In this document: positions 1 through 64,000 of the stretch, in pieces
How the letters are laid out: each line of letters starts with the position of its first letter
Position numbering within the stretch: position 1 is the stretch's first letter
The notes under the pieces: generated by a model
Database searches by the model: none
What the model saw: the letters and a program-made list of their open reading frames with translations, nothing else
Told to the model about the DNA's origin: nothing
IMG/VR virus record: IMGVR_UViG_3300028048_001599
DNA length: 64,000 nucleotides
Reading direction: 5' to 3' (one strand)
Source: a virus
Taxonomy: Duplodnaviria; Heunggongvirae; Uroviricota; Caudoviricetes
Position numbers and translations under genes: made by a program

Positions 1-1791
1 GTTTCTGATGCTGACTTTACCGATAATACATATTATGCTATCGTAACTGATAAAAATAATAATATTGTATCAAAGAAGATGGTATCAACACAGAATACTG
101 GTAGTGCTAATATTAAGGTAAACGGTGAGACCAAAACATTCTTTAAGGTATCAACACTTCAGGCACAGGGACCGGAACTCAAGCGTATGAATAATAACAC
201 TGGTTATGTTAAGAATGGTGACTTTATGAAGTACTCTTTCAGTATTAAGGGAACTTCTGCAAAGTATGATTTAAGCACAATGAAGATTTACGTTAAGTAT
301 AATGGTGAATCAGATTATACAGCTTTGAGTGCATCAGATATTGGTACAGTTAAAAATGATACAGCATTTAAGAATCTTTCAGCAGGTGATAAACTTGCAA
401 AGAAGGCATTTATTACTGAGGATAAGAAGTACATCTACTTCAGAGCTACTGATTACAGTGATGCTAATGTTGCAGTTGGTGTGTGTAAAGAGGGTACAAC
501 AACAGATTACATGTCTAATAACTTACAGCAGTATACAGGTATAGCTTCTTCCTTTGCAAATACAGCAACAATAAAAGTAAACGGGGTAGCTGTTCCAAGC
601 ACTGAGGATAGTACGCATAAGAGGGCATCAACTACTGGCGGTCAGGCTGGTACAAACTGTAAAGTTCTGAAGGCTTCTGTTCCGGTAATCGGTAGTTCTT
701 CATCTTCTGAATTGAAACTCAGTATTGATGCTAAGGATACATACACACAGAATGGCGAAGCTCCTATTTGGGCAGCTTATGAATTGTATAAATACAGTGG
801 TACAGCTGATAATGGTACATACTTAGATACAGGGGTAGCTACAGCTGCTTCCGCTGATGATTCAGTTACAGGTGGTAAACAGTTACCTAATATGGTTACT
901 AATAAGACTAAGAGTACCACTAAGGTATTACTTACTGCTTATAGTTTGGATAGCTTCAAGAAGAATTTACAGTCTACAATTGATACATATGGTGAAGGTA
1001 ACTACTTGATTGTATTCAGAAAATCACTTATGAATAATCAAGGTAAACATGCTTTCAATAATATAACTCACCATAAAGCGTTCCCATTCAAGATTGTGAA
1101 TGCTTCTGCTAAACCTACAATATCCGCTTCGTCCATCTCTTCCTACAGTGCATCAGCTAAGACAACTGTAAAGATAACAAAGCTTGGTGGACAGGCTATA
1201 AAGGTACCGGTTGTGGAGTTAAAAACATGGCTTAACGCTCATAAAATGGTAGCAAAGATTTATGATGATAACAATGTTGTTGTTAGTACTAAGAATATTG
1301 ATGCTGCTATGTGTATCTCTAACGGTTCACCTAATGAAAATTATGTAATTTTGGATTCTTCTGGTGATTACGTTACAGGTTTCAAATACACATTTGCTCC
1401 TGTATACACATCAGAGAAACGTAAGTTCAATGTTGTTGTAACTAATACAGAAGGTACTAGAATGGCTACTTCTACAAATGTGAACTTCTCAGTAGTAGCT
1501 AATCCGTCTTTGAAAGCACTTGAGAATACAAGTACTTGTACTGAAACAATGAAGTTGGGACAAAGTTTCGTGATGAAGGGTAGTAGTACAGGTGGTTCTG
1601 GTAGTGTTAAGTATAAGTACGAATATAGACTTTTGTCTAGTTCAACATTTATTTTGAAGAGTGATTATTCGACAAGCACTTCTGCTTCTGTTCAACCGAC
1701 ATCAGAGGGTGAGTTTATCTGTAGAATAACAGTTAAAGACGCGTCCAACAAAGAAGTTTATAAAGAGTTCCATGTAGTTTGTACGAAGTAA
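1..1791 (+). CDS. Ig-like repeat surface/structural protein, 5'-partial. The reading frame is open back to the window start.
   Basis: Long ORF with no stop in frame upstream of the M at 79. It contains repeated beta-rich Ig-like segments (S/T-rich, VKNxT motifs). It is followed by a hairpin terminator. Confidence 0.6.
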   Translation, partial: VSDADFTDNTYYAIVTDKNNNIVSKKMVSTQNTGSANIKVNGETKTFFKVSTLQAQGPELKRMNNNTGYVKNGDFMKYSFSIKGTSAKYDLSTMKIYVKYNGESDYTALSASDIGTVKNDTAFKNLSAGDKLAKKAFITEDKKYIYFRATDYSDANVAVGVCKEGTTTDYMSNNLQQYTGIASSFANTATIKVNGVAVPSTEDSTHKRASTTGGQAGTNCKVLKASVPVIGSSSSSELKLSIDAKDTYTQNGEAPIWAAYELYKYSGTADNGTYLDTGVATAASADDSVTGGKQLPNMVTNKTKSTTKVLLTAYSLDSFKKNLQSTIDTYGEGNYLIVFRKSLMNNQGKHAFNNITHHKAFPFKIVNASAKPTISASSISSYSASAKTTVKITKLGGQAIKVPVVELKTWLNAHKMVAKIYDDNNVVVSTKNIDAAMCISNGSPNENYVILDSSGDYVTGFKYTFAPVYTSEKRKFNVVVTNTEGTRMATSTNVNFSVVANPSLKALENTSTCTETMKLGQSFVMKGSSTGGSGSVKYKYEYRLLSSSTFILKSDYSTSTSASVQPTSEGEFICRITVKDASNKEVYKEFHVVCTK

Positions 1792-1814
1792 TAGTACAAA
1801 CAATTGAGTAGGTT

Positions 1815-1848
1815 AGGGGTACATGTTTAATATGTACCCCTAATTTTA
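1815..1848 (+). terminator. Rho-independent terminator
   Basis: Perfect hairpin aggggtacat...atgtacccct followed by AATTTT. Confidence 0.65.
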
Positions 1849-1867
1849 AGAAAAAGGAGGGGTTCTT

Positions 1868-4800
1868 ATGGACAAAAAGCAAATACAAAAAGCTTTAGTG
1901 TGTACACTTGCGTCTGCTATGTTTGTTGGCGGTGGAGCTGTTGTGGCACAGCAGATTGTCTTTGATAATGGTATTGCTGTTAGTGCTGCTACTTTAACAA
2001 AAGGTGACTACATCTACACTGAATTGTCAGATGGCGGGGTAAGATTTTTGGGCTATGCACCAACAACTTATGATTCTAAGACAGACAAAGAAATTGTTCA
2101 TACACCTAAAAGCGCAACAATGACAATCCCTAGTAGCATCAATAATAAACCAGTAAGAGAAATTGGGGTACTTCAGAACGTTGATGACTATAAGGATATG
2201 TGTAAGAAAATAGTTATTCCGAATACTGTAAAAATAATTAAGGCTAACGCTTTTACTGATTGGTCTAATGTAACAACAATAGAATTTTCTGGTACATTTT
2301 CAAATGATTTTAAAATCGAGTCAAACGCATTTAGAGATTTGGCTATAACATCACTTACATTGCCAGAAAAAACCGTAAGTATTGGTTCAAACGCATTTGC
2401 TGATTGCGATAATTTACAGACACTAACAGTAAAGAATACTTCAAGTCTTACTATTGGTGCAAATGCTTTTATGAGTCAGTACAAGCTTAAGACTGTAACA
2501 TTTGGTTCAGCGGGGGTAAAAATTGGAGAAAAAGCATTTTCTGATTGTAGTAACTTAGGTACTGTTACTTTTGGAAACTCTACAAGTGTTGTAACAATAG
2601 GTAAGGATGCATTTAGAGATTCTAATATTTCAAAGGTTGTATTTTCTAAAGGTACAACTTCCATTGGTGACGGGGCATTTGCGGATTGTGTGAACTTGAA
2701 GTCTGCTAATATTAATAACCTTACAAGTTTAAAAGCTATATCTGAAAATGCTTTTTATAACACTAAACTTTCTTCTATTGAAATTCCCGCAAATGTATTA
2801 ACAATTGGTGCTAATGCATTTGCTGATATTGAAAGTGAAGCTGATGATTATGGTGATTCATCACCTATTTCAATAAAGTTTAATACTCCGAGTAATGTTA
2901 AGATTAAGATTGATAAAACTGCATTTGATGGTACACGTTTAACTTCTGTCACTGTTCCTAAATTGGCATATAATACAATAGAGGGTACAATCAGTGCATT
3001 AACATTTGAGTACGCTAATAAGCTTACTGTTACAAATGCAACTCAGCGTGTTACTAATCTTGATGATACGTCAATAAAGAATGTTGTAGCACCTTATGGT
3101 TCTTACATATGGGCTGGGGTATATAAGGCATCTGTTGAGGATAATTCAAGCAATGCACTTTCATTCGTAACATTGAAGGGTAATAACATAGAATCTATTT
3201 ACGAATATAGTTCTTCCAAAGGTAACATCGGTTTCTCAGCAATCAAGGTTACTGAGGGTTCTAACTTCACAGTAGCATATGACTCAAAAATAGCACTAAC
3301 TGATAAAGGTGCGAAGAATGTAGTATTAACGGCAAAGTTAGGGTATGCAAATATTACATTGAAAAATACTACTCAATACAATAGGTTCTTCGTGTTTACA
3401 GATAAAAAGTCTGACAGTTATAATGGTTCATTTAAGCTTACAAATAAGACAGATTCTAAAGGTAAACTTACAAGTTTTTTACAGTTAACAAGTGATATTA
3501 CAAAGAAGTATACTGCACAGGCTGAAAGGTTCTCAGACGGGGTATTGTCATTTGATTACGCCAAGGATGCAAGTAGTGGTATCTATAATAGCACCTATAA
3601 AACTTACGTATCTAAATCAGACAATGTGGCAATTAAACCTACAGTTATCATTAAATTGAATGGTAAGGTTGTTCCGAGTAAATACTATACTTTAAAATAC
3701 GCTGATAATGTGGGTATTACAGGTAAAGCATCTGTAACTGCAACACTAAACTCAGAGGGTTCAAAGATTTACTCGAGTGGTTCAATCAAAATGTCATTTC
3801 CTGTTAAGCGTAACATTTCTCAGGTTGCTATATATGCAACTGATACGATAGCAAACGGTAAATCAGATAAGGGCACAAATAGACTTTATGATGATGCTTA
3901 CAAATCTGCATTTTTACCTGTTACAGATACAAATTATAAGATTGGTGAAGGTAACTACAGAGTTAACTTGACAATAAATGGTGCTAACAAGTCAGTAACT
4001 AAGGGTTCTGACACATTTTCAGTAGTTTATGATTCTTCATGTTTTGCAGAATATAATGGAATAGATATCCCAGGGGTAGCACTTGGTGAAGTTACTTGTA
4101 CACTTAAAGCACCCTCCAGTAGTATCTATTTCTTTGGTCAGTGCGATGTAAGATATTTTACAAGATGTAATATATCTAAGCTTAATTCAGTCACCTTAAT
4201 AAATGGTGAAGATACATGTACTGTAAAATCAACAAAAGATACTGCAAATAAATATATGCTATATGCAAAAGAGTTTACTTATAAAGCTGCCGATTATAAG
4301 CCTTTGTTAGAGATATCACAGGGTGGTAGTCAGAGTGAACCAGTTGAACAGAACTACTTGAATTATTCGTATGTAAATAATAAAAATGTATCTGTTGATG
4401 GTTCTATGGCTAAATTGGCGTCAGTCAAAGCCACTGTTAAGATGAATGACTGTACTTATCTTTACGGTTCAAAAACAGTATATTTTAAGATAACTAAAAA
4501 GAAAATAACGGATGGTATGTTTAATTACACTAAGGTATTTGATTATACAGCCGGTGCTATTACACCCACAGTAAAAGGAAAATTCAATGGGGTAGATTTA
4601 GTACAAGGTAATGCCACTAGTAATAAGGATTTTCTTGTTAAATACTCAGATAATGTCCTTGCTGGTACTGGTAAAATAACAGTAACGGGGTATGGTAATT
4701 ATTATGGTTCTGTAGACCTTAAATTTGTAATTAACAAGATTAGTCTTACAAATCCTAAATGTAAGGTTACATATTATTATAGTAGCAATAATACAGTAAG

Positions 4801-7800
4801 TTATCGTTTCGGTCTTGAAATTAGACCTAATATTTCTTTATGGTACAATGGTAAGGCATTTAGTGCTAGCGATGATTATACTGTAACTTATATAGGTGAA
4901 AAAGTAGATGGTAAGTATACAGGTATTGCACCGTGGTCGACAGGAAAAACGGGGTATCTTGTAATCACTCCAAAATCTTCATCTAAAAAGCTTTATTCCG
5001 TAGGAAACGATGCCGCATTAAAAACTTACAAGTATAAAGATGGGGAGACAGTTAAGACGGTAACTGGTGTATTGTTTAGTTATCAAACTGGTGCATTAAC
5101 CTTAGACCACTTACATTTGGTATTTAATCCAACAATTGAGGCTACTGATTTAAATACATTCCGTAAGTCAATAGCTCCAAGAATATTGATTAATGGTCAA
5201 GTTCTTGCACCTTATAATCCTGCTACACTACGTAATGAATTGACTGCAGCTATTCTTAAAAGTAATCATTCAAAAACTGCTAACGAATGTAGGTCATTGG
5301 CAAACTCTCGTATTCCTTTGACTGCTAAGAATAGGAAAAATAAATCAGCTGAGGTACGTGCTTATTATGGTTATTACACTAATAATAAGACTAACTTTAA
5401 AATAGTTGGTATTCTTGTAAATAATACGGACAATCCTAGTGTTAGTGGTAACTATTGGGATATTAAAGACGATTTTTATATTCAAAATACACGTGAAAAA
5501 AGTGGTAGATGGCTTATCGGAACATTCTGTTATGCTACTGAGGCTGGTGAGACCACGAACTCATATAAAGGTCTTAAGCTTCAAAGTAAAATAACGACAG
5601 TTAATGGTAGGACTACGACATCTTGGATTGTAAAACCTGGTTTACATCATATTTATACAATGAACACCTATATTACGGGGTATACGGCAGGCATTGATAC
5701 GAGTAAGACTTGGGACTTTAACGTATCACCAAGTAAGTCGTCTATTACAATGACTGATTATAAGATTGAAAAGGTTCCGGGTACGGCTTCAGTTTCATTT
5801 GCACCTTCTGTTTCTGATAAGTATGATGGTAAAACATATTATACTTTGAAATTCTATAAGACAATCGAGGATGCAAAAAATGATAAGAATGTTGCTACAT
5901 CTGTTGTTTTGAAGTATAGTAAAAATTCAGCGTCTATAACAACTGCTGGACTTGCACTTATTTCTTCCGCAAATGGTGTTGATAAGTATTCTTACACAAT
6001 GAAGGGACTTGACTATGGTCGTTCTTACTTTGTAACTGTTACTGCTACTGATTCTGAGAATGAAATCAGTTCGACTCGTTCAGCAGCTACCGCATTTATG
6101 ACAAGTACTACAATAGGTACTATTGATACGATTTCATATACTCAGAGTGGTGCTAACTTTAATGCAGTAGCAAAGATAACTCAACCTAGTCACAAGTTAA
6201 ATGAATCTGGTAACATTGCTCATATTTATTATATAATGAAGATATATACCAATGGGGGTACACTCCTTAAGACTTATTATATTGATGAGCATGATACAAG
6301 TGGTTATAAACAGATATCTAAGGCCGACCATAAGACAGTTGATCTTGGTGCTGTACCGGGTATGAAGGCTTCTGAGGAATATTATGCTACTCTTGAAACA
6401 TATCTTGCATATAACACTGGTGTATTTACAAATACAACATATCCAGTTAAATGTACGTATTGTAAAGTAGCTAATTCTAACACAATTTATCCTATGTCAA
6501 GTAAAACCTATAAGTTAACAAATACGGATAAGTTCTCATCTTCTGTATCAGTTGATAAAACGAGAGTTAATGCTGGTCAACCTATTAAGATAACTGCGGC
6601 TACTGGTCAGACTGGTACTAAGAAAGGTACTGCACCTTACATTTATAAGTATGAAATTCTTAATAGTAGTGGTTCTTTGGTTGGTACTGCTGTAACACAT
6701 TCTAATGTTTCTGCACTTTCTGACACTTACATATATACTCCTACTTCTACTGGTACATTTAATGTAAGGGTTACGATTAAGGATAAAAATAATATTACGT
6801 CAATTTCTGTTCAGAACTTTACTGTTCTTACTGCACTTAGCAACACTTCTTCGTTGTCAGCTTCGGAAGTACCGATAAACAAAGGGTTGACTGTAAACCT
6901 GAGTAAATCTGGTGGTGATACATCAAGTTTTGTTAAGTATACAGTTAAGTTGACAAAACCAGATGGCACAACTTCAACTTTGCTTTCCGATTCTACTCAG
7001 AGTTCTTACATTATTGACTATTCTAAGAACTCAATTGAGGGCAAATATAAAGTAACAGTAATCGTTACAGATGCTACTGGAAATGCTGTAGCTAAGACAT
7101 TAGAATATACCGTTTCTAACTCTTTTGTTAATACAGGTAAGATTTCCACAACATCTCCATATGTTAATGCTCCGTTTACGCTAACATTATCAAGTGCAGG
7201 GGTATCTTCCAATGTAAGTTATACTGTATCTTATGCTAAGTATGATACGTCCAAAAAGAGTTACGGCTCATTTACGATATGTAATGATGTAGATGGTAAT
7301 AAACTTAGTGCGGTATCACTAGCAGCAGGGGTATCTAAAAATAAGAACATTCGTATATCATCTACTGGTAAGTATAAGGTTCGTATCACTGCAAAGAACG
7401 GTAATTCTACAAAGATTGTCGATACTATAGTAAACGTATCCTATGCCGATTTAGTAAATGAATCCATTGTTCAATCTGAGGTTATTACTGTTGCTGACAC
7501 ACTTAAATTAAAGGCGATGTCTTTCGGTGGTGTTGGTAATGTTAAATATCGAGCTATGTACGCTAATATTAACGATATAAACAATATGCATGAGATAACA
7601 TTAGATAGTAACGGTAATGGTACTCTTGTAGGTGCAGGTGTTAAAAATGGTACTTTGAAAGCAGGTAATTACATAATCAAAGTTACCGCTACAGACTCCA
7701 AAAATACAGTGGTAAATAAGGATATCTATGTATCTGTAAAATCTCTTAGTAGTTTCTATACTTCAGCACCTACATTGAGTGTTGGTAACACAACATTAAA

Positions 7801-8338
7801 AACGGATGATGGTATAGTACTAGGTTCTAAACTTTCACTGAAGGGTAGTCCAGCCGCAAATGTAACTGTCATTTATGAATATAAACAGGTAAATAATTCA
7901 TCGTATAAAAAGATGACAGTAGGCGACAATGGGGTAGCCACAATGACACCTCAGAGTGCAACTGATTACAACCTCAGAGTGACGTATATTTCTGGAGATG
8001 GTTTGACTGTTTCAAGGACATGGACTATTCATGTTGTAAATGGAACAACTCTACGTAAGAGTGTTACCTTATATAATGGGTCTACAAAGTTAGGTACTAA
8101 TCCTGAAATAGCACTTAACGAAAAGATTAAGATTGTAACTGATAAGATTTCTAATTGTACCGTAAGTTATGATTTCAAGAACACTAAATCTTCTACATGG
8201 TACACTATGGATACGGCTTCTGATGGTAAAACAGCAACAGGCAAACCTAGTGCTGCAGGTAAATACGAAATACGTATTAAGTACACATTCAACAGTAAAG
8301 TTTACTATGAATATGTCACATTTAATGTTAAGATATAA
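1868..8338 (+). CDS. Giant secreted protein (2156 aa). It has an N-terminal signal peptide, BspA-type leucine-rich repeats and many Ig-like/Big-like domains. It is a candidate adhesin or receptor-binding/tail-fibre-like protein.
   Basis: Strong RBS AAAAAGGAGGGGTT 7 nt before the ATG. The N-terminus (MDKKQIQKALVCTLASAMFVGGGAVVAQQ) is signal-peptide-like. Repeated IPNTVKIIKANAFTD / SNAFRD / IGSNAFADCDNL units are typical of BspA/LRR_5. It contains long beta-rich repeats. Confidence 0.8.
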   Translation: MDKKQIQKALVCTLASAMFVGGGAVVAQQIVFDNGIAVSAATLTKGDYIYTELSDGGVRFLGYAPTTYDSKTDKEIVHTPKSATMTIPSSINNKPVREIGVLQNVDDYKDMCKKIVIPNTVKIIKANAFTDWSNVTTIEFSGTFSNDFKIESNAFRDLAITSLTLPEKTVSIGSNAFADCDNLQTLTVKNTSSLTIGANAFMSQYKLKTVTFGSAGVKIGEKAFSDCSNLGTVTFGNSTSVVTIGKDAFRDSNISKVVFSKGTTSIGDGAFADCVNLKSANINNLTSLKAISENAFYNTKLSSIEIPANVLTIGANAFADIESEADDYGDSSPISIKFNTPSNVKIKIDKTAFDGTRLTSVTVPKLAYNTIEGTISALTFEYANKLTVTNATQRVTNLDDTSIKNVVAPYGSYIWAGVYKASVEDNSSNALSFVTLKGNNIESIYEYSSSKGNIGFSAIKVTEGSNFTVAYDSKIALTDKGAKNVVLTAKLGYANITLKNTTQYNRFFVFTDKKSDSYNGSFKLTNKTDSKGKLTSFLQLTSDITKKYTAQAERFSDGVLSFDYAKDASSGIYNSTYKTYVSKSDNVAIKPTVIIKLNGKVVPSKYYTLKYADNVGITGKASVTATLNSEGSKIYSSGSIKMSFPVKRNISQVAIYATDTIANGKSDKGTNRLYDDAYKSAFLPVTDTNYKIGEGNYRVNLTINGANKSVTKGSDTFSVVYDSSCFAEYNGIDIPGVALGEVTCTLKAPSSSIYFFGQCDVRYFTRCNISKLNSVTLINGEDTCTVKSTKDTANKYMLYAKEFTYKAADYKPLLEISQGGSQSEPVEQNYLNYSYVNNKNVSVDGSMAKLASVKATVKMNDCTYLYGSKTVYFKITKKKITDGMFNYTKVFDYTAGAITPTVKGKFNGVDLVQGNATSNKDFLVKYSDNVLAGTGKITVTGYGNYYGSVDLKFVINKISLTNPKCKVTYYYSSNNTVSYRFGLEIRPNISLWYNGKAFSASDDYTVTYIGEKVDGKYTGIAPWSTGKTGYLVITPKSSSKKLYSVGNDAALKTYKYKDGETVKTVTGVLFSYQTGALTLDHLHLVFNPTIEATDLNTFRKSIAPRILINGQVLAPYNPATLRNELTAAILKSNHSKTANECRSLANSRIPLTAKNRKNKSAEVRAYYGYYTNNKTNFKIVGILVNNTDNPSVSGNYWDIKDDFYIQNTREKSGRWLIGTFCYATEAGETTNSYKGLKLQSKITTVNGRTTTSWIVKPGLHHIYTMNTYITGYTAGIDTSKTWDFNVSPSKSSITMTDYKIEKVPGTASVSFAPSVSDKYDGKTYYTLKFYKTIEDAKNDKNVATSVVLKYSKNSASITTAGLALISSANGVDKYSYTMKGLDYGRSYFVTVTATDSENEISSTRSAATAFMTSTTIGTIDTISYTQSGANFNAVAKITQPSHKLNESGNIAHIYYIMKIYTNGGTLLKTYYIDEHDTSGYKQISKADHKTVDLGAVPGMKASEEYYATLETYLAYNTGVFTNTTYPVKCTYCKVANSNTIYPMSSKTYKLTNTDKFSSSVSVDKTRVNAGQPIKITAATGQTGTKKGTAPYIYKYEILNSSGSLVGTAVTHSNVSALSDTYIYTPTSTGTFNVRVTIKDKNNITSISVQNFTVLTALSNTSSLSASEVPINKGLTVNLSKSGGDTSSFVKYTVKLTKPDGTTSTLLSDSTQSSYIIDYSKNSIEGKYKVTVIVTDATGNAVAKTLEYTVSNSFVNTGKISTTSPYVNAPFTLTLSSAGVSSNVSYTVSYAKYDTSKKSYGSFTICNDVDGNKLSAVSLAAGVSKNKNIRISSTGKYKVRITAKNGNSTKIVDTIVNVSYADLVNESIVQSEVITVADTLKLKAMSFGGVGNVKYRAMYANINDINNMHEITLDSNGNGTLVGAGVKNGTLKAGNYIIKVTATDSKNTVVNKDIYVSVKSLSSFYTSAPTLSVGNTTLKTDDGIVLGSKLSLKGSPAANVTVIYEYKQVNNSSYKKMTVGDNGVATMTPQSATDYNLRVTYISGDGLTVSRTWTIHVVNGTTLRKSVTLYNGSTKLGTNPEIALNEKIKIVTDKISNCTVSYDFKNTKSSTWYTMDTASDGKTATGKPSAAGKYEIRIKYTFNSKVYYEYVTFNVKI

Positions 8339-8366
8339 GTAGTAAACGTCATTTACAAAGCGAAAC

Positions 8367-8391
8367 TGGGGGTAGTTTAATGCTACCCCCA
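8367..8391 (+). terminator. Stem-loop or terminator after the giant gene
   Basis: A 9-bp perfect stem tgggggtag/ctaccccca. There is no clear T-tract. Confidence 0.45.
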
Positions 8392-8448
8392 TGATAATAT
8401 AACGTGAAATAAGACTTTTATTTTTAATAGTTAAGGACGGTGATAATT

Positions 8449-9582
8449 ATGCAAAGTTTCATCTCATTCAATAGAACTTTCGGGAAGAAAACAGTCGAAG
8501 AAAAAATAGAAAAACCGTTATCTGGTTTAGGGTCACTTAAGACAGATGATACTAAAAATGAAAAATCTGTACTTAAAAACGCAGAATTAAGTTCTGAGGG
8601 TGCTAAATCGGTTACGGTTGAATCAGATGTAAAAAATAGTGAAATTTCAAGTACAGTAGTAAAAATTGAGGAAACTTCTTCTCAAAAACCTATCAACAAT
8701 GATGGAACAAAGAAGGACGCCACGGATGCAAATTTAAAGGATGAAATCAATGACTCTGAATCTCAGGAGTACATTGATATTCAGAATAATGCTGTGGTTG
8801 AAGTTAAAGAAAAAGTAAGCGGTGTAGCAGAGAATGTAGACCATAACCCAGATGTTATTGAAGAAATGTCAGAGGGGGTAGTCACTGAGGATTGCGATAT
8901 TGATACTTTTAATCTTAATAAACTTAAGGATTTATTTGAAGCATCTTCTGATTTTACTAAACAGTGTTTTATAATGTATTTACATTCATCTTATTCTGAG
9001 TTACTTTCAACTCCCGTTGATGACATGACTGTAGATTCTGAAACAGTGATTGTATCTGATGTTAAGACCTCAGAAAAGGAAATAGGGGATAAAGAGAAAC
9101 AGGTTGAAGATGAGAACAATACAGTTACAGATGAAGTAAAATCTGACTCTGCTGAAAGTCAAATAACAGATATTGCTGAAACAGACAGTAGCAATGTTGA
9201 CATTGATGATATATCTACATCCGAAGTCACAGACACCGATGGTAATTCTCTTGAAAAGGTGGAACAAGTAATTGACCCGGACGAATTAACATTAAAGGAT
9301 GTATTTTGTCAGACACCTGTTTTTGAACGTAGAGCTTTCTTGATAGGTTTAATTGAGCAGATTACAGAGTTGATAGAGTACCTTTCAGGTTTTAATATTA
9401 AGGTTGATAATAAAATTGATATACTTGATAAAAAGAAAGGTGAATTGTTCGATAGAGTTGAGTTTAGCACAGAGGAAGATTCCATTAAACTTATTATGGA
9501 TATCAAATCACTGTTGAAAAAACGTAGAGAGCTTGAAGAACTTAAAAAGACAGTTGATAAAGTGGTAGAGACATATAGATAA
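8449..9582 (+). CDS. Highly acidic hypothetical protein
   Basis: ORF with RBS AAGGACGGTGA before ATG 8449. It is D/E/S/T-rich low-complexity with a conserved-looking C-terminal helical region. Confidence 0.6.
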   Translation: MQSFISFNRTFGKKTVEEKIEKPLSGLGSLKTDDTKNEKSVLKNAELSSEGAKSVTVESDVKNSEISSTVVKIEETSSQKPINNDGTKKDATDANLKDEINDSESQEYIDIQNNAVVEVKEKVSGVAENVDHNPDVIEEMSEGVVTEDCDIDTFNLNKLKDLFEASSDFTKQCFIMYLHSSYSELLSTPVDDMTVDSETVIVSDVKTSEKEIGDKEKQVEDENNTVTDEVKSDSAESQITDIAETDSSNVDIDDISTSEVTDTDGNSLEKVEQVIDPDELTLKDVFCQTPVFERRAFLIGLIEQITELIEYLSGFNIKVDNKIDILDKKKGELFDRVEFSTEEDSIKLIMDIKSLLKKRRELEELKKTVDKVVETYR

Positions 9583-9593
9583 GGTGGTTTACA

Positions 9594-10436
9594 ATGAAGA
9601 AAGAAAATAGTGTGGTAGATAAAAAGAAAGAAAACAATGGCTCAGTAGGTAAAACTGTGATTAAATGGTGTACCATTGTGTTAGCAGTTCTCACAGGGGT
9701 AGCATTAATTGCTTACGGTGTTTACTTGTTCTTTCCAAAGGATACAAATACAGACGAGGAATTGAGTAGTAATGTTGAAATTACTTACGGTAATAAGGTA
9801 GAAACTTGTGTAAAGGGTATAAAATTCAATGTTAAAAAGAATTGGGTTGTTGATAAACAGCCTGCTGCTTCACAGGCTATTCTTTATCATAACCTTGCTG
9901 ATTATAATGGCGACGGTATAAATGCTATTAGTATTACGTCATCTTGGGTAGAAAAAAATTTTGATATTTCTGATTATGCTCAGACTTTCTGTACTGCACT
10001 TCAGCAGAGTGATACTATAGCAAGTGCCGATTTATCATCTTTTTCGGTTGGCGATTATCAGGTCTACAACATCAATATGGTGAATAATGGTGCGTTCGGT
10101 GGTTATGCTTACCTAATGAAAGGAAACGTAATCGTAGAAATTCTGTATGGTACACAGGATGTTGACAACCTTGACACCTATAGAAATGATGTTAATGATA
10201 TTATTGCGAGCATGGTATTTACAGGTGATGCTAAGAAAGAGGACTTCCCTGAACCGTCAGAGGACGAGAGTTCGACCGAAAGTTCTAAGGAAAGTTCTAA
10301 GGAAAGTTCTAAGGAAAGTTCATTTAATGCAAAGACAGACTTTGGAGATGAAAGTACATCTGAGACTGCTGATGTAGAGGAAAATTCAAAAGTAGAAACA
10401 AGTGCTGAAGTATCTCAGAAAGAGTCTGATAACTAA
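9594..10436 (+). CDS. Membrane-anchored protein with an acidic C-terminal tail containing SKE repeats
   Basis: RBS AAGGTGGT. It has an N-terminal TM helix (IVLAVLTGVALIAYGVYLFF). The tail is SSKESSKESSKESS. Confidence 0.6.
   Translation: MKKENSVVDKKKENNGSVGKTVIKWCTIVLAVLTGVALIAYGVYLFFPKDTNTDEELSSNVEITYGNKVETCVKGIKFNVKKNWVVDKQPAASQAILYHNLADYNGDGINAISITSSWVEKNFDISDYAQTFCTALQQSDTIASADLSSFSVGDYQVYNINMVNNGAFGGYAYLMKGNVIVEILYGTQDVDNLDTYRNDVNDIIASMVFTGDAKKEDFPEPSEDESSTESSKESSKESSKESSFNAKTDFGDESTSETADVEENSKVETSAEVSQKESDN
10268..10322 (+). repeat. 12-bp tandem repeat (agttctaaggaa, about 4 copies) encoding SKES repeats
   Basis: Directly visible tandem copies inside the CDS 9594..10436. Confidence 0.8.
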
Positions 10437-10573
10437 ATCTACAGTATTGAACTTAGTTCAAAAAATAGCTACAAATAACAAGTAATATTACAAGTTATTT
10501 GTAGCTAATATAAAAAATAAAAGGGGTACATCTATTTATAATTCATAGTTAAAAATTTGGGGAGGTTTCTCTT

Positions 10574-11272
10574 ATGGACAATATTGATAGACAACTGGAA
10601 CAATTGATTGAGCGTAACGCAAATAAAATCAGTCATGGTGGTCAGGTAATGTTTATGACTTGTGTAAATTCTTTTACATTTGGTTGTAATTGGGGCTTTA
10701 TTAAAAAAGATACTCAAGCATTCAAAGACACTGTTGAGGCTCTTAAGGAAGAAAAGCAGAACATTCACTTTTATCGTGTAAATAATGGTATTATGATTGA
10801 ATGTAACGAACGTTATTTGTATCATGTTATAGACACTATATTTGAAGGCAAGTGTCCTGTAAATTATCAGCAACTCGCTGAGCGTAGGAAGTCTGAACCT
10901 GAGACATTTGCAAAGTGGATGAAGCGTGTCCGTAAAGACATTGCAAAACTTCCTTATGTAAAACCTGCTAAGCTTGCTGGTGGTTATGAAATCACTTGTG
11001 CAGTATGTGGGGTAAATGATAGTCATGAGATAAGAGTAGGTGGGGTGTCATATCCTGCTTTCAAGCTTAGTTTGAATGAGATGTTGACAATGTTCAGTTC
11101 AAATCCTGATTTTGCTAACACACATATTGGGGTAATGACTGAGAGTGGTGGTTTCACTTATGCACCTATTTCTCAGATTTATGGAAATACTGAATATACA
11201 AAGGCTGTTTATAGAGCCGCTACAATTTCAGAGTCGAACACTGGTCTGTTTATTAAACTGTGGGTACAATAA
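10574..11272 (+). CDS. Hypothetical protein
   Basis: ORF with RBS GGGGAGGT. It is followed by a perfect 12-bp hairpin terminator. Confidence 0.6.
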   Translation: MDNIDRQLEQLIERNANKISHGGQVMFMTCVNSFTFGCNWGFIKKDTQAFKDTVEALKEEKQNIHFYRVNNGIMIECNERYLYHVIDTIFEGKCPVNYQQLAERRKSEPETFAKWMKRVRKDIAKLPYVKPAKLAGGYEITCAVCGVNDSHEIRVGGVSYPAFKLSLNEMLTMFSSNPDFANTHIGVMTESGGFTYAPISQIYGNTEYTKAVYRAATISESNTGLFIKLWVQ

Positions 11273-11283
11273 TGAATTTTAGT

Positions 11284-11321
11284 AAATGGGTTAATACTAA
11301 ACATTAACCCATTTAACTTTT
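11284..11321 (+). terminator. Rho-independent terminator
   Basis: Arms aaatgggttaat / attaacccattt (12 bp perfect) followed by AACTTTT. Confidence 0.65.
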
Positions 11322-11337
11322 AAGAGGTGTAAGTGGT

Positions 11338-11826
11338 ATGAATATAACTTGGTATGACTTGTATCATTCGTTATTACAAAAACCTATAGATTTAGAGATT
11401 AGGGAAGCACTTGAAGATGGTTCATTCCCTACAAAGTTTATATCTCTATCTCGTAAGGTGGATTTAACAGGACTAAAAGGTTTTAGTGATAAAGTCACTT
11501 CTATAGCAGAGCAAGTGATAAAACAAAGGGGTATTAAGATACCGTCTGGAACAGGTAAACAAAAGATTATTTCTTATGCATACTCTAATGGTTGGTTAAC
11601 TCCTGCATACCCAAGGATAGTGGGGTACGTTTCAGAATTTTTAGCACATAAGGTAACACCTTATGATATGCCCTCGTGTCATTGGCTTGAGATTTTCTGT
11701 AGAACATATGACCTTAAGTCTGGTACAAATATTTGGCAAAATTACGTTGATTTTAAGGATATGGTTGGTGCTGATAATCTTGTTGTTCTTCAGCAAGAGG
11801 TTGACGAATTGGCAGAATACATGTAA
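11338..11826 (+). CDS. Hypothetical protein
   Basis: ORF with RBS AGAGGTG. Confidence 0.55.
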   Translation: MNITWYDLYHSLLQKPIDLEIREALEDGSFPTKFISLSRKVDLTGLKGFSDKVTSIAEQVIKQRGIKIPSGTGKQKIISYAYSNGWLTPAYPRIVGYVSEFLAHKVTPYDMPSCHWLEIFCRTYDLKSGTNIWQNYVDFKDMVGADNLVVLQQEVDELAEYM

Positions 11827-12017
11827 CGGTTGTGCTAATATGAAAATTAAAAGAGTTATAGCTATAATATTAGTTTCATTAACTATTGCAGGAACTGCTT
11901 CAGTTGGTATAGTTGCAGGAGTACTACCGCAAATGCAGTAGTCTATAGTAATTCTACTAATGTTACTTAGAAAAAAGTAGTAATAGTTTACTCAGAATAC
12001 AAAAGGTTGGGGTATAA

Positions 12018-12581
12018 GTGATAAAGAAGTCAGAAATAGTAAGACTTGCAGAGAGTAAGGTTGACCTGATAGAATATTTCAATACTTACGTTGTCGGTGA
12101 GGTAAAGATAGGTAATCATAGACAAGTAGTAAAACCTATCCAAAAAGGTGGTTCAACAATATGTCCTCTTCATGCTGAAACAGACGCTTCATTTAAGGTG
12201 TTTCAGAAAAACGGTTTAACATTGTTTCATTGTTTTGGTTGTAATACTGGTGGTTCTGTTGTTGACTTGTATAGACGCATAGAGGGGCAAAAGAAGGGGG
12301 TATCAATGTCGAAAGATGATGCCGCAAAAAGTTTATTGTCCTTATACGGTTTTGAGGAGATAGCACAGGAGGCATTACAAGACGTAAATCCTTTAAAGTT
12401 GGCACTTGAAAAAATAAGGGGTTTCAAGAAAGTTGAAATCAACCAAACATTCAATATTATCACATTTAATCAGCAAAATAATAAAATAAGGTTGCAAACT
12501 GATACAGAAAGAAAAATTAAACAGTTTGGTCAACTTGATAGAATGTTAAGTGCATATGTCGAAACAATGAATGAAACGTAG
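12018..12581 (+). CDS. DnaG-type primase CHC2 zinc-finger domain protein. It is stand-alone, with no TOPRIM domain.
   Basis: CPLHAETDASFKVF...FHCFGCNTGGSVVDLY matches the CHC2 zinc-binding motif of bacterial/phage primases. It has a GTG start with RBS AAAGGTTGGGGTA. Confidence 0.65.
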   Translation: MIKKSEIVRLAESKVDLIEYFNTYVVGEVKIGNHRQVVKPIQKGGSTICPLHAETDASFKVFQKNGLTLFHCFGCNTGGSVVDLYRRIEGQKKGVSMSKDDAAKSLLSLYGFEEIAQEALQDVNPLKLALEKIRGFKKVEINQTFNIITFNQQNNKIRLQTDTERKIKQFGQLDRMLSAYVETMNET

Positions 12582-12592
12582 TAGGTGATATT

Positions 12593-13024
12593 ATGGCAAA
12601 AGAGAGAATTTTGTATGATACTAATGATTATACTGATGACTACGAATTAATGTATGATGATTTGATGTTTTTGAGAAGGACAGCTGATAAAAATGTGTTA
12701 ATTGAGTCTTGCGTAGCAATAGCACGTTTAGGCTTGTGGAATGGTACAGTTTGGGGGTATTCACTCAGAAGGTCACTTGGCGACTGTTTTAAGGTAGAAA
12801 ATGATTGTGCTATATTTAAATGGTATATTGACGGACGAAATAATTTACGTTCATCGCAAACACATCATGATGGTACACATAATATTCTTTATAGAATGTG
12901 GAAACCTAATATATCAGACAGTTCACGTCAGACATTTTTGAATAAAATAACAAATCAGACTGTAACATCAAATGATATATCAAGATACACTGTAGGTCTT
13001 GGTAAATATTTCGTAAAGGAGTAA
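12593..13024 (+). CDS. Hypothetical protein
   Basis: ORF with RBS AGGTGAT. Confidence 0.5.
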   Translation: MAKERILYDTNDYTDDYELMYDDLMFLRRTADKNVLIESCVAIARLGLWNGTVWGYSLRRSLGDCFKVENDCAIFKWYIDGRNNLRSSQTHHDGTHNILYRMWKPNISDSSRQTFLNKITNQTVTSNDISRYTVGLGKYFVKE

Positions 13025-13029
13025 TAAAT

Positions 13030-13827
13030 ATGAAAGGTTTAGTAAAAAGAGTATGTACGTCAGCACTTGCATTAGCAATGTTAATAGGTGTAGGATCAGG
13101 GGTAACCCCAACTGCTTATGCAGCATCTTCAGGTTCTACAGCTTCGGCTTCTGCAAATGTGCCTACTATCAAAGCACAACGAATCTCTTCAATGGAGCTT
13201 TATGTTGGAACAACTTTTAGTGTTGATGCAGCTTATTGGGTTTATGCTACCACTGGTTTCCTTCCTGAATACGGAAATCTTGGAAAATATCAGGTTGTAA
13301 GTGCAAAATCTTCTAAATATAGTGGACTACAGGTTAAATGGTTATGTACTGAGAAAGTCGGCAAAACTGTACTTGGTTGTTCTAATCAGGTAAAGGCAAT
13401 TAAAGCTGGTAAGTACACAATCAAAGTAAGAATCATGGACAAATCTAATAAAAATAAGCAGACAGACTACACTATAAAAGTGACTGTTATGAATAAACCT
13501 AAGACTGCACAGGTAATTAAGAAGACATATACTGTTTCAACAGCAGATAAAACTAATATGACATATTATAATACTTATAGTACACTTCTTCAACGTGGAG
13601 TGTCTGCAAATTGTTTTCTTCCTGTAGTATACGGCGACTTCAAGCGTGTGATATCTGTATCTAATAAGAATGTGGCAGATGTAAAAATTGTATCAATGAA
13701 TGTCAATAGTGCTGGTTATAAAGAACCTGCACTAAAGGTTACAGTCAAGAAAACTGGTAAGACAGTAGTAAAAGTCGAAACAACATCGGGTAGAATAATT
13801 CAAATGACATTGAATTGTAAGAAATAA
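13030..13827 (+). CDS. Secreted protein with a signal peptide
   Basis: RBS AAGGAGT. The N-terminus MKGLVKRVCTSALALAMLIGVGSGVTPTAYA is a signal peptide with an AYA cleavage site. Confidence 0.6.
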   Translation: MKGLVKRVCTSALALAMLIGVGSGVTPTAYAASSGSTASASANVPTIKAQRISSMELYVGTTFSVDAAYWVYATTGFLPEYGNLGKYQVVSAKSSKYSGLQVKWLCTEKVGKTVLGCSNQVKAIKAGKYTIKVRIMDKSNKNKQTDYTIKVTVMNKPKTAQVIKKTYTVSTADKTNMTYYNTYSTLLQRGVSANCFLPVVYGDFKRVISVSNKNVADVKIVSMNVNSAGYKEPALKVTVKKTGKTVVKVETTSGRIIQMTLNCKK

Positions 13828-13887
13828 GCTATGACAATGGCGATGTGTGTTGATACATGCATCGCCATTATAAGGAGATGTTTTAAA

Positions 13888-14229
13888 ATGATTCGTTGTT
13901 ATAAGAATGGTAATATTGACATAAGAATTGACAAAGATACATTAAAAGAGTTAAGAAACAAATGTGGTAATGACAGACTTACATATTATAATCAAATTTA
14001 TTATATTGTATGTACTGAGCTTGACTCTTATGATACGTGCGTTGTAGGTGATCCTTTTTGTATGGGAAATGACTGTATAGCATATAAATTATACTGTTAT
14101 CGTACAGACAAAAGTGGAATACTTTTAGATAGGGATATTTATAAACTAATGTCTGGTAGTTGTATTAAGATAACAATGTCAACGCCTGATAAGTATGAAC
14201 GTGAACAATTAAAAGAATTGTTAAATTGA
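13888..14229 (+). CDS. Hypothetical Cys-rich protein
   Basis: ATG 13888 is preceded by AAGGAGA. The longer ORF from 13831 lacks an RBS. Confidence 0.5.
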   Translation: MIRCYKNGNIDIRIDKDTLKELRNKCGNDRLTYYNQIYYIVCTELDSYDTCVVGDPFCMGNDCIAYKLYCYRTDKSGILLDRDIYKLMSGSCIKITMSTPDKYEREQLKELLN

Positions 14230-14236
14230 GGTAATT

Positions 14237-14683
14237 ATGAAACGTCAGGACAAATATCCAAATACTGATACATTTAGGTTTTACAATGCTAATCCTTTAG
14301 GAAAATATACTGGTGATTGTGTAGCACGTGCAATAAGTGCTGTAACTGGTATGTCTTGGGAGACTGTTATTGTTGAGATAACAAATTTTGGAATACCATT
14401 AGGTTTACCTTATGATGTTCCCGATTGTTACTCAAAATATATCGAACATTTAGGTATGGTTAAGTTTTCACAACCACGTGTTGGTAAAAAGAGATTGACA
14501 GGTAAACAATTTTTGAAACAATTCAAGGGTGCATGTGTACTACATATTGGTGGACTTCATATTGTATGTGCAAACAAAGGGGTAATTTTTGATACTTGGG
14601 ATTGCACAGATAATTGTGTTGGTAATTTTTGGGTTGTACCTAAGGACGTAGATTTAGTACCTGAACAATGGAGGTTGTTATGA
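14237..14683 (+). CDS. Hypothetical protein (Cys/His-containing, possible peptidase-like)
   Basis: ORF with RBS TGAGGTAAT. Confidence 0.5.
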   Translation: MKRQDKYPNTDTFRFYNANPLGKYTGDCVARAISAVTGMSWETVIVEITNFGIPLGLPYDVPDCYSKYIEHLGMVKFSQPRVGKKRLTGKQFLKQFKGACVLHIGGLHIVCANKGVIFDTWDCTDNCVGNFWVVPKDVDLVPEQWRLL

Positions 14684-14958
14684 TAAAAGAAGGTTACTTT
14701 GTGTGTGTTTTTAATCATTATTACTTCTTAGAAACACCAAATAAGCATAAATCAAAAGCAATGGCTCAATTTGTTGGTTACCGTATAGGTAAGACATCGG
14801 AATCAGAGATACAGATTATTAATGAATTATTATATAAGGTAGATTTGGAGATGTACCAATCAAATGGTGTCAACCGTGTTCGGATATACGGTAGAAAAAT
14901 AAATATGGATATTCCTCAAAATGAATTGACCTATGTTGGTAAATATGAATGGAGATGA
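14668..14958 (+). CDS. Hypothetical protein
   Basis: ORF with RBS GGAGGT. It overlaps the upstream stop. Confidence 0.5.
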   Translation: MEVVMIKEGYFVCVFNHYYFLETPNKHKSKAMAQFVGYRIGKTSESEIQIINELLYKVDLEMYQSNGVNRVRIYGRKINMDIPQNELTYVGKYEWR

Positions 14959-14963
14959 TTTAA

Positions 14964-15173
14964 TTGGCTACAAAGCTTATATCGGACGCAGAGTTCAAAA
15001 GAGATGTTGACCTTTGTAATACAGTATTAGCACAGAGGTTTGGCAGAACAGTTATGGTGTCAAGGGGTAAACCGACCATTTGGGTGAATGGACGTAAGAT
15101 TGCTTCTTGTGATAATCGTGATGAAGCTCAGAAGGTACTTTGGGCATTAACTGAATTTGCAAAAGCACTTTAA
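14964..15173 (+). CDS. Hypothetical small protein (TTG start)
   Basis: ORF followed by a strong terminator. Confidence 0.4.
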   Translation: MATKLISDAEFKRDVDLCNTVLAQRFGRTVMVSRGKPTIWVNGRKIASCDNRDEAQKVLWALTEFAKAL

Positions 15174-15177
15174 TTTT

Positions 15178-15221
15178 ATTGATGTGGTGTAGATAAAACA
15201 TACCACATCAATATTTTTATA
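15178..15221 (+). terminator. Rho-independent terminator
   Basis: attgatgtggt...accacatcaat hairpin followed by ATTTTTAT. Confidence 0.65.
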
Positions 15222-15265
15222 AACATTTACTTACACTTAATGATTATAAGAAATGAGGTGTTAAT

Positions 15266-15871
15266 ATGGCAGATATTAGCTTTTTGACTTATGTTTTAAC
15301 AATATGTAATACGATTGAAACTTGTAATAACAATCGAACTGATTTAAATATAAATAACTTTATTGATATTTACGTTGACTCAAAGGAAGGATTTGCATAT
15401 ATAGTCTTATCATCAAGGGGTAACACGAATTTAGAAATCCTACAAGGTATATGTCAGCAAATGAGATTAGATATTCCTGTATATGTTGGGGAAGTACGTG
15501 GTTACATTATAGTTTCCTTAAACTCGGATAAGGGTTTTACCAAATTCAAGACAAGAGGTAAACATGCGGTTGGTGATACTTATGGTATATTCCTAATTCT
15601 GTATGAAATCGTAAATCGAATAACATCAGCTAATTTTTATAACTACGATTACTGCTTGATAAATACAGCAAATCAGAAAATTACATTATCCTCGGATGTT
15701 TGTGCATTAGATAATTCTGATAAAGATAGAACAATAGAAATTGTTACTAAGACAATACGGTATGCAAGTAGGTTTCCTATTTATGCACCGGCTAAAAATT
15801 TTTCTATAAGTATTAGAAGTGAAAAAGGTACAAGTAGTATTGTTATTTATGTACCTGTACTAAGGAAGTGA
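15266..15871 (+). CDS. Hypothetical protein
   Basis: ORF with RBS TGAGGTG. Confidence 0.55.
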   Translation: MADISFLTYVLTICNTIETCNNNRTDLNINNFIDIYVDSKEGFAYIVLSSRGNTNLEILQGICQQMRLDIPVYVGEVRGYIIVSLNSDKGFTKFKTRGKHAVGDTYGIFLILYEIVNRITSANFYNYDYCLINTANQKITLSSDVCALDNSDKDRTIEIVTKTIRYASRFPIYAPAKNFSISIRSEKGTSSIVIYVPVLRK

Positions 15872-15875
15872 TAGA

Positions 15876-16238
15876 ATGTTTAAGTTATTTATGGGTTGCT
15901 TTGGTAACGGCACTTTGATATGTAATTCAGCAGTAAGGGAAAATGGTGACTATAAGAAAATAGCCCATATATCAAATGGGGGTAACATTACATGGTATGT
16001 TCCTGAAAATGAAATTCCTCCTGACGACCTAACAATTATAAAAGATACCGCAAAAAATGCTAAGTCTAAGTTTAAAAAGGATTTTGAGCAACATGATAAA
16101 ACTTGGCAGTATTACTATATGTTAAATTCTTTTAATATTGATCGTGTGCAATATTACTTGTCTGATGAATACAAAAATTCAAAGGACTTTGACCATCGAC
16201 TTTCCGAAATGCGAAATTATTTTTATAGTATAGCATAG
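15876..16238 (+). CDS. Hypothetical protein
   Basis: ORF with RBS AAGGAAGTGA. Confidence 0.5.
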   Translation: MFKLFMGCFGNGTLICNSAVRENGDYKKIAHISNGGNITWYVPENEIPPDDLTIIKDTAKNAKSKFKKDFEQHDKTWQYYYMLNSFNIDRVQYYLSDEYKNSKDFDHRLSEMRNYFYSIA

Positions 16239-16248
16239 GAGACTGATT

Positions 16249-16464
16249 ATGAGAATTACACTAGCGAGTTGTAAAGACATGTTAAAGAAAATCAATGCAA
16301 TAACAGTACCTCATGGTGTTACATATGATATGCAACGTATCTATGGTTCGTACATTATTGTAGCAAGTGATGATGAACAGGGTGTAGAATTTGGTGACAT
16401 GAAGGTTTGTTATTACGTATTAGTTGGTATTTATAATACATTGCAAAAGTATTATAGGGGGTAA
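16249..16464 (+). CDS. Hypothetical protein
   Basis: ORF with RBS AGGAGA. Confidence 0.5.
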   Translation: MRITLASCKDMLKKINAITVPHGVTYDMQRIYGSYIIVASDDEQGVEFGDMKVCYYVLVGIYNTLQKYYRG

Positions 16465-16469
16465 TCAAG

Positions 16470-16691
16470 ATGGGAATTTTTGAGTTAAAAAAGAAATGTG
16501 AGATAATCAATGAACGTGGTGTGACCAGAAGTTTACATGTAACATTCTCTGTGAAAGAAGAGCCAATAGAAGTATTTACCTTTTATTGTAACGATAACCC
16601 AATCTTCACAGGCTCAGAACATCAGCTGAGAGACCGGATGGAATTTTTAAGTGCTGTATTTTATTCTATTGCACAGTCAAAGGCGAGGTAA
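16470..16691 (+). CDS. Hypothetical protein
   Basis: ORF with RBS AGGGGGTAAT. Confidence 0.5.
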   Translation: MGIFELKKKCEIINERGVTRSLHVTFSVKEEPIEVFTFYCNDNPIFTGSEHQLRDRMEFLSAVFYSIAQSKAR

Positions 16692-16697
16692 GTATGT

Positions 16698-17150
16698 ATG
16701 AAGAAATTTAAAGTAAAATTTTGGCGAGGTAATTCACAGTTACCGAAGGGTGGTTACGAAACTACAAGAATAATTGTTGCACGAACCATGGCATCTGCTA
16801 AGAAAAAGGCTATTGAACAGTCTGAACAGATTTATAGTAATATGATTTTCTTAGACATTGAAGAGATGTTATTTGAAACGTTGAATTATAAGGAATTACT
16901 CAATAAAAGATTAACAGGTGTATACATAGCATATGGTAGTGGTACATTTATTATTCAGGAAAAACCATCAATAAATAAAGCACTTGTAAGTAAATTGACG
17001 AACTATTTGAAGTTGGACGAAGACTTTTTAGCATCTCACATGTTCAAGTACACTAACATTTCCACTGATGGGGATTTTTTATACATTCCAACAAATAATG
17101 AAACAATAAAAATTTGGTGTCAAGCTACAAAATTTCTGAAGGAGGTATAA
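16698..17150 (+). CDS. Hypothetical protein
   Basis: ORF with RBS GAGGTAA. Confidence 0.55.
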   Translation: MKKFKVKFWRGNSQLPKGGYETTRIIVARTMASAKKKAIEQSEQIYSNMIFLDIEEMLFETLNYKELLNKRLTGVYIAYGSGTFIIQEKPSINKALVSKLTNYLKLDEDFLASHMFKYTNISTDGDFLYIPTNNETIKIWCQATKFLKEV

Positions 17151-17151
17151 T

Positions 17152-17553
17152 ATGTCAGCAATTGATTTTTGGAAATATCAGACGATGGATATAATATTTC
17201 CATACATCATGAATTTCAGAACTAACTGTCATACATTGTTTGGAGCATCTAAATTAACACTGAAATACGATGCTAAAATAAGTGATGATGGTATAAGTGT
17301 GTTGAGAAAAATATCGAACCTACGTATTATATTGACACATGACGGTGTATATTCTGAGAATATTTATGTATCACATGCAGCATATATGACTGACATATGT
17401 AATAGGGTGTTAGACAATCGAAATGTGCAAAATGTGATTGTTAAGATATTACCTCTTGAAAATGCGTATGGGATATGTACATATAGTGTAGCAATAGTTC
17501 AAGGTAATAGACAGGCATATCTGGAATCGGTTCACCGATTTATAATAGAGTGA
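17152..17553 (+). CDS. Hypothetical protein
   Basis: ORF with RBS GGAGGT. Confidence 0.5.
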   Translation: MSAIDFWKYQTMDIIFPYIMNFRTNCHTLFGASKLTLKYDAKISDDGISVLRKISNLRIILTHDGVYSENIYVSHAAYMTDICNRVLDNRNVQNVIVKILPLENAYGICTYSVAIVQGNRQAYLESVHRFIIE

Positions 17554-17597
17554 TACTCGAAAAGTCACCTTTGTTTTTAATGACAGAGGTGATTTTT

Positions 17598-18395
17598 ATG
17601 TCGATAGGAAAATATTTTTACAAGATGTGGTTAGCAGTATTAATAATAGCTTTAAGTATAGCATTATTGATATCTTCTTTTATGCTAAACTCATTTAATC
17701 AAGCAAGGAAACTATCATTATCAGATGTTACAAATAAGGATAAAATAGAAGTTGTAAAGACAGTGAACACTGAGGTAAATCAAGGAGGGGTACTTTATTC
17801 AGAACTTGTAGGTAATCTTAGTTTAGATAATTATACAATTGTTGTAAGAAGTACCCGTGACCACATTGATTCAAATGATAATTACGTAATAAAACCATAT
17901 GATTTGGTTTATACATATACAAATAATGGTACTAACGAGTATTGGACACAGATATCGTATAAAAATGATAAATATGGGGTAAATAAGTACCTAAGTAAGA
18001 TTTCAGTAACAAAAAGAGCAAATGGGGTATATACTTACTCAAATTTTATAAAGAAATCGGAATATTCATCAAAAAACCCTTATAAGTTAGGTACATTTGT
18101 AGAAAAAGATTATATTGGTGAAATTTCAAACAAAGAAATGAAATATATAAGTGATATACTTTTTCAAGTTATTGTTGACACTTCTCCACTTATTTATAAA
18201 ATAAGTGATTTTAATGAAAATTGTAAAATAATTAATAAATCTGATAATTATGAAATGTACCAATATTCTAAAAATGATACTATTTCAAATATTGAAGTAT
18301 ATAAGGCGAATGATTTTTGGGTCTATAGAGTTGTACCGACTTATAATTCTGTTAGCGATTTGACATATCAGTATCAAATAAAGTTTGAAATATAA
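17598..18395 (+). CDS. Membrane-anchored hypothetical protein
   Basis: ATG 17598 after AGAGGTGA. It has an N-terminal TM helix (WLAVLIIALSIALLISSFML). Confidence 0.55.
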   Translation: MSIGKYFYKMWLAVLIIALSIALLISSFMLNSFNQARKLSLSDVTNKDKIEVVKTVNTEVNQGGVLYSELVGNLSLDNYTIVVRSTRDHIDSNDNYVIKPYDLVYTYTNNGTNEYWTQISYKNDKYGVNKYLSKISVTKRANGVYTYSNFIKKSEYSSKNPYKLGTFVEKDYIGEISNKEMKYISDILFQVIVDTSPLIYKISDFNENCKIINKSDNYEMYQYSKNDTISNIEVYKANDFWVYRVVPTYNSVSDLTYQYQIKFEI

Positions 18396-18657
18396 CTTTT
18401 TGATTTAATTAAAACCTTTTTATATTTTTATTAAGTCTTGTACGATTTTTCGTATTATTTCCGAAAATTTCAGAAGTTGTAAAAATTAGTAAAAATACAA
18501 GGACTAAAATTTGGGTACTTTTAAGGATTATGAATAGTAAAAATGTAGGACTTATTTCGACATTATTGTTATAATAAAATTCAAGAAATTTTCGTAATTG
18601 CAAAAGTCGGAATAGGGTATTGTGAAAATTTAACACATTTTGCAAGATAAAAAATTA

Positions 18658-18686
18658 TTGACATTTTCTGATAAATGTGTTATAAT
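18658..18686 (+). promoter_or_regulatory. Consensus sigma-A (sigma70-type) promoter
   Basis: TTGACA, a 17-nt spacer, then TGTTATAAT (extended -10). It lies in the 360-bp AT-rich intergenic region upstream of 18756. Confidence 0.7.
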
Positions 18687-18755
18687 TATTTAGTAAATTA
18701 ACCCTCACGGGTTTAATTTAATATACATTTTAATTATGAAAGGACGTAGTTAATT

Positions 18756-20945
18756 ATGGCTAAGAAACATAAGAAACTTCAAACTATTACTGCTTGTATT
18801 CTTTCGGCAATGCTTGTATCGAGTATGTCTGCAATGACTGCATTTGCGGCAGAAGACGATGCTGAAGGTATTACTGACTGGGACGATGGTGCAGTCGATG
18901 CTGGTACAGATGATACCGCATGGGGTGACGATGATAATACTTATGACAATGGTACTACTGAAGACTTTGTAGACACAGATACAGATTCGGAAGGAACGGA
19001 TGAAGATTTCGGTGGTGACGGTTGGGAAGACCCAGTATATGACGGTGGAACAGATGGAGGTTTTGGCGACGAAGATTGGGAAGACCCAACATATGACGAT
19101 GGAACAGATGATTCTCAGGAAGATGTAGACTGGGGTACAGGCACTGGCGAAGTCGAAGGTGGTCTTGAAGAAGGTGACCTTGGAGAAGGCGATTTCGACA
19201 CAGACGGGGGTGACGAAGACGCTCCTATTGACTGGGACTTAGGCGACGATGATGACGAAGACGCCCCTATTGACTGGGACTTAGGTGACGATGATGACGG
19301 TACTGAAGAAACACCTGATTGGGACTTAGGTGACGATGATGACGGTACTGAAGAAACACCTGATTGGGACTTAGGCGAAGGTGAAGACGGTGGAGAAGAT
19401 ACACCTATTGACTGGGACTTAGACGAAGATGATATTGACAAAACACTTGACTGCGACGGTGATGACGGTAATGAAGAAACACCTGTAGATGATACACCCA
19501 CTGACGACAATCCAGTAGACGACCCTGTAGATGATACACCTACTGACGACAATCCAGTAGACGACCCTGTAGATGATACACCTACTGACGACAATCCAGT
19601 AGACGACCCTGTAGATGATACACCTACTGACGACAATCCAGTAGACAACCCAGTAGACGACCCTGTAGATGATACACCTACAGACGGGGGTGAGGGTGAA
19701 AGTGGTGAAGAAACACCTGTAGACGATCCTACTGATGATAACCCTGTAGACGATACACCTACTGATGGTGGTGAGGGTGAAGATGGCGAAGAAACACCTG
19801 TAGACGATCCTACTGATGATAACCCTGTAGACGATACACCTACTGACGACACACCTACTGATGATAACCCTGTAGATGATACACCTACTGATGATAACCC
19901 GGTAGATGACACACCTACTGATGATAACCCTGTAGATGATAACCCTGTAGATGACACACCTACTGATGATAACCCGGTAGATGACAACCCGGTAGATGAC
20001 ACACCTACTGATGATAACCCGGTAGATGACAACCCGGTAGATGACACACCTGTAGACGATAATCCCACTGACGGTGGCGAAGACGAGAAGCCTGTTGACG
20101 GTGGTGACGATGAGACACCTGTAGAGGGTGATGATACACCTACTGATGATACACCTATCGACGGGGGTGAAGACACACCTGCTGATGATACACCTGTTGA
20201 CGGTGGTGACGATGAGACACCTGTAGAGGGTGATGATACACCTACTGATGATACACCTACTGATGATACACCTACTGATGATACACCTACTGATGATACA
20301 CCCGTTGACGGTGGTGATAGCGAGACACCTGTAGAGGGTGATGACACTCCCACGGACGACAATCCGACAGACGGTGAAGACACACCTGCTGATGATACAC
20401 CCGTAGATGGTGATGAAACACCTACTGACGGTGGTGACGATGAAACACCTGTAGAGAGTGATGACACACCTACTGACAGTGGTGAAGACACACCTTCCGA
20501 TGAAACACCTGACGATGGTGATGCTAAAACACCTGTTGACGGTTCTGAAGACGGCGAAGGTGAGGATAAAACTCCTTCCGATGAAACACCTGCCGATGAA
20601 ACACCTATAGATGGTGCTGGTTCTGAAGATGGTTCTGAAGATGGTTCTGAGGACGGTTCTGAAGACGGTTCTGAATACGGTTCTGAAGACGGTTCTGAAG
20701 ACGGTGATTCCGATAGCGAATACGTTGACGCAGTAGCTCCTATTTCTGATAACACGAATACACCTTCCAGTGGTTCTTATACTGGTGACAGTGATTACAC
20801 ACCTTCCTACTCTTACACAGATGGTGGTTCTGTAGACACTGTTAAGACTGGTGATACAATGCCGATTATGGCAATGGTTGGGGTAGCAATTGCTTCAGCA
20901 CTTGCTGGTATTGCAGCTTTCTTTAAGAGAAAGAGAGAAGACTAA
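18756..20945 (+). CDS. Secreted, extremely acidic repeat protein with a candidate sortase sorting signal. It is a putative cell-wall-anchored surface protein.
   Basis: Signal peptide MAKKHKKLQTITACILSAMLVSSMSAMTAFA. About 600 aa are D/E/T/P repeats (PVDDTPTDDN and similar). The C-terminus is VKTG-DT, then 22 hydrophobic residues, then KRKRED. This is the tripartite cell-wall sorting signal architecture, with KTG resembling sortase B motifs (NPKTG/SPKTG). Confidence 0.75.
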   Translation: MAKKHKKLQTITACILSAMLVSSMSAMTAFAAEDDAEGITDWDDGAVDAGTDDTAWGDDDNTYDNGTTEDFVDTDTDSEGTDEDFGGDGWEDPVYDGGTDGGFGDEDWEDPTYDDGTDDSQEDVDWGTGTGEVEGGLEEGDLGEGDFDTDGGDEDAPIDWDLGDDDDEDAPIDWDLGDDDDGTEETPDWDLGDDDDGTEETPDWDLGEGEDGGEDTPIDWDLDEDDIDKTLDCDGDDGNEETPVDDTPTDDNPVDDPVDDTPTDDNPVDDPVDDTPTDDNPVDDPVDDTPTDDNPVDNPVDDPVDDTPTDGGEGESGEETPVDDPTDDNPVDDTPTDGGEGEDGEETPVDDPTDDNPVDDTPTDDTPTDDNPVDDTPTDDNPVDDTPTDDNPVDDNPVDDTPTDDNPVDDNPVDDTPTDDNPVDDNPVDDTPVDDNPTDGGEDEKPVDGGDDETPVEGDDTPTDDTPIDGGEDTPADDTPVDGGDDETPVEGDDTPTDDTPTDDTPTDDTPTDDTPVDGGDSETPVEGDDTPTDDNPTDGEDTPADDTPVDGDETPTDGGDDETPVESDDTPTDSGEDTPSDETPDDGDAKTPVDGSEDGEGEDKTPSDETPADETPIDGAGSEDGSEDGSEDGSEDGSEYGSEDGSEDGDSDSEYVDAVAPISDNTNTPSSGSYTGDSDYTPSYSYTDGGSVDTVKTGDTMPIMAMVGVAIASALAGIAAFFKRKRED
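19200..20720 (+). repeat. Composite array of imperfect tandem repeats (30-45-bp units, plus a 12-bp gatggttctgaa unit at about 20618..20703)
   Basis: Visible periodic repetition encoding DAPIDWDLGDDDD, PVDDTPTDDNPVDDP, TPTDD and SEDG units. Confidence 0.85.
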
Positions 20946-20975
20946 TTAGTTAGTTTTTATTACCTTTGAATAGAT

Positions 20976-21014
20976 TGGGGGCAACTCACTTATTGTGGGT
21001 TGTCCTTTTTCTTT
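20976..21014 (+). terminator. Probable terminator (imperfect hairpin plus T-tract)
   Basis: gggggcaactcac...gtgggttgtcc followed by TTTTTCTTT. Confidence 0.5.
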
Positions 21015-21124
21015 ACTGTATTACGTCAATGGTTTAATTTAATAATAAAAAAATTATAAATTGTAGTAAAAAATAATAACTAAGGTTTATAATAAATATA
21101 TTGTAATAAAGGTGGTTTTTAGCA

Positions 21125-21865
21125 ATGGTATCTAATACAGGTAATTGTCCATATTGCACAAGGGATATTGATGGTTCTGTACAATTAGAAACAATATCTC
21201 TTGATGGTATTGAGGGTTTAAAAGTTGTGGTTGATGCTCAAGATGGGGTACTATCAATAGGCATTATTACTGAACAAAATACAAAGGCACGTGAATTATT
21301 TCATAAGCACTCTGTTGCTTTTAAGACTGATGCTAAATTTTGTCCATACTGTGGTAAACAGTTAATAAGAACTGACGCATCAGATAAATCGTATGATTAT
21401 ATAATTGATGACATTGAAGATGAATTTTCAGACGACGGTAGTGACAGTCAGACATGTGAAGAAGAGGATATAGACGGAATAGGGGGTGACTTTGATGTTA
21501 TTGAAGATATTGAAGATATTAATGGTTTTGATACTACTGGTAGTAATACTGATTCCGATGATATTGATAACTTCGATTATATTGACTACACCGATGATAC
21601 TAGTTATGCCGATGACATCGACACCTTTGTTGACGATGACACTGGTATAGATGATGGTATATATTCTGAATTTATACCCGAATCAGATGAAGACGACTCA
21701 GGTGATATAGACGACTTCGACGATTCTAATACTAAACATACAGCAGTAGCAAACATGCCGGTTCATTTTGATGTTGACAGTGCTGTTGACGAGGCTTTGT
21801 TTATGATGGGTATAAACCCATATGAAGATTATGGTGTAGATGTGGTGATAGATGATGACATATAA
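21125..21865 (+). CDS. Zinc-ribbon protein with an acidic Asp-rich C-terminal region
   Basis: CPYCTRD...CPYCGKQ zinc ribbon followed by D/E-rich low complexity. RBS AAGGTGGT. Confidence 0.6.
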   Translation: MVSNTGNCPYCTRDIDGSVQLETISLDGIEGLKVVVDAQDGVLSIGIITEQNTKARELFHKHSVAFKTDAKFCPYCGKQLIRTDASDKSYDYIIDDIEDEFSDDGSDSQTCEEEDIDGIGGDFDVIEDIEDINGFDTTGSNTDSDDIDNFDYIDYTDDTSYADDIDTFVDDDTGIDDGIYSEFIPESDEDDSGDIDDFDDSNTKHTAVANMPVHFDVDSAVDEALFMMGINPYEDYGVDVVIDDDI

Positions 21866-22694
21866 AGATATTTTTAACACTATGTCATTTGTATCATTTG
21901 ACATATCAGTAAGAAGCACAGGTTGGTGTAAATATCAGAATGGGGTATTAACCTATGGTTCATTTAGTTTAACATCGAAGGATGAGTTACACCGTAGAAT
22001 GGAGTTTAGGAATAAAGCAATAGAACTTATAGACAATAAGTCATACGATTTTATAGCTATTGAGGACGTTATAGCTGGTTGTAACTTTGAAACAACAAAG
22101 GCACTTGTTCAGTTAAATTCAATAGTTGATGACTTGATTTATCTTCATGTTGTTCCTGAAAACAAAGTATGTCGTATAGGTAACATGATATGGAAAAAGT
22201 ACCTAAAAGATGTTACAAATTATAGGGGTGTCAAGGCAGCGTATGGTAAAGATGAGATAAAGGAGTCTATACAAAAATTAGGATTTGTCGAGGACACTGT
22301 TCAGGACGTATATGATAGCGTAGGAATAGCAATAGGGGTAGTATCACAACTAACGAATCCTACTGACATTCATAAAGCAAAAGCAAAAATACGAACTGAT
22401 TTAACAAAAAGTTATAACTTTTATAGTTACTCTGATGATAAACTTATATATTTTACTAATTCAACAGGTCTTGACGAACTTGATATATCTTTCGATGGTA
22501 CTTGTAGAGATATGCTTGCACAGTTCAAAAAGACAACTATGGATTTAGGTGACGATTACATTTTTGTATTGGATGCTCCAAGGGAGAAATATGGGGTACT
22601 TGCGTTAACAGGTAAATTACCCATGCAAAATAATGATGATAGAATAATAGCTGTTAAAAAGACAGTTAAGATAAAACAAACAAAAGAGGGTTGA
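21852..22694 (+). CDS. Putative RuvC-like Holliday junction resolvase
   Basis: VSFDISVRSTGWC (compare the RuvC GIDPGxxxTGY motif), FIAIEDV (catalytic Glu motif) and a C-terminal DVYDSVGIAIG (D..D.A.A motif). The start is uncertain (21852 or 21882). Confidence 0.5.
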   Translation: MMTYKDIFNTMSFVSFDISVRSTGWCKYQNGVLTYGSFSLTSKDELHRRMEFRNKAIELIDNKSYDFIAIEDVIAGCNFETTKALVQLNSIVDDLIYLHVVPENKVCRIGNMIWKKYLKDVTNYRGVKAAYGKDEIKESIQKLGFVEDTVQDVYDSVGIAIGVVSQLTNPTDIHKAKAKIRTDLTKSYNFYSYSDDKLIYFTNSTGLDELDISFDGTCRDMLAQFKKTTMDLGDDYIFVLDAPREKYGVLALTGKLPMQNNDDRIIAVKKTVKIKQTKEG

Positions 22695-22698
22695 TTTT

Positions 22699-22911
22699 AT
22701 GGAAAAAGTAAATGCTATGATTCACAGTTTAGGTAGGCAGGATACAGTTTCAATTGTAGTTCATATCAACAATAACAACGTACTTGCAAAGTATAAAGGT
22801 AACTACTATACAGCAATTTTTAATCCTTTTGTATGTTTATACTACGTAGATGACAAATACGGTAAGCTATCAAAAGAGGACGCTGAAATAAGATACGGTG
22901 TAAAGCTATAA
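22699..22911 (+). CDS. Hypothetical protein
   Basis: ORF with RBS AGAGGGT. Confidence 0.5.
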   Translation: MEKVNAMIHSLGRQDTVSIVVHINNNNVLAKYKGNYYTAIFNPFVCLYYVDDKYGKLSKEDAEIRYGVKL

Positions 22912-22923
22912 GGGGGTACTTAT

Positions 22924-23274
22924 ATGTTAAATATTAAGGACTTAGATTTATGCTGTGAGAACAATTTGGATTATCTTAAATTAGGTATTTCACCTATTGT
23001 GTTAAATGCTTACTACAATTCAAAAATAGCAAATTGTAGATATATTGATTTTGGTATATCTGGTGCTCCTGTATTTGAGAAGGATATACCTGAAATAGTA
23101 GCTACTTTACGGAAGTATAAGATTAATTCTATAACCTTATCTTCGTCTTATTCAAGTTACTTGAATCTGGTAAATATATTTGCTCAATTCGGGTATACAC
23201 CAAAGGCTTTGGATTATTTACCTAATGGTGTTCCGACTTTACTTCTACAATATGGCTCAAAAGGTAATATCTGA
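22924..23274 (+). CDS. Hypothetical protein
   Basis: ORF with RBS AGGGGGTA. Confidence 0.5.
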   Translation: MLNIKDLDLCCENNLDYLKLGISPIVLNAYYNSKIANCRYIDFGISGAPVFEKDIPEIVATLRKYKINSITLSSSYSSYLNLVNIFAQFGYTPKALDYLPNGVPTLLLQYGSKGNI

Positions 23275-23292
23275 ATATTATTATATTAGGAG

Positions 23293-23586
23293 GTGTTACT
23301 AATGGTAGCTTTGCCGGTAAGTGAGTTGTTGAAAGAACTATTTTCTAAATTATCTACAAGTCAAATAAAGTCATTACTTGTTAATTCTGATATATCAGCT
23401 AGGATAACCCAGGAAAGAGTAAATCGGGGTATGTCACAGGGTGAATTTGCAGAGTTACTTGGGGTAAGTGTACCTAAGTTAAACGAATACGAACATGGGT
23501 ATGATTTCAAGATTTCAGAGTTATCGTCTATACTTGATAAACTAGATATGGACTATAGCATAAATATAACACATGATAGGAGTTAA
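23293..23586 (+). CDS. XRE-family helix-turn-helix transcriptional regulator
   Basis: QERVNRGMSQGEFAELLGVSVPKLNEYEHG is a canonical HTH_XRE signature. RBS GGAGGTG. Confidence 0.7.
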   Translation: MLLMVALPVSELLKELFSKLSTSQIKSLLVNSDISARITQERVNRGMSQGEFAELLGVSVPKLNEYEHGYDFKISELSSILDKLDMDYSINITHDRS

Positions 23587-23588
23587 TT

Positions 23589-23978
23589 ATGATTACACAA
23601 GAAGAGATATTAATGACCGAAAGAAAAAGATTAGGATTTTTTGGACTTCCATGGACATTTACAAAATATTCTATTACACCAAAGAAATTGATTATTGAAT
23701 CAGGTTTCTTTACAAGTTCTGAAAATGAAATACTAATGTATAGAATCACTGACGTATCATATACAAGAACACTTTTTCAGAAAATGTTTGGACTTGGTAC
23801 ATTGACTATATATTCACATGATAAGACAAATCCCTCATTAATAATAAAGAACATAAAAAATTCAAGAGACTTTAAGGAGAAGTTATCTGAAATTGTAGAG
23901 AAGGATAGACAGCGTATGCGTATGCGCCAGACAGAGTTGCTTGAATCTGACAGTATTGATTATGATGACAACTTTTAA
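23589..23978 (+). CDS. Bacterial PH-domain (YdbT/DUF304-like) protein
   Basis: SGFF...E.lmYRItDV...F.GLGTLTIY pattern typical of bPH_2. Confidence 0.45.
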   Translation: MITQEEILMTERKRLGFFGLPWTFTKYSITPKKLIIESGFFTSSENEILMYRITDVSYTRTLFQKMFGLGTLTIYSHDKTNPSLIIKNIKNSRDFKEKLSEIVEKDRQRMRMRQTELLESDSIDYDDNF

Positions 23979-23994
23979 GATTGGAGTGATTTGA

Positions 23995-24444
23995 GTGTAT
24001 AATAAATACCTTGAAGATTTAGGATTAACACGAGATGATTACGATTATACAACTTGGACTGAGGGTAAGAAATTAAAGAAGATTCGTAAGAAGACAGGTC
24101 TTGATTTTCGTGCTTGTTATAATTTTGATAATACAATAGCTTTTTATCTTTACTCCATGTTGAAGTTATACTCAAAGTATACAATAACAGCACTTGATTA
24201 TGAAAAATGTCAATACGGTGATTTTTACGGTACATTGGGTGAAGCTATCAGACAGGTACGTAAAGGTCTGAAACTGTATATTAAATACGGTTTTTCTATG
24301 ATTTCACTGACTGACAAGCAAAAAGGTAAGGTAGCTAAATACCTAGGTGTTTCTATTGATGACTTAAAAGAAGATGCCTTGATATCTGTATATAAAAAGG
24401 CTATGCACTTGTATGCCGATATTGCACCGTATATTTGGGATTGA
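23995..24444 (+). CDS. Hypothetical protein (GTG start)
   Basis: ORF with RBS GGAGTGA. Confidence 0.5.
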   Translation: MYNKYLEDLGLTRDDYDYTTWTEGKKLKKIRKKTGLDFRACYNFDNTIAFYLYSMLKLYSKYTITALDYEKCQYGDFYGTLGEAIRQVRKGLKLYIKYGFSMISLTDKQKGKVAKYLGVSIDDLKEDALISVYKKAMHLYADIAPYIWD

Positions 24445-24454
24445 GGTGAATGAA

Positions 24455-24748
24455 ATGGTAGTAACAAAAAGAATGGTAGAGGATATGTTCTTACAGAATG
24501 TACCCGATGCTAAAATTGAGGTACTTACAGAAGAACCTCAGAGGGAATGGAAACATTGTTGTTGTAATGGTGGTGTAAGTGTAATGTCACCGCAGGTTAT
24601 AAATCAAATGGGGGTACTTGTGAAGTATGCACTTTGTCCATATTGTCATAAGATTATTTATATAGCGGATTATTCAGGTGCTATTCCATTTAAGATGTCA
24701 CCAGATGGGTTTATACTTCCGTCTGACCAACAGCAGATGTTCTTTTAG
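24455..24748 (+). CDS. Hypothetical Cys-rich small protein
   Basis: ATG after TGAGGTGAATGAA. It has CCCNGG...CPYCHK motifs. Confidence 0.5.
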   Translation: MVVTKRMVEDMFLQNVPDAKIEVLTEEPQREWKHCCCNGGVSVMSPQVINQMGVLVKYALCPYCHKIIYIADYSGAIPFKMSPDGFILPSDQQQMFF

Positions 24749-24824
24749 TTTAGCACATCGAATAATTAATAAGTAGAAAACTGTAAAAATTTAGCACATT
24801 TTTGAAATATTTGGAAATAAACTC

Positions 24825-24853
24825 TTGACATTTTATGACATTCATGGTATAAT
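24825..24853 (+). promoter_or_regulatory. Consensus sigma-A promoter
   Basis: TTGACA, a 17-nt spacer, then TGGTATAAT. It lies inside the over-long ORF call 24825..25529, so the true start is 24888. Confidence 0.7.
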
Positions 24854-24887
24854 ATTAGTATATTCAAAAAGTGTCGGAGGTTATAAT

Positions 24888-25529
24888 ATGGCAGATGTGT
24901 TTAAAACCGAAGTATCGGGGCTATCTGAATCAGATGTAACACCGTACTTCTCTATTAATTGTGTTGAAGAAAATATACTTGACCTTAATAAAATTATGAA
25001 AATACCTAATTCAACCTATTCGGTAGAGAAGGATTTGTGCATAACAAACGGTGAATTTGAGTGGATATGTAAAAATTGGGGTTGTTCTTCAAATGTATTC
25101 AATTTGAGTTGTGAAAACAATAAGGTCATATTTTCAACATTAAGTGGTTCACCTATACCCGTATTAAGAAAATTATCATCAATGTTAAACAAATCCCTTA
25201 TTGTAAAATTTGCGTCTGAGTCACCCGGTGAAGCATCAGGAATGTATAAAATAGAAAACGGGGTAGTTACAAGTGAATACATACCTGAAAATTTTTCCAA
25301 TGAATCAATGGATATTTATATGTATTTGTTTGAGGATTATGAATACTTTTATCAGGACGAGGACGGAAATTGGCACGAGAAAACTGAGGAAGATTATGAA
25401 CAGGGTTTGGGTTCAGAAGCTATTGATTACAATTATTATAGTAATTACGATGATGATTATGACTCAGATTATGACGATGAGGACTTGGACTCTTTAGGTT
25501 TTACTGAAGATACAGATATGTATGAATAA
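24888..25529 (+). CDS. Hypothetical protein with an acidic Tyr/Asp-rich C-terminus
   Basis: ATG preceded by GGAGGTTATAAT. C-terminal YDDDYDSDYDDEDLD. Confidence 0.6.
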   Translation: MADVFKTEVSGLSESDVTPYFSINCVEENILDLNKIMKIPNSTYSVEKDLCITNGEFEWICKNWGCSSNVFNLSCENNKVIFSTLSGSPIPVLRKLSSMLNKSLIVKFASESPGEASGMYKIENGVVTSEYIPENFSNESMDIYMYLFEDYEYFYQDEDGNWHEKTEEDYEQGLGSEAIDYNYYSNYDDDYDSDYDDEDLDSLGFTEDTDMYE

Positions 25530-25535
25530 AAATAT

Positions 25536-25570
25536 TAAGTAGCACTTAAAGTGCTACTTTTATTTTATAT
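25536..25570 (+). terminator. Rho-independent terminator
   Basis: agtagcac-ttaaa-gtgctact followed by TTTATTTTAT. Confidence 0.65.
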
Positions 25571-25601
25571 ATTAAAAATAAAATAAAGGAGACCAAATTT
25601 T

Positions 25602-26300
25602 ATGGTAGTAATATGTAGAGATGATTTTATAAGAATATTAAAACAGGGTTCTGCTTATGTTCTTGGGACTTCTACTTGTAATAGTGGACTTCTGACAAAT
25701 CAGGGTTCAACTAATAGAAGATATATAAGAACACAAAAGTACAGACAAACACTTGTTGATAGTATTAGGTCAGCTATCAAAAATAGGGTGTTTAATATGA
25801 ATCTTGAAACGGATATTAAACTGTACACACCAACATTTGTCGACACTAATCCATATGCGGTAATGAGAAACCCTCTCAGTGATGTCCGTAACGAAGAGTT
25901 GGTTATAAAGACCGATTGTATTGAGATTCAGACTCGTGATAAAGATGACTCAATTTCAGTAGTTACAAGAGCACTTCGTGGTACATCATACAAATCTGAT
26001 AAGTGTTATCGTACCTCGTATTATTTTGGGGGTAATGTGAAGGTTGGTCAGTCTAATTATGTATATATTGCGGAAACAATTGAACTACCAAGCACTTCGG
26101 CATACTCCAGTGTGATAACTTATTCTCCCGCATTTTTTGTAATATATGCAGTAAAGACCGATAAAGAGGTGCCAATACCTTGTCATTCAACGCCTATCGG
26201 TGCTAAGGCAGATGAAATACTTCGTGACGAGGAGGAAAAATCGAGTGCAAAGAATAAGTCAAATGCACGAAAAAGGAAGGCGATTAAAAATGAGTTTTAA
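25602..26300 (+). CDS. Hypothetical protein
   Basis: ORF with RBS AAGGAGA. Confidence 0.55.
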   Translation: MVVICRDDFIRILKQGSAYVLGTSTCNSGLLTNQGSTNRRYIRTQKYRQTLVDSIRSAIKNRVFNMNLETDIKLYTPTFVDTNPYAVMRNPLSDVRNEELVIKTDCIEIQTRDKDDSISVVTRALRGTSYKSDKCYRTSYYFGGNVKVGQSNYVYIAETIELPSTSAYSSVITYSPAFFVIYAVKTDKEVPIPCHSTPIGAKADEILRDEEEKSSAKNKSNARKRKAIKNEF

Positions 26301-27495
26301 GTTAATATTAGACATGCATGAAAGTCTTGAAGAAACAGGTATCACCGATGAATACATTGAAGCTCTTGAGGAATTTATTATTGAATGTAACGAGGCTGAG
26401 GCTCGTGGTGAAGAACTTGTAGACGATTCTGTTTATGACACTGTTAAAACTTGGTTACAGGATGCAAGTCCGGATAGTGACGTGCTTAAGCATGTATGGT
26501 CAACAGATGTCAGTGACTTGACTGATTTGGATATATACCAGCAGAAATTCCCTATGGTATCTATTCAGACAATTAAGGATATCAATGATAAAGAAGTTAA
26601 CGACTTTATATCAAAGATGACTGGTTCTATGCGATTTTTAGCATCTATGAAATTGAATGGTCACGGTATTAGAGTAGTATTTAATAATGGGGTACTTGTA
26701 AAAGCACATACAAGGGGTCGTTCTTCAAATGGTAGGGATATAACACGTCAGGCAAAAAACTTCATTGGTGATAAACCAGAACTTGACGGTTTCGGGTTAG
26801 TCGAGGTAAGGGGTGAAGTACTTATACCATTTGAAAATTTATCCGCAGCTAAACAGTTCAACCCAGCAATAAAAAGTGCCTTTTCAGGGGTATCCTCACT
26901 TATAAAGGAAAGTTCAACAAAGGAAGAAAACGAGTTACTTCGATTTGTTGCTTATAACGTATTTTTCGATGGTTCTGAAGAATTTGTAGCACTTTCTGAT
27001 AAATTCAATTTTCTTGATGAGCATGGGTTTGAAACTCCTTACGGTCAGACATTTATGGTGGGACCGTCTAAAGCAAAAATGGCATTTGAAAAGATTGTTG
27101 AGATGTTTGCTACTGTTCAGGAGACATATTCTTATTATACTGACGGTGTTGTAGTTTCAGTAGACCTATTTGATGAATTTGAATCATTCGGTAGTGAGGA
27201 GCATCATCACAATGGTAATCTTGCATTGAAGATAGGTTTTTGGAAACAGGACATGTATTCTGCGGTAATTGAGGATATAAAGTGGAAACGGGGTAAAAAT
27301 AAACTTTCACCTGTAGCTGTTGTAGAACCTACTTTGACTGTTACGGGTAACACAGTGAGACATGTTCCGTTATATAATCCTTATAACATTCTTATACTTG
27401 ATGCATACCCTGGTGAGGTAATTCACTTTAGGTATGGTGGTGAAGCTGGTGTTAAGCCTTGTTTTGCAGACGGTAGGAATGTTACGGAAATTTAA
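26290..27495 (+). CDS. NAD-dependent (LigA-type) DNA ligase, N-terminal catalytic fragment (domain Ia, adenylation, OB-fold)
   Basis: Motif I MKLNGHG (KxDG-like, the adenylated Lys). TRGRSSNGRDIT resembles LigA TRGDGxxGEDVT. Motif IV is DGVVVSVD and motif V is LALKIGFW. The OB-like C-terminal end is VTGNTVRHVPLYNPYNILILDAYPGEVIHFRYGGEAGVKP. The ORF ends directly after the OB fold. The start was chosen at ATG 26290 after AAGGAAGG. Confidence 0.75.
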   Translation: MSFKLILDMHESLEETGITDEYIEALEEFIIECNEAEARGEELVDDSVYDTVKTWLQDASPDSDVLKHVWSTDVSDLTDLDIYQQKFPMVSIQTIKDINDKEVNDFISKMTGSMRFLASMKLNGHGIRVVFNNGVLVKAHTRGRSSNGRDITRQAKNFIGDKPELDGFGLVEVRGEVLIPFENLSAAKQFNPAIKSAFSGVSSLIKESSTKEENELLRFVAYNVFFDGSEEFVALSDKFNFLDEHGFETPYGQTFMVGPSKAKMAFEKIVEMFATVQETYSYYTDGVVVSVDLFDEFESFGSEEHHHNGNLALKIGFWKQDMYSAVIEDIKWKRGKNKLSPVAVVEPTLTVTGNTVRHVPLYNPYNILILDAYPGEVIHFRYGGEAGVKPCFADGRNVTEI

Positions 27496-27545
27496 TAAAA
27501 AAATAATAACCAATTATTAGTATATAGTAAAAAGGAGGGTTAAAA

Positions 27546-27968
27546 ATGAAAAAATATCTATTAATGACACTGGTTGTATTAGCTATGGTGGGTACTTCTG
27601 CCTGTAATAATGGTAACGATAAACAAAAGCAGCAAACATTAGCTGATGATAGTTCCGCAAGTCAGGCATCTATTTCACATGTTGAATCTGTAGTAGCTTC
27701 AAAGGTTGATGAAAGTAAACCTGACTTATTTGAACGTGAGGAACAAAGTTTAGAGCCTGTTACATCGGATAATATTATAGACAGCACGACACTTCCGGGC
27801 TCAACAAGTTCAGAAACTGAGGAATCATTGAATGGTGGCGAGACATCTGAGCAAGTGTCTGAACAGGTATCAAGGCAGACATCAGGTGATGTTTCAGGTC
27901 AGGAATCGACAACATCAGGTGAAACTGAACAGGAATCAAGTTCACATGACATAGGTGGCTTGTCATAA
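27546..27968 (+). CDS. Lipoprotein (lipobox TSAC) with an acidic S/T/E-rich mature region
   Basis: RBS AGGAGGGT. Signal peptide plus lipobox VGTSAC. Confidence 0.6.
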   Translation: MKKYLLMTLVVLAMVGTSACNNGNDKQKQQTLADDSSASQASISHVESVVASKVDESKPDLFEREEQSLEPVTSDNIIDSTTLPGSTSSETEESLNGGETSEQVSEQVSRQTSGDVSGQESTTSGETEQESSSHDIGGLS

Positions 27969-28007
27969 TACATAGTTAGTAGGTGTCACACAAGGGGTGT
28001 GATATAA

Positions 28008-28286
28008 ATGCGTACAAGAAATGGTTACTTTATAGAGTTAAATGGTAAAAACCTTTTTATAATTCAAGAGTCTTACTATCTCAAGGATAAACTGATAAAG
28101 ATTTTATTGTTAAGATTTGGCTGTAATTATGACCCTGAGTCAATAAAGAAAACACGGTCAAATGCAAAAAGAGCCAAGTTAGGGGTAGACAACCTTGGAA
28201 ATTACATAGTTAAACTAAAGGGTGGAACATTTACTCATATAGAGAATATTGTGATATTAAACTCAAATTCTTTTAACTTAGATTAA
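28008..28286 (+). CDS. Hypothetical protein
   Basis: ORF with RBS AGGGGTG. Confidence 0.45.
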   Translation: MRTRNGYFIELNGKNLFIIQESYYLKDKLIKILLLRFGCNYDPESIKKTRSNAKRAKLGVDNLGNYIVKLKGGTFTHIENIVILNSNSFNLD

Positions 28287-28297
28287 GAGGTGATTAC

Positions 28298-28621
28298 TTG
28301 ACTTTATGGAAATTCAAGGTGTTTGAACAATATTTCTTAGATGTTATGCAAAGACATGAAACAGAGTTCAACTTGAATATTAGTAATATACTTGTAAGTT
28401 TTGACGGTATAATCAAACTAAATGGGGTTTTAACTAATATTCAAAATACACCTTATGAATTAAGAAAAATATATAAAAATATTTTATCTTCTGTATGTAA
28501 TAATTATAATACAGACATACGGTATAATAACATACACGGTGACATTATCAATCCAGTCATAAATGTATGTTTAACCAAAAATAGGGGTATTTATGACTTC
28601 GTATTTGAAATAAAAGTTTAA
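28298..28621 (+). CDS. Hypothetical protein (TTG start)
   Basis: ORF with RBS AGAGGTGA. Confidence 0.45.
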   Translation: MTLWKFKVFEQYFLDVMQRHETEFNLNISNILVSFDGIIKLNGVLTNIQNTPYELRKIYKNILSSVCNNYNTDIRYNNIHGDIINPVINVCLTKNRGIYDFVFEIKV

Positions 28622-28641
28622 AAGGTATAGGTGGTAACAAA

Positions 28642-29607
28642 ATGAAATTAAAAAGACTTTTAGCGGTTCTCCTTGCATCGGTTGTATTTGTCGTACCGAT
28701 GTCAGCTTGTAATAATTCTTGTTGCAAAGATGGTGAATGTCAGTGTAGTTGTTGTAATCAGAACAAGGAAAGTTCTGTTGAATCTTCGGATGAATCTGAA
28801 TCACTTCCTGATGAAAATACCAACTCTGAATCGTATTCAGAACCATCAGACGAAGTAAAGGCAACAAAGGTTTATAAATACTTTGATAAAGTAAACACGG
28901 ATAAGGATACAAAAGTTACAGTCACATCTGATAATACCACATATAAGTATTTTGTAAGTGACGGCGAGATGGTTCAGTATGTTAACGTAACGGGTGATAA
29001 CCCTCAGGAGGGGGTACAATATAGTAAGGGTGATAAAGCTTATATTGTTGATATTACAAATAAGCAATACCGGACTTACGATTTGACGAATGACGAGAAG
29101 GCAATGAAATCTACGTACCTCTCAAATATCGTAAAAACAATGTTTACAAGTATAGAATTTGTGGATGAAAAAGACGGATACGAGGTATTTAAGTTTATAA
29201 CAACAGATTCAGAGGAGAAGAACGGGGTAGACTCAACTGAGAAATCAGTTGTTGATGATATTGAACCATCAAAGAAGTCAACATCGAGTGGTGCTACCGC
29301 GAGTTCCGCAAGTACTGACAGTTCTGAGGTTTCTGATGATGCTTCTGAAATAGTAACTCCAGAATATCTTTACATGAAAGTTGAAAAAGACGGAGTACTT
29401 GTAGAATCACGTGATTCTAAAGGCGAGATTTTGGACTCATCAAAATACTCAGTTTCAAAGGTAACAGAAAGTGATAAAAAAGTTTGTTCAATAGAGGGGT
29501 GTAAGGAAATAAAGGGTGAAGATGTTTCAAATCTTCCTAACGTTCCTGATGTTTCTGAGGATACTTCAAAAGTTGAATCAGCTGTTGAGTCTAATAGCTC
29601 AAATTAA
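28642..29607 (+). CDS. Lipoprotein, paralog family member 1
   Basis: Lipobox MSAC. It shares the KDGxxY...KTY.IxD and EKDGYEVFKF...DKK motifs with 35114..35890 and 38730..39623. Confidence 0.65.
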   Translation: MKLKRLLAVLLASVVFVVPMSACNNSCCKDGECQCSCCNQNKESSVESSDESESLPDENTNSESYSEPSDEVKATKVYKYFDKVNTDKDTKVTVTSDNTTYKYFVSDGEMVQYVNVTGDNPQEGVQYSKGDKAYIVDITNKQYRTYDLTNDEKAMKSTYLSNIVKTMFTSIEFVDEKDGYEVFKFITTDSEEKNGVDSTEKSVVDDIEPSKKSTSSGATASSASTDSSEVSDDASEIVTPEYLYMKVEKDGVLVESRDSKGEILDSSKYSVSKVTESDKKVCSIEGCKEIKGEDVSNLPNVPDVSEDTSKVESAVESNSSN

Positions 29608-29771
29608 TAAAGTGTAGCAAGTATGTGTTAGTATACTAATATTGTATATAATACTTGGTGCATTAATAGCAATATTAGCATACATATACTCATTATATTA
29701 CTTTGTATCGATGTTGTTATTGATGCTGTCAGTTTTTGAGAAAGATAACCAACAAAGAGAGAAGGAACACA

Positions 29772-30245
29772 ATGAAGAGTATACGTGCAATTTTGAAGCA
29801 GAATGACAAACATGAAATAAAACTGAATTTTAGTGTGGATAATAGGTACAAATCAGCTATTGTAACGTCTATAATAAAAGCTATATCAATTATAATTTTA
29901 GGTATTATTGCACAGGTAAACGTTGGAGGCTCAGCTGGTTTATTTACGTTGTTTTCAACGATAGGAATAGGGGTAGTAATGATAGCACTAGGGATTCGGG
30001 TGTCTACAACAAAAGAGTTGTTAGATGTGCTTAGGTTAATCTTGATATATTTTATAACGGGGGTATTATACATTATATGTTTTGTATTAATTATTACGTT
30101 AGATATGTTTAAGGTTACGAGTGATTTTAAGTGGTTATCTTTAGTATCAGTAATAAATGTGGTAGTTAATTTCTGTTGTTATTATGTTTCATTGTTTGCA
30201 TTGGATATGCATTTACAGTATTCAAATAATTCAGATAAATTTTAA
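29772..30245 (+). CDS. Integral membrane protein (about 4 TM helices)
   Basis: ATG after AGAGAAGGAACACA. Hydrophobic helices are visible. Confidence 0.55.
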   Translation: MKSIRAILKQNDKHEIKLNFSVDNRYKSAIVTSIIKAISIIILGIIAQVNVGGSAGLFTLFSTIGIGVVMIALGIRVSTTKELLDVLRLILIYFITGVLYIICFVLIITLDMFKVTSDFKWLSLVSVINVVVNFCCYYVSLFALDMHLQYSNNSDKF

Positions 30246-30332
30246 ACCACAAGGTAGCACGACAGTGTTACCTTGTTCAATTTGTACTTTAATGTTGACC
30301 TTTTTGGTTTAAGGTCAAGGGGGACTTGAAGA

Positions 30333-31169
30333 ATGAAAAAGAATATATTAATTTTACTTGTAGCATGTTTGGTTTTGTTATGTTCAGGTTGTACTAATTG
30401 GGTTCATGCAGAGAGTGAGGATGACGTTTCTACAGCTTCAGAGGCAAGTATGTTAGAAAAAGCAACTGCATCCACTGATAATAAGGCTCAACTTAAAGAG
30501 GAAAACAGTAAACAAGAAGTTATCACGTTGACTACGGAATTTAAGTCAAAAATTAAAAAATTATATGAAAAAGACTCAGATATGACTATAACATGTAAGA
30601 TAAAGAATCATTACGGTGAGTGTTCTTTTTCTTGGGATTACATTGTAAGAAAACATTCTGATTATGCATATCGTGTATATATTGAGAATATTAAATGTAC
30701 AAGTTGTAATTTTAAATCTATAACTTCTGAGGATGTTACTAACTACATGAATAGAGTATTAAGTTGTACCACCTTAGAGGGAATAAGAGGGGTAGATGAA
30801 TGTGCTTATGATTTGTATATTTTTAATGCACGTGTGCGGGAAAAAATAGACGCATCAGATTTTCAGAGACTTGTATTTGATAAATTAAATGACAACGATG
30901 AAATAATATATGATTCGTATGATGGTGAATGTTTACGTGCATCACATGAGGCATTAGGTTGTATAGCTTCAAAAATAACAGACATATATGGTGGGGACAT
31001 TACTTCGGTATTATCAGCTGATATAAATTTCGATGCTAAACAATCAGATAAAACTCAGCATTTCATAAGGGGTAATTACACATATGATGTTTCCTTGAGT
31101 AAAGACGAACTCAAATTAAATTCAGTAGTAAATGACGTAAAAACCGAAATGACAATCAAGATTAAATAA
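30333..31169 (+). CDS. Lipoprotein (lipobox CSGC)
   Basis: RBS AGGGGGA. Signal peptide MKKNILILLVACLVLLCSGC. Confidence 0.6.
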   Translation: MKKNILILLVACLVLLCSGCTNWVHAESEDDVSTASEASMLEKATASTDNKAQLKEENSKQEVITLTTEFKSKIKKLYEKDSDMTITCKIKNHYGECSFSWDYIVRKHSDYAYRVYIENIKCTSCNFKSITSEDVTNYMNRVLSCTTLEGIRGVDECAYDLYIFNARVREKIDASDFQRLVFDKLNDNDEIIYDSYDGECLRASHEALGCIASKITDIYGGDITSVLSADINFDAKQSDKTQHFIRGNYTYDVSLSKDELKLNSVVNDVKTEMTIKIK

Positions 31170-31220
31170 GGTAAGCACACTTATGTGTTTATAATAAATT
31201 ATGAAAAATGAGGTATGAAC

Positions 31221-32792
31221 ATGGAAATCGAGTTTATTCCAATCATTATTGGAGTGGTTGTAGTCATAGCATTAATTATATTTATGTGTATGATTTATCG
31301 TGTTGCAGACATCGACAAGGCACTAATTGTAACAGGCGGTAAGAAACCAATAGTCAAGGTATCAGGGGGTAGTTTTGTAATTCCGATATTCCGAAAAGCT
31401 CAGTACTTTGACCTTTGTATGCTTACTGTTACTGCTGACAGGGATGAGGTAAAGACAGTAACAGCGGTACCAATTATCATTGACTGGACAGCACAGATTA
31501 GACCTGATACATCTGATGTAGAAGGTAAACTTATGAAAGCTATTGTATCATTTAAAGAGAGGGGTAAAGACGGCATTGTAAATGACGTAAGACTTACACT
31601 GACTGGTGCAGTACGTGATATAGTTGCTTCAATGACACCTGAAGAGGTACTGAAGGATAAACAGACATTTACTGAAAAAGTAATACATATCGTGTCTGAT
31701 GAAATGGCAAAAATGGGTATGGAACTTGTTTCATTAAACATTCAGGACATAACTGATAAAAATGGTTACTATGATAACATGGCAGCACCTGATATGCAAG
31801 CCAAAAGGCAAGAGGCTGAAGTCACAAAGGCGAAAGTTGACCAAGCTATCAGAGAGCAGAAGGCAGAGTCTGAGAAGAAGGCACAACAGGCAGAACTTAC
31901 ATCACAGTTGGAAGTAGCTGAAAAGAAAAAGGATAACGACCTAAAACTTGCAGACTTCAAAACACAGACAGACGTAGCTAACGCTAACGCTGAGATTGCT
32001 GGTGAACTTCAAAAGACAAAAAGACAGCAAGAGATAGCCGTAGAACAAGGTCGTATTAAAGTTGTAGAACAGGAACAGGCTAACCTTGCCGCTCAGAAAG
32101 AAAAAGAGGTAATTGCCACAAAAGCGGAAGCAAACAAGCAGAAAAAGATGATTGACGCTGAGGGTGACGCAAACGTAAAGAGAATAGCAGCCGAGATGGG
32201 GGTAGAAGTTGCAAAACAGGATGCCGAGGCTGTAAGAACCACTGCTAAGGCTCAGGCTGATAGAGTAACTGCTGAAGGTAACGCTGAAGCAGAGGTTGTA
32301 AGACAAAAAGGTATTGCAGCTGCGGACGTTCAGAAAGCACAGGGTACTGCTGAGGCTGACGTTGATAGAGCAAAGCGTATGGCAGAGGCAGATGGTACAA
32401 AAGCACAGCTTATAGCACAAGCTGAAGGTGAACAGGCACTTGCTGATGCTCGTGCTTCACACGATAAAGTCAATTTTGAACTTGCGAAGGTTGAAATTGA
32501 GAATCGTACAAAAGTTGAGATTGCAACTAATGTAGCTACAATAATGGCAGAGGTTGGAAAGAACGCTCAGTTCGTAAATATTGGCGGTTCAGTAGGTAAT
32601 GGTTCAACAGGAAATGTACTTCTCGACACCCTGAGAGGTATACCGGAACTTATGAAGGTTCTTGACGTTGAAAATCAGGCACTTAACGGAAAGCCGTTCA
32701 ATGAAGAGGTTGAAGGACTTGTAAAGAGTGTAGCAGGACCTGTAAAGGGTATTTTGTCAAGTAACACACCTGAGGCTACTGATAAGAAATAA
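31221..32792 (+). CDS. Flotillin / SPFH (band 7) domain protein
   Basis: N-terminal TM helix, then LIVTGGKKP...SPFH core, then a long Ala/Glu/Lys/Gln-rich coiled-coil region typical of flotillins (FloT-like). The start is probably ATG 31221 (9 nt from GAGGTA). Confidence 0.8.
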   Translation: MEIEFIPIIIGVVVVIALIIFMCMIYRVADIDKALIVTGGKKPIVKVSGGSFVIPIFRKAQYFDLCMLTVTADRDEVKTVTAVPIIIDWTAQIRPDTSDVEGKLMKAIVSFKERGKDGIVNDVRLTLTGAVRDIVASMTPEEVLKDKQTFTEKVIHIVSDEMAKMGMELVSLNIQDITDKNGYYDNMAAPDMQAKRQEAEVTKAKVDQAIREQKAESEKKAQQAELTSQLEVAEKKKDNDLKLADFKTQTDVANANAEIAGELQKTKRQQEIAVEQGRIKVVEQEQANLAAQKEKEVIATKAEANKQKKMIDAEGDANVKRIAAEMGVEVAKQDAEAVRTTAKAQADRVTAEGNAEAEVVRQKGIAAADVQKAQGTAEADVDRAKRMAEADGTKAQLIAQAEGEQALADARASHDKVNFELAKVEIENRTKVEIATNVATIMAEVGKNAQFVNIGGSVGNGSTGNVLLDTLRGIPELMKVLDVENQALNGKPFNEEVEGLVKSVAGPVKGILSSNTPEATDKK

Positions 32793-32810
32793 TTACATAA
32801 TATAACATTA

Positions 32811-32882
32811 ATACACGTATCATATAATAAATACATAATAATTTGTTATGGCATTTATTGCTGATACGTGTATATTTTTATG
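32811..32882 (+). terminator. Long-range inverted repeat plus T-tract (possible terminator)
   Basis: atacacgtatca ... tgatacgtgtat (12 bp perfect, about 40-nt loop) followed by ATTTTTATG. Confidence 0.35.
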
Positions 32883-33080
32883 CTTAGTGAACATTTATTT
32901 ATTATGAAATAGTAATGGTTTTGCATATCTTGATGACGTTATAAAAGACGTCTATAAATACATTCATTGATTTATTCTGTCGAAATTTGTAGAAGATTAG
33001 AGTAATTTGTTGTACATTAGAAAGTTGATAAGAAATCATTAGTTAGTTTTTATATTCAGTTAGAGGATGGGTGTAATACT

Positions 33081-33476
33081 ATGATTATTGGTTATAGAAC
33101 ACAAAATTCAAGTTTTAACTCAATAGTAGTACCCTTTAAAGATGTACTTGAGTTTGAAACAAAGGAGTTAGGAAATGTAGATATTTACCTAACAATGCGT
33201 GAACGTTATGGTTTGAAAATAGACCTACGTTGGAAAAAAGACAAATGTAACGCTATAATACTTGAATATTTTAAAAAGAAATACAAAGGGGTAGTTCCAC
33301 TTTGTGTTTGGCTTTGTGACTCACCTTATTCTGTTAAACAACTTTACTCACACGGTAATGAACCAATAATAAAGGTAATATTACCTGATAGTACCATTAT
33401 TGCATCAGATTTGGGATATGACGGTAGGTTATATGTGATACATTCAGGTCAAACTTACTCTTGGGAATATGTATAA
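33081..33476 (+). CDS. Hypothetical protein
   Basis: ORF followed by an imperfect hairpin at 33489..33520. Confidence 0.5.
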   Translation: MIIGYRTQNSSFNSIVVPFKDVLEFETKELGNVDIYLTMRERYGLKIDLRWKKDKCNAIILEYFKKKYKGVVPLCVWLCDSPYSVKQLYSHGNEPIIKVILPDSTIIASDLGYDGRLYVIHSGQTYSWEYV

Positions 33477-33621
33477 GATTTATAATTATTACCTGTTGGT
33501 TAAGTATTACCGACAGGTAAAAATTAATAACATATTTCCATTATTAATAAATAAGTGATAGTGTCTGAGTGGATTGAAGGGGAGTTTAAGGACACAAACT
33601 AATAGAAAAGGGGTAATACAT

Positions 33622-34611
33622 ATGAGAAGTGTTAAAAAACGCATTTTGAGTGTTGCTTTATCATTGACTATGGTCTTAGGTGTTTCAATTTTACCTGCTT
33701 CAATTTCTGTTGATGCCGCTAACTTGAATAGTTTAAGTAATGGTTATAAGAAGAATGGTAACATTGAATCTAAATATTATAGACAGTTAAAGAACACGGT
33801 AAATGATATCAACGCAAATAATAAGACAAATTCGACAATTTATATGAACGCTACAGCACGTATCGCAGAATCCCAAGTGGGGTATTCTTGTTATGCAACA
33901 TTCGGTGATTCAAGTGCTGTTCGTTGGAATGGTATATCTGCACGTATGAATGGCTATTACACGGGGAATACTGAATATACACGTTGGTTCTTCACTGATG
34001 TAATTAAAGATGCTAAAAACAGGTCTAATAGATATGCAGACCTCGATTGGTGTGCAATATTTGCATCGTGGTGTATGTATCATTCGGGGTATCATGCTAA
34101 TACCTCTGATAAATATATAGTATACTCATCGTGTGCCGATCCACGTAAGGATTTAGCAAAGGGTGAACGTTGGACTGCATTTAATGGTGCAGAGAGCAAA
34201 TGTTGGTATACAAAGACTGGTACCATTGCACTTAATGAGCAATCTTGGGTTTATCATGCATGGTCGGGGTTCAACGGTTATAAAGATTTCAAGACTTGGA
34301 ATAAAAATGTTACATCCAATCATAGAAATCGTAGTGCACTGTATAAATACACAAGCAACGGAAAGACAGTAAATGCAAATGGTATACCTTATAAGCGTGG
34401 TGGTTTGGTATTTTTCGACTGGGAACAGGACGGTAAATTTAACCATGTTGCTATTGTGAAGAAGGTTAGTGGTAATACATTAACAATCATAGAAGGTAAC
34501 GCAAGAGCAGGTGGAATAGGGGGTACACATTCGGGAAATTCTAGTGTACGCATAACCACTGTAAACTTGAAAACTCAAGGCAAATTTATTGCCGCATATA
34601 TGGAATATTAA
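33622..34611 (+). CDS. Secreted CHAP-domain peptidoglycan hydrolase (putative endolysin or virion lysin)
   Basis: ATG after AAAGGGGTAATACAT. Signal peptide MRSVKKRILSVALSLTMVLGVSILPASISVDA. CHAP signature Cys (LDWCAIFASWCMYH) and His (FNHVAIVKKVSGNTLTIIEGNA). Confidence 0.7.
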   Translation: MRSVKKRILSVALSLTMVLGVSILPASISVDAANLNSLSNGYKKNGNIESKYYRQLKNTVNDINANNKTNSTIYMNATARIAESQVGYSCYATFGDSSAVRWNGISARMNGYYTGNTEYTRWFFTDVIKDAKNRSNRYADLDWCAIFASWCMYHSGYHANTSDKYIVYSSCADPRKDLAKGERWTAFNGAESKCWYTKTGTIALNEQSWVYHAWSGFNGYKDFKTWNKNVTSNHRNRSALYKYTSNGKTVNANGIPYKRGGLVFFDWEQDGKFNHVAIVKKVSGNTLTIIEGNARAGGIGGTHSGNSSVRITTVNLKTQGKFIAAYMEY

Positions 34612-34625
34612 TATAACCTAACATA

Positions 34626-34665
34626 ATATGTCTATACTTCGGTATAGGCATATTTTTTATTTTAT
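34626..34665 (+). terminator. Rho-independent terminator
   Basis: atatgtctatac-ttcg-gtataggcatat followed by TTTTTTATTTT. Confidence 0.6.
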
Positions 34666-34799
34666 TTTTAATGTAAATTTGAGACATTTATTAATACTTT
34701 TATCTATAATAAATAAGTTTAAAAAGCGGAAAAATCATAGGAAAGGGGCAAAACTATGATACTTACTACTATCTTACAAAATAATAAGGAATGATAGTT

Positions 34800-35099
34800 A
34801 TGAAATTAAGAATAAAGCCTATTTCGGTTGATTTAAAATGTAAGAAGACCATTGAACAGGCAGCAAGACAACTGGGTATTTTACCATATTTTACAAAATA
34901 TAATGGTAGATATATAGCAATTCTTACTAACAGGAAAATAAATATAGATGACACAATTGTAGTCAAGGAGGAACATGCCTCAAGTGGAGATGTAGTTTTA
35001 TTAAATGGGGTATCGACTGTATGGGGAAATTTTTTGTTTAAGAAATTGCAGTTTAATGAATTAATGACGAAAAACTTTATTACATATGCAGAGGTTTAA
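34800..35099 (+). CDS. Hypothetical protein
   Basis: ATG after AAGGAATGA. Confidence 0.4.
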   Translation: MKLRIKPISVDLKCKKTIEQAARQLGILPYFTKYNGRYIAILTNRKINIDDTIVVKEEHASSGDVVLLNGVSTVWGNFLFKKLQFNELMTKNFITYAEV

Positions 35100-35113
35100 T
35101 AGGGGGAGCAAAA

Positions 35114-35890
35114 ATGAAAATTTCGAGGGTATTAGCGGTTAGCATGTGTTGTGTTATATGTTCAGCACTTGTAGGTTGTGATAATAAAAGTAATAATGAG
35201 GTTTCAGAATCCGCTGAATTAAGTATAGTAGTAAGTACTGAGACCTCAAATGATAGTAGTGATACTTCAAAAAATCCTATGCAACATGAATCATCAAATG
35301 ATGCAGAAAGTTCATTAACAAAACCTACTGTATCTAACGATTCTAATTATATCTCTATTAATGACTTAGATAAAACAAAGTCTTACGGATATTATAAAAA
35401 TTTCAAATCAATGGGTTCAGCGACATTGTCTGGTGAAATTGTAGAAATACTAAACGATTCAGAAAATGTATCGACTTTTAAGATGTGTAAGGACGGTAAG
35501 AAAATATACATCGAAATGTTTTCGGGGGATTTTGGTTTAGCCGAATACTTTGATGGAAAGCAATATTACACATTAAATAAAACTGACAAAACCTACAGTG
35601 TAATTGATGGTTTATCCTATAATTTTGACGGTGAAATAAACGGTTTATTTACTGGTATGGCAAGTGTAGTAGAAAAAGATGGTATAGAAATATTTACATT
35701 ATCGGATGTGCAATACGCAGCGAATGGTGATGTTGAATTATTAGCTGAAACAACAGATGATGGTGTAACATTAAGTATTCGCAAAGCAGGGGGTACTGAA
35801 ATTAAGCGAAAAATTCGTTTTAGAATAAGTACACTTTCAGAAGATGATAAACAAAATTTCGGTATCAATGGTTATAAGAAGGTTGAGTAG
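35114..35890 (+). CDS. Lipoprotein, paralog family member 2
   Basis: Lipobox LVGC. C-terminal EKDGIEIFTLSD...FRISTLSEDDKQNFGINGYKKV parallels 38730 FKLSKVSDNDKKLFDISGYNEI. Confidence 0.65.
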   Translation: MKISRVLAVSMCCVICSALVGCDNKSNNEVSESAELSIVVSTETSNDSSDTSKNPMQHESSNDAESSLTKPTVSNDSNYISINDLDKTKSYGYYKNFKSMGSATLSGEIVEILNDSENVSTFKMCKDGKKIYIEMFSGDFGLAEYFDGKQYYTLNKTDKTYSVIDGLSYNFDGEINGLFTGMASVVEKDGIEIFTLSDVQYAANGDVELLAETTDDGVTLSIRKAGGTEIKRKIRFRISTLSEDDKQNFGINGYKKVE

Positions 35891-35901
35891 TGAGGTTACA
35901 T

Positions 35902-36120
35902 ATGAAAAGATTATCTAAGAGAAATTCAAGAAACAATAAGATGTTTGTTTCAATACTGTTATGTATTTCGATAGTTCTTATAGCTTTAATGGTAACAATA
36001 ATAGTTATATCAATGCCTATGTTATCATTTCAAGAAACCTGTTTTGCATTTGGTATTTTATTTATAGCAATGTTAGCATGGTGGTTATTTTATAGGAGAA
36101 TCCGGAAGAAATTAAAATAA
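35902..36120 (+). CDS. Small two-TM membrane protein (holin-like candidate)
   Basis: ATG after GTGAGGT. It has two hydrophobic helices and a basic C-terminus. Confidence 0.45.
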   Translation: MKRLSKRNSRNNKMFVSILLCISIVLIALMVTIIVISMPMLSFQETCFAFGILFIAMLAWWLFYRRIRKKLK

Positions 36121-36131
36121 GAGGTGACAGT

Positions 36132-36413
36132 ATGATAGAAATAACGGTAGATAATGCAAGACAGGGTTGCTACGATGGTAATTACCTACGTGGTATGTTT
36201 CCTGTGATAGCATTCACAAAATACAGGGGTAACTTTATAGCAATACCAGGTGTAACTTTGAATAAGAATGAAAAAATCATTATTCATGATGTCCCTGATA
36301 CGAGCAAATGGGGGTTTTGGACAAGAAGTAAACTACCAATAGAAATAACATACTCTTCTGTTTCAGAAAAACAATTAGGTTCAAAGGATTTTGTATTATT
36401 TACAGTAGTATAA
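36132..36413 (+). CDS. Hypothetical protein
   Basis: ORF with RBS AGAGGTGA. Confidence 0.5.
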   Translation: MIEITVDNARQGCYDGNYLRGMFPVIAFTKYRGNFIAIPGVTLNKNEKIIIHDVPDTSKWGFWTRSKLPIEITYSSVSEKQLGSKDFVLFTVV

Positions 36414-36427
36414 TGTGAGGTGTTTGG

Positions 36428-36991
36428 ATGAATACATATTTTATTTCAGATTTACATTTTGGTCACGCTAACGTCATTAAGTATGACAATAGACCTTTCG
36501 TAAATATAGAACAAAACGATTCGGTGTTAATAGACAATTGGAATAGTCGTGTTACAGATAAAGATGAAGTGTACATTCTTGGTGACTTTAGTTGGTATAA
36601 TGCAGCAAAGACACTTGAAATTTTCAGTAAACTCAAGGGAAAAAAGTATCTAATTCGAGGTAATCATGACAGCAAGTTATTGAAAAACTCAAAAATTAGA
36701 GGTCTGTTTGAAGAAATTGTAGACTATAAGGAAATCAAACTAACAAAGGATTTTGGTTTGGTGTTATCACATTATCCCATCCCTTGTTTCAATCATCACA
36801 TTCAGGGCTGGGTTCATTTGTATGGGCATGTTCATAACACACTTGAATGGAATGTAATGTTACTAACAAAGGAAACATTAGAGAGAACATTCAACGCACC
36901 GTGTCGTATGTATAACATCGGTTGTATGATGGATTATATGGGATATACTCCAAGGACATTGGAAGAAATATTGAGTACTTGTGAAAATTAA
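36428..36991 (+). CDS. Calcineurin-like metallophosphoesterase
   Basis: The N-terminal ISDLHFGH, GDFS and GNHD motifs are the conserved phosphoesterase metal-binding blocks. Confidence 0.75.
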   Translation: MNTYFISDLHFGHANVIKYDNRPFVNIEQNDSVLIDNWNSRVTDKDEVYILGDFSWYNAAKTLEIFSKLKGKKYLIRGNHDSKLLKNSKIRGLFEEIVDYKEIKLTKDFGLVLSHYPIPCFNHHIQGWVHLYGHVHNTLEWNVMLLTKETLERTFNAPCRMYNIGCMMDYMGYTPRTLEEILSTCEN

Positions 36992-37006
36992 TTAGGGGGA
37001 ATTTAA

Positions 37007-38353
37007 GTGGCACTTACAGATGAATATGAAGTGGATGAAAGAGAGGATGAAACCTTAGACGATGAATATGACGATGCTTTTGATGGTGCTGAAAAACTGC
37101 AACATGAGCTACTGTCAATAAAATCAGAGGTAACATTAAAAGAACAGGACATTGAAATAGATGATATTCTAACATCTGATTTCAAAAAGGTATCTCGTGG
37201 TAAAACAATAACAGGTCTTTCAAATCTAATAGCCGACTGGGGTATCGTAACACCAATCCATGTTTTAAAACTTGAGGATGATGATACATACTTACTACTT
37301 GATGGTTTACGTAGAATATATGCAGCACTTCGTAAAGGTGAATCTAAAGTCAGGGCGATAATTTGGGAGTTCAGTGATATTGATGAGGGTAAAGATATTG
37401 CTCCTATTGTTTCTTTAATGGTAAATAGGTCACAACCTTATGCTAATAAGGAACAGTGGAATATAATGCAATTATTACTTGAACGTTCAACATCACCTGG
37501 ACTTATAGAGTTCCTACTTCAACTTCCTGCTGGTGACGCTATGCGATTACAAGATATAATGACAGCAGACGTTGATGGTTTTCAGGAGTTTCGTGATAAA
37601 TTTCTTGCTGACGAGCTAAATATTGATGCAGCATATAAGAAACTGCAGAAATGTAGAAAAGACGAGGACAAACTTGAAAAGGAAGACCGTACTATCATAA
37701 CTGATTCAGAAGACGGTGGTAAAGATACAGCACAGGGTGACGAGAGAAGACTACTTGAACAGGATGAAGTTCTCGACCTTCTGGATATGTCATCTGATGG
37801 TGATGTCGATGACATGGATGTTGAGGATTTGGACATGACATCAGAGGTCAACAAAGCCAAAGTTCAAGATAAAGACGATAGACATCCTGTAGACCCACTT
37901 ATAAAACAAGAAACATTCCGTAGAGATAACTTCACTTGTCAGTGCTGTGGTCTTAACGGTGAAGCAAATATAGCTGTATTGATATTCCATCATATAGTGG
38001 GGGTAGCTTGTGGAGGACCCGACTCAGTTGACAACGGTTTAACATTGTGTCAAAATTGCCACATGCTTCTTCATTTATATGTATTCGGTAAAGTCCATAT
38101 CCACTGGAACGAACTTGATGAGGCACAGACGAAAAAATTTAAGCGTATCTGTAAATACGGTAATGTGCAAATCAAAGCTTGGAAAAAAGTGGGGGTATCT
38201 AAAGAGGAAGCTTATAAAAAGGACGCAGACTCTCGTAGACACTTATACCCTGGTGAGGGACTTGACGTAATCAATCAGGCATATGATAGAGCAAAAAGGG
38301 ACGGAACTTTTGATAATACATCAAAGGAACAAGAAAATACAGATGAGGGTTGA
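37007..38353 (+). CDS. ParB/Srx-like N-terminal domain fused to an HNH endonuclease
   Basis: LLDGLRRIYAALRKG (ParB GxRRxxA box). C-terminal CQCCG...HHIV...NGLTLCQNCHMLLH (HNH). Acidic linker. GTG start after AGGGGGA. Confidence 0.75.
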   Translation: MALTDEYEVDEREDETLDDEYDDAFDGAEKLQHELLSIKSEVTLKEQDIEIDDILTSDFKKVSRGKTITGLSNLIADWGIVTPIHVLKLEDDDTYLLLDGLRRIYAALRKGESKVRAIIWEFSDIDEGKDIAPIVSLMVNRSQPYANKEQWNIMQLLLERSTSPGLIEFLLQLPAGDAMRLQDIMTADVDGFQEFRDKFLADELNIDAAYKKLQKCRKDEDKLEKEDRTIITDSEDGGKDTAQGDERRLLEQDEVLDLLDMSSDGDVDDMDVEDLDMTSEVNKAKVQDKDDRHPVDPLIKQETFRRDNFTCQCCGLNGEANIAVLIFHHIVGVACGGPDSVDNGLTLCQNCHMLLHLYVFGKVHIHWNELDEAQTKKFKRICKYGNVQIKAWKKVGVSKEEAYKKDADSRRHLYPGEGLDVINQAYDRAKRDGTFDNTSKEQENTDEG

Positions 38354-38358
38354 TATTT

Positions 38359-38718
38359 ATGAATAGTAAAGTTGTAAAGCAGTTCACAGTTTCGGTACTA
38401 GAGGTAATGGATACTGTTCACGTTTATGAGAAGTTCAAATTATCCTTTAATGGGAACCTTGATAGATTCATGAAAGACAGTAATGGTATTGATATACTCG
38501 AGGTTCGTAAATTTGGTTCAAGATTGTTATTCATTGTTGTGGAGAAGAAATCAGGTGTCACTCCGGATTCAGCATATAGATACTTATTTGAGCGTTTTGG
38601 TGCAATTTTTGATGTGAATAGTAATATTCCGGCATGTATTGTTAGAATAAGTGGTACTAAAACTCAAAGTTATAAACTCTTTATAGATGACGAGATATGT
38701 GAGAAATCAAGTATCTAG
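38359..38718 (+). CDS. Hypothetical protein
   Basis: ATG after GAGGGTTGA. Confidence 0.5.
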   Translation: MNSKVVKQFTVSVLEVMDTVHVYEKFKLSFNGNLDRFMKDSNGIDILEVRKFGSRLLFIVVEKKSGVTPDSAYRYLFERFGAIFDVNSNIPACIVRISGTKTQSYKLFIDDEICEKSSI

Positions 38719-38729
38719 GGGGTGATAAA

Positions 38730-39623
38730 ATGAACAAGAAACTCATAATTGGGGTAATTACATTAGCAATTGTAGGTTCAAGTGTGGTTTGTATGTCAGC
38801 ATGTTCAAAGGAATCCAATGACACCCAAAGTTCAGTTACATCAAGTAAAATTGAAAAAGACGTGTCAAAGGATACTTCAAATGACACTTCCAATGACACT
38901 TCAAATGACACCTCAAATGACACCTCAAAGGTTGAAAAAAGTTCCTCAAAAAGTGGTGAAAACACCGTAGATGTTGATGAACCATCGTCAGTGGTATCAA
39001 AATCAAGTGAACCAATTGAGCACCTAATAGCTGCGGAAGCATCTGAGGAATCTTCAGAGTCATCTGAGAGAAAGATTAGTTCTGAGGTTAGAAATTCAAA
39101 CTTTGGCAAATTTATGTTAAACATAGGCAAAAGAATAGCAAGCGGAGCTACACTTAATGTTTCACGTGATATAAATTCAATAAAACTTGTTACTGTTGAT
39201 GACTCTATAGCTTTGGTTATTAAAGACACAAATGATGAAATAACATATTATAATGTTGTAAAGGACGGTAAATCTTTCGTTATTGACCCTAAGAATAAAA
39301 CTTATGTTATATCAGATGATTCATCACGTGCTAAGGATTTAGTAAGCACGTCAAATGATGAAATTAATAGTGGCTTAGATTACTTAAAACTTGATAAAGT
39401 CGAGGATGGCTATGAGTACTTTTCATTTGATGCTGAAGCATCATCACAAGGGGTAAATGATATTTTAATAGTCAAAGCTACCGAAGATGAATGTACGATT
39501 TATGCAAATACTCTTGACTCAACACCATATATGACATTCAAACTGTCGAAAGTATCAGACAATGATAAAAAGTTATTTGATATATCAGGTTATAATGAAA
39601 TAGACGCAGCGTCAGTAAACTAA
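38730..39623 (+). CDS. Lipoprotein, paralog family member 3
   Basis: Lipobox MSAC. DTSN repeats (12-bp tandem at about 38871..38930). Shared C-terminal domain as described above. Confidence 0.65.
   Translation: MNKKLIIGVITLAIVGSSVVCMSACSKESNDTQSSVTSSKIEKDVSKDTSNDTSNDTSNDTSNDTSKVEKSSSKSGENTVDVDEPSSVVSKSSEPIEHLIAAEASEESSESSERKISSEVRNSNFGKFMLNIGKRIASGATLNVSRDINSIKLVTVDDSIALVIKDTNDEITYYNVVKDGKSFVIDPKNKTYVISDDSSRAKDLVSTSNDEINSGLDYLKLDKVEDGYEYFSFDAEASSQGVNDILIVKATEDECTIYANTLDSTPYMTFKLSKVSDNDKKLFDISGYNEIDAASVN
38871..38930 (+). repeat. 12-bp tandem repeat (gacacttcaaat-like, about 5 copies) encoding DTSN repeats
   Basis: Visible tandem copies. Confidence 0.8.
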
Positions 39624-39630
39624 TATATAG

Positions 39631-39668
39631 TAAGTGATGGTTTTCCATCACTTATTTTTATATTTTTA
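39631..39668 (+). terminator. Rho-independent terminator
   Basis: aagtgatgg-tttt-ccatcactt followed by ATTTTTATATTTTT. Confidence 0.7.
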
Positions 39669-39678
39669 AGACTTCCTA

Positions 39679-39707
39679 TTGACATTTTAGGAATAATATG
39701 TTATAAT
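39679..39707 (+). promoter_or_regulatory. Consensus sigma-A promoter
   Basis: TTGACA, a 17-nt spacer, then TGTTATAAT. Confidence 0.7.
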
Positions 39708-39743
39708 ATAGTAAATAATAATTTTATAAAAGGGGGTAAATAT

Positions 39744-40139
39744 ATGTCATATCAGAAAAAGTACTGGCTCGAACATAAATTACCTGATAGTAATATTTGG
39801 AAAGGCTGGATAAATTTATACAGTACGTGTATAACGGATTTACCAAAAGAAATATTTGGTACATATTGGTTTGAAAAGACATCAGTAGGTTGGCGGGGTT
39901 ACTTTTGGTTAAACAATCAGACCGAACAAGACGCTGTAAACAATAACCAATTTGTAGTCACAGCAGGTATTTGGAGACCTGAAGTAACATTCAAAACACC
40001 GCCTATGTCTATGCAAGAAGCTGAAGCAAGATTACGGTACTTAGAGGAAATATCAAGCAATTACACAGTCATTCCGAGGATAATATGTAGAATTGAAGAT
40101 AGTGTGATATTGTCAAAGTGTCATGTTATGGAATATTGA
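39744..40139 (+). CDS. Hypothetical protein
   Basis: ORF with RBS AGGGGGTAA. Confidence 0.5.
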   Translation: MSYQKKYWLEHKLPDSNIWKGWINLYSTCITDLPKEIFGTYWFEKTSVGWRGYFWLNNQTEQDAVNNNQFVVTAGIWRPEVTFKTPPMSMQEAEARLRYLEEISSNYTVIPRIICRIEDSVILSKCHVMEY

Positions 40140-40171
40140 CTGTAATAAATTAGGTCAAGGGGGTAATCAAA

Positions 40172-40582
40172 ATGAAGGTAATTACAAATAAGGAATTATT
40201 ACAATTTATTCGTAGAACAACAATATCTGAACAACTAAGTCCGGTTACAGATGATATCGTGAAATTTACTGCTGTACTTAATAATTTCATGGGACCTCTT
40301 AATTCAATCGGTGTTGCTAATAAGGTTAATAAATTACTTATGTCTGCAACTGACTCTGAGGATTTGAGGCATATTTTTCAGGTTGTCAAAGTTGCAGAAA
40401 GTAGACCTGTAAATTTGGACAGATTAAATATTCAGGAATTAAGACTTTACTGTAATGCTTTTGACTATAAATATAATGAATGTCTGACAAACTCATTTGA
40501 CATGTGGTCTGAGGTATTTGGCACTGAGTTCAATAACTGCGTACGTAAGGAGATAGTGGCATACATAGAAAATTGTGATTAA
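40172..40582 (+). CDS. Hypothetical protein
   Basis: ORF with RBS AGGGGGTAAT. Confidence 0.5.
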   Translation: MKVITNKELLQFIRRTTISEQLSPVTDDIVKFTAVLNNFMGPLNSIGVANKVNKLLMSATDSEDLRHIFQVVKVAESRPVNLDRLNIQELRLYCNAFDYKYNECLTNSFDMWSEVFGTEFNNCVRKEIVAYIENCD

Positions 40583-40594
40583 TGGGGGATTCTT

Positions 40595-41048
40595 ATGTTA
40601 CATTTATACATTGGTAGAAGAAAGGGCTACTTCTTATCTGGAGATGGAGTATTCGACTTTAACTTTGACTGTTCTTATTTATTAACTGACTTCTCCAAAA
40701 AAGTAATCAAGGCAATTGATAAAAGTGAAGTAGTGGATAAGAATGTAATAGTATCTCCAATATTAGGGGGGTATTGCACCTTCATTTTTGGCAGGTAGTA
40801 CTAAGACTTTGTTAATGTTGATGTATACAGATTATAAATTTTATCTTGAGGCTATGGGTGATAATTGTTTACCCTTTTTAAAGTATATAAGCGACCAAAA
40901 AGATATTTTTATGTGTACGACAACTATACGTCCTCTGTTTATTGCTGGGTTTACTAAATTCTATGTAGAAAACACAAATGAAATTGTAACCGACGTCGAT
41001 AGATATATAGAACTTGAGATTGAATATGGTGGTGACAGAGCATGTTAG
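40595..41048 (+). pseudogene. Two overlapping ORFs (40595..40798 and 40788..41048) in frames differing by +1. This is a possible frameshifted single gene at a G6/T5 homopolymer, or a sequencing error.
   Basis: Both frames are open across 40767..40798, which contains the GGGGGG and TTTTT runs. The second ORF has only a TTG start and no RBS. Confidence 0.3.
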
Positions 41049-41458
41049 GGAAGCATACAATAAAAGCAGTGTCCAAAAACGAAACATATTTAAATGTTAA
41101 AACATTTAGGTTAGGTGGTATCAGAAAAATGGAATGTAAATATTGTGGTAACACAGACGCACATAACTTTGTACTAAGACGAAAAGGTTCTCAGACAGGT
41201 TTATATTGTGTCAACTGTGGAAAATGGCTCAAATGGGTAGGTAAAGTGGAACTAAGGGCAATAAAATCATTAGGGGTAAAAGAGGAAGTCGACCAAGAAC
41301 AGAATCAAGTACCCAACACTTTGACAAAGCAACACGACAAGTTCATCTGTACTTACTGTGGCTCAACCGAATATGAAAAACGTCAGGTCAGTATTCACAC
41401 TGGAATTTACTGTAAGACTTGTGGGAAGTGGCACTCATGGGTCAAGAAAAGTCGATAA
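41042..41458 (+). CDS. Tandem zinc-ribbon protein
   Basis: Two copies of the CxxCG...CxxCGKW module (CKYCGNT...CVNCGKW and CTYCGST...CKTCGKW). Confidence 0.55.
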   Translation: MLGKHTIKAVSKNETYLNVKTFRLGGIRKMECKYCGNTDAHNFVLRRKGSQTGLYCVNCGKWLKWVGKVELRAIKSLGVKEEVDQEQNQVPNTLTKQHDKFICTYCGSTEYEKRQVSIHTGIYCKTCGKWHSWVKKSR

Positions 41459-41465
41459 AAGACGA

Positions 41466-41499
41466 ATTGACGGTGATTCATAATCACCGTCAATTTTTA
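41466..41499 (+). terminator. Rho-independent terminator
   Basis: ttgacggtgatt-cat-aatcaccgtcaa followed by TTTTTAT. Confidence 0.75.
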
Positions 41500-41818
41500 T
41501 GGTATTTTATGGTAAAATTTGTAGAAAGCTCTACGGCTCGATTTAAGGGGATTTTCATAGCCGAGGGGTAGTTTCTCAAATATCAATAAAAAATCGCTCA
41601 CAGGGCTTCACAGGGCAAAATAGAGCTATTCTGAGGTTCAGTTGTCAGGTGGTCGGTTGATATTTGGTTGTAGTTGGTCATTATTGTTAAGTCGGTGGAA
41701 TGACAGATTTTTCCAATGTTGTATTATTTTTCGAGGACATAGAATAATTAAATACTACTTGAATTAGTACCAAAAAATTCATATGTAGCAATAATAAATT
41801 GCAAAGGAGTTGTTAAAA

Positions 41819-42700
41819 TTGTTAGTAAAAGAACTAAGGGATAATTCTGAATTACCTGAAAAATTTATAGATACTTTGCTCGAGACTTGTCCTGATTGTG
41901 GTTCGGACATGCAAATTAACGATTCACTTAGGGAATTAAGCTGTAGCAATCCTTATTGTAAAGGTAAGGTAGCACAGAGAATGGTTTCTTTACTTGCAGA
42001 TATGGGGGTAAAGAACATGGGTGAATCTCGTTGTTTGAAGTTTATTGAAGAAACAGGGTTGAAATATCCGGCATCTATTCTTCAATGGGAACCTTCAGAT
42101 GGTGACATAGGAGACTTATCCTCAGACTTCCTAAATGGTATCAAGGAACAGATAGACAGTCATCGTTCAATGATGTTGTGGGAGTATATAAAATATTCAA
42201 ATATTCCATACTTGAGGGATACGGCAAGAGAATTGTTTAAGGGGTATAATGACCTTAAACAATTTTATGCTATACTTGAATCGTATGGTGACCATGGGGT
42301 ATTTTTTATTCAGGATATACTGAAAATTAAGGATGAGGGTGTAGTATCCATAAGGGCACTGAATATTTATACTTCTCTTGTTACCTACAAGGAAGAGTTA
42401 CTCTACGGAATAAATTTCGTAAATATCATAGTTCCTCAGTCAACATTGAATGTTTGTATTTCGACTTCTGTAGGAAATGGTTACTCGTCCAAAGCAGATT
42501 TTGTAAACCAAATGAATCAGAGATATGGTGATATTTGTCACATCAACTTCTTATCTTCGGTGACTAAAAACTGTGATTATCTGATATGGTCAAAACAGGG
42601 TGCGCCCACATCAAAGGTTAATAAAGCTACGAAGTATGATATCTCAATACTGACTGGTGAGGAGTTTGAAAGAATGTTGAGGGATAAATACAATGGCTAG
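41819..42700 (+). CDS. LigA-type DNA ligase C-terminal fragment (Cys4 zinc finger plus helix-hairpin-helix region)
   Basis: CPDCGSDMQINDSLRELSCSNPYCKGK matches the LigA zinc-finger pattern CPvCGS...L.C.NP.C. It is followed by HhH-like GVKNMGESRCLKFIE. The start is TTG 41810 or 41819. Confidence 0.6.
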   Translation: MLVKELRDNSELPEKFIDTLLETCPDCGSDMQINDSLRELSCSNPYCKGKVAQRMVSLLADMGVKNMGESRCLKFIEETGLKYPASILQWEPSDGDIGDLSSDFLNGIKEQIDSHRSMMLWEYIKYSNIPYLRDTARELFKGYNDLKQFYAILESYGDHGVFFIQDILKIKDEGVVSIRALNIYTSLVTYKEELLYGINFVNIIVPQSTLNVCISTSVGNGYSSKADFVNQMNQRYGDICHINFLSSVTKNCDYLIWSKQGAPTSKVNKATKYDISILTGEEFERMLRDKYNG

Positions 42701-43253
42701 AAAGAGTAAAACATTGGATTATAGATTAAGACATGCGGCAGTTTCTTATATTACTTCATATTATCGGGACAACTTGCGTGAAATAAGGAGTTCGGAACTT
42801 TATAGTTATGTTCAAACACATAAGGAATTATCAAACTTTGATTATGTAGTTTCTGTGGACACAAAGTCGAATAGTTACTTTTCATATTTACAGAAACTAT
42901 TGAAAGAAATATGTGGTGATGGTGAGCGTGCTGCTGAAAGATATAAATACTATTACGTCAAGTCTTTATACAAGGCTTACGAGGATATAATAGGATATAG
43001 TGTAGGTGGTAGTTGGTCACAGTTGTCTTTACTGATTGCGATGTGTGCATCGTTGGATATTGATTTCAAAGACACAGGGGTATCAATAGATGTACATGTA
43101 GTAAATCTTATACATCGATTGACTAATTACATAATATCCTTGTTTATATTGTACCAGAAGTCTGAGGGGTACGGTGACTTGCTTGTTGCATGTATTGAAG
43201 GTGTGGATATAGACGATATTGTTTCCGATATCATAGAACATAGTAAAGAGTGA
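42693..43253 (+). CDS. Hypothetical protein
   Basis: ORF overlapping the upstream stop. Confidence 0.5.
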   Translation: MARKSKTLDYRLRHAAVSYITSYYRDNLREIRSSELYSYVQTHKELSNFDYVVSVDTKSNSYFSYLQKLLKEICGDGERAAERYKYYYVKSLYKAYEDIIGYSVGGSWSQLSLLIAMCASLDIDFKDTGVSIDVHVVNLIHRLTNYIISLFILYQKSEGYGDLLVACIEGVDIDDIVSDIIEHSKE

Positions 43254-43254
43254 G

Positions 43255-43632
43255 GTGATACTGTTGTCAGAGTTAGACGAGAATGTAGAAACAGAGGGTG
43301 TAGGTGTCACACCAGAAAAAGACATAACACCGATAAAGACTAAGATTATACATACTATTATTTGGTGTTCTTATTTTGTGCTTGGTATAATTATTACAAT
43401 AGTAGCAATGCTTGTACAAAAAGAAATAACGATTAACTACAGTTCTTCGCAAATACCTTTAATAGTACTAATGTTTTTATCAGTAAGTGCTCAAAAGTAT
43501 ATAGGTCTTATGGGAGCAGTAGGGGTATTTTTTGCGATTAAGCGGAAAAGTTTCCCTAAATACTTTGCATTTATTTTTGGATTTTATACAGTCCTTTTAA
43601 TATTTGCTATAATAGGAGTGGTAATACTATAA
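43255..43632 (+). CDS. Small integral membrane protein (3-4 TM helices)
   Basis: GTG start. Hydrophobic helices. Confidence 0.5.
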   Translation: MILLSELDENVETEGVGVTPEKDITPIKTKIIHTIIWCSYFVLGIIITIVAMLVQKEITINYSSSQIPLIVLMFLSVSAQKYIGLMGAVGVFFAIKRKSFPKYFAFIFGFYTVLLIFAIIGVVIL

Positions 43633-45422
43633 TGGAAAAGAAACATCGTGATATAGTGATTAAGTACATGGAGTACTTCACTGAAACAACAGGAAAATCA
43701 GTTGATGACTTTTTTGCAGAGTTGTCAGGGTCGCCATCATGGCTGACATCTAATATTGTATCAACACTGAATAATAAGGGTATAAGTAAAGATAACCTTT
43801 TTGAGTACAAGGACTTAATTCATAGGTACGATAAAAGAGTATCAAAGACTGAGGGTGAGTTTTACACACCTGCTGTATGGTGTAGAGAAGCCCATAAGTA
43901 TATCAAAGACCTTTGTGGTTCAGACTGGGGTAGAGTGAATATTTGGGATGCATCTTGTGGTACTGGAAATCTACTTGCAGAAATTGATTATCCACACGAT
44001 AAGTTGTTCTGTTCAACTTTGAATGGTGAGGACATTGATATTGTTAAGACAAGACTTCCTGATGTTGAATCCTTTAAGCTTGATTTTCTCAATGAACGTG
44101 ATTATGACGATATGAACGAGTTCTTCTCTGAAAATTTACCTAATAGTCTTAGGGAGAAACTTCGTAACAATGAACCGTTCTTGTTCTTTATGAACCCACC
44201 GTATAGTGGAAATACACAGTCAGAGGTAGCAGAAATAATGCGACAGGAAAATCTTCCCAACGCATCTGAGGCATTTTGTCAGTTCTATCATAGGATTGAC
44301 ATGCTTTGTGATTACTATAACCTCACAAATGTTTACATTGCTTTCTTCCATCCGCTTTCAAAATATAAGTACCTGTTTAACAAAACAAGTCAATACAAGT
44401 TTGAGCGTGGTTTTTGTTTTGATAGGAAGGAGTTCAAGGGGACTTCAAACTTTGATACAACATGGTATGTTGGTCTTTACTTATGGAAGTCCACTGAAGC
44501 ACCTGTAAAGATGGATTCTTTTCCATTTATAAGAAAAGAGAATCATGATGGTACTATTGTAGATTGTGAAGAAATATATGTTGGTAACGATACTGACTAT
44601 AAAAAATCGCTCAGGGGTAGTTCCTCGGTGGGGTACATGTTCCTACCTGAATGTAACGGAAATGCAATCGACACTTCAAAGTCTGTAAAGGTTAAGAAAA
44701 ATGCAATAGGCTACTTTTCAAATCCATTTATCGACAAATCATCAGCTATGACAAGTAGTTGGTTTGATACTGTACCTTATTGTGACAACTATTCAATTAC
44801 TCCTGATGTATTTTTCAAGTTTGTACCGTTTGTACTTCTTAATGGTATGCGTAGTTCTGGTGCAATTCAGAACAGTAACTTTACAATTCATAGTCCTGAC
44901 GAGGGACTGGGTTACAAGGATTGGTTAATGGATAACCTCCCTCTGTTTTTGTTCTCACGTCATGCAAGATTCAGGTCAGTAAGGGGTATTGAATACGGTG
45001 GTTCAAAAATTGACATTGCAAACTCGATGTTTCCTGCTAAAAAGACCGATGTTCAGCAGATTATTACAGACGAGGTTCTTCTTGAGGACATCAATAATTC
45101 TGAAGCTAAGAATGATTTCATTGTTCAACTTATAAAATCAAATTATAATAGTTTCAGTGCTCCTGCACGTGACTTTTTCGATTTCTGTATGGTTAATGTT
45201 CTTGACAGTCTTACAGAAAATAAGCGTAAGAGTGACAGTTATGCTGGTGGTACTCAGTGTTGGGATGCTGGTATATTCCAAGTTAGAAAGTTACCTACAT
45301 TCTGGACACCGGATAAAGAAAAGAAGTATTTTGAATTACAGAATGACCTTGTAAGCTCACTCTCAGATGGGGTATATGATTTCGGACTTGTAGACAAGGG
45401 TTGGAAAAAAGAAGTATTTTGA
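43632..45422 (+). CDS. Gamma-class N6-adenine DNA methyltransferase with a long C-terminal (target-recognition-like) region
   Basis: Motif I IWDASCGTGNLL (D/E-x-xCGxGxFL) lies upstream of motif IV FFMNPPYSGN (NPPY). This order is that of the gamma class (Type IIG / HsdM / PglX-like). It is 596 aa with no nuclease motif seen. The 3' end is modified by an 88-bp tandem duplication. Confidence 0.7.
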   Translation: MEKKHRDIVIKYMEYFTETTGKSVDDFFAELSGSPSWLTSNIVSTLNNKGISKDNLFEYKDLIHRYDKRVSKTEGEFYTPAVWCREAHKYIKDLCGSDWGRVNIWDASCGTGNLLAEIDYPHDKLFCSTLNGEDIDIVKTRLPDVESFKLDFLNERDYDDMNEFFSENLPNSLREKLRNNEPFLFFMNPPYSGNTQSEVAEIMRQENLPNASEAFCQFYHRIDMLCDYYNLTNVYIAFFHPLSKYKYLFNKTSQYKFERGFCFDRKEFKGTSNFDTTWYVGLYLWKSTEAPVKMDSFPFIRKENHDGTIVDCEEIYVGNDTDYKKSLRGSSSVGYMFLPECNGNAIDTSKSVKVKKNAIGYFSNPFIDKSSAMTSSWFDTVPYCDNYSITPDVFFKFVPFVLLNGMRSSGAIQNSNFTIHSPDEGLGYKDWLMDNLPLFLFSRHARFRSVRGIEYGGSKIDIANSMFPAKKTDVQQIITDEVLLEDINNSEAKNDFIVQLIKSNYNSFSAPARDFFDFCMVNVLDSLTENKRKSDSYAGGTQCWDAGIFQVRKLPTFWTPDKEKKYFELQNDLVSSLSDGVYDFGLVDKGWKKEVF

Positions 45423-45502
45423 ATTACAGAATGACCTTGTAAGCTCACTCTCAGATGGGGTATATGATTTCGGACTTGTAGACAAGGGTTGGAAAAAAGA
45501 AG
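45319..45502 (+). repeat. Perfect 88-bp tandem duplication (two copies: 45327..45414 and 45415..45502, plus 8 shared flanking bases)
   Basis: Identical 88-mers TATTTTGAATTACAGAATGACC...GGTTGGAAAAAAGAAG are directly adjacent. 88 is not a multiple of 3, so copy 2 puts a TGA in frame and ends the MTase ORF. Confidence 0.9.
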
Positions 45503-45514
45503 GGGGTAATTAAA

Positions 45515-46144
45515 ATGAGACATTTAGATAGTGACACTAAAACAGCGATAAATCGTCTGCGTAGTGTTCTTCAGCATAAAACAATCAAATTCGGGGTATT
45601 TAATAATGTACTCGATATCGAAAAGACTGGTTCTGTTGTTTCTTCAAGTGTGAGCGAGGCTTGTGCTGACGGTCTTTATTCTGAGACAGACTCAAACATA
45701 GCTTTGGATATTACATATGTTACAGCAAAAACAAACATGGTAAATCAGCCTGAATGTCCTCAGCAGTCAATGCACCTGTTACTTCTTCCTACTACAGCGG
45801 ACAAAACATTCCCTGAAATGGTAGAAGTAAAGATGTTTGGCTCTTGTGGTAAACCGTCTACGGTGGGGGTAAATAAAGATACTGGCGATGTTTATCTTGT
45901 TTACGTCTTTGATAAGGAAATACAATTTTTACATTTCGGTACTCTATCTCAGATGGATAAAGAATTTGTCGTATCTGATGACAACATGACAACACCTTAT
46001 GAGTTTGGTATTTTCAAAGCAGCACTTTATAGATTTATCACACGTGACAATGGTTGGGATAATTTAAGAAATAGTATGTATATTCAGTTTAATCTGTCGC
46101 CTATTGTTCGTATGGCAGTTGGTAACGAGCCTGACGACAATTAA
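45515..46144 (+). CDS. Hypothetical protein
   Basis: ORF with RBS AGGGGGTAAT. Confidence 0.55.
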   Translation: MRHLDSDTKTAINRLRSVLQHKTIKFGVFNNVLDIEKTGSVVSSSVSEACADGLYSETDSNIALDITYVTAKTNMVNQPECPQQSMHLLLLPTTADKTFPEMVEVKMFGSCGKPSTVGVNKDTGDVYLVYVFDKEIQFLHFGTLSQMDKEFVVSDDNMTTPYEFGIFKAALYRFITRDNGWDNLRNSMYIQFNLSPIVRMAVGNEPDDN

Positions 46145-46158
46145 GTAAGGAGTCTGTT

Positions 46159-47187
46159 ATGCTTGAACAGATAAAATCATTACCTGATTCTATATGTAAT
46201 ATAATCGAATATTCAAACTGTAGTTCTGTTGAATATATAGCACAGCAGTTAATTATGGATAGATACATCATATCTCCTAATTACACAAACAATGTAGCAT
46301 CTGCTAAATTATTGAAAGACTGCATTAGTGAATCAAACACACTACCACTTCAAGGTAATCGTTGGTTAATAATTGTGGACGTAGATAAATTGGGGGTATC
46401 TGAAAGTTTAAAATCCATGGATTCTGTTGTTGCTACATCTGTTGTGATTTATCTTACGCACAATTATCGAACATTCAGAACGTTGATTGATAGTAGACAA
46501 TACAAACAGCAAGGTAGCACAAACTTTGCAACTCAGTTATACCTTGGTAAGTTGACTGATGCTTCGATTGATTTATTGTATGAATATTATATGAGAGGTA
46601 AAACTCAGGTAGAGCGTGATGTATTCTCAAGTAAGTTAATGAGATACATTAAGAAAAACTATAAATTTAACGCTGACCTTGTATGTGAATTATTCAGTAA
46701 AATCAAGGACGGTGCAAAACCTGTAAGTGAGAAGGAGATTATCGAATTAGTAGGTGTAGGGGGTAACACGCCACAGGCACTAACGATATCCTTATTAACC
46801 ACAACAACAAAATCAGTCGAGGGTAAAAAGCGGTTTTTGAAGAAAAATCTTATGTTGTTTAATGACTTGTCAATAAAATATAGTTATGAAACAACGTATA
46901 GTTATATGATAGCAACACTTAAAGGTATTATAGATATCAAGGAACTTCAGATAAGTGGAAAATATTTTGAGTTTTTCAAAAATATACCTGATAGTTACCC
47001 CGAAAAACGTCTAAAAAGAATAAACAGACTGCATAGATTTGAATATATAATACTTAATAGAATTTCATTGAGACGTGCTTTGGTTCTTCTTAAATGTATG
47101 CAGTCTAATGATTTTGACAAGGAACAAGTAATACTCAGAGGAATTTACGAATATACTAATAGGTTGGGATGTGGCGACAGTGAATAA
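46159..47187 (+). CDS. Hypothetical protein (342 aa)
   Basis: ORF with RBS AAGGAGT. Confidence 0.55.
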   Translation: MLEQIKSLPDSICNIIEYSNCSSVEYIAQQLIMDRYIISPNYTNNVASAKLLKDCISESNTLPLQGNRWLIIVDVDKLGVSESLKSMDSVVATSVVIYLTHNYRTFRTLIDSRQYKQQGSTNFATQLYLGKLTDASIDLLYEYYMRGKTQVERDVFSSKLMRYIKKNYKFNADLVCELFSKIKDGAKPVSEKEIIELVGVGGNTPQALTISLLTTTTKSVEGKKRFLKKNLMLFNDLSIKYSYETTYSYMIATLKGIIDIKELQISGKYFEFFKNIPDSYPEKRLKRINRLHRFEYIILNRISLRRALVLLKCMQSNDFDKEQVILRGIYEYTNRLGCGDSE

Positions 47188-47833
47188 AACAAATGCAACT
47201 TCACCTAATGAATTTTATTCTAAGGTGAAAGGTAAGTACCTTGATGATTGCGACCTTGACTCATTGTCAAGTGAGTTGAAAGGCTTAGTAAATAAATCAA
47301 GGGGTGCAAGGGATGCAAAGCGTAAGGCTGGTTTCACAGATATAGACAAAAACATTGAGACATTTAAGTCTGATATAACTGACATTGATGAAACTGTCAA
47401 TGGTTCAGATTTTGAGGACGTTGACGACTTTGAAGAATCCGAATATTCTGACAGCACTATAGAAAGTGAAAACGAGGATGATATAATTATAGACGAAACC
47501 GATGACGTTGATGACATTGACGAAATGGACGGTATTGGAGTCGATCCAGTACCTGAACCAAAGAAGAAAACTTTAATTAGTGACGCAAGGAACAATGAAG
47601 ATGCTATGGTAAAGGTTGGAATGATAACTTGTATAATTATCTTCTTGGTTATACAGGCATGCTTTGTAATACTATGGGGTATTGACGGTTTTCCACAGGA
47701 AAGAACATTTGGTGTATTTATTCCTACAATAGTTATTGTAGTTCTATACGGTATCATAACAATAGTTGACCTTATAAGGTTTATTAGATATACTATTAAA
47801 ACAAACAAGTCGAAAGGTGGTAAAGACAAATGA
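47171..47833 (+). CDS. Acidic protein with C-terminal TM helices
   Basis: GTG start. D/E-rich middle region. C-terminal hydrophobic helices and a basic tail. Confidence 0.5.
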   Translation: MATVNKTNATSPNEFYSKVKGKYLDDCDLDSLSSELKGLVNKSRGARDAKRKAGFTDIDKNIETFKSDITDIDETVNGSDFEDVDDFEESEYSDSTIESENEDDIIIDETDDVDDIDEMDGIGVDPVPEPKKKTLISDARNNEDAMVKVGMITCIIIFLVIQACFVILWGIDGFPQERTFGVFIPTIVIVVLYGIITIVDLIRFIRYTIKTNKSKGGKDK

Positions 47834-48468
47834 TAGTAAAGATGGCATCTAATGAGTGTGTCGGTAAATTTACATCAAAGCGTAAGATACAGACGGTAGT
47901 TGAGGTAGAAACCATAGAGGATTTAAGGAGTAACTTTAATAATATTAAGACTGCCGACGTTGTTGTTTATAAGGGTGATATTGACACATTTATTGATTCA
48001 TTCACACCGGACAATGTACTTAATGTAGATATTATGTACTCAGTAAACCCTGATATTGTAAATCTATCACTGCTTGACAAGTTAAAGGGGTATAATGTAC
48101 TCTGTAAAGTTCCTGATGGTTATCATAACATGGAACAGCTTCATAGTATCAGTTCAATGTATGGTAACATTAGATTTTGTGGGGGTCATTTACTGGCACT
48201 TGATGGTATAAACATCGGCTTGTTTGATGTTGAAAAAGAAAAGAGATATGTATTTAAGGATGAATATAGCTGTCAGGAAGATATTAAGACACTTGCAGAC
48301 CTTGATGAACTTGGTATAACTTACGCTTTCACCTCACCTAAGGAAAATGTACCTAAGATACCTAAGATTAAAGCACCGAAAGTTCTAAAAGATACAACTA
48401 AAAAACCAAAAGTTTCTAAACCCAAGAAACAACCTAAATTCAACGTAGGTGGTATGGGTGCTTTTTAA
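47830..48468 (+). CDS. Hypothetical protein with a Lys/Pro-rich C-terminal tail
   Basis: RBS AAGGTGGTAAAGACA. The tail is KIKAPKVLKDTTKKPKVSKPKKQPK. Confidence 0.5.
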   Translation: MIVKMASNECVGKFTSKRKIQTVVEVETIEDLRSNFNNIKTADVVVYKGDIDTFIDSFTPDNVLNVDIMYSVNPDIVNLSLLDKLKGYNVLCKVPDGYHNMEQLHSISSMYGNIRFCGGHLLALDGINIGLFDVEKEKRYVFKDEYSCQEDIKTLADLDELGITYAFTSPKENVPKIPKIKAPKVLKDTTKKPKVSKPKKQPKFNVGGMGAF

Positions 48469-48485
48469 GTTAGGGGTTGAACATT

Positions 48486-49460
48486 ATGAAAAAGTTAATC
48501 ACTAATTTAACAGAGCAATATATCAAGATGGAGGCTAAAGGTAAACAGGGTTTGAGATATAAACTTTACGGTTTTATAATAAGGTGTTATAAACGGCACG
48601 AAGGTAAAACAGTATCTCGAAAGTGGTTCTGGTTTTGGGGTCGATTTCACTTGCCTCCTTTTTGGTGGCGAACTAAAACATTTAAGATTATCACTTCATG
48701 TATGGTTATTTTGACTGTTGGTATTGTGGTTTTATACCTTTTATCAAATCAAAATGCGGAAAAAATTGTTTCTGATATAAGTTTAACTCCAATAGAGCGT
48801 TCAAGTAATGGAAGTAGAGAAAATACTAATTCTGTTGAGTCATCAGATGACCGTCCTAAGATGTATGAGGGTTCACTTGATATAGAAGAAACAGAGAACT
48901 ATGATTTCTTACGCTATGACTTATCTGATGCAGTAGCAAAGAATAGTGATACTGTGGGTTGGTTGACGGTTGATTATTGTGGCATAAACTACCCTGTTGT
49001 TCAAGGTACTGATAATGACTTCTATCTTAAACATGATTTTTACAAGAATTATAATTCTCATGGTTGGATTTTTCGGGATTGTAGATTTAATGATACAACA
49101 TATCATAATACAGTACTTTATGGTCACAATCTAATGGTTGGGGGTATGTTTTCAAATTTATCGTCTATATTTGATAGCAAGGAGCCTGTTTATGTAAAAT
49201 TTCAATCTACTTCAAGCACTTATATTTATAAGGTTGTTTCAGTGTATACAACTGAACCTGTTTTGGAGTACATTGAAATGAATTTTGATTCTATTGAAAA
49301 GTTAAGAAAATTTCACAAGGATATATTGGCAAGTAACCAGTGGAAATATGCTCCAAAAGAGGACTTAAAAGATGATGACAGAATATTAACATTATCTACT
49401 TGTTATGGTGATAATAGATTAGCTGTTCATTGTAAACTTCTTGCTAGTGAGATACTTTAA
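48486..49460 (+). CDS. Class B sortase (transpeptidase)
   Basis: N-terminal TM anchor. His motif LYGHN. Catalytic Cys motif TLSTCYGD (TLxTC). About 37 kDa, typical of SrtB. ATG 48486 lies 9 nt after GGGG. Confidence 0.75.
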   Translation: MKKLITNLTEQYIKMEAKGKQGLRYKLYGFIIRCYKRHEGKTVSRKWFWFWGRFHLPPFWWRTKTFKIITSCMVILTVGIVVLYLLSNQNAEKIVSDISLTPIERSSNGSRENTNSVESSDDRPKMYEGSLDIEETENYDFLRYDLSDAVAKNSDTVGWLTVDYCGINYPVVQGTDNDFYLKHDFYKNYNSHGWIFRDCRFNDTTYHNTVLYGHNLMVGGMFSNLSSIFDSKEPVYVKFQSTSSTYIYKVVSVYTTEPVLEYIEMNFDSIEKLRKFHKDILASNQWKYAPKEDLKDDDRILTLSTCYGDNRLAVHCKLLASEIL

Positions 49461-49484
49461 TAAAAAGTTAATAAAATCAAAGGG

Positions 49485-49521
49485 GTAGCACATCTAAATG
49501 GTGTGCTATTTACATTTTTTC
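49485..49521 (+). terminator. Rho-independent terminator
   Basis: tagcacatc-taaatg-gtgtgcta followed by TTTACATTTTTT. Confidence 0.6.
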
Positions 49522-49573
49522 ACACTTAAACTTTATATGATAATAAGAAAAATTAAGTGTAGGAGTTGATTTT

Positions 49574-50680
49574 ATGCATATTTCGGAAGATTACAGAATC
49601 CAGATTCAGGCAGAAATTGACCGACTTCAAAATCATGAGGGCAAGTCAAAAATTCAGCCACAGGATATTGCAGTTATAAGGATATTGCAGAATATTCTTG
49701 ATGACGACCAATTACCTTGGGAAAAGTCTTTTATAGCACCGGCAATTAACTACATCACTAAAACTCAGTATTCAGGTGTTAATCGTTGGATACTTCCTGG
49801 TGGTGAGTATGTAACCTTTAAACAGTTGGTGGAGTACAACAAAAAGAACAATACAAACTTTAGAATTAGCCCTGTTACAGATGAGGACAGGGGTATGACT
49901 CGATTGCTGAAGGGTTCTTTTCCTGTTGTTCATTATAATGTAAGACCACCAAGGGAGGCTACTGAGGAGGAAATCAAGAGGCATCAGGAAGGTAAAAAAG
50001 TATACGGTATATATCAAGATCAAGATACTGGTAAGTTTATGATACAACCACATGCAACTTGTAGTTACTTTAAGGTGTTCAATACTATTTATATTGTAGA
50101 CCCCGATACTGGGGAGGCATTTCCGAGGTTAAATATTGAGAAACATAATACTCTATTTACAGGTGAAAAAATAGTATCAGAGTATCAGAAATTATCAGGG
50201 GTAAAAATAATGTATGACACTCCTGGTAGATGTTTCTACTCACGTAATGAAGATGCAATTCATATGTCACCGCTTAATACATTTAGGAGTACTAAGAAAA
50301 ATCTTGACCCTGTTGTAGAATATTATAGTACTACATTCCATGAGATGGGACACAGTACAGGGGTAGAAAAACGTTGTAACAGGGAATGTTTTAAAGAATG
50401 GGATGGCTTTGGTTCTTTGAATTACTCGATGGAGGAATGTGTGGCTGAAATGACTGCAACATTATTACTCTCTGAGTTAAAAGTCGACCATAATACAATA
50501 GACCGTACTATTGATAATAGTGCATCATACATAGCAGGTTGGCTTGACTTTGTGTTAAAGCGTGATAAAAATGATAAGTACGGTAAAGGTGCAGAAAAAC
50601 TGATATACGCTGTACGAAGGGCAGAAAAAGCAAGGAACTATATCATGAGTTGGTTTAACGAATGTAAATCATCTTCTTAA
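49574..50680 (+). CDS. ArdC-like anti-restriction protein (ArdC-N ssDNA-binding domain plus zincin-like HExxH metallopeptidase domain)
   Basis: N-terminus LPWEKSF...NYITKTQYSGVNRWIL (ArdC_N signature lPW...N.tg..Y.G.N..L). C-terminus FHEMGHSTG..KRCNRE...EECVAEMTATLL.SEL (HExxH...EEL.AE motif of ArdC/DUF1738). Confidence 0.65.
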   Translation: MHISEDYRIQIQAEIDRLQNHEGKSKIQPQDIAVIRILQNILDDDQLPWEKSFIAPAINYITKTQYSGVNRWILPGGEYVTFKQLVEYNKKNNTNFRISPVTDEDRGMTRLLKGSFPVVHYNVRPPREATEEEIKRHQEGKKVYGIYQDQDTGKFMIQPHATCSYFKVFNTIYIVDPDTGEAFPRLNIEKHNTLFTGEKIVSEYQKLSGVKIMYDTPGRCFYSRNEDAIHMSPLNTFRSTKKNLDPVVEYYSTTFHEMGHSTGVEKRCNRECFKEWDGFGSLNYSMEECVAEMTATLLLSELKVDHNTIDRTIDNSASYIAGWLDFVLKRDKNDKYGKGAEKLIYAVRRAEKARNYIMSWFNECKSSS

Positions 50681-50795
50681 AATTGACATTTGTACTAAAT
50701 CAACACTTAATTGAAATAAAACTGATGTTTATTGTAAAAAGTTGTTTATTTTGTAAAAAATAGGCAACTTTTTTCAAATTTTTGGGAAAAAAGGG

Positions 50796-50824
50796 TTGAT
50801 TTTTGGGAAATTTCATGGTATAAT
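50796..50824 (+). promoter_or_regulatory. Near-consensus sigma-A promoter
   Basis: TTGATT, a 17-nt spacer, then TGGTATAAT. Confidence 0.65.
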
Positions 50825-50940
50825 ATGTATATAAATTAAAAATCTGTCAAAAAGGAGGATGTAGTCGGGTTTTGACCTGCAGGATATGTCAAAGTTTAAT
50901 TAAATGTTGTATAAAATGATAAATTGTAGAATGACAGAGA

Positions 50941-51582
50941 TTGTTAAAATATATTTTGATTTTTAAAGCACATGAATTAAATAGGCATAAGGAAAATCAC
51001 TCGATTACAAAGACGAATATGTTATCTTTTTCTGTTAATGCACAAGTTACTTGTGATGTACCAGCACAAATGCGTAGGCTTATTCAGGGTAGTATTGCAA
51101 GTGGTGAAACGCACTTTCTTTTAGAGGATATAGGCGACTTATATCTTGGTATTGCTGACCCTCACAGAAAGAATCATGTATCTGAGGACGTTAACACGTT
51201 CAGTTATATGAAAAAATGTAAATGGACAAAACAAGCACGTAAAAACAAGTACGAAAGTAACATTATATCGCAGGAAGAAGAGGACGATGAAAACGTAACA
51301 GGTGGGGTAGCCGAAAGAGTACTTGCCTATGTCGAAACAGACCTCGATAGAATTGCTGACAGTTCCGAATTTAAGTATTGTCTGGAACAGCTTTATGATA
51401 TGGCTGATTTGATAGAGATTGAATATGATATAAACATTATCACAGCTATGCTTCAGGCAGCAAAAGGAAATATAGTATCGATCGGTCTTATTAAGAGTGT
51501 TAAGGACAAGTATATTGGTTTATCTGACTTGTTATTTAAAGTTATGACACATGAGGGCTGGGCTGAGGCTCTTGCTCATTAA
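50941..51582 (+). CDS. Hypothetical protein. The start is uncertain (TTG 50941 or ATG 51019 giving MLSFSVN...).
   Basis: ORF downstream of promoter 50796. No strong RBS at either start. Confidence 0.4.
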   Translation: MLKYILIFKAHELNRHKENHSITKTNMLSFSVNAQVTCDVPAQMRRLIQGSIASGETHFLLEDIGDLYLGIADPHRKNHVSEDVNTFSYMKKCKWTKQARKNKYESNIISQEEEDDENVTGGVAERVLAYVETDLDRIADSSEFKYCLEQLYDMADLIEIEYDINIITAMLQAAKGNIVSIGLIKSVKDKYIGLSDLLFKVMTHEGWAEALAH

Positions 51583-51614
51583 GACTTAAAATTATAAAGG
51601 ACGGTATTTAATCA

Positions 51615-52877
51615 ATGTTATCATTTTCAGTAAATTCAACTATAGAGTTAAATTTAACAGCCCTCCTTTGGCGTTATGTAGAGAAAAATGTAGGTATGAT
51701 ACGTAAGGCAGTATCACTGAATGTACCTGGATATGTTCAGGATAGAAAAGGGGTAATTGATGCTCAGGTTGATGTTCTTAAAGAAGAGATATGGTTTAAG
51801 ACCGTAACCAACTTTAGGGTTAGTCTAGCTAACCCTAATTTTGATTACGATGAACAAGTAGAGCACTACGTTAAGTCAACAATTAAGAACACCTTAAAAG
51901 ATTTGAATGACTCAAAGAAAAAAGGTGCTGTTCCTGTTGACTTAGATTTACTCGATGGACACAATAACACATCGGATGATGAAAATGTGGGTGATGCAAG
52001 AGCACTGTATCAATTATTCCACACTGTTGCAAATAATCCGGAGCACCTTGAATCTTTGGAACATTCCATTAAACTTGAGGAGTTTCGTAAACTGGTGGTG
52101 GAAATTTATCTGACAGATAAAAAGTTATACGATACTCTGGATGAATTAGTTCAGATTTGTTGTGATAACAGTATTTCACGAATCCGAATAGATAACAAAA
52201 TAAAGTACATCAGGGGTAAAAAGGAAGAAAAATTGATTTTAAGGTTTTTTGACTACTTTGCTCATGCAAGTTTACCTGAGATTGAAAATACTTTTAACGA
52301 ATTTAGAAAGGTAGCTCCAGCACCTATGTCTAAATCAAAAGAAATCGTAATAAAGGATTATCCATTTTATCAGTATGCAGAACCCGATGAAATTTATAGA
52401 GGGGTAGTCAAACAAGGAAGTAAACTTGCAAAATTTGATTTTACCAATTGTAGATTTGACAACAACGTTGAATTGGAGACTTCTCTATTTAACATAGTAA
52501 ACTCTAAAACAAATAAGATATATCGTATTCGTATTGAGGATTACTTAGATTATGCAAGTTATAATACAAACGTGGAAGAAGGGGTAGAAACCGAGTTACT
52601 TCATTGGTTTAAGGATTTTTACATATACTCACTCCCCTCTGGAAAACGTGTCGGTTTCTGTAACGACCCTTCTGAATATATGATAATGGTTAAACAGGAA
52701 CTTCTCGCAAACTTGCTAAAAAGTGGCATTACAAACATATTTGCAATGACTGACTCTTATGTTTATTTCTCACCTAAAACTAAACCAAAATATTCCTGTG
52801 TATATAGTAAGCTTTTCAATGGAAAGGTTATAAAAATGAATGTGCAGGAGGTTTACAATGTTAGTAGTAAAGGTTGA
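51615..52877 (+). CDS. Hypothetical protein (420 aa), immediately upstream of the DNA polymerase
   Basis: ORF with RBS AAGGACGG. The N-terminus MLSFSVN is identical to the internal start of the preceding ORF. Confidence 0.55.
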   Translation: MLSFSVNSTIELNLTALLWRYVEKNVGMIRKAVSLNVPGYVQDRKGVIDAQVDVLKEEIWFKTVTNFRVSLANPNFDYDEQVEHYVKSTIKNTLKDLNDSKKKGAVPVDLDLLDGHNNTSDDENVGDARALYQLFHTVANNPEHLESLEHSIKLEEFRKLVVEIYLTDKKLYDTLDELVQICCDNSISRIRIDNKIKYIRGKKEEKLILRFFDYFAHASLPEIENTFNEFRKVAPAPMSKSKEIVIKDYPFYQYAEPDEIYRGVVKQGSKLAKFDFTNCRFDNNVELETSLFNIVNSKTNKIYRIRIEDYLDYASYNTNVEEGVETELLHWFKDFYIYSLPSGKRVGFCNDPSEYMIMVKQELLANLLKSGITNIFAMTDSYVYFSPKTKPKYSCVYSKLFNGKVIKMNVQEVYNVSSKG

Positions 52878-53322
52878 CCGAAATGAATATACCGAGAACG
52901 GTAGTAAACGGGAAATATGGGGGTATCAGTTCCTTTTAGATGGACATTTACTGAAGCAGGAGGTTATAAAAGCGAGGGTAAATTCTGATGACACACGATT
53001 GATGCGTTACATCAGATGTTATCAGTGGGCTTTTGAGAAGATAAGTGGTTATATCAATACCAATAGTATTGGTAGAGATACTCTTAATATTTATTTTACC
53101 AATAGTACCATAAATACGTGGTTGCATAATGGTAAGGTGTATAAGGATTATCGTATAGCCTTTGATAAAGTAATGGGGGTACTTGACAATATTCCTATGA
53201 CCTTGAAATTTATTAAGGTTGACCGTAATTGGTCTTTTAGAAAACTGTTGGTGAACGATAATATAACAAGGGAGCGTTATTCAAACCTTGCATCATTTCT
53301 TAATTCAATGGAGGGGGACTAA
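52858..53322 (+). CDS. Hypothetical protein
   Basis: ATG after GCAGGAGGTTTACA. Confidence 0.5.
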   Translation: MLVVKVDRNEYTENGSKREIWGYQFLLDGHLLKQEVIKARVNSDDTRLMRYIRCYQWAFEKISGYINTNSIGRDTLNIYFTNSTINTWLHNGKVYKDYRIAFDKVMGVLDNIPMTLKFIKVDRNWSFRKLLVNDNITRERYSNLASFLNSMEGD

Positions 53323-56300
53323 TGCTAACAGGTGTATTAAAATATAGAGATTTAAGTAGTAAAGACTACGATGGAACAAATATGGATTATACCTTTAATG
53401 TTAAGGCTGCGGAGTTTCCTGATGTTCTTTGGTTGTCACTTGTAACGACTGAGACTGATGTTTTTAAACTTGTCGATATCAATAAGATGATTCACAAGTG
53501 TGTAAAACCGGAAAAGTTTGATAAAGACGTGAGTGATATCGCTACAGGTTCTTGTCGAATTGACGTTGGTAGTTCAGTAAAAACAAATGCAGTAAATACA
53601 ATCTTCGCTGCACGTATAGGTTCAGCAGTAAGGTACGCTTTGAGTGTCCCTGGTAGGACAGTATTGAATGAAAACGGTGACTTGTTAGCCACTGACAAAA
53701 TAGGGGGTAATGAGTTCAAGGTCAAATATTTCTGTAGTGTCCCTGTTGAAGTCTACATTAAAACTAAGTTTTTGGAACTTAGTGTAACAAAGGTTGATTC
53801 ATGCGAGGTATTCCCTAAACTTCAGGAAAAGAATAAATACGGTGATATTGTATCAATTACTCCTATTTCAAACATCGCCGTAAAGAAAAATGAAGAATTT
53901 TTAGGTTTTAAACCTCCTATGAAGGAAGTCGATGATGTTCCTGAATGGGGGTTAAGACAGACAATAGAAGAAGTAATCGAAGCAAATCCGAATAAGAACA
54001 CATCATGGATTTTGGATAGACATTACGTCATTGTTGATAAAAACAACGTTGATGAAATTATTGAAAAATTCCTAAATTATGACGGGCTTATAGCGTTCGA
54101 TACTGAAACAACAGGTCTTGATATTACATTTCGCTCAGCACAGGGCAATGGTGATACGATTGTAGGACTTTCATTATCTTATAAAGCAGGAGAGGGTTAT
54201 TACTTCCCACTTGCTCATAAGAAATTTGAGAACCTTACAGATGATATCGTCTACTTCATGCAAACAAAAATTCGTCCTATTCTTGAAGGTAAAAAGATAA
54301 TCTGTCATAACACAGCGTTCGACTGGAAGGTAGGCTATCTTTACGGTATCAACACGAATGTAGTGTTTGATACACTTGTTGCTTTCAATTGTACATTCCG
54401 TTATCAGTACGGTAAGGGTTACGAAACAGGATTGAAAGCGTTGGCAAAGAATATTCTTGGGTTAGACATGTTCGACCTTGAGGACTTTGTAATAGGAGAA
54501 TGGGGTAGTACTGAAATAAACTTTTCTGACCTACCTTACGAACTTGTTCGTAGATACGCAACTGCTGATGCTGATATGACATTGTCGTTGTATGATTGGC
54601 TTGTTAAGAATGATATACTCAATCGGTTTAATGCTGTACGTGTTCATGATTTAGAGGTACAATTTGCAAAGGTTGTAGCTTATTCTGAATATTGGGGGTA
54701 TCGTGTTGATATGGCGAAACTTCCTGATATGGTAACGAAAAATACTGAACAGTTAAAAACAGCTGAGCAGGAGATGTACCGACTTGCAGGTCATGAATTT
54801 AACCCTAATTCTCCGAAGCAGTTAAAGCAGATAATGTACGAGGAGTTAGGTATTGAGCAAATCAACGGTCAGGATAGTACCAAAGCGGAAATTTTGAAGG
54901 AACTTGATAAAATTCAAAATGCTGATGGTACTCGTAAATATCCTTTTGTTCATGCACTGCTTGAATATCGTAACAAAGAAGGTACGAATAAGAACTTCAT
55001 TAAAAAGCGTGACGAGTTTATAACTCCTGACGGGTTTATTTTCCCTCATGTATTCCAATTTGGTACTGATACTGGTCGTGTATCAATTAAAGAGCCGAAC
55101 TATCAGTCATATGATAAACTTGTAAAGCATTATATAGTACCAAGAGAGGGATATGTTCACTTTGACTGTGACTACTCTCAGATTGAATATCGTGTTCTTG
55201 CGTCAATGGCACAACAGACAAACCTTTGTGATGCTCTTGCCGACCCTGACATGGACTATCATACATACCAAGCAGCGAGAATGTTTAATGTTCCTTACGC
55301 ATCTGTAACATCTGCACTTAGAAAACAGTCAAAAGGTATCAACTTTGGACTTCCGTATGGTATGGAAGATAAGTCATTGGGTAAACGTATATTTGGACAG
55401 GTAACACCTGAGAATACTGCCAAGGCTGCTTTACTTCGTAAGAAGTACTTTCAGGGTCAGGAAAAGATACAGCAGTTCTTTGAAGTTGTGCGAGCACAGG
55501 GTGTAGCAGAGGGGTATACTGAAACCTGGCTTGGACGTCGTAGATACTATGATAAACAGCGTTTTGACGTTGGTTCAATTCGTAGACAGGCGGGCAATCA
55601 TGTTATACAGGGTTGTGTTGATGGTGATACTTTGATTCAGACGAAAGAACTTGGTATTGTTAAAATTAAGGACATAGTTGGGACAAGTCTGAATATATGG
55701 AATGGTGAGGTTTGGACTCATGGAGATGTGATGTACTCCGGTGAAAAACAGAAGTGCATTGTAAGATTCAAAGGCGGACAGGAGTTTATTTGTAGTCCAA
55801 TACATAAATTTCTTGTTATAGATGAAAACAATGAAGGACATTGGGTTGAATGTAAGGACTTGGTTAATGGGTTAAGTATACGTGTTAATGCCAATTATTC
55901 AAATTCAAATACACTGATTTGTTCATATTATGACGTAGAACATGTATTTGGTACTACTGATAGTATAAAAATAGGAAAGAAAATTGGTGGTATGGTATCA
56001 GTCGGGGTAATCAATGACACAGGTTTTCATAGATTATGTTGTTCAGATTATCAGAGATATATTGTTGAGGGTATATTCAATGATATGTTTAAAGATTGTG
56101 CTGTAGTGCGTGGTTTTGTAGCTGGACTGTTCTCTAAATATTTCAAGGACAATGGTTTCGATGGTGACACTGTAGAACTTACATTTATGGATAATGAATG
56201 GTATCATACATTATGTAAGAACGTACAAAAAGCATTATTGATGCACGGTATTAAAAGCACGGTGTCTAATAGTTCTATCGTAGTAAATGGGGTAGATGTT

Positions 56301-57377
56301 GAGAGACTTAAAAAGTTAGTAAAACTACCTGCTTGTAGTTTAGATGACTATGCTGGTGGGGTAGAGATAGAGTCTGTAGAAATCACTGATGAATATATTG
56401 ACATGTATGACGTATGTAACACAGATAATGGTTTTTACATGGCAGATGGGGTAATCACTCATAACACTGCGGCAGACATCTACAAGATGGGTGTCGTATC
56501 GATGTTTGATATGATATGTCGAAATGGTTGGCTTGGTAAGGTACTTATTAATGCATTTGTACATGATGAAATCCTTATTGAAATACATAATTCGATAAAT
56601 CCTTATGAGTTCCTTAAGTACTGGCGTGATGAATATCAGGTAAAAATAAAGGGGTTCTGTCAACTTTACGCAGGTGCTGGGTTCGGTGAGAATTGGTACG
56701 TGGCTAAATCTCAGGATTTACCTCCGGGATTCATTCAGGAATGTATTGATAAAGCTGATACAATGGAATGGGACGGTGACCTTGAAAAATTTCTCAAACA
56801 GTGTAATGATGATTACTTTGATTATAAGGTAAGACGTGTTCGTGATTATATCACTGACAGTGAGAACGATAATCAGGTAATTAAACCGCTTATAAATGCA
56901 CTTCTATTAGAGGTTACGTCAGATGCTCTTAACATTAGTGAAAAGGGGCTTACAAATCAGTATAAGGCACTTAATGAAATAATCGAAAAATTTCATGAGG
57001 TTTATCCGACTTACTTTAATAATGAGATGCAGATATATAAGATACTACCACCTGATGCAGTAACGTCTAACAGTAGTCAACAGCAGGTCAGTGTGAATAT
57101 AGCACCTATTGATAAGGAAAAATCAATGGTAGAAAGGTGCAAAAATTATGGGGTAGCTGTAGACGTTGATAATATGACAATATATTTGTTATTTGTACAG
57201 AATCAGCAGGTAATGAGTGTAATAAAGGGGTATTGTAATAACGATACGGGGTACAAATTAAGATTTGTAGTACCGAAGGGTGAAAAAGACGTTACTCTTA
57301 TGCAAACTCCTTACTTCATTAAAGGTGGCGATGCTTTAAGTCTGCAATCAATGTATAAAGGACTGATGACAGTATGA
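53322..57377 (+). CDS. Family A DNA polymerase (Pol I-like) with 3'-5' exonuclease, interrupted by an intein
   Basis: Exo I LIAFDTETTGLD. Motif A HFDCDYSQIEYRVLA. Motif B RKQSKGINFGLPYG. Motif C VHDEILIE. The QG...TAADI block is split by a Cys...HN element. Confidence 0.85.
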   Translation: MLTGVLKYRDLSSKDYDGTNMDYTFNVKAAEFPDVLWLSLVTTETDVFKLVDINKMIHKCVKPEKFDKDVSDIATGSCRIDVGSSVKTNAVNTIFAARIGSAVRYALSVPGRTVLNENGDLLATDKIGGNEFKVKYFCSVPVEVYIKTKFLELSVTKVDSCEVFPKLQEKNKYGDIVSITPISNIAVKKNEEFLGFKPPMKEVDDVPEWGLRQTIEEVIEANPNKNTSWILDRHYVIVDKNNVDEIIEKFLNYDGLIAFDTETTGLDITFRSAQGNGDTIVGLSLSYKAGEGYYFPLAHKKFENLTDDIVYFMQTKIRPILEGKKIICHNTAFDWKVGYLYGINTNVVFDTLVAFNCTFRYQYGKGYETGLKALAKNILGLDMFDLEDFVIGEWGSTEINFSDLPYELVRRYATADADMTLSLYDWLVKNDILNRFNAVRVHDLEVQFAKVVAYSEYWGYRVDMAKLPDMVTKNTEQLKTAEQEMYRLAGHEFNPNSPKQLKQIMYEELGIEQINGQDSTKAEILKELDKIQNADGTRKYPFVHALLEYRNKEGTNKNFIKKRDEFITPDGFIFPHVFQFGTDTGRVSIKEPNYQSYDKLVKHYIVPREGYVHFDCDYSQIEYRVLASMAQQTNLCDALADPDMDYHTYQAARMFNVPYASVTSALRKQSKGINFGLPYGMEDKSLGKRIFGQVTPENTAKAALLRKKYFQGQEKIQQFFEVVRAQGVAEGYTETWLGRRRYYDKQRFDVGSIRRQAGNHVIQGCVDGDTLIQTKELGIVKIKDIVGTSLNIWNGEVWTHGDVMYSGEKQKCIVRFKGGQEFICSPIHKFLVIDENNEGHWVECKDLVNGLSIRVNANYSNSNTLICSYYDVEHVFGTTDSIKIGKKIGGMVSVGVINDTGFHRLCCSDYQRYIVEGIFNDMFKDCAVVRGFVAGLFSKYFKDNGFDGDTVELTFMDNEWYHTLCKNVQKALLMHGIKSTVSNSSIVVNGVDVERLKKLVKLPACSLDDYAGGVEIESVEITDEYIDMYDVCNTDNGFYMADGVITHNTAADIYKMGVVSMFDMICRNGWLGKVLINAFVHDEILIEIHNSINPYEFLKYWRDEYQVKIKGFCQLYAGAGFGENWYVAKSQDLPPGFIQECIDKADTMEWDGDLEKFLKQCNDDYFDYKVRRVRDYITDSENDNQVIKPLINALLLEVTSDALNISEKGLTNQYKALNEIIEKFHEVYPTYFNNEMQIYKILPPDAVTSNSSQQQVSVNIAPIDKEKSMVERCKNYGVAVDVDNMTIYLLFVQNQQVMSVIKGYCNNDTGYKLRFVVPKGEKDVTLMQTPYFIKGGDALSLQSMYKGLMTV
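55614..56465 (+). other. Intein (284 aa) inserted between NHVIQG and TAADIYKMG of the polymerase. It probably contains a homing-endonuclease-like insert.
   Basis: Block A CVDGDTLIQ. Block B SPIHKFLV (TxxH). C-terminal VCNTDNGFYMADGVITHN followed by Thr (+1). The middle has a LAGLIDADG-like segment RGFVAGLFSKYFKDNGFDGD. Confidence 0.7.
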
Positions 57378-57961
57378 CATTTAACGCTACTACAGTAATA
57401 AAAAGTTTATGTGGTGATGTGATACGGTTCAAACGGAAGAATAGTTATATAGACATAAGTGCATCGGTATTTAAACAATTAGCAGTTTTAGACGGTAGTG
57501 TTGCGGTGTTTAGTACTCAGTTCCAAACAGATAAAGTAATTTTAAAATGGAACACGCGTAAAAAGTTGAGTGTATCTAAAGGTGTTTATTATAATGGTAT
57601 CCTGTGTTTACCACAGGATACTGTTTATTTTGAATCAAACCGAATAACAACTGTTCGTGTAGCTGATAATATTATAATATGTACTAAGGTAATAATGACA
57701 TCGACTCTTCAAGATAATATAGTAGAAATAATCCGAACAAATATGGGGGTATCAGCATTTAAGATGACTGATTCTGATAATTCTTCTAACTCTGTATCAT
57801 TTAGGTGTAGGATCAGTGGTAACAAAGCTGAATTTGAGTCAAGCTTAAGAAACATGTTAAATGTGCAATTAAAACGTTGTGATTTGCGTGTAAAAACTAT
57901 AAGTAGTCAGCAGATGGGGATTAATTCGGTATATAAGATAACATTCGAAGTAGGCGATTAA
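57374..57961 (+). CDS. Hypothetical protein
   Basis: The ORF's ATG overlaps the polymerase stop (ATGA). Confidence 0.5.
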   Translation: MTFNATTVIKSLCGDVIRFKRKNSYIDISASVFKQLAVLDGSVAVFSTQFQTDKVILKWNTRKKLSVSKGVYYNGILCLPQDTVYFESNRITTVRVADNIIICTKVIMTSTLQDNIVEIIRTNMGVSAFKMTDSDNSSNSVSFRCRISGNKAEFESSLRNMLNVQLKRCDLRVKTISSQQMGINSVYKITFEVGD

Positions 57962-57962
57962 G

Positions 57963-58640
57963 TTGGTGGATTTAAGTTGTAACAAGTGTGGTGCGGTATT
58001 AACAGTAGATATAAAAGATATACGTGTAGTGTGTCCATATTGTAGGGCTAACTATCTTGTAGAACAACTAATCACTGAAAAACGGCTCAATAATATTGAC
58101 GAAATCAATCGTCTAACTCCTATTGCAGAGAACGCATACAAAATATTTGATTATGCACATGCTTTAGAATGTTATACTACACTAATAAAGTATGACCCGT
58201 CTGAAACAAATATAGCGAGGTATAATATATGTAGACTTGCTGTTGACAATTTAAAACCATCAAATGAAGTTTACGACACATTAGGGTGTATTGCTGATGA
58301 GGAGCGGTACACTCATCTTGAAAAAATAAAGGCAAGGGCTCATAGTACAGTTTTTAAACGAATACGGTATTCAATAAAAACGAATAGGGGTATTTATAAG
58401 TTACTTGAGATTATAAAATTGTTATTGTGGTATAGAAAATATAAATGGCTTGATTTAATGGTTAGACCTATTAATTGCGTTTGTGGTAGGACAGTTGATA
58501 AGGGGGAAACAACTTGTAGTTGTAGTCGTCCACGTTCAGAGATAGTTAAAAACTACATAACAAGACGTCGTAATCTTAAATTAATAGTGGTATTACTTTT
58601 GATTTTAACTATTTTGTTTATAATAAAAGGTAGCTTATAG
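57963..58640 (+). CDS. Zinc-ribbon protein with a C-terminal TM helix
   Basis: CNKCG...CPYCRANY at the N-terminus. C-terminus LIVVLLLILTILFII. Confidence 0.5.
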   Translation: MVDLSCNKCGAVLTVDIKDIRVVCPYCRANYLVEQLITEKRLNNIDEINRLTPIAENAYKIFDYAHALECYTTLIKYDPSETNIARYNICRLAVDNLKPSNEVYDTLGCIADEERYTHLEKIKARAHSTVFKRIRYSIKTNRGIYKLLEIIKLLLWYRKYKWLDLMVRPINCVCGRTVDKGETTCSCSRPRSEIVKNYITRRRNLKLIVVLLLILTILFIIKGSL

Positions 58641-58652
58641 GTGGTGTTTAAA

Positions 58653-59153
58653 ATGGTAGGTGTAAGTAATTTATGGAATGGTATTGTAGCTTCTGTACGT
58701 TCTCAAGTTGAGGGTGCGTATGTTATATCTTTACCTGTAATAAGTTTTCGTAATTCTAATACGATTCATTGTTTTATATGTCCTATAAAAAAGAATGAAA
58801 CCTTATTAGGTAATTCACTTTGTTTAGGCCGTCCATCACATTGGGTGAAGGCAAACATTGAAACTGGTTCTATTATCATATATGATTGTAGTATGAATGA
58901 TTTTTGTTTTAATGTTGGTATGTCAGCATACTTTACACCCTTCTTGTGCAAAACAGGGGGTATCGAGGCACTAAACGAATGTTTAACTGCTCTTACTAAT
59001 TTAATGGCGGAGCAAGTTTCCGATGACGATGACATATTCAGTGAAACAAAAGTAAATATCAGTAATGAACAGATAAATACATATAATGATAAAGTTCTTT
59101 CCTTGTCGGAGGGCTTTACACACAAGATATATGAATATCTAATAAAAGGATAG
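58653..59153 (+). CDS. Hypothetical protein
   Basis: ATG after AGGTGGTG. Confidence 0.5.
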   Translation: MVGVSNLWNGIVASVRSQVEGAYVISLPVISFRNSNTIHCFICPIKKNETLLGNSLCLGRPSHWVKANIETGSIIIYDCSMNDFCFNVGMSAYFTPFLCKTGGIEALNECLTALTNLMAEQVSDDDDIFSETKVNISNEQINTYNDKVLSLSEGFTHKIYEYLIKG

Positions 59154-59164
59154 GAGTGATACTT

Positions 59165-59485
59165 ATGTCTAATCTTCCTGAAGCTGTTCCAAAATCCTTA
59201 TCAGCTTTTTATTACTTTATGAAAGAAAAAGGATTTCCAATTGTATCTGGTGCTTACGAGCATGGTGATGATGGGTTTGTTTGCATTGTATTTTTTGACC
59301 TCTCTGTTACGATTGATAAACTTTGGAAATTTCTCAATTTACCAAAAGTAATGTCCAAGACATCAGATAAAATAATGTCAATGGATAATAGTTGGTTCAT
59401 ATCAAAGGATGATGGTATTGTATCGTTATCATTGGACGAACCGCATCACGTTGGGGTAATGTGTTATATAATGGCGAATAGATAA
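59165..59485 (+). CDS. Hypothetical protein
   Basis: ATG after AGGAGTGATACTT. A terminator-like hairpin follows at 59484..59515. Confidence 0.5.
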   Translation: MSNLPEAVPKSLSAFYYFMKEKGFPIVSGAYEHGDDGFVCIVFFDLSVTIDKLWKFLNLPKVMSKTSDKIMSMDNSWFISKDDGIVSLSLDEPHHVGVMCYIMANR

Positions 59486-59557
59486 AGGGGTGTGAAAACA
59501 TCCCTTTTATCTTTACCTATTTTATTACTTAATATTTTATAATCAGGTGGTGATATT

Positions 59558-59914
59558 ATGGATATTCAAGAGTTAAATGATTATAAAACTACGAATACAA
59601 GTCTGCAAAAATCAGAGTCAGGTGAGGTATTAGCTTATAAAATAGGTCATAGTAGAACATACCCTTGTGTAATCCTCAGCAATAAGAATAATGAATTTAA
59701 GAAATATAAGTTAGACGTAATCAAAGGTTTAATTCGTAACGAGGGGTATATGGTATATTTACGTTCACCCAAAGGTGACATCAAGGTGGGGTATATTGAC
59801 ACTAATGGTTTGCGGGTACTTAAGGATAGTGACGTATTTTCTGATTATGATTTTACTGTATATCTTGATGTTACTACAGAAGTAACAGGTGACCTAATAT
59901 ATGCACTGATGTAA
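59558..59914 (+). CDS. Hypothetical protein
   Basis: ORF with RBS AGGTGGTGAT. Confidence 0.5.
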   Translation: MDIQELNDYKTTNTSLQKSESGEVLAYKIGHSRTYPCVILSNKNNEFKKYKLDVIKGLIRNEGYMVYLRSPKGDIKVGYIDTNGLRVLKDSDVFSDYDFTVYLDVTTEVTGDLIYALM

Positions 59915-59927
59915 TAGGGGTAATGAA

Positions 59928-60644
59928 ATGCAATTATTTAATGACGATGCAATTAAAATTTTGAAGTCACTTCCTGATGAATCAATAGATTTGATAGTGA
60001 CCGACCCACCTTATAGAACAACCCCACATGGTAATTGTGGGAACGCAGGTGGAATGTTAAAAACGAAATTAAGTAGGCAAGGTAAGATATTTGAGCATAA
60101 TGACGTGAAGATTACTGATTATGCACCAGAGTTTTTTCGTATACTTAAGGATGGTACTCATTGTTATGTAATGACAAACCACTATAATTTGCTTGAAATG
60201 CTAACTGTATTCACGGATGTTGGTTTTCATTTTGTCAAATCACTTATATGGGACAAAACAAACAAGATAATGGGTAAATATTATATGTCACAGTTTGAAT
60301 ATATACTATTTTTCAGAAAAGGCACAGACCGTTCGATAAATAATGCAGGCACACCTGATATTTTGCGTATACCAAACAAGAAGTCAAAATACAATGGTAC
60401 AAATGCTCATGACACAGAAAAGCCTGTTGAACTTATGAGAATACTTATTGAAAATAGTAGTAATGAGGGTGATTTAGTATGTGACCCGTTTTTAGGCATC
60501 GGAGCTACAGGGGTAGCTGCTATTGAAACTGGTCGTGACTTTGTGGGTTCTGAAATAGACGAGGGGTATTTTAAAATAGCACAGCAAAGAATTGAGGATG
60601 CAGAAAATAGTGCTGATTTACTTGACTTTAGTAATTTGGAATAA
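59928..60644 (+). CDS. Beta-class DNA methyltransferase (N6A/N4C; DPPY motif precedes the FxGxG motif)
   Basis: LIVTDPPY near the N-terminus. VCDPFLGIGATGVAAIETGRDFVGSEID (AdoMet-binding motif I) near the C-terminus. Confidence 0.75.
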   Translation: MQLFNDDAIKILKSLPDESIDLIVTDPPYRTTPHGNCGNAGGMLKTKLSRQGKIFEHNDVKITDYAPEFFRILKDGTHCYVMTNHYNLLEMLTVFTDVGFHFVKSLIWDKTNKIMGKYYMSQFEYILFFRKGTDRSINNAGTPDILRIPNKKSKYNGTNAHDTEKPVELMRILIENSSNEGDLVCDPFLGIGATGVAAIETGRDFVGSEIDEGYFKIAQQRIEDAENSADLLDFSNLE

Positions 60645-60667
60645 TTTCAAAAAAATGTAACTTAGTA

Positions 60668-60696
60668 TTGACAAATTAGGAAATTTTTGTTATAAT
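60668..60696 (+). promoter_or_regulatory. Consensus sigma-A promoter
   Basis: TTGACA, a 17-nt spacer, then TGTTATAAT. Confidence 0.7.
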
Positions 60697-60740
60697 AGTT
60701 AATGTAGATTATTCAGGTAAAAACATAAGGAGGTAAAATC

Positions 60741-61241
60741 ATGAAAAAATCTGCTGTTAATTACACTGAGGACATAAAGGTTGAGTTTATTCGTGCTATC
60801 AAGTTGTTCATCTCAGAGTTTGCAATAGACGGTGACGGTAAGATAGAGATTGATAACAGTAACGAGGACAATCCGCTAGAACCTAACATCGTCCTTATCT
60901 TCACAAACGAAGGCACTGACTTTGACCTTTTAATTAATGAATACGTTATGCTTACGAATGTATACAATTCAGAAGTTGGAAAGACATTTGATAGTTTTGA
61001 AGCACTTATAAGAGCCTATAATCACATTGACGAAGAGGTTGTTGGTCTTATGTATTTGCTTAAAAACAGTGTTAAATATAGTATTACTAATGAGTCAAAA
61101 CTTACTGTAGTATTCGATGTAGACGACATTCCATATTTTGTACTGAATATGTACTATCTCGAATGGGGTAAAAAGCACCTTTCTATTTCTGAAGACGATA
61201 GTATCGAACTGTTTAAGACTATATGTGCTAAATACCTTTAA
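60741..61241 (+). CDS. Hypothetical acidic protein
   Basis: ORF with RBS AAGGAGGTAAAA. Confidence 0.55.
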   Translation: MKKSAVNYTEDIKVEFIRAIKLFISEFAIDGDGKIEIDNSNEDNPLEPNIVLIFTNEGTDFDLLINEYVMLTNVYNSEVGKTFDSFEALIRAYNHIDEEVVGLMYLLKNSVKYSITNESKLTVVFDVDDIPYFVLNMYYLEWGKKHLSISEDDSIELFKTICAKYL

Positions 61242-61255
61242 GGTGGTGTTTTGTT

Positions 61256-62194
61256 ATGAAAACATATGATATAAATACTCCGCACTTATATTTATCAGGT
61301 ACTTCGGACGACATATTTAATAACTGTTCTATCGGTGTTTATATACTTTCTAATGAGCTTGATGCATTTCTTAAAAGCCAAATGGACATGTCTATAATGA
61401 GCCAAAAGTTACGAGTAGATGGTAAAAACAGTGACTCAGTATATATTACATCACGTCAATTGTGGAGCAAAATGGTGAATATGGAAATAACCATAGAGGA
61501 CTATATAAGACCAGCATTAAGTGACTTTGTTATCTTTGAAGACATAGATACGCAATCTATTAAGAATAGTAAGTTATCTAGGTATAATAAGGTATGGTTC
61601 TCAAAAACATATTTGAAATCATTTAAAGTAGTAACCAAGGGTGACGGTGAACTATTGTATATTTATCCATATACAGATATCATAATGAATAATGTATATG
61701 CGATAGCTGGTGTTATACTTAGAGAGTCAGATAAAAAGAGCTGTCTGTTTACGAGTCTATTTTCACATAATAGATTGAATAAAACAATAGAACTTGATTT
61801 AAACAATGATGACTCTTACAAAGAAATCATGGTGTTGACAGTACTTCATTATTCTGCAATTCAGCAAATATTTAAGAATAAACCTGAATTGTTAATAAAT
61901 GCACAAAGTTCAGTAGTTAAAGAAATATCAGGGAAACGCATAGAACACAAAAGCAAAAAGAAAAACAATAAGAAAAACGGTGTCAAAATCGTAAAAAGGG
62001 TGATTATTCATGACGGGGACGTAGTAACACCTAAAGTAAAGGCACATAGAGAGATATTGTGTCCATCTTGGGGTGTCGTAGGGCACTGGAGAACATATAA
62101 AAAGACAGGTAAGAGGGTGTGGGTAGCACCTTATAGGAAAGGTAAGCAAAGAGATAATCCTAATATATACAAGGCTAAGGATTATCATTCTTAA
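61256..62194 (+). CDS. Hypothetical protein with a strongly basic C-terminal region
   Basis: ORF with RBS AAGGTGGTG. C-terminus KHKSKKKNNKKNGVKIVKR...KKTGKRVWVAPYRKGKQRD. Confidence 0.55.
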   Translation: MKTYDINTPHLYLSGTSDDIFNNCSIGVYILSNELDAFLKSQMDMSIMSQKLRVDGKNSDSVYITSRQLWSKMVNMEITIEDYIRPALSDFVIFEDIDTQSIKNSKLSRYNKVWFSKTYLKSFKVVTKGDGELLYIYPYTDIIMNNVYAIAGVILRESDKKSCLFTSLFSHNRLNKTIELDLNNDDSYKEIMVLTVLHYSAIQQIFKNKPELLINAQSSVVKEISGKRIEHKSKKKNNKKNGVKIVKRVIIHDGDVVTPKVKAHREILCPSWGVVGHWRTYKKTGKRVWVAPYRKGKQRDNPNIYKAKDYHS

Positions 62195-62414
62195 GTAATT
62201 ACAGGGAGTTATTTTCCGAAAAAGAAATAAGATTATTTTTGAGGTTGTAATCAAGTTTCGTTTCGGAAATAGTTCTCTTTTTGTCACAGATTGGCTGTAA
62301 GGTGTGGAAGGTCAAAAATTAATAAAGTTAGTCTTTGGGTAAAAAAGTCGCTTAAAAAGGCTCACAGGCAATTTCCGATAGATGGTAATAAATGGTAAGA
62401 AATGAGGTCATAAC

Positions 62415-63560
62415 ATGGCAAAGAGTAAGGAAGTCAAAGAATCGAAAGAATCAGGGGTATTAGAGACCGCTGACGTTAAGAAGTCAAAAACAAAGGCAAA
62501 GAAAAGCACATCAAAATCAAAGGTTGACACCAATGAAAAATCAAAGGTTGACACCAATGAAAAATCAAAGGTTGACACCAAAAAGATAAAGACTACAAAA
62601 ACATCAAGTCCAAAGAAGCCAAAGAAACCTGTTGACCCATATAAATTAAATCTATCACATGCAAGAGTTGCTCAGACTTGTTATAAAGTGCGTAACGAAG
62701 AAAAGAATTGGGTAACGGAATATGGTGATAGTTACAGTATAACACTATTTAGAAAGCGTATCTTCAAAGTAATACTGTCCGAAATAATGTTAGCAAAGGG
62801 GTATAAGTCAGTGGACGCACGACTCAGGGCTGAAGCAATTCTTCCGGGTATCAATCTTAAGAGTTACTCAACAATTCTAACATTTATGTACGCTTATATC
62901 TATGATATTGAGTTTCGTGATATGTTTAATTACAATATAGACCGAAATATACATAAAGTATTAAATGCTATTCAATTTTACACGGTTGACTACAAGCCAA
63001 AAATCACGATGCTTGAGTCCAATTATTCAAAGGTCAGCGAAATGAAGGTTGTACTCACATATCTATTTGAGGTATTGTTTATAATTCGTAAATATGGTTT
63101 AATGACTGGTAAGCAGTTGATAATCACAAGGGGTACTAATTCAGTTCTGAAGGATATCTGTTGTAAGGAGTTTAAGGAACATTATTATTTCTTTCATAGA
63201 GGTTCAAAGTTGTCAATAGTACCTTGTAGAAAGATGGATATAACACAGTATACTGATACTGGTAACATATATAGTTGTGTTGACATTGTTAATCAAATAA
63301 ACTATAACACACTTATTCGTCTACTAACATTAAAAAAGATGTGTAAGGATGCTTATGATGACACAATAAAACTTTCGGAGTTGCACATGATTGATTATCT
63401 TGTAGGTAATAAAATCAACACACCATTTTCTCTTTATGACATGTCAATAACCACAGTTGTAAATGAGTTCGGTAACACTTGTAAATTTGATAAAGAAATA
63501 GCATTTTATAGGGGTAATGAGTACACAAACTTAGATTGGTGGTACAAGAAGGATGTTTGA
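62415..63560 (+). CDS. Hypothetical protein with a Lys-rich, histone-H1-like N-terminus carrying KSKVDTNE repeats
   Basis: ORF with RBS TGAGGTCA. 24-bp tandem repeats at about 62510..62585. Confidence 0.55.
   Translation: MAKSKEVKESKESGVLETADVKKSKTKAKKSTSKSKVDTNEKSKVDTNEKSKVDTKKIKTTKTSSPKKPKKPVDPYKLNLSHARVAQTCYKVRNEEKNWVTEYGDSYSITLFRKRIFKVILSEIMLAKGYKSVDARLRAEAILPGINLKSYSTILTFMYAYIYDIEFRDMFNYNIDRNIHKVLNAIQFYTVDYKPKITMLESNYSKVSEMKVVLTYLFEVLFIIRKYGLMTGKQLIITRGTNSVLKDICCKEFKEHYYFFHRGSKLSIVPCRKMDITQYTDTGNIYSCVDIVNQINYNTLIRLLTLKKMCKDAYDDTIKLSELHMIDYLVGNKINTPFSLYDMSITTVVNEFGNTCKFDKEIAFYRGNEYTNLDWWYKKDV
62510..62585 (+). repeat. 24-bp tandem repeat, 3 copies (aaatcaaaggttgacaccaatgaa)
   Basis: Visible perfect copies encoding KSKVDTNE. 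Confidence 0.85.
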
Positions 63561-63882
63561 TAAGATAAATAAGTTAGCTATTATTGTTGGTTCACTTTTG
63601 TTAGGTAGTATGATAGCTGTGGTTGTATGTGTCACTTGTTTATTTTCTGCTGACATTGAGTCACTAAGTGCCCCAAAGATTGAATCGGGTGTAATAGTTG
63701 ATAAGTATGATTACATATCCTTAGATCCTGGTAATACTTCTGAGGTTTACATGATAGTGTATGAAAAAGTCGTAGATGGTAAAAAGGTTCAAAGGAAGGA
63801 CAGAGTGACTTCGGTCACCTATTCAAGTTATAAAGTAGGTGACACCTTTGAGCGTAAGAACCACATAAATAAAGGAAATTAA
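63553..63882 (+). CDS. Small membrane protein with an N-terminal TM helix
   Basis: ORF overlapping the upstream stop. N-terminus LAIIVGSLLLGSMIAVVVCVTCLF. Confidence 0.5.
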   Translation: MFDKINKLAIIVGSLLLGSMIAVVVCVTCLFSADIESLSAPKIESGVIVDKYDYISLDPGNTSEVYMIVYEKVVDGKKVQRKDRVTSVTYSSYKVGDTFERKNHINKGN

Positions 63883-64000
63883 ACTTGGGGTGATATTAAA
63901 ATGATTGATATTTATAATAGGCATAGAAAGGAAATGAAGTAATGAATAAAGAAGTCAATTATACAGTTTGTTATTTTGAAGATAATAATAGAATATATGT

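What the first reader, a model, noticed from the sequence alone, without database searches (positions are those of the whole stretch)
28642..39623. Family of three diverged paralogous lipoproteins, plus two further lipoproteins, scattered through the region
The ORFs at 28642..29607, 35114..35890 and 38730..39623 all begin with a lipobox (MSAC, LVGC, MSAC). After a variable acidic S/T-rich linker they share a domain with the motifs KDGK..Y / KTY.I.D and DGYEvFkF / KvS.nDKklFdIsGY.EI. They are clearly paralogous but strongly diverged, with different tandem-repeat linkers. Two more lipoproteins (27546..27968 and 30333..31169) lie between them. Phage lipoproteins are classical superinfection-exclusion or injection-blocking factors (Llp, Ltp, Sie). 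A diversified paralog family suggests an arms-race module, or several host-envelope targets.
Basis: seen in the sequence. Interest (0 to 1): 0.55.

Follow-up and report, generated by a model that had tools for sequence, protein, structure and literature searches.

The report
Phage lipoproteins with LolA-like fold
Three genes in this large uncultivated phage are true but very old duplicates encoding membrane-anchored surface proteins whose shared domain is predicted to adopt the lipid-binding "LolA" fold; this family has no database entry and its function is untested.

Summary
ORFs A (28642..29607), B (35114..35890) and C (38730..39623) each have a signal peptide with lipobox, an acidic Ser/Thr-rich disordered linker, and a shared ~170-residue C-terminal domain.

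- **Paralogy:** pairwise BLASTP is weak (E 2e-5 to 2e-3). A full HMMER search of 1.84 billion proteins found 16 family clusters. Profile-profile comparison of the three resulting subfamilies is decisive (hhalign 96.5-97.8%, E 1e-9 to 1e-12, full length).
- **No sequence-level match:** nothing in Pfam, PHROGs, NCBIfam, PDB sequences or BFVD.
- **Distribution:** the family appears confined to one clade of large phages. The host is probably Gram-positive, because the phage carries a sortase and a likely sortase substrate. Family members sit in a variable lipoprotein island downstream of the NAD ligase.
- **Evolution:** A, B and E diverge much faster than neighbouring genes (31-43% versus 62-92% identity). 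Gene-wide dN/dS is 0.2-0.4, so positive selection is not shown.
- **Function:** superinfection exclusion is plausible by architecture (Ltp-like anchor and spacer) but untested, and the fold differs from Ltp.
only C has a tandem repeat, and lipoprotein D lies upstream of A, not between the paralogs.

The parts
27546..27968 (+). Lipoprotein D, 140 aa. Signal peptide with lipobox TSAC (Cys20, nt 27594..27605), followed only by an acidic Ser/Thr-rich low-complexity tail. No evidence of a globular domain.
   Evidence: ORF and sequence. Lipobox pattern. Mature part has net charge -19 and 31% S+T. AGGAGG Shine-Dalgarno. Ortholog 98% identical in L008 and 42% in L004. Not a member of the A/B/C family: E 0.07-0.7.
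28642..29607 (+). Paralog A, 321 aa.
- Residues 1-23: signal peptide with lipobox MSAC (nt 28699..28710).
- Residues 24-72: Cys-rich then acidic linker.
- Residues 73-~188: LolA-like domain, helix, strands 1-6, lid helix, strands 7-8 (starts at nt 28858).
- Residues ~189-241: disordered acidic insertion (nt ~29206..29364).
- Residues 242-295: strands 9-11 and the DKK..I.GC motif (to nt 29526).
- Residues 296-321: acidic tail.
29736..30245 (+). Hydrophobic protein, predicted multi-pass membrane protein (169 aa from TTG; a likelier start is ATG 29772). It lies between A and E, and this position is conserved in related phages.
   Evidence: Hydrophobic translation. Syntenic orthologs in L002, L004, L005 and L008. 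No family match.
30333..31169 (+). Lipoprotein E, 278 aa. Lipobox CSGC (Cys20, nt 30381..30392), an acidic linker, and a ~215-residue domain with 8 cysteines that is unrelated to A/B/C.
   Evidence: Ortholog lipobox MSGC in L002. Only 4 close homologs among 5.8 billion proteins. Family HMM E 0.02, not significant. The E 1e-5 hit used a profile that still contained signal-peptide and linker columns.
31215..32792 (+). SPFH/Band-7 (flotillin-like) membrane protein, 525 aa, with an N-terminal transmembrane segment. Part of the envelope cluster, but mobile between related phages.
   Evidence: Pfam Band_7 E 2e-19. Absent at this position in L008 and found at a different position in L004.
33574..34611 (+). 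Secreted CHAP-domain peptidoglycan hydrolase. The start is probably ATG 33622. Followed by a terminator-like hairpin at 34625..34654.
   Evidence: Pfam CHAP E 1.9e-6 and PHROG endolysin E 3.8e-10. N-terminal hydrophobic signal-like segment. Terminator scan.
35114..35890 (+). Paralog B, 258 aa.
- Residues 1-22: signal peptide with lipobox LVGC (nt 35168..35179).
- Residues 23-77: acidic Ser/Thr linker.
- Residues 78-258: LolA-like domain (nt 35345..35887).
35890..36120 (+). Small protein (76 aa) with predicted transmembrane segments, immediately downstream of B (stop and start overlap). Co-varies with B between strains.
   Evidence: Identity to L007 is 81% and to L002 is 37%, tracking B.
38730..39623 (+). 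Paralog C, 297 aa.
- Residues 1-25: signal peptide with lipobox MSAC (nt 38793..38804).
- Residues 26-116: acidic linker containing the (SNDT)n tandem repeat (nt 38865..38929).
- Residues 117-297: LolA-like domain (nt 39078..39620).
   Evidence: Repeat copy number differs between strains. L007 has a premature stop (TCA to TAA) in the linker.
39629..39656 (+). Intrinsic-terminator-like hairpin directly after C. It is followed by a perfect sigma-70-type promoter (TTGACA-17-TATAAT with TG) at 39679..39707, so C ends a transcription unit.
   Evidence: The hairpin is conserved in L002 and L007.

Best explanation
A, B and C are three ancient paralogs of a small family found only in one clade of large phages. 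They are membrane-tethered, extracytoplasmic proteins.

**Shown (computationally)**
- Each has a type-II signal peptide with lipobox. Two distant family members have an N-terminal transmembrane anchor instead.
- Each has a 50-90-residue acidic Ser/Thr-rich disordered stalk.
- Each has a ~170-residue domain predicted to be a LolA/LolB-type beta-clam: N-terminal helix, strands 1-6, a lid helix, strands 7-11, a short helix.
- The A subtype carries a second disordered acidic loop between strands 8 and 9.
- The three subtypes predate the divergence of the related phages.
- They lie in a conserved but variable lipoprotein island downstream of the NAD-dependent DNA ligase.
- They are under purifying selection, yet diverge far faster than their neighbours.

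**Inferred**
- In an infected cell (probably a Gram-positive Bacillota host) the proteins are lipidated. They are then displayed on the outer face of the cytoplasmic membrane, with the stalk letting the domain reach into or through the wall.
- As in other LolA-superfamily proteins, the concave sheet closed by the lid binds a hydrophobic partner. Candidates are acyl chains of a glycolipid or lipoteichoic-acid anchor, a lipoprotein, or a segment of a membrane protein.
- Three diverged copies would then give three ligand or target specificities.
- The biological outcome is an envelope-level change useful to the phage. The most likely one is blocking or occupying an envelope component needed by incoming phages. 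Stabilising or remodelling the envelope during a long infection is the alternative.
For: **Genes and signals**
- The genes are real: ORFs, Shine-Dalgarno motifs, orthologs, dN/dS 0.2-0.4.
- Lipoboxes are conserved in 14 of 16 family clusters; the other two have transmembrane anchors.

**Paralogy**
- hhalign 96.5-97.8%, E 1e-9 to 1e-12, over 140-173 columns.

**Fold**
- Two AlphaFold models show the same element order.
- The superfamily is defined by an 11-stranded sheet made of strands 1-6 and 7-11 with a lid between strands 6 and 7. Its members bind hydrophobic ligands (PMC6363788). The models match this topology.

**Host envelope type**
- A phage sortase (Pfam E 2e-11).
- A secreted protein with a sorting-signal-like C-terminus.
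- The nearest sortase homologs are in Bacilli-type gut MAGs.

**Island and synteny**
-.

**Fast divergence relative to neighbours**
-.

**Architectural analogy**
- Ltp has a lipid anchor, a Ser-rich spacer and an active domain (PMC3952083).
Against: - There is no sequence-level link to any LolA-clan Pfam family; the best is DUF2092 at E 0.06 in 1 of 19 members.
- Model B is only medium confidence.
- The two models share parts of one alignment, so they are not independent.
- I could not inspect coordinates, so the hydrophobic pocket is assumed.
- Lipidation, surface display, host identity and timing of expression are all inferred.
- Not all LolA-fold proteins bind lipids: VioE is an enzyme and RseB binds a protein.
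- C carries a nonsense mutation in one strain, so at least that copy is dispensable.
- No phenotype data exist.
Confidence: 0.6

Rival explanations
1. Classical superinfection-exclusion or injection-blocking lipoproteins. The displayed domains would bind the tail tip or tape-measure protein of incoming phages, or mask the receptor, as Ltp (TP-J34) and Llp (T5) do. The three paralogs would cover different competitors. This overlaps with the biological outcome proposed in the best explanation; the difference is that here the binding partner is a phage protein, not a host envelope lipid or component.
For: - Same three-part architecture as Ltp: lipid anchor, Ser-rich acidic spacer, active domain.
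- The domains are acidic overall (net -7 to -11 in B and C). In Ltp, negative charge is used to bind the tape-measure protein.
- Much faster divergence than neighbours, and variable island content.
- Loss of C in one strain, as expected for an accessory gene.
Against: - No match to Pfam, PHROG or NCBIfam families annotated as superinfection-exclusion.
- The fold is an all-beta LolA-like clam, not the Ltp repeat domain.
- dN/dS is below 1 gene-wide.
- No lysogeny genes were seen in the window, so this would have to be exclusion by a lytic phage, as with T5 Llp.
- Nothing here tests exclusion.
Confidence: 0.25
2. Mimics of regulatory sensors. Like RseB/MucB, which use the LolA fold to bind an anti-sigma factor and sense lipids, the phage lipoproteins would bind the extracellular part of host anti-sigma factors or envelope-stress sensors. 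That would silence or trigger envelope-stress responses during infection.
For: - RseB binds RseA, and lipids modulate MucA-MucB binding.
- Membrane tethering would place the domain next to such sensors.
Against: - RseB/MucB have a second C-terminal domain that is absent here.
- The similarity is no better than to LolA, LolB or LprG.
- No host partner is known.
- Purely inferential.
Confidence: 0.1
3. The similarity among A, B and C is a composition artefact: shared signal peptides and low-complexity acidic linkers. The 'domain' motifs would then be chance.
For: - Pairwise BLASTP E-values are weak (2e-5 to 2e-3). The A/B alignment includes the signal peptide and linker.
- Profiles from close orthologs alone gave A-B E ~1.
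Against: - Domain-only subfamily profiles, with signal peptides and N-terminal linkers removed, align full length at E 1e-9 to 1e-12.
- Sixteen independent clusters share the same motifs and architecture.
- The predicted secondary-structure order is identical in A and B.
Confidence: 0.02
4. The region is a bacterial chromosomal or plasmid island, not phage. The lipoproteins would then be ordinary cellular LolA-like lipoproteins of a Firmicute.
For: - No capsid, terminase or tail gene was identified inside the 64-kb window.
- No match in GenBank phages, IMG/VR or BFVD.
Against: - All ~80 genes lie on one strand with 93% coding density, which is typical of large phages.
- The replication and nucleotide-metabolism genes present are a set commonly found in phage genomes: family A polymerase hitting phrog_17, NAD ligase, ParB-HNH, a resolvase, a methyltransferase.
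- The polymerase's best matches are phage records.
- No relative of C in 185,579 representative genomes.
- No tRNA and no housekeeping genes.
- The same protein lies on a 324-kb contig.
Confidence: 0.05

Closest known systems
LolA/LolB fold superfamily (CATH 2.50.20; LolA, LolB, RseB/MucB, LprG/LppX/LprF, DUF4292, TTHA1012, ependymin)
   Same: - Predicted 11-stranded antiparallel sheet split 6 + 5, with a helical lid between strands 6 and 7 and an N-terminal helix.
- Extracytoplasmic location.
- Several members (LolB, LprG, LppX) are themselves lipoproteins.
   Different: - No detectable sequence similarity to any Pfam family of the clan or to PDB sequences.
- Encoded by a phage.
- Tethered by a long acidic stalk.
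- The A subtype has a 20-110-residue disordered acidic loop inserted in the sheet.
- The strongly conserved C-terminal motif S-K-V-[ST]-x-x-D-K-K-x-F-x-I-x-G-Y was not seen, to my knowledge, in the cellular families (not tested here).
- Ligand unknown.
Ltp of Streptococcus thermophilus phage TP-J34 (superinfection-exclusion lipoprotein)
   Same: - Phage-encoded.
- Gram-positive host.
- Lipid anchor, then Ser-rich spacer, then surface-exposed acidic active domain.
   Different: - Ltp's active part is a tandem repeat domain that binds the tape-measure protein. Here there is a single LolA-like beta-clam.
- No hit to any Pfam family, including any Ltp model Pfam holds.
- Ltp is a prophage lysogeny-module gene. 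These genes sit in a large, apparently lytic-type genome.
- No phenotype is known here.
Llp of coliphage T5 (receptor-blocking lipoprotein of a lytic phage)
   Same: A lytic-phage lipoprotein acting at the envelope (from general knowledge; not tested here).
   Different: - From my own knowledge, Llp is a very small outer-membrane lipoprotein that binds FhuA in a Gram-negative host.
- No sequence or fold relation.
- No annotated PHROG match.
Mycobacterial LprG/LppX lipid-carrier lipoproteins
   Same: - Lipoproteins of bacteria that lack the Lol pathway, built on a LolA-like clam that binds triacylated glycolipids and other lipids.
   Different: - Cellular, not viral.
- No acidic stalk.
- Sequence unrelated. 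The Pfam scan found no significant family of any kind.

Membership tests
Bacterial lipoproteins (Lgt/Lsp substrates) | N-terminal basic n-region, hydrophobic h-region, and lipobox [LVI][ASTVI][GAS]C with the Cys at about position 17-25. | tested here: met
   A MSAC (Cys23), B LVGC (Cys22), C MSAC (Cys25) and D TSAC (Cys20) match a G+LPP-type pattern. E CSGC (Cys20) has an atypical -3 residue, but its ortholog has MSGC. Lipoboxes are present in 14 of 16 family clusters.
Bacterial lipoproteins (Lgt/Lsp substrates) | Actual diacylglyceryl modification and signal peptidase II cleavage. | not testable with these tools
   Needs expression with globomycin treatment or lgt/lsp mutants, or mass spectrometry.
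LolA/LolB fold superfamily | 11-stranded antiparallel beta-sheet (strands 1-6 and 7-11) with a lid between strands 6 and 7 packing on the concave face. | tested here: met
LolA/LolB fold superfamily | Apolar ligand-binding cavity and binding of a hydrophobic ligand. | not testable with these tools
   Model coordinates could not be inspected, and there is no ligand assay.
Pfam families of the LolA clan (LolA, LolB, DUF2092, DUF4367, DUF4292, MucB_RseB, LppX_LprAFG) | Score above the family gathering threshold. | tested here: not met
   No significant hit for A, B, C or any of the 19 family members. The best was DUF2092 at E 0.06 in one member. The PDB sequence profile search was also negative.
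Ltp-type superinfection-exclusion lipoproteins | Lipid anchor plus Ser-rich spacer. | tested here: met
   Ltp architecture from PMC3952083.
Ltp-type superinfection-exclusion lipoproteins | Ltp repeat domain (the part that binds the tape-measure protein). | tested here: not met
   No Pfam or PHROG hit of that kind. The predicted domain is a single beta-clam.
Ltp-type superinfection-exclusion lipoproteins | Blocks DNA injection of superinfecting phage. | not testable with these tools
   Needs plating and DNA-entry assays in a host that is not yet identified.
Spanins (Rz/Rz1-like lysis lipoproteins) | Outer-membrane lipoprotein component paired with an inner-membrane partner, in a Gram-negative lysis cassette. 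| tested here: not met
   Only E gave weak PHROG Rz-like hits (E 0.046-0.15), and these cover the signal-peptide region. The sortase and sorting-signal protein point to a Gram-positive host.

The most novel reading that the evidence does not exclude
A clade of large phages of Gram-positive gut bacteria has evolved its own sequence-orphan branch of the LolA lipid-carrier fold and keeps three specialised copies on the infected cell surface. These would capture or shuttle host envelope lipids, such as the glycolipid anchors of lipoteichoic acid or lipoprotein acyl chains, across the wall. That would be a viral lipid-handling system with no described counterpart, and could represent a new mechanism of receptor masking or envelope takeover.
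Probability: 0.2. Interest if true: 0.75.

Novelty: new variant of a known kind. Interest (0 to 1): 0.5.

Why it matters
If the fold prediction and surface display are right, this is, as far as my searches show, the first phage-specific family of LolA-type proteins. They occur in a phage of a probably Gram-positive host, where the Lol pathway itself does not exist.

It gives a concrete structural hypothesis, a hydrophobic-ligand clam on an acidic stalk, for a set of otherwise orphan genes. It also defines a variable lipoprotein island as a conserved feature of this phage clade.

It offers testable candidates for how large phages manipulate or protect the host envelope. The immediate value is a new family definition: 16 clusters, three subtypes and diagnostic motifs. 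This can be used to annotate metagenomic phages.

Tried and rejected
- **Close-ortholog profiles:** these gave only marginal cross-hits between paralogs, so I could not conclude until the family was enlarged.
- **Family libraries:** Pfam, PHROGs and NCBIfam scans of A-E found nothing significant. The weak hits (SdiA-regulated, Mucin, PG1828 lipoprotein, Rz-like spanin) fall on signal peptides or low-complexity regions.
- **PDB sequence profile search:** nothing.
- **Foldseek against viral BFVD structures:** nothing at E <= 0.001.
- **afdb50 library:** unavailable.
- **Megablast against GenBank phages:** no match. The polymerase has hits of 30% identity or less.
- **The search for related loci with the family alignment:** With protein C, no relatives were found in IMG/VR or GTDB representative genomes.
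- **Word-indexed search with the 19-sequence alignment:** returned fewer hits than the full HMMER search.
- **E as a fourth family member:** rejected. The E 1e-5 hit came from a profile that still included signal-peptide and linker columns. The domain-only profile gives E 0.02.
- **D as a family member:** rejected, since it has no domain.
not meaningful at ~20-25% identity because synonymous sites are saturated. I computed ortholog dN/dS instead and found no gene-wide positive selection.
- **P0021:** a repeat protein and a spurious hit, so it was excluded.
- **The - strand ORF 38681..39229 (182 aa):** it overlaps the C linker and is treated as a low-complexity artefact, since all convincing genes are on the + strand.

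Full report
**1. Observation**

- A = 28642..29607 (321 aa)
- B = 35114..35890 (258 aa)
- C = 38730..39623 (297 aa)
- D = 27546..27968 (140 aa)
- E = 30333..31169 (278 aa)

Each has a purine-rich Shine-Dalgarno motif 6-10 nt before its ATG. Each begins with a basic n-region, a hydrophobic stretch and a lipobox: A MSAC, B LVGC, C MSAC, D TSAC, E CSGC. The E ortholog in a related phage has the canonical MSGC.

A pattern scan of all ~80 + strand genes shows these are the only lipobox proteins in the 64-kb window, and all lie within 27.5-39.6 kb. The segments after the lipid-modified Cys are acidic and Ser/Thr-rich, with net charge -8 to -11 and 27-37% S+T.

- Only C has a DNA tandem repeat (12 nt x 5.4 at 38865..38929, encoding SNDT repeats). 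Its copy number differs between strains.
- D lies upstream of A, not between the paralogs.

**2. Are A, B and C paralogs?**

The initial evidence was weak.
- Pairwise BLASTP gave A/B 4e-4, A/C 2e-3 (C-terminal 35 residues only) and B/C 2e-5.
- A word-indexed search of 5.8 billion proteins with the three domains returned only close orthologs of each.
- Profiles built from those orthologs still gave marginal cross-hits.

A full HMMER search of 1.84 billion cluster representatives with a domain-only profile found 17 proteins, one of them a spurious repeat protein. The 16 real clusters all share the same architecture and motifs: NK(T/Q)Y, DGYE.F, and a C-terminal SK(V/I)(S/T)xxDKKxFxIxGY. They fall into three subtypes.
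- A-type: has a low-complexity insertion inside the domain.
- B-type.
- C-type.

Domain-only profiles of the three subtypes align to each other over their full length. hhalign gives A-B 97.8% probability (E 1e-12, 173 columns), A-C 97.3% (2e-11) and B-C 96.5% (9e-10). Each subtype HMM ranks the other two window paralogs as its best non-self hits among 273 window ORFs.

Paralogy is therefore established. E (E 0.02) and D are not members.

**3. Fold**

AlphaFold2 on the B domain with a 12-sequence alignment gave a medium-confidence model (pLDDT 69). The A domain with the 19-sequence family alignment gave pLDDT 82 and pTM 0.72. Most of its ordered residues score above 90, and the internal acidic insertion is disordered.

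Both models have the same order of elements: an N-terminal helix, six strands, a helix, five strands, a short helix.

The superfamily is defined by an 11-stranded antiparallel sheet formed by strands 1-6 and 7-11. A lid connects strands 6 and 7 and covers a hydrophobic pocket. Members bind hydrophobic ligands despite very low sequence similarity (PMC6363788). The models match that topology.

At sequence level there is no link.
- Pfam, NCBIfam and PHROGs give nothing significant. The best LolA-clan hit is DUF2092 at E 0.06 in one of 19 members.
- A profile search of PDB sequences is negative.
- BFVD viral structures give no match.

**4. Context**

The window looks like part of a large phage genome.
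- All genes are on one strand with ~93% coding density.
- It carries a family A DNA polymerase, NAD-dependent ligase, a ParB-HNH fusion, a Holliday junction resolvase and a DNA methyltransferase.
- There are no tRNAs.
- A protein identical to A lies on a 324-kb contig.
- There is no close relative in GenBank phages, IMG/VR or GTDB genomes.

The host is probably Gram-positive.
- The window encodes a sortase (48477..49460, Pfam E 2e-11).
- It also encodes a secreted 729-aa protein whose C-terminus (…VKTGD, a hydrophobic stretch, KRKRED) looks like a cell-wall sorting signal.
- The nearest sortase homologs (35-38% identity) are in Bacilli-type gut MAGs.

The lipoprotein genes are embedded in an envelope-directed cluster. 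It also contains:
- a predicted multi-pass membrane protein (29736..30245)
- an SPFH/Band-7 protein (31215..32792)
- a secreted CHAP hydrolase (33574..34611)
- a small protein with predicted transmembrane segments directly after B (35890..36120)

C is the last gene of a transcription unit. A terminator hairpin at 39629..39656 is followed by a perfect sigma-70-type promoter.

**5. Comparative genomics**

Related contigs keep the order ligase, (D), A, membrane protein, E, then B and C, with some rearrangements.
- B and the SPFH gene change position.
- SPFH is absent in L008.

More distant relatives also carry family members, plus unrelated lipoproteins, just downstream of the ligase (L009, L013). 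One contig has two adjacent family members (L012). The three subtypes therefore predate these phages' divergence, and the island is a conserved but variable feature.

Against the L002/L004 phage, identities are:

| Gene | Identity |
|---|---|
| A | 33% |
| E | 31% |
| B | 43% |
| D | 42% |
| Predicted multi-pass membrane protein | 46% |
| Ligase | 82% |
| ParB-HNH | 92% |
| CHAP | 67-68% |
| C | 89%, inside a highly conserved block |

Nei-Gojobori dN/dS for the lipoprotein genes is 0.2-0.4 in close comparisons, against 0.02-0.1 for the core replication genes. In the distant L002 comparison, where synonymous sites are near saturation, B reaches 0.42 and E 0.59. This means purifying selection that is relaxed or locally diversifying, not gene-wide positive selection.

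Among close relatives, differences concentrate in the signal peptide and linker, while the domain stays nearly identical. That pattern suggests mosaic exchange. In one strain (L007) C has a TCA to TAA nonsense change in the linker.

**6. Mechanism**

*Shown:* a family, apparently confined to one phage clade, of membrane-tethered proteins with an acidic stalk and a predicted LolA-type clam, in three ancient subtypes.

*Inferred:*
- The proteins are lipidated and displayed on the outer face of the host membrane.
- The clam binds a hydrophobic partner: glycolipid or lipoteichoic-acid anchor, lipoprotein acyl chains, or a membrane-protein segment.
- The three copies differ in specificity.

The outcome most consistent with the architecture and with precedent is interference with an envelope component used by incoming phages. 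The precedent is Ltp, which has a lipid anchor, a Ser-rich spacer and an acidic active domain (PMC3952083). The fold is unrelated to Ltp, so a lipid-handling or envelope-remodelling role, or RseB-like sensor mimicry, cannot be excluded.

**7. Novelty and verdict**

- The family has no entry in Pfam, PHROGs or NCBIfam, and no structural counterpart in BFVD.
- A full-text search found no paper describing phage LolA-like lipoproteins.
- It is best described as a new, sequence-orphan branch of a known fold superfamily in an unusual setting: phage, probably Gram-positive host, three paralogs.
The paralogy and lipoprotein interpretation is supported. The arms-race and exclusion interpretation remains a reasonable but untested hypothesis.
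- Interest is moderate: a solid new family with a concrete structural hypothesis, but no functional evidence.

Noticed in passing
window 48477..49460 and 18756..20945: The phage encodes a sortase (Pfam Sortase E 2e-11). It also encodes a secreted 729-aa proline-rich (extensin-like) protein whose C-terminus (…DTVKTGD, a hydrophobic stretch, KRKRED) resembles a cell-wall sorting signal. This may be a phage-borne sortase and substrate pair that decorates the host wall. The nearest sortase homologs (35-38% identity) are in Bacilli-type and 'Tenericutes' gut MAGs.
   Followed up: partly
window 28711..28770 (A residues 24-43); also P0011, P0013, P0002, P0006: Immediately after the lipid-modified Cys, some A-type proteins carry a dense Cys cluster (CNNSCCKDGECQCSCCNQNK in A, CNCDCDCSDCTC in P0013). 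It is kept between orthologs that are only 33-44% identical, but is absent from more distant A-type members. It resembles metallothionein and might be a metal-binding or multiply acylated membrane-proximal segment.
   Followed up: no
L007 4229..5098 (ortholog of window 38730..39623): The C ortholog in a closely related strain has a premature stop (TCA to TAA) in the linker. This splits the gene into a 78-aa signal-peptide/linker piece and a 169-aa ORF (210 aa if read from the first upstream start codon) that lacks a signal peptide. P0008 (136 aa) is another truncated C fragment.
   Followed up: partly
window 31215..32792: An SPFH/Band-7 (flotillin-like) membrane protein of 525 aa with a long Ala/Glu/Lys-rich coiled-coil-like tail. 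It is absent at this site in L008 and sits at a different place in L004, so it behaves as a mobile cassette within the envelope island.
   Followed up: partly
window 1868..8338: A 2156-aa secreted protein with BspA-type leucine-rich repeats (Pfam LRR_5 E 8e-44) and Ig-like domains. It could be a host-adhesion or receptor-binding protein.
   Followed up: no
window 37007..38353: A fusion of an N-terminal ParB-like domain with a C-terminal HNH endonuclease (448 aa). It is very conserved among related phages (92-99% identity, dN/dS 0.03-0.04), in contrast to the lipoprotein genes around it.
   Followed up: no
window 39629..39707: A conserved terminator hairpin is followed 23 nt later by a perfect TTGACA-17-TATAAT promoter with an extended -10 TG. 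This suggests that host sigma-70/sigma-A RNA polymerase transcribes the downstream genes.
   Followed up: no
L009 5836..7305; L013 9291..14642; L012 1631..3251: Related phages carry other, unrelated lipoprotein genes next to the LolA-like family member downstream of the NAD ligase. There are up to five consecutive lipobox ORFs in L013. L012 has two family members side by side. The island content is highly variable.
   Followed up: partly
window 34625..36120 versus L007: Between two otherwise 98-99% identical strains there is a local divergence block. It covers the 102-aa ORF (68% identity), the signal peptide and linker of B (about 65%), and the small membrane protein after B (81%). The B domain itself stays 96-98% identical. 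This suggests a recombination mosaic with a breakpoint inside B.
   Followed up: partly
window 33574..34611; L004 12969..13910 and 17845..18810: The secreted CHAP-domain hydrolase has two diverged paralogs in the related phage L004 (313 and 321 aa) but only one copy in this window region. Its true start is probably the internal ATG at 33622, which has a better ribosome-binding site.
   Followed up: no

Follow-up and report, generated by a model that had tools for sequence, protein, structure and literature searches.

The gene at 31221-32792 of the window, which is the whole 64-kb stretch of DNA analysed, encodes a genuine full-length flotillin of the FloT/flotillin-1 type. Comparison with its relatives shows that the gene in all likelihood comes from the chromosome of a Ruminococcus/Acutalibacteraceae-like rumen bacterium, from which it was captured, and that it then stayed under purifying selection. 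Flotillins are membrane organisers of host cells, and their bacterial roles are still debated. The flotillin is carried by an element of ~324 kb whose closest characterised relative, judged from its genes, is the plasmid pXO16 and not any known phage. Tentatively, at somewhat less than even chances, we read it as a host-derived membrane scaffold kept by this giant pXO16-related resident element, probably organising the element's own envelope proteins.

The flotillin gene and its origin

The features of the region are listed below.

27546-27968, + strand: lipoprotein gene (lipobox, signal peptide), upstream island
28008-28621, + strand: genes of two small proteins (ORFs), upstream island
28642-29607, + strand: lipoprotein gene (lipobox, signal peptide), upstream island
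29772-30245, + strand: polytopic membrane protein of 157 aa with 4 predicted TM segments (ORF, RBS), no soluble domain
30249-30318, + strand: two stable hairpins (30249-30276 and 30295-30318) in the gap between the 4-TM and lipoprotein genes (RNA fold -30.6 kcal/mol, z = -3.97)
30333-31169, + strand: lipoprotein of 278 aa (signal peptide, lipobox)
31171-31192, + strand: short hairpin in the gap from the lipoprotein gene to the flotillin gene (RNA fold -9.4 kcal/mol, z = -2.7)
31221-32792, + strand: FloT-type flotillin of 523 aa (ORF, Pfam Band_7, NCBIfam FloT, flotillin-1 alignment)
31233-31289, + strand: flotillin membrane anchor (hydrophobicity)
about 31320-31835, + strand: flotillin SPFH/Band_7 domain (Pfam)
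about 31776-32570, + strand: flotillin coiled coil rich in E/A/K/Q (composition, predicted helix), followed by a conserved C-terminal region
32811-32885, + strand: long stem-loop and T-run 3' of the flotillin gene (RNA fold -26.7 kcal/mol, z = -4.54)
33622-34611, + strand: predicted secreted CHAP peptidoglycan hydrolase (Pfam CHAP 1.9e-6, signal peptide), downstream island
between the CHAP gene and the next lipoprotein gene, + strand: small protein, downstream island
35114-35890, + strand: lipoprotein gene (lipobox), downstream island
35890-36120, + strand: 2-TM protein (TM prediction), downstream island

The flotillin ORF is open from 31215. The ATG at 31221 was taken as the start because of its RBS (GAGG) and because the database protein P0001, 100% identical to the window flotillin, has a length of 523 aa. 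Residues 5-23 form a single N-terminal hydrophobic segment (mean Kyte-Doolittle 3.26; predicted helix 3-27). Residues 36-207 matched Pfam PF01145 (Band_7/SPFH) with E=2e-19 and 70.7 bits against a cut-off of 23.6, and the NCBIfam FloT model aligned over 387 residues with E=4e-56. The equivalog level of NCBIfam NF058507 was not reached (190.9 bits against a cut-off of 700), and the protein is thus a relative of B. subtilis FloT rather than its orthologue or equivalog. Using phmmer, human flotillin-1 (9bq2_B) was aligned with residues 32-379 at E=1.4e-33, 348 residues that cover both the SPFH domain and the coiled coil. The best Foldseek matches were the flotillin complexes 9l3g and 9bq2 (prob 1.0), the query being a low-confidence monomer AF2 model (pLDDT 56).

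These results bear out an earlier note on this DNA, made from the sequence alone, which had described a full-length flotillin with a TM anchor and an SPFH core. The SPFH core was found by Pfam, and the matches were not of the kind the note had named as counter-evidence, that is, to coiled-coil proteins without such a core. The note had also put the EA/KQ-rich coiled coil at about 300 aa. The coil is present, but its length is about 265 aa, because the E/A/K/Q-rich helical stretch covers residues 186-450 (55% E/A/K/Q; predicted helices 185-278, 281-377 and 387-449).

An N-terminal anchor, an SPFH/Band_7 domain, a long Ala/Glu-rich coiled coil and a conserved C-terminal region are common to this protein, bacterial FloT (YuaG) and eukaryotic flotillin-1/2. 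In contrast to them, the window flotillin lies on a mobile replicon and not on a chromosome, and no NfeD (YuaF-like) gene adjoins it. By Pfam and profile search no NfeD-family gene (TM plus C-terminal OB-fold) was found among the flotillin neighbours, nor at the chromosomal homologue L004.

The closest chromosomal homologues, which have the same protein length, came from rumen Oscillospirales (Ruminococcus sp. RUG MAGs, Acutalibacteraceae and Clostridia bacterium RGIG5109). Capture from a host is indicated because chromosomal flotillins of rumen Ruminococcus/Acutalibacteraceae MAGs show 67-70% identity to the window flotillin from end to end, with many invariant columns. In an NJ tree, which is only indicative, the window clade was the sister of rumen Ruminococcus/Acutalibacteraceae loci, and this clade has diverged as a unit, with 77-82% identity inside it. 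A Clostridia MAG carries a flotillin 67% identical to that of the window between housekeeping genes, and acetate kinase, Obg, L21 and RNase III are the neighbours of the sister-clade chromosomal flotillins, whereas the window copy is surrounded by an island of lipoprotein genes on the 324-kb element. High GC of the flotillin gene was considered as a sign of recent transfer and rejected, because the gene exceeds its surroundings by 3-8 points at nearly every locus, on chromosomes as well.

Compared with L070, a 90%-identical relative, dN/dS was 0.09 for the flotillin, 0.18 for the 4-TM gene and 0.19 for the lipoprotein gene, and the three are therefore not chance ORFs. At the amino acid level the flotillin was 97.1% and the 4-TM protein 81% identical to their L070 counterparts. 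The flotillin was the best-conserved gene of its neighbourhood, with 80% identity to L001 against 28-34% for the flanking lipoproteins. All members of two sublineages have kept it, while the neighbouring genes there have diverged to 28-70% identity.

The carrier element

The exact window proteins were found on contigs of 323,685 and 324,292 bp, the former being ENA ERZ27252073, k141_446481. Nine homologues were strictly colinear between the window (12-57 kb) and pXO16 (34-119 kb): the CHC2 primase, the neighbour of the primase, the NAD ligase, a ParB/HNH protein, three unknowns, one weak match and PolA. The two PolA proteins were 38-41% identical over their full length and had the same N- and C-terminal extensions. 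The best match of the window PolA was on a plasmid, at 601 bits, compared with at most 191 bits and at most 30% identity for phage records. Among 72,556 plasmids, several backbone genes were shared by only ten records, all of them B. thuringiensis plasmids of pXO16 size. Similar size, near-uniform gene orientation and the possession of a sortase and giant surface proteins further liken the element to pXO16, a 349.6-kb conjugative plasmid of B. thuringiensis sv. israelensis that encodes a sortase and giant aggregation proteins (PMC9673590).

The two also differ. They have no more than 9 of the window's about 78 genes in common, at 25-41% identity, and the hosts belong to different branches, Clostridia for the window element and Bacilli for pXO16. 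In the 82 kb examined, we found no pXO16 genes beyond the nine, homologues of the tip locus/T4SS included, and neither the FtsK/SpoIIIE-domain ATPase nor other candidate transfer genes of that plasmid. pXO16 is without a flotillin, since that of the window has no match in the full plasmid, and the window CHAP hydrolase did not match pXO16 either.

All called window genes lie on the + strand, GC skew is uniformly positive and coding density is 93%. Genes for replication and DNA metabolism comprise PolA with an intein, primase, helicase, NAD ligase, a RuvC-like resolvase, HNH nucleases, methylases and a phosphoesterase; the window also holds anti-restriction genes. A signal peptide, lipobox or TM segment was predicted in about 20 of 94 proteins. 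The envelope set contains five lipoproteins, the secreted CHAP hydrolase, a sortase, a TVKTG-anchored protein that is a sortase substrate, and giant secreted adhesins with signal peptides. As predicted from these genes, the adhesins, the sortase and the exported or membrane proteins belong to cell-surface and not to virion biology.

The earlier note had called the flotillin phage-encoded. The window would then belong to the genome of a huge phage, about 324 kb long, with the flotillin as an auxiliary infection gene that maintains or remodels the host membrane, for instance in replication or assembly platforms, in keeping the membrane intact through a long latent period or in lysis timing. We consider this unlikely, although it is the strongest of the alternatives. 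Its replication gene set is typical of large phages; its genes are co-oriented and densely coding; several window proteins matched PHROG families of unknown function; IMG/VR viral contigs 66-320 kb long carry the same flotillin subfamily (59-66% identity) next to NAD-salvage genes and arrays of tRNAs; and pXO16 itself has been suspected of a phage nature and termed 'phage-like' (PMC6199540). However, using Pfam and PHROGs, no capsid, portal, terminase, tail or holin families were found in the 64-kb window and 18 kb of flanks (82 of ~324 kb), and no tRNA genes were found in the window. Positions 29000-34000 gave no DNA match to phage records by megablast, and the backbone proteins matched no phage record. 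Searches of IMG/VR with single sequences and with alignments recovered neither members of the flotillin lineage of the element nor relatives of its PolA, and the closest PolA is that of a plasmid. The five lipoproteins, the giant adhesins and the sortase together with its substrate are traits of a resident element that decorates its cell. Taken together with the nine colinear pXO16 homologues, these results do not support the description as phage-encoded. If the element is a megaphage after all, it would display sortase-anchored adhesins on the surface of its host, which would also be unusual.

The carrier may outweigh the flotillin gene in importance. To our knowledge, pXO16 has so far been regarded as unique, its relaxase and oriT being unidentified. 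A colinear relative in uncultured rumen Clostridia may allow conserved genes of the transfer system to be identified by comparison.

Some further observations were made on the window. The w43632-like proteins were rejected as plasmid replication initiators; their homologues on small plasmids are methylase-like proteins of about 800 aa that lie beside other Rep genes. The first window ORF is the C-terminal part of a 1234-aa protein, and a homologue search with the window ORF itself was empty. A search for a dispersed repeat gave only tandem repeats within one gene. Edge sequences joined into one query had no match in a metagenome scan.

Possible role of the flotillin

The residues of host flotillins are near-completely conserved in the window protein, which argues for host-like biochemistry. 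As in host flotillin, the N-terminal hydrophobic segment would anchor the protein in the cytoplasmic membrane, and the SPFH domain with the long coiled coil would oligomerise into membrane-attached cages or microdomains. The element would thus bring its own supply of scaffold for the export, lipid-anchoring and wall-anchoring of its envelope proteins, and the scaffold may also support a mating apparatus. Flotillins are known to scaffold secretion machinery such as the S. aureus T7SS (PMC5718613), to control membrane fluidity (PMC7360373) and to build membrane-attached cages (PMC11260169). The benefit to the element, a scaffold for its own envelope cargo, is the weakest step of this scheme, and we infer it from the gene neighbourhood only.

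As the earlier note had said, flotillins are rare in phages: a homologue was present in 12 of 50,697 phage records, in every case at 33% identity or less, and several of these were short fragments. SPFH proteins annotated on phages (PHROG 200; Vibrio phage KIT04, crAss-like csAssE-Sib and Xanthomonas phages X1 and BUDD) resemble the window flotillin in being SPFH membrane proteins of mobile elements. They are 24-33% identical to it and their carriers are demonstrable phages, which the present results do not support for the window carrier. Such phage SPFH/flotillin proteins are reported without an assigned function (PMC13239085, PMC13384950). Among 72,556 plasmids, 61 carried flotillins, and most of these plasmids were large and non-mobilisable.

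Closer relatives were found on the IMG/VR giant viral contigs L007-L014, very large elements of rumen/gut Clostridia type with flotillins of the same subfamily (59-66% identity). Their flotillin context is different, consisting of NAD salvage and tRNA-repair enzymes and arrays of 7-17 tRNAs, and no other gene is common with the window. Since these contigs carry a flotillin with no envelope genes nearby, the link between flotillin and envelope is not general. In all, flotillins of this kind were found on at least four large elements with otherwise unshared genes: the pXO16-like lineage, huge viral contigs bearing tRNA arrays, an IMG/VR contig of 320 kb and an element of 378-532 kb.

A flotillin that strong purifying selection has maintained on several giant mobile elements unrelated to one another amounts to a natural experiment. 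It suggests that the scaffold may be limiting when a cell exports or assembles a large foreign envelope proteome. It is conceivable, though we hold it doubtful as a general statement, that large mobile elements of rumen/gut Clostridia repeatedly capture the host flotillin since such size demands a scaffold of their own for envelope or transfer machinery, the window being the first pXO16 relative outside the Bacillus cereus group.

The same captures, on at least four otherwise unrelated large elements, would fit a generic and context-independent benefit. The flotillin may be a membrane-stress or counter-defence device, its extra SPFH cages shielding or repairing the membrane against the element's own secretion load, competing phages or membrane-targeting abortive-infection effectors. 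A B. subtilis SPFH protein is reported to recruit the phage-shock protein PspA to the membrane (PMC8581546), and the anti-restriction and methylase genes of the window imply that the element invests in host conflict. On the other hand, neither PspA, IM30 nor another stress partner was detected in the window, PADLOC gave no match for six proteins of the region, the three encoded at 29772-32792 among them, and a mobile-element flotillin in such a role has no known experimental precedent. This explanation has a rather low probability.

The genes beside the flotillin

The 4-TM gene has GAAGGAA 5' of its ATG at 29772, and its product has hydrophobic segments at residues 29-47, 57-75, 90-108 and 124-142. 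No match was found in Pfam, PHROG, NCBIfam or PADLOC. Only 2 relatives occur among 1.84 billion representatives, and the protein is a lineage-restricted orphan. Its identification as an NfeD protein was ruled out, as there is no NfeD/OB domain and only about 15 residues follow the last helix.

The signal peptide of the 278-aa lipoprotein ends with LLCSG, directly before a cysteine. This Cys20, the predicted lipidation site, is invariant, and relatives have a canonical LFTGC lipobox. The mature part contains seven further invariant Cys. No family match was found in Pfam, PHROG or NCBIfam, a PDB sequence search was empty, and the AF2 model made from a 5-sequence alignment (pLDDT 47.6) was too poor for a fold search. 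Homologues of this lipoprotein lie immediately 5' of the flotillin in L070 (72%), L001 (31%) and L060 (25%), and in L062 it is cut to 39 aa. No paralogy among the window lipoproteins was detected at E<1e-4.

A three-gene membrane module had been proposed in the earlier note. All three ORFs are present at 29772-32792 on the + strand, adjacent and in an order kept in L070, but apart from the window only L070 has the complete trio. L001, L060 and L062, which form the sister lineage, have no 4-TM gene, and a lipoprotein occupies its slot. Neither partner was found at the chromosomal homologue L004, at L005 or in the eight other large elements with the same flotillin subfamily (L007-L014). Between the window and L070, dS was 0.62 and 0.90 for the upstream genes and 0.17 for the flotillin. 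These sharply unequal values, together with separate flanking hairpins, indicate that the three genes are not one evolutionary unit.

A dedicated complex, in which the flotillin cage has the 4-TM protein and the lipoprotein as its specific partners or clients in the manner of SPFH-NfeD or HflK/C-FtsH, is accordingly improbable. The shared order and strand, the lipoprotein homologue directly 5' of the flotillin in L001 and L060 and the purifying selection on all three genes would agree with it; the restricted occurrence of both partners, the near absence of relatives of the 4-TM protein, the lack of an NfeD/OB domain, the hairpins of each gene and the dS values speak against it. The 4-TM protein and the lipoprotein appear instead to be part of a fast-diverging envelope-gene island and not obligate flotillin partners. 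The upstream island (27546-29607) has syntenic homologues in L001, L060, L062 and L070, and downstream the CHAP gene is interrupted in L070.

It is very improbable that the flotillin is a mere passenger picked up with host DNA and of no use to the element, as its high similarity to host chromosomal genes and the flotillins on 61 of 72,556 plasmids might suggest, because it has been retained throughout two sublineages with neighbours at 28-70% identity, at a dN/dS of 0.09, and was captured independently by several unrelated large elements.

The stem-loop at 32811-32885, whose stability was equalled in 0 of 200 shuffles, is a predicted terminator-like end of the flotillin transcript.

The three genes at 29772-32792 and the identity of the flotillin

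As the earlier note had it, three genes occupy 29772-32792.

29772 (ATG), + strand: 4-TM protein, 157 aa, with a GAAGGAA ribosome-binding site upstream
30333-31169, + strand: lipoprotein, 278 aa, with a predicted signal peptide and lipidated Cys20
31221 (ORF opening at 31215), + strand: flotillin, 523 aa

The flotillin start was placed at 31221 because of a GAGG site and the 100% identical database protein P0001 of 523 aa; start and length are minor corrections to the earlier description. The 4-TM protein was predicted from hydrophobicity to have four hydrophobic segments and nearly no soluble sequence, and no NfeD-like OB domain was found in it by family search and hydrophobicity prediction. 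An exhaustive profile search of 1.84 billion representatives gave only two relatives. Cys20 of the lipoprotein is invariant across relatives, whose lipobox is the canonical LFTGC, and the mature part contains 7 more invariant Cys. The 164-bp gap 5′ of the 4-TM gene contains a 54-aa hydrophobic ORF (29642-29806) that begins with TTG, has no clear RBS and overlaps the start of that gene. An antisense ORF of 159 aa (31941-32420, − strand) within the flotillin coiled-coil region is probably a by-product of repetitive GC-skewed codons and no gene.

The protein is a genuine flotillin with an SPFH core rather than a coiled coil only. It matched Pfam Band_7/SPFH at E=2e-19, exceeding the curated cut-off, and NCBIfam FloT at E=4e-56, and human flotillin-1 aligned to residues 32-379 (phmmer, E=1.4e-33). 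A single hydrophobic anchor was predicted at the N-terminus. Residues 186-450 were predicted to be helical with 55% E/A/K/Q, a coiled coil of about 265 aa and not the approximately 300 aa first estimated. The best PDB folds for the AF2 model, which is of low confidence (pLDDT 56), were the flotillin complexes 9l3g and 9bq2. Against the 90%-identical relative L070, dN/dS was 0.18 for the 4-TM gene, 0.19 for the lipoprotein gene and 0.09 for the flotillin gene; purifying selection acts on all three.

Conservation of the flotillin neighbourhood

The three genes had been taken for a membrane module, and a dedicated complex of the three proteins is one of the rival readings of the flotillin's role. 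The order 4-TM, lipoprotein, flotillin is indeed kept in L070, the closest relative (98-kb contig), but not beyond it. In the sister lineage (L001 on a 178-kb contig, L060 and L062) the flotillin is 77-80% identical and is the last gene after an array of five lipoprotein genes. There, the 4-TM slot is occupied by a lipoprotein, and the flotillin-adjacent lipoprotein is 25-31% identical to that of the window and shortened to 39 aa in L062. At the examined chromosomal locus, and in eight other large elements, the flotillin has neither partner beside it. Each gene is followed at its 3′ side by its own hairpin, with stability beyond shuffled controls (z = -4.0 for 4-TM, -2.7 for lipoprotein, -4.5 for flotillin), and the two genes upstream had dS values of 0.62 and 0.90 versus L070, against 0.17 in the flotillin gene. 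By such sequence comparison the flotillin behaves like the backbone; the 4-TM gene and the lipoproteins behave as an envelope island with fast turnover. The "module" amounts to genes that are neighbours locally and do not travel as one functional unit.

Five lipoprotein genes lie within 27546-31169, 35114-35890 and 38730-39623. Those at 27546, 28642, 30333 and 35114 and the 4-TM gene showed 72-81% aa identity to L070 (dS 0.5-1.2), while the backbone around these islands showed 92-100% (dS 0.04-0.55), a pattern suggesting that surface proteins exchange alleles or undergo diversifying turnover. Two adjacent small genes at 39744-40582 are merely 16-19% identical to their L070 counterparts (19026-19901, one with DUF4869) between flanks of 94-100%, and look like a replaced cassette.

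The carrier element and its kinship

Every called gene in the window is on one strand, with 93% coding density and positive GC skew throughout. Replication and recombination genes comprise a family-A DNA polymerase (PolA) with an intein, a CHC2 primase, a helicase, an NAD ligase and a RuvC-like resolvase; DNA-conflict genes comprise a ParB_N-HNH nuclease, several methylases, an ArdC-like anti-restriction protein and a phosphoesterase. Regulatory genes are HTH regulators, and cell-surface genes include a sortase, a 2156-aa BspA-LRR protein and the CHAP hydrolase. Neither T4SS families nor families of capsid, portal, terminase, tail or holin proteins were found in the window. An exact-sequence look-up found copies of window proteins on contigs of 323,685 and 324,292 bp from different samples (loci L071 and L072); therefore the element is about 324 kb, and the window about one fifth of it. 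An extra 18 kb of flank added two giant proteins, one with a signal peptide (1234 aa) and one at least 2844 aa long, and the resulting 82 kb contained no tRNA genes.

1-8338 (L072 1-9924): three giant proteins in a row, of at least 2844 aa (Asn/Gly-rich repeats), 1234 aa, and 2156 aa (BspA-type LRR, signal peptide); the first window ORF (79-1791) is the C-terminal 570 aa of the second, with no homologue detectable
18756-20945: 729-aa acidic Pro/Thr/Asp-repeat (extensin-like) protein with signal peptide, C-terminal TVKTG, hydrophobic helix and KRKRED tail; likely, from these motifs, the element's own sortase substrate
33622-34611: secreted CHAP peptidoglycan hydrolase just downstream of the flotillin; interrupted in L070 (13416-14164) by a deletion of ~565 bp, present in L060 at 40% identity
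48477-49460: sortase
49574-50680: 368-aa protein, PHROG 7245 "anti-restriction protein" (E=1.4e-39); likely carries the window's zincin-like MPTase-PolyVal domain, i.e. ArdC-like
53322-57377: PolA, intein at about residues 766-1048
L071 10712-11923, ~1.2-2.4 kb beyond the window 3′ end: 403-aa protein with WGR and PARP catalytic domains
L071 16766-17347, ~6 kb further on: dCTP deaminase/dUTPase

In the window, some 20 of 94 proteins are secreted, anchored to lipid or located in the membrane, giant signal-peptide adhesins and the 729-aa protein among them. What carries a signal peptide is displayed at the cell and does not become part of a virion.

PolA reached at most 30% identity (191 bits) against phage records and 41% (601 bits) against its counterpart on pXO16, the 349-kb conjugative plasmid of Bacillus thuringiensis sv. 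israelensis. The two align along their entire length, and the unusual long N- and C-terminal extensions are common to both; the pXO16 orthologue, however, has no intein. When every window protein was compared with the whole plasmid, nine homologues were found in strictly identical order (window 12-57 kb, pXO16 34-119 kb): CHC2 primase (12018), 21852, NAD ligase (26290), ParB-HNH (37007), 41810, 43632, 46159, 47830 (weak) and PolA (53322). Loci L063-L069 and L073 (NZ_CP045024.1) belong to the same observation. Among 72,556 plasmids, several backbone proteins of unassigned function were matched by only the ten pXO16-size B. thuringiensis plasmid records. A concatenate of such backbone proteins had no match in phage records except through common phosphoesterase and ArdC-like domains, and IMG/VR contained no member of this flotillin lineage and no PolA relative above 26% identity. 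Earlier descriptions confine pXO16 to B. thuringiensis sv. israelensis, which would make a relative from rumen Clostridia a new finding.

The description "phage-encoded" was not established: virion families were lacking from the 82 kb, no phage record matched 29000-34000, and colinearity was with pXO16 instead. From this colinearity, the missing phage and IMG/VR matches and the cell-surface proteins with signal peptides, we favour a resident pXO16-like replicon as the probable carrier, with 82 of ~324 kb seen. A megaphage, judged on the same portion, is rather unlikely. pXO16 itself was once suggested to be phage-like for its co-oriented genes, but plaques were never obtained (PMC6199540); it is conjugative by experiment, its transfer locus is atypical, and it encodes a sortase along with surface proteins for aggregation (PMC9673590).

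Origin, recurrence and possible role of the flotillin

Database searches gave hundreds of full-length homologues of 60-82% identity, colinear across the full length with many invariant columns. One of 67% identity, in a Clostridia MAG, is flanked by cysteine/methionine-metabolism, peptidase and Mur-ligase genes, a chromosomal setting. A scan with one genome per species gave 40 flotillin loci, nearly all from ruminant-gut MAGs (Ruminococcus sp. RUG, Acutalibacteraceae, Clostridia). The window and close relatives grouped as one clade when a neighbour-joining tree was built; the sister clade consists of Ruminococcus/Acutalibacteraceae loci, among whose neighbours are acetate kinase, Obg, L21 (ribosomal protein) and RNase III. 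The simplest reading is that the element's ancestor captured a host chromosomal flotillin. GC content was uninformative as to origin, since at nearly every locus the flotillin gene exceeds the flanking sequence in GC.

Flotillin homologues were found in only 12 of 50,697 phage records (identity at most 33%, several short fragments) and on 61 of 72,556 plasmids, mostly large and non-mobilisable. Eight IMG/VR contigs of 66-320 kb carry flotillins 59-66% identical to that of the window, and one of 62% identity is present on another element, of 378-532 kb. The window flotillin joins the known group of SPFH/flotillin genes on mobile elements. Very large elements that are unrelated to each other but belong to the same bacterial group have acquired the gene repeatedly, because the IMG/VR flotillins fall in at least three places of the neighbour-joining tree, interleaved with bacterial sequences, their contigs have no other gene in common with the window, and the 378-532-kb element adds another case. 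What stands out most is that giant elements captured the gene time and again, together with the unexpected pXO16 kinship of the carrier.

The flotillin retains the anchor, SPFH domain, coiled coil and C-terminal region known from host flotillins; its residues are almost completely conserved and it is strongly constrained. A neutral passenger is the weakest reading beside this. Flotillins form membrane-attached cages (PMC11260169), and their microdomains influence membrane fluidity (PMC7360373) and scaffold secretion-complex assembly (PMC5718613). By family analogy, the protein would insert in the cytoplasmic membrane and oligomerise into cage-like microdomains (PMC11260169). Given its genomic context, an extra flotillin may aid export and anchoring of the element's large envelope proteome, and perhaps also serve a transfer apparatus. 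An infection-stage role would belong to a megaphage, the carrier ranked as less likely than the resident replicon. A generic membrane-stress or counter-defence role would be favoured by recurrence across elements independent of context.

In six of the eight IMG/VR contigs (L008-L010, L012-L014) NAD-salvage genes flank the flotillin on one side and arrays of 7-17 tRNAs on the other, which is the auxiliary region of very large phages. The tRNA-repair enzymes Thg1, Tpt1 and PTH2 are encoded nearby. Papers mentioning phage SPFH/flotillin genes give their role as unknown (PMC13239085, PMC13384950). NAD-salvage genes in L008-L014 (about 6000-20000 per locus) encode NAPRTase-like protein, NAD synthase, nicotinamidase and PRPP synthase, and L013 has a tRNA with anticodon TTA, a predicted stop-codon reader.

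What the first reader, a model, noticed from the sequence alone, without database searches (positions are those of the whole stretch)
43632..50680. Anti-restriction block: gamma-class MTase, four unknown genes, sortase, ArdC-like protein
The block runs from an orphan gamma-class N6A MTase (NPPY; 596 aa with a long C-terminal specificity-like region) to an ArdC-like protein (ArdC-N ssDNA-binding domain plus HEMGH zincin domain). A ParB-HNH nuclease (37007..38353) and a beta-class MTase (59928..60644) lie nearby. Many small hyper-acidic proteins are present (8449.., 21125.., 24888.., 47171..). These are candidates for DNA-mimic anti-restriction factors like Ocr or ArdA. The four uncharacterised genes between the MTase and ArdC (45515..48468) are prime candidates for new anti-defence functions.
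Basis: inference. Interest (0 to 1): 0.55.

Follow-up and report, generated by a model that had tools for sequence, protein, structure and literature searches.

The report
Huge-phage replication operon, not anti-restriction island

Summary
The "anti-restriction block" reading is only partly supported.

The window comes from an uncultivated huge phage; exact-match contigs are 219 and 323 kb. Genes 41810-49460 form one tightly packed operon between two terminator-like hairpins. The ArdC-like gene is a separate unit.

The order LigA-C-terminal-like protein, methyltransferase-like protein, A, B, D is kept in every relative. That includes 373- and 388-kb contigs where D is about 20% identical. In one relative D runs straight into the g213-g420-g160-PolA genes, with no sortase, ArdC or C. 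Those three look like lineage-specific additions to a core block.

- **A** is a confident model with no structural relative.
- **D** belongs to a family of at least 234 clusters, with a basic linker and a conserved C-terminal peptide ending in Phe.
- **C** is a two-TM membrane protein whose acidic tract is not conserved, so it is not a DNA mimic.
- **The sortase** is class-B-like, and the window encodes a candidate substrate at 18756-20945.

Best reading: a replication/repair-associated core cassette carrying accessory insertions.

The parts
41465..41505 (+). Terminator-like hairpin (14-bp stem, then TTTTATGGTATTTTAT) after the gene ending at 41458. A 300-nt intergenic region follows.
41810..42700 (+). 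g296, first gene of the operon. Homologue of the C-terminal half of NAD+-dependent DNA ligase LigA (Zn finger, HhH, BRCT). Likely the second subunit of a split ligase.
   Evidence: Profile A9 against PDB: 1dgs_A E 3.5e-7 (residues 403-535 and 619-660); 9hu3_B 'DNA ligase subunit B' E 7e-4. Conserved in all relatives.
42693..43253 (+). g186, unknown and poorly conserved; overlaps g296 by 8 nt
43255..43632 (+). 125-aa membrane protein with three predicted TM segments
43632..45422 (+). Divergent gamma-class amino-methyltransferase-like protein. Motifs X, I and IV lie in residues about 70-195, followed by a family-specific C-terminal region of about 370 aa.
   Evidence: Pfam N6_Mtase 22.5 bits. 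Only 3 of 12 orthologues reach E<=0.01. Motifs are intact in 10 of 13 orthologues and eroded in L013, L011 and L021. Weak HsdM-like PDB match 7vru.
45319..45502 (.). Perfect 88-bp tandem duplication (2.1 copies) of the 3' end of the methyltransferase-like gene. It changes the last residues and creates the apparent 92-nt gap. Absent from the otherwise identical contig L002.
45515..46144 (+). A: 209-aa beta-rich protein with a confident model and no structural relative. Core gene.
46159..47187 (+). B: 342-aa AAA+-like protein without a P-loop, with a clamp-loader delta/tau/delta'-like three-part architecture. The most conserved of the four unknowns.
47171..47833 (+). C: 220-aa protein with an acidic, low-complexity N-terminal half and two C-terminal TM helices. 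Lineage-specific: absent in L014, L015, L021 and L022.
47830..48468 (+). D: 212-aa core protein. It has a globular domain with an RFCGG motif, a Lys-rich disordered linker and a conserved C-terminal peptide ending in Phe.
   Evidence: Alignments A2, A6 and A7. 234 clusters at E<=1e-3. 55 of 74 members end in F. No Pfam or PDB sequence match.
48477..49460 (+). Class-B-like sortase with an N-terminal TM anchor, a YGHN His motif and the TLSTC Cys motif. Last gene of the operon.
   Evidence: PF04203 E 2e-11. TIGR03064 class B E 1e-32, which is below its cut-off.
49483..49520 (+). Terminator-like hairpin (12 pairs plus a T-run) between the sortase and ArdC genes
49574..50680 (+). ArdC-like protein with a zincin metalloprotease domain (HEMGH) in its C-terminal half (residues 207-333); probably its own transcription unit
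50941..53322 (+). g213, g420 and g160: three unknown core genes that always precede PolA
   Evidence: No PDB or Pfam match.
53322..57377 (+). Family A DNA polymerase with a 3'-5' exonuclease domain and an intein
   Evidence: Relatives lack the intein or carry different ones.
18756..20945 (+). Candidate substrate of the phage sortase. 729-aa protein with a signal peptide, polyanionic D/T/P repeats (net charge -263) and a C-terminal sorting signal: TVKTG, then a hydrophobic helix, then KRKRED.
26200..27495 (+). NAD+-dependent DNA ligase N-terminal (catalytic) half; likely partner of g296

Best explanation
The region is part of the conserved DNA replication/repair core of an uncultivated huge phage that infects a Gram-positive host. 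It is not a dedicated anti-restriction island.

One operon (41810-49460) encodes nine proteins:
- a LigA C-terminal-like subunit (Zn finger, HhH, BRCT);
- two small proteins, one of them membrane-bound;
- a divergent gamma-class methyltransferase-like protein;
- A, which has a fold with no known relative;
- B, an ATPase-dead AAA+ protein of the clamp-loader delta/delta' type;
- C, a membrane protein found only in this lineage;
- D, a globular domain with a basic flexible linker and a C-terminal docking peptide;
- a class-B-like sortase.

The ancestral arrangement continues straight from D into g213-g420-g160-PolA.

Inferred mechanism: the methyltransferase-like protein, A, B and D act together on replicating phage DNA as polymerase-accessory or clamp-handling factors. 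B would play the nucleotide-free 'wrench/stator' role of a clamp-loader subunit. D would dock onto a partner through its C-terminal peptide. That partner might be a sliding clamp, because the peptide resembles the T4 SLDFLF tail and, from memory, the bacterial QLxLF motif. The methyltransferase domain, where intact, would methylate the new DNA.

The sortase, C and the ArdC-like gene are accessory insertions. The sortase most likely anchors the phage-encoded polyanionic wall protein (18756-20945) to the infected cell's peptidoglycan. ArdC is the one gene in the block with a genuine anti-restriction pedigree.

Shown: gene content, synteny, folds, motifs and operon boundaries. Inferred: physical association of the methyltransferase-like protein, A, B and D; clamp handling; the sortase-substrate pairing.
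For: - Source: exact-match contigs are 219 and 323 kb, and all genes lie on one strand.
- Synteny: the order g296 / MT-like / A / B / D is kept in 13 or more non-redundant loci, with D down to about 20% identity. These include the 373-kb, 388-kb and 101-kb contigs.
- L021: D is followed directly by g213-g420-g160-PolA, with no sortase, ArdC or C.
- Operon: the genes overlap or are at most 14 nt apart, and terminator-like hairpins bound the unit at 41465-41505 and 49483-49520.
- g296: a LigA C-terminal homologue, with the ligase catalytic half at 26200-27495. PolA lies downstream.
- D: a large family with a conserved basic linker and a terminal Phe peptide. The T4 gp43 and gp55 tails were read for comparison.
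- MT-like protein: its motifs are eroded in 3 of 13 lineages that still keep A, B and D. The cassette therefore does not depend on methylation.
- Sortase: class B-like, with an in-window protein carrying a cell-wall sorting signal. C. difficile SrtB uses (S/P)PXTG (PMC4155245).
Against: - No sequence-level link between B and HolA. hhalign against E. coli delta gave probability 0.1, and none of the 18 family members has a consistent Pfam hit.
- No sliding clamp and no P-loop ATPase were found in the cassette or anywhere in the 64-kb window.
- A, my first candidate for a clamp, is not one.
- Family A polymerase replisomes such as those of T7 and T5 do not normally use clamps (established knowledge).
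- The operon also encodes three membrane proteins and a sortase, which do not fit a replisome.
- The resemblance of D's tail to clamp-binding motifs is weak in the window's own copy (KFNVGGMGAF).
Confidence: 0.5

Rival explanations
1. One reading: the block is an anti-restriction or anti-defence island. The orphan methyltransferase and ArdC protect the DNA, and A, B, C and D are new anti-defence proteins, with C acting as an acidic DNA mimic.
For: - The ArdC homologue is real.
- ArdC is held to protect huge phages (bioRxiv 10.1101/2025.02.27.640493). R388 ArdC overcomes hsdRMS (PMC7213743).
- The methyltransferase motifs are intact in the window's copy.
- A and D have no known function, and nothing in PADLOC, Pfam or PHROGs contradicts an anti-defence role.
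Against: - A, B and D are core genes in fixed synteny next to ligase and polymerase genes across very distant relatives.
- B has a clamp-loader-type fold.
- C is a two-TM membrane protein with a non-conserved acidic tract, and it is absent in distant relatives.
- ArdC is a separate transcription unit and is variably present.
- The gene content that actually varies between near-identical contigs lies upstream, at about 38.7-41.5 kb.
Confidence: 0.12
2. The MT-like protein, A, B and D form a multi-subunit DNA-modification machine. This would protect phage DNA through an unusual or processive modification. B would be a DNA-loading or tracking subunit and D a DNA-binding subunit. That would be anti-restriction in the broad sense, but as a core function.
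For: - The four genes are strictly co-conserved and tightly spaced, with overlaps or short gaps between successive genes.
- Gamma-class motifs are intact in 10 of 13 orthologues.
- The 370-aa C-terminal region of the MT-like protein is conserved and family-specific.
- D has a Lys-rich linker.
Against: - Three lineages (L013, L011, L021) have lost motif X and/or I and/or IV yet keep A, B and D.
- A separate beta-class methyltransferase already exists at 59928-60644.
- No known modification system has this composition, and there are no PADLOC, Pfam or PHROG hits.
Confidence: 0.2
3. The operon is a cell-envelope module. The three membrane proteins (the 125-aa protein, C and the sortase) work with A, B and D to remodel or decorate the infected cell surface, for example for superinfection exclusion or adhesion.
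For: - The sortase is co-operonic and directly follows D in most relatives.
- There are several TM proteins in the operon.
- The window encodes many secreted or surface proteins, including one with a cell-wall sorting signal and a BspA-LRR/Ig giant protein.
Against: - A, B and D have no signal peptide or TM segment.
- B has a cytoplasmic AAA+ clamp-loader-type fold.
- L021 keeps the MT-like protein, B and D next to PolA with no sortase nearby, and in L022 the sortase lies 7 kb away.
- g296 is a DNA-ligase-type DNA-binding protein.
Confidence: 0.1

Closest known systems
Bacterial clamp-loader delta / delta' subunits (HolA, HolB) and T4 gp44/gp62
   Different: There is no detectable sequence similarity. 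No ATPase subunits or clamp are encoded nearby. The associated polymerase is family A, not a C- or B-family clamp user.
ArdC of plasmid R388 (PDB 6i89) and ArdC homologues of huge phages
   Same: The HExxH zincin domain aligns with ArdC (E 1.6e-7). There is a full-length match to the PHROG 7245 anti-restriction family. ArdC has already been reported in 101 huge-phage genomes.
   Different: Identity to any phage record is only about 30%. The N-terminal ssDNA-binding domain is not detected by Pfam. The gene is variably present among close relatives and is missing in L011.
Gamma-class N6-adenine DNA methyltransferases (HsdM / Pfam N6_Mtase)
   Same: Motifs X (GEFYTP), I (DxxCGTGNL) and IV (NPPY) occur in gamma-class order. 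The Pfam hit is just above threshold.
   Different: The family is very divergent: only 3 of 12 orthologues reach Pfam E<=0.01. The C-terminal 370 aa have no match. The protein is kept as a core gene even where catalytic motifs are lost. The substrate (DNA, RNA or protein) is unknown.
Class B sortases (S. aureus SrtB, C. difficile SrtB)
   Same: It has the sortase fold and a His motif plus the Cys (TLSTC) motif, with an N-terminal membrane anchor. The best NCBIfam match is class B. A candidate substrate carries xVKTG, a hydrophobic helix and a basic tail 30 residues from its C-terminus. This resembles the C. difficile (S/P)PXTG signals.
   Different: It is encoded by a lytic-type huge phage. 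Only 21 of 50,697 phage records hold any homologue. It scores below the class-B equivalog cut-off. The TVKTG motif is not a proven recognition sequence.
NAD+-dependent DNA ligase LigA, including split 'ligase subunit B' forms (PDB 9hu3)
   Same: g296 aligns with the LigA Zn-finger, HhH and BRCT region. A separate adenylation/OB half lies at 26200-27495.
   Different: The two halves are 14 kb apart. The C-terminal half heads the operon studied here rather than sitting beside its catalytic partner.
Ocr / ArdA DNA-mimic anti-restriction proteins
   Same: Several window proteins are strongly acidic.
   Different: The in-block candidate C is membrane-anchored, and its acidic tract is not conserved. 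The acidic tracts are low-complexity D/E runs. No Pfam or PHROG match to Ocr or ArdA was found for C, the only one of the acidic proteins scanned in both libraries. The largest acidic protein is a secreted wall-anchored repeat protein.

Membership tests
Gamma-class N6-adenine DNA methyltransferase (Pfam PF02384) | Motif order X, then I (FxGxG-type), then IV (NPPY) | tested here: met
   GEFYTP at 75-80, DASCGTGNL at 106-114 and NPPY at 188-191
Gamma-class N6-adenine DNA methyltransferase (Pfam PF02384) | Score above the Pfam gathering threshold, consistently across the family | tested here: inconclusive
   The window copy scores 22.5 bits against 20.4. Only 3 of 12 orthologues reach E<=0.01. 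The family profile finds nothing in PDB.
Gamma-class N6-adenine DNA methyltransferase (Pfam PF02384) | Catalytic motifs conserved in orthologues | tested here: inconclusive
   Ten of 13 are intact. L013 has EPSS instead of NPPY, and L011 and L021 lack motifs X and I.
Gamma-class N6-adenine DNA methyltransferase (Pfam PF02384) | Methylates adenine in DNA at a defined motif | not testable with these tools
   Needs SMRT or nanopore sequencing, or an enzyme assay
ArdC anti-restriction protein | C-terminal zincin metalloprotease domain with HExxH, homologous to R388 ArdC | tested here: met
   HEMGH at 256-260. PF18818 E 3e-23. 6i89 E 1.6e-7 over residues 149-337.
ArdC anti-restriction protein | N-terminal ssDNA-binding ArdC-N domain | tested here: inconclusive
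   No Pfam ArdC-N hit at E<=0.1. However, PHROG 7245 aligns residues 34-359, so it covers the N-terminal half.
ArdC anti-restriction protein | Protects incoming DNA from type I restriction | not testable with these tools
   Needs an in vivo assay
Class B sortase | Sortase domain with catalytic His and a TLxTC cysteine | tested here: met
   PF04203 E 2e-11; YGHN and TLSTC motifs
Class B sortase | Reaches the NCBIfam class-B equivalog cut-off | tested here: not met
   TIGR03064 scores 113.4 bits against a cut-off of 153.75. It is still the best class.
Class B sortase | A cognate substrate with a signal peptide and a C-terminal sorting signal | tested here: met
   18756-20945 has a signal peptide and ends ...TVKTGD-TMPIMAMVGVAIASALAGIAAFF-KRKRED. 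The pairing itself is inferred.
Clamp-loader delta/delta' subunit (HolA/HolB-like) | AAA+-like domain I, lid and helical collar architecture without ATP binding | tested here: met
Clamp-loader delta/delta' subunit (HolA/HolB-like) | Sequence or profile similarity to HolA or HolB | tested here: not met
   hhalign of A1 against E. coli HolA gave probability 0.1. No Pfam hit in 18 members. No PDB sequence hit.
Clamp-loader delta/delta' subunit (HolA/HolB-like) | Partner ATPase subunits and a sliding clamp | tested here: not met
   No Walker-A AAA+ protein among the window ORFs. A is not a clamp. g420 has no PDB sequence match. The rest of the genome was not available.
Sliding clamp (gp45/DnaN/PCNA), considered for A | Two or three repeated clamp domains with the clamp fold | tested here: not met
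DNA-mimic anti-restriction proteins (Ocr/ArdA), considered for C | Small soluble protein whose conserved acidic surface mimics DNA | tested here: not met
   C has two TM helices. Its acidic tract is replaced by neutral or basic sequence in L012, L013 and L011. No Pfam or PHROG hit.
NAD+ DNA ligase C-terminal module, for g296 | Four-Cys Zn finger, HhH and BRCT region homologous to LigA | tested here: met
   1dgs_A E 3.5e-7 in two stretches (403-535 and 619-660). Invariant or nearly invariant C27, C30, C45 and C50.

The most novel reading that the evidence does not exclude
The MT-like protein, A, B and D form a previously undescribed four-protein machine that is a hallmark of a large clade of huge phages. 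A methyltransferase-derived scaffold, a protein with a new fold, an ATPase-dead delta-like 'wrench' and a peptide-tailed adaptor would together capture the host sliding clamp or clamp loader, or another DNA-bound ring, for a family A polymerase replisome. Separately, the phage carries its own sortase to graft a phage-encoded polyanionic protein onto the wall of the infected cell.
Probability: 0.15. Interest if true: 0.7.

Novelty: new variant of a known kind. Interest (0 to 1): 0.42.

Why it matters
It moves the search for anti-defence genes in this phage away from the flagged block. The better target is the segment that actually varies between near-identical contigs, about 38.7-41.5 kb.

It also defines a conserved, wholly uncharacterised gene cassette beside the polymerase of a widespread huge-phage lineage; the D family alone has at least 234 clusters at 50% identity. 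If the cassette is a replisome accessory complex built around an ATPase-dead clamp-loader-like protein, it would be a new way for phages to organise replication.

The phage-borne sortase with a candidate substrate in the same genome is a testable case of a virus covalently remodelling the Gram-positive cell wall.

Tried and rejected
- **Sequence link between B and HolA:** hhalign probability 0.1. Pfam on 18 members gave nothing consistent. PDB profile search found nothing.
- **Close relatives in reference collections:** no megablast match in plasmids or phages. No tblastn match for B in phages. IMG/VR scans found nothing for B or D, and the broad D alignment was too divergent to search with. 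The one genome-contig hit (a Nitrosomonas MAG) did not match any cassette family.
- **Profiles against PDB sequences:** nothing significant for D, A, g420, g160 or the methyltransferase family.
- **Other libraries:** PADLOC gave no hits for the nine block and PolA-proximal proteins scanned; g296 alone gave two weak PDC-S48 hits (E 0.0015 and 0.008). NCBIfam was informative only for the sortase.
- **Promoter scan:** at chance level, 57 sites found against 54 expected.
- **More sortase substrates:** none in the flanking loci, and no LPXTG-type signal elsewhere in the window.
- **afdb50 fold library:** not available.

Full report
**Observation**

- The 596-aa protein (43632-45422) has GEFYTP, DASCGTGNL and NPPY in gamma-class order. 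Its Pfam N6_Mtase hit is marginal: 22.5 bits against a cut-off of 20.4.
- 48477-49460 is a sortase (PF04203, E 2e-11).
- 49574-50680 carries HEMGH. It matches MPTase-PolyVal (3e-23), PHROG 7245 'anti-restriction protein' (1e-39) and R388 ArdC 6i89 (1.6e-7).
- ParB-HNH (37007-38353) and a beta-class methyltransferase (59928-60644) are confirmed.
- The acidic proteins are real, with net charges of -20 to -59.
- The 92-nt gap after the methyltransferase gene is an artefact of a perfect 88-bp tandem duplication (45319-45502). The duplication is absent from an otherwise identical contig.

**What the element is**

All genes lie on the + strand and GC is about 34%.
- The exact protein sequence of 46159-47187 occurs on metagenomic contigs of 219 and 323 kb.
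- The window encodes a family A polymerase with an intein, an NAD+ ligase catalytic half and a CHAP-domain protein.
- There is no nucleotide match in the plasmid or phage collections. PolA is at most 30% identical to any phage record.
- This is an uncultivated huge phage. The sortase and a protein with a cell-wall sorting signal point to a Gram-positive host.

**Synteny**

I fetched loci around homologues of B and D. I scored their ORFs with HMMs built from the window's genes.
- The order g296, (g186), a small TM protein, MT-like, A, B, D is kept in every locus long enough to show it.
- That includes contigs of 388 kb (L018), 373 kb (L021) and 101 kb (L022), where D is only about 20% identical. 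L021 has no separate A gene; its B orthologue is 488 aa.
- In L021, D is followed directly by g213-g420-g160-PolA. There is no sortase, ArdC or C.
- Elsewhere the sortase follows D (most loci), lies 7 kb away (L022) or is undetected (L017).
- ArdC follows the sortase, lies 5 kb away (L018) or is replaced (L011).
- C is missing from L014, L015, L021 and L022.
- A, B and D are therefore core genes. The sortase, ArdC and C are lineage-specific additions.
- Between near-identical contigs, the gene content that actually varies lies upstream, at about 38.7-41.5 kb in the window.

**Operon structure**

From 41810 to 49460 successive genes overlap or are at most 14 nt apart, leaving aside the duplication artefact. 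A 14-bp-stem hairpin with a T-rich tail sits at 41465-41505. A 12-pair hairpin with a T-run sits at 49483-49520, between the sortase and ArdC genes. The promoter scan was at chance level.

**The individual genes**

- **g296 (41810-42700).** It is homologous to the Zn-finger, HhH and BRCT half of LigA: 1dgs_A E 3.5e-7, and 9hu3_B 'DNA ligase subunit B' E 7e-4. With the catalytic half at 26200-27495, this looks like a split NAD+ ligase.
- **B (46159-47187).**
  - It belongs to a family of 18 clusters, and the AF2 model has pLDDT 84.9.
  - B has no Walker A. By eye it is collinear with E. coli delta, 342 aa against 343 aa.
  - Profile methods find no sequence link.
  - I file B as working like a delta/delta'-type subunit. 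I do not file it as a demonstrated member of the family.
- **D (47830-48468).** It belongs to a much larger family: 234 clusters at E<=1e-3 and 177 at E<=1e-10.
  - No member among 74 scanned has a Pfam match above its gathering cut-off: six unrelated families each matched one member weakly, and there was no significant PDB sequence match.
  - Members share a globular domain with a near-invariant GG (RFCGG) and a Lys-rich linker (28% K/R).
  - They also share a C-terminal hydrophobic peptide; 55 of 74 end in Phe and 12 in Leu.
  - Typical tails are LPSFASLGGLDSF, KKQLSSLLDL...NF and KKVSIFDIFDI. They recall the T4 clamp-binding tails SLDFLFG and SLDFLYEAND, which I read from NC_000866.
  - From memory, they also recall the bacterial QLxLF motif. 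This is a lead, not a test.
- **C (47171-47833).** It has two TM helices. Its acidic tract is not conserved in orthologues.
- **The MT-like protein.** It keeps motifs X, I and IV in 10 of 13 orthologues. L013 (EPSS in place of NPPY), L011 and L021 have lost motifs yet still retain A, B and D. Only 3 of 12 orthologues reach Pfam N6_Mtase.

**Sortase and ArdC**

The sortase is closest to class B: TIGR03064 E 1e-32, below its cut-off.
- The window encodes a 729-aa protein (18756-20945) with a signal peptide and polyanionic D/T/P repeats (net charge -263).
- That protein has a canonical sorting-signal layout: TVKTG, a hydrophobic helix, then KRKRED.
- The C. difficile class B sortase uses (S/P)PXTG. 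NVQTG was also proposed, but it was not cleaved in vitro (PMC4155245).
- Sortase homologues occur in only 21 of 50,697 phage records.
- ArdC homologues in huge phages are already described (bioRxiv 10.1101/2025.02.27.640493). R388 ArdC overcomes hsdRMS (PMC7213743).

**Interpretation**

The best-supported reading is that the flagged block is mostly a core, replication/repair-associated operon of a huge-phage lineage.
- It is headed by a ligase-type DNA-binding subunit and continues into the PolA module.
- Accessory genes (C, sortase, ArdC) have been inserted into it.
- I infer that the MT-like protein, A, B and D act together on replicating DNA. B would be a nucleotide-free clamp-loader-type subunit and D a peptide-tailed adaptor.

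Weak points:
- No clamp or ATPase partner was found in the 64-kb window.
- B has no sequence link to HolA.
- Family A polymerases usually do not use clamps.
- The operon also contains membrane proteins.

**Verdict**

This is a new variant of a known kind and of moderate interest.

Noticed in passing
window 45319-45502: Perfect 88-bp tandem duplication (2.1 copies) at the 3' end of the methyltransferase-like gene. It is absent from the otherwise 100%-identical contig L002. It alters the last residues (596 aa against 597 aa) and creates a false intergenic gap. It may be a real polymorphism or an assembly artefact.
   Followed up: yes
window 18756-20945: 729-aa secreted protein made of polyanionic D/T/P repeats (net charge -263), ending in a Gram-positive cell-wall sorting signal (TVKTG, hydrophobic helix, KRKRED). 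It is a candidate substrate of the phage's own sortase.
   Followed up: partly
window 26200-27495 and 41810-42700: The NAD+-dependent DNA ligase appears split into a catalytic half and a separate Zn-finger/HhH/BRCT half, encoded 14 kb apart. The latter also matches PDB 9hu3 'DNA ligase subunit B'.
   Followed up: partly
window 53322-57377; L003, L008, L010, L012: The PolA intein is polymorphic. PolA is 1351 aa with an intein here, 1067 aa without one in the near-identical contig L003, 1445 aa with a LAGLIDADG domain in L010, and 1076-1223 aa in other relatives.
   Followed up: no
window about 38700-41500 (between ParB-HNH and g296): This is the segment whose gene content differs between contigs that are otherwise 95-100% identical (L001 and L003 against L002 and the window). 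It includes DUF4869 genes that are whole in some contigs and split in the window (40595-40798 and 40788-41048). It is a better place to look for accessory or anti-defence genes.
   Followed up: no
window 1868-8338: 2156-aa protein with an N-terminal hydrophobic segment, BspA-type leucine-rich repeats (E 8e-44) and weak, sub-threshold matches to Ig-like domains. It looks like a surface or adhesin-type giant protein, not a virion RNA polymerase.
   Followed up: partly
window 1-64000: Only one Walker-A (P-loop) match occurs among 103 + strand ORFs, and it lies inside the 2156-aa surface-type protein. No helicase, terminase or clamp-loader ATPase is encoded in these 64 kb.
   Followed up: partly
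L013 7747-9345, L011 7562-9331, L021 6428-8302: Orthologues of the methyltransferase-like protein have lost motif X and/or I and/or IV (for example EPSS in place of NPPY). They remain full-length and syntenic, which suggests a non-catalytic role.
   Followed up: yes
window 31215-32792, 33574-34611 and many ORFs between 13000 and 39600: There is an SPFH/Band-7 protein, a CHAP-domain protein with an N-terminal TM segment, and about ten further ORFs with signal-peptide-like N-termini. This part of the phage genome is unusually rich in secreted or envelope proteins.
   Followed up: no
L015 491-1447: A distant relative that has no ArdC homologue in the stretch downstream of its sortase (the contig ends about 2 kb beyond the sortase gene) encodes a SprT-like zinc metalloprotease upstream of the cassette. 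This may be a functional analogue.
   Followed up: no
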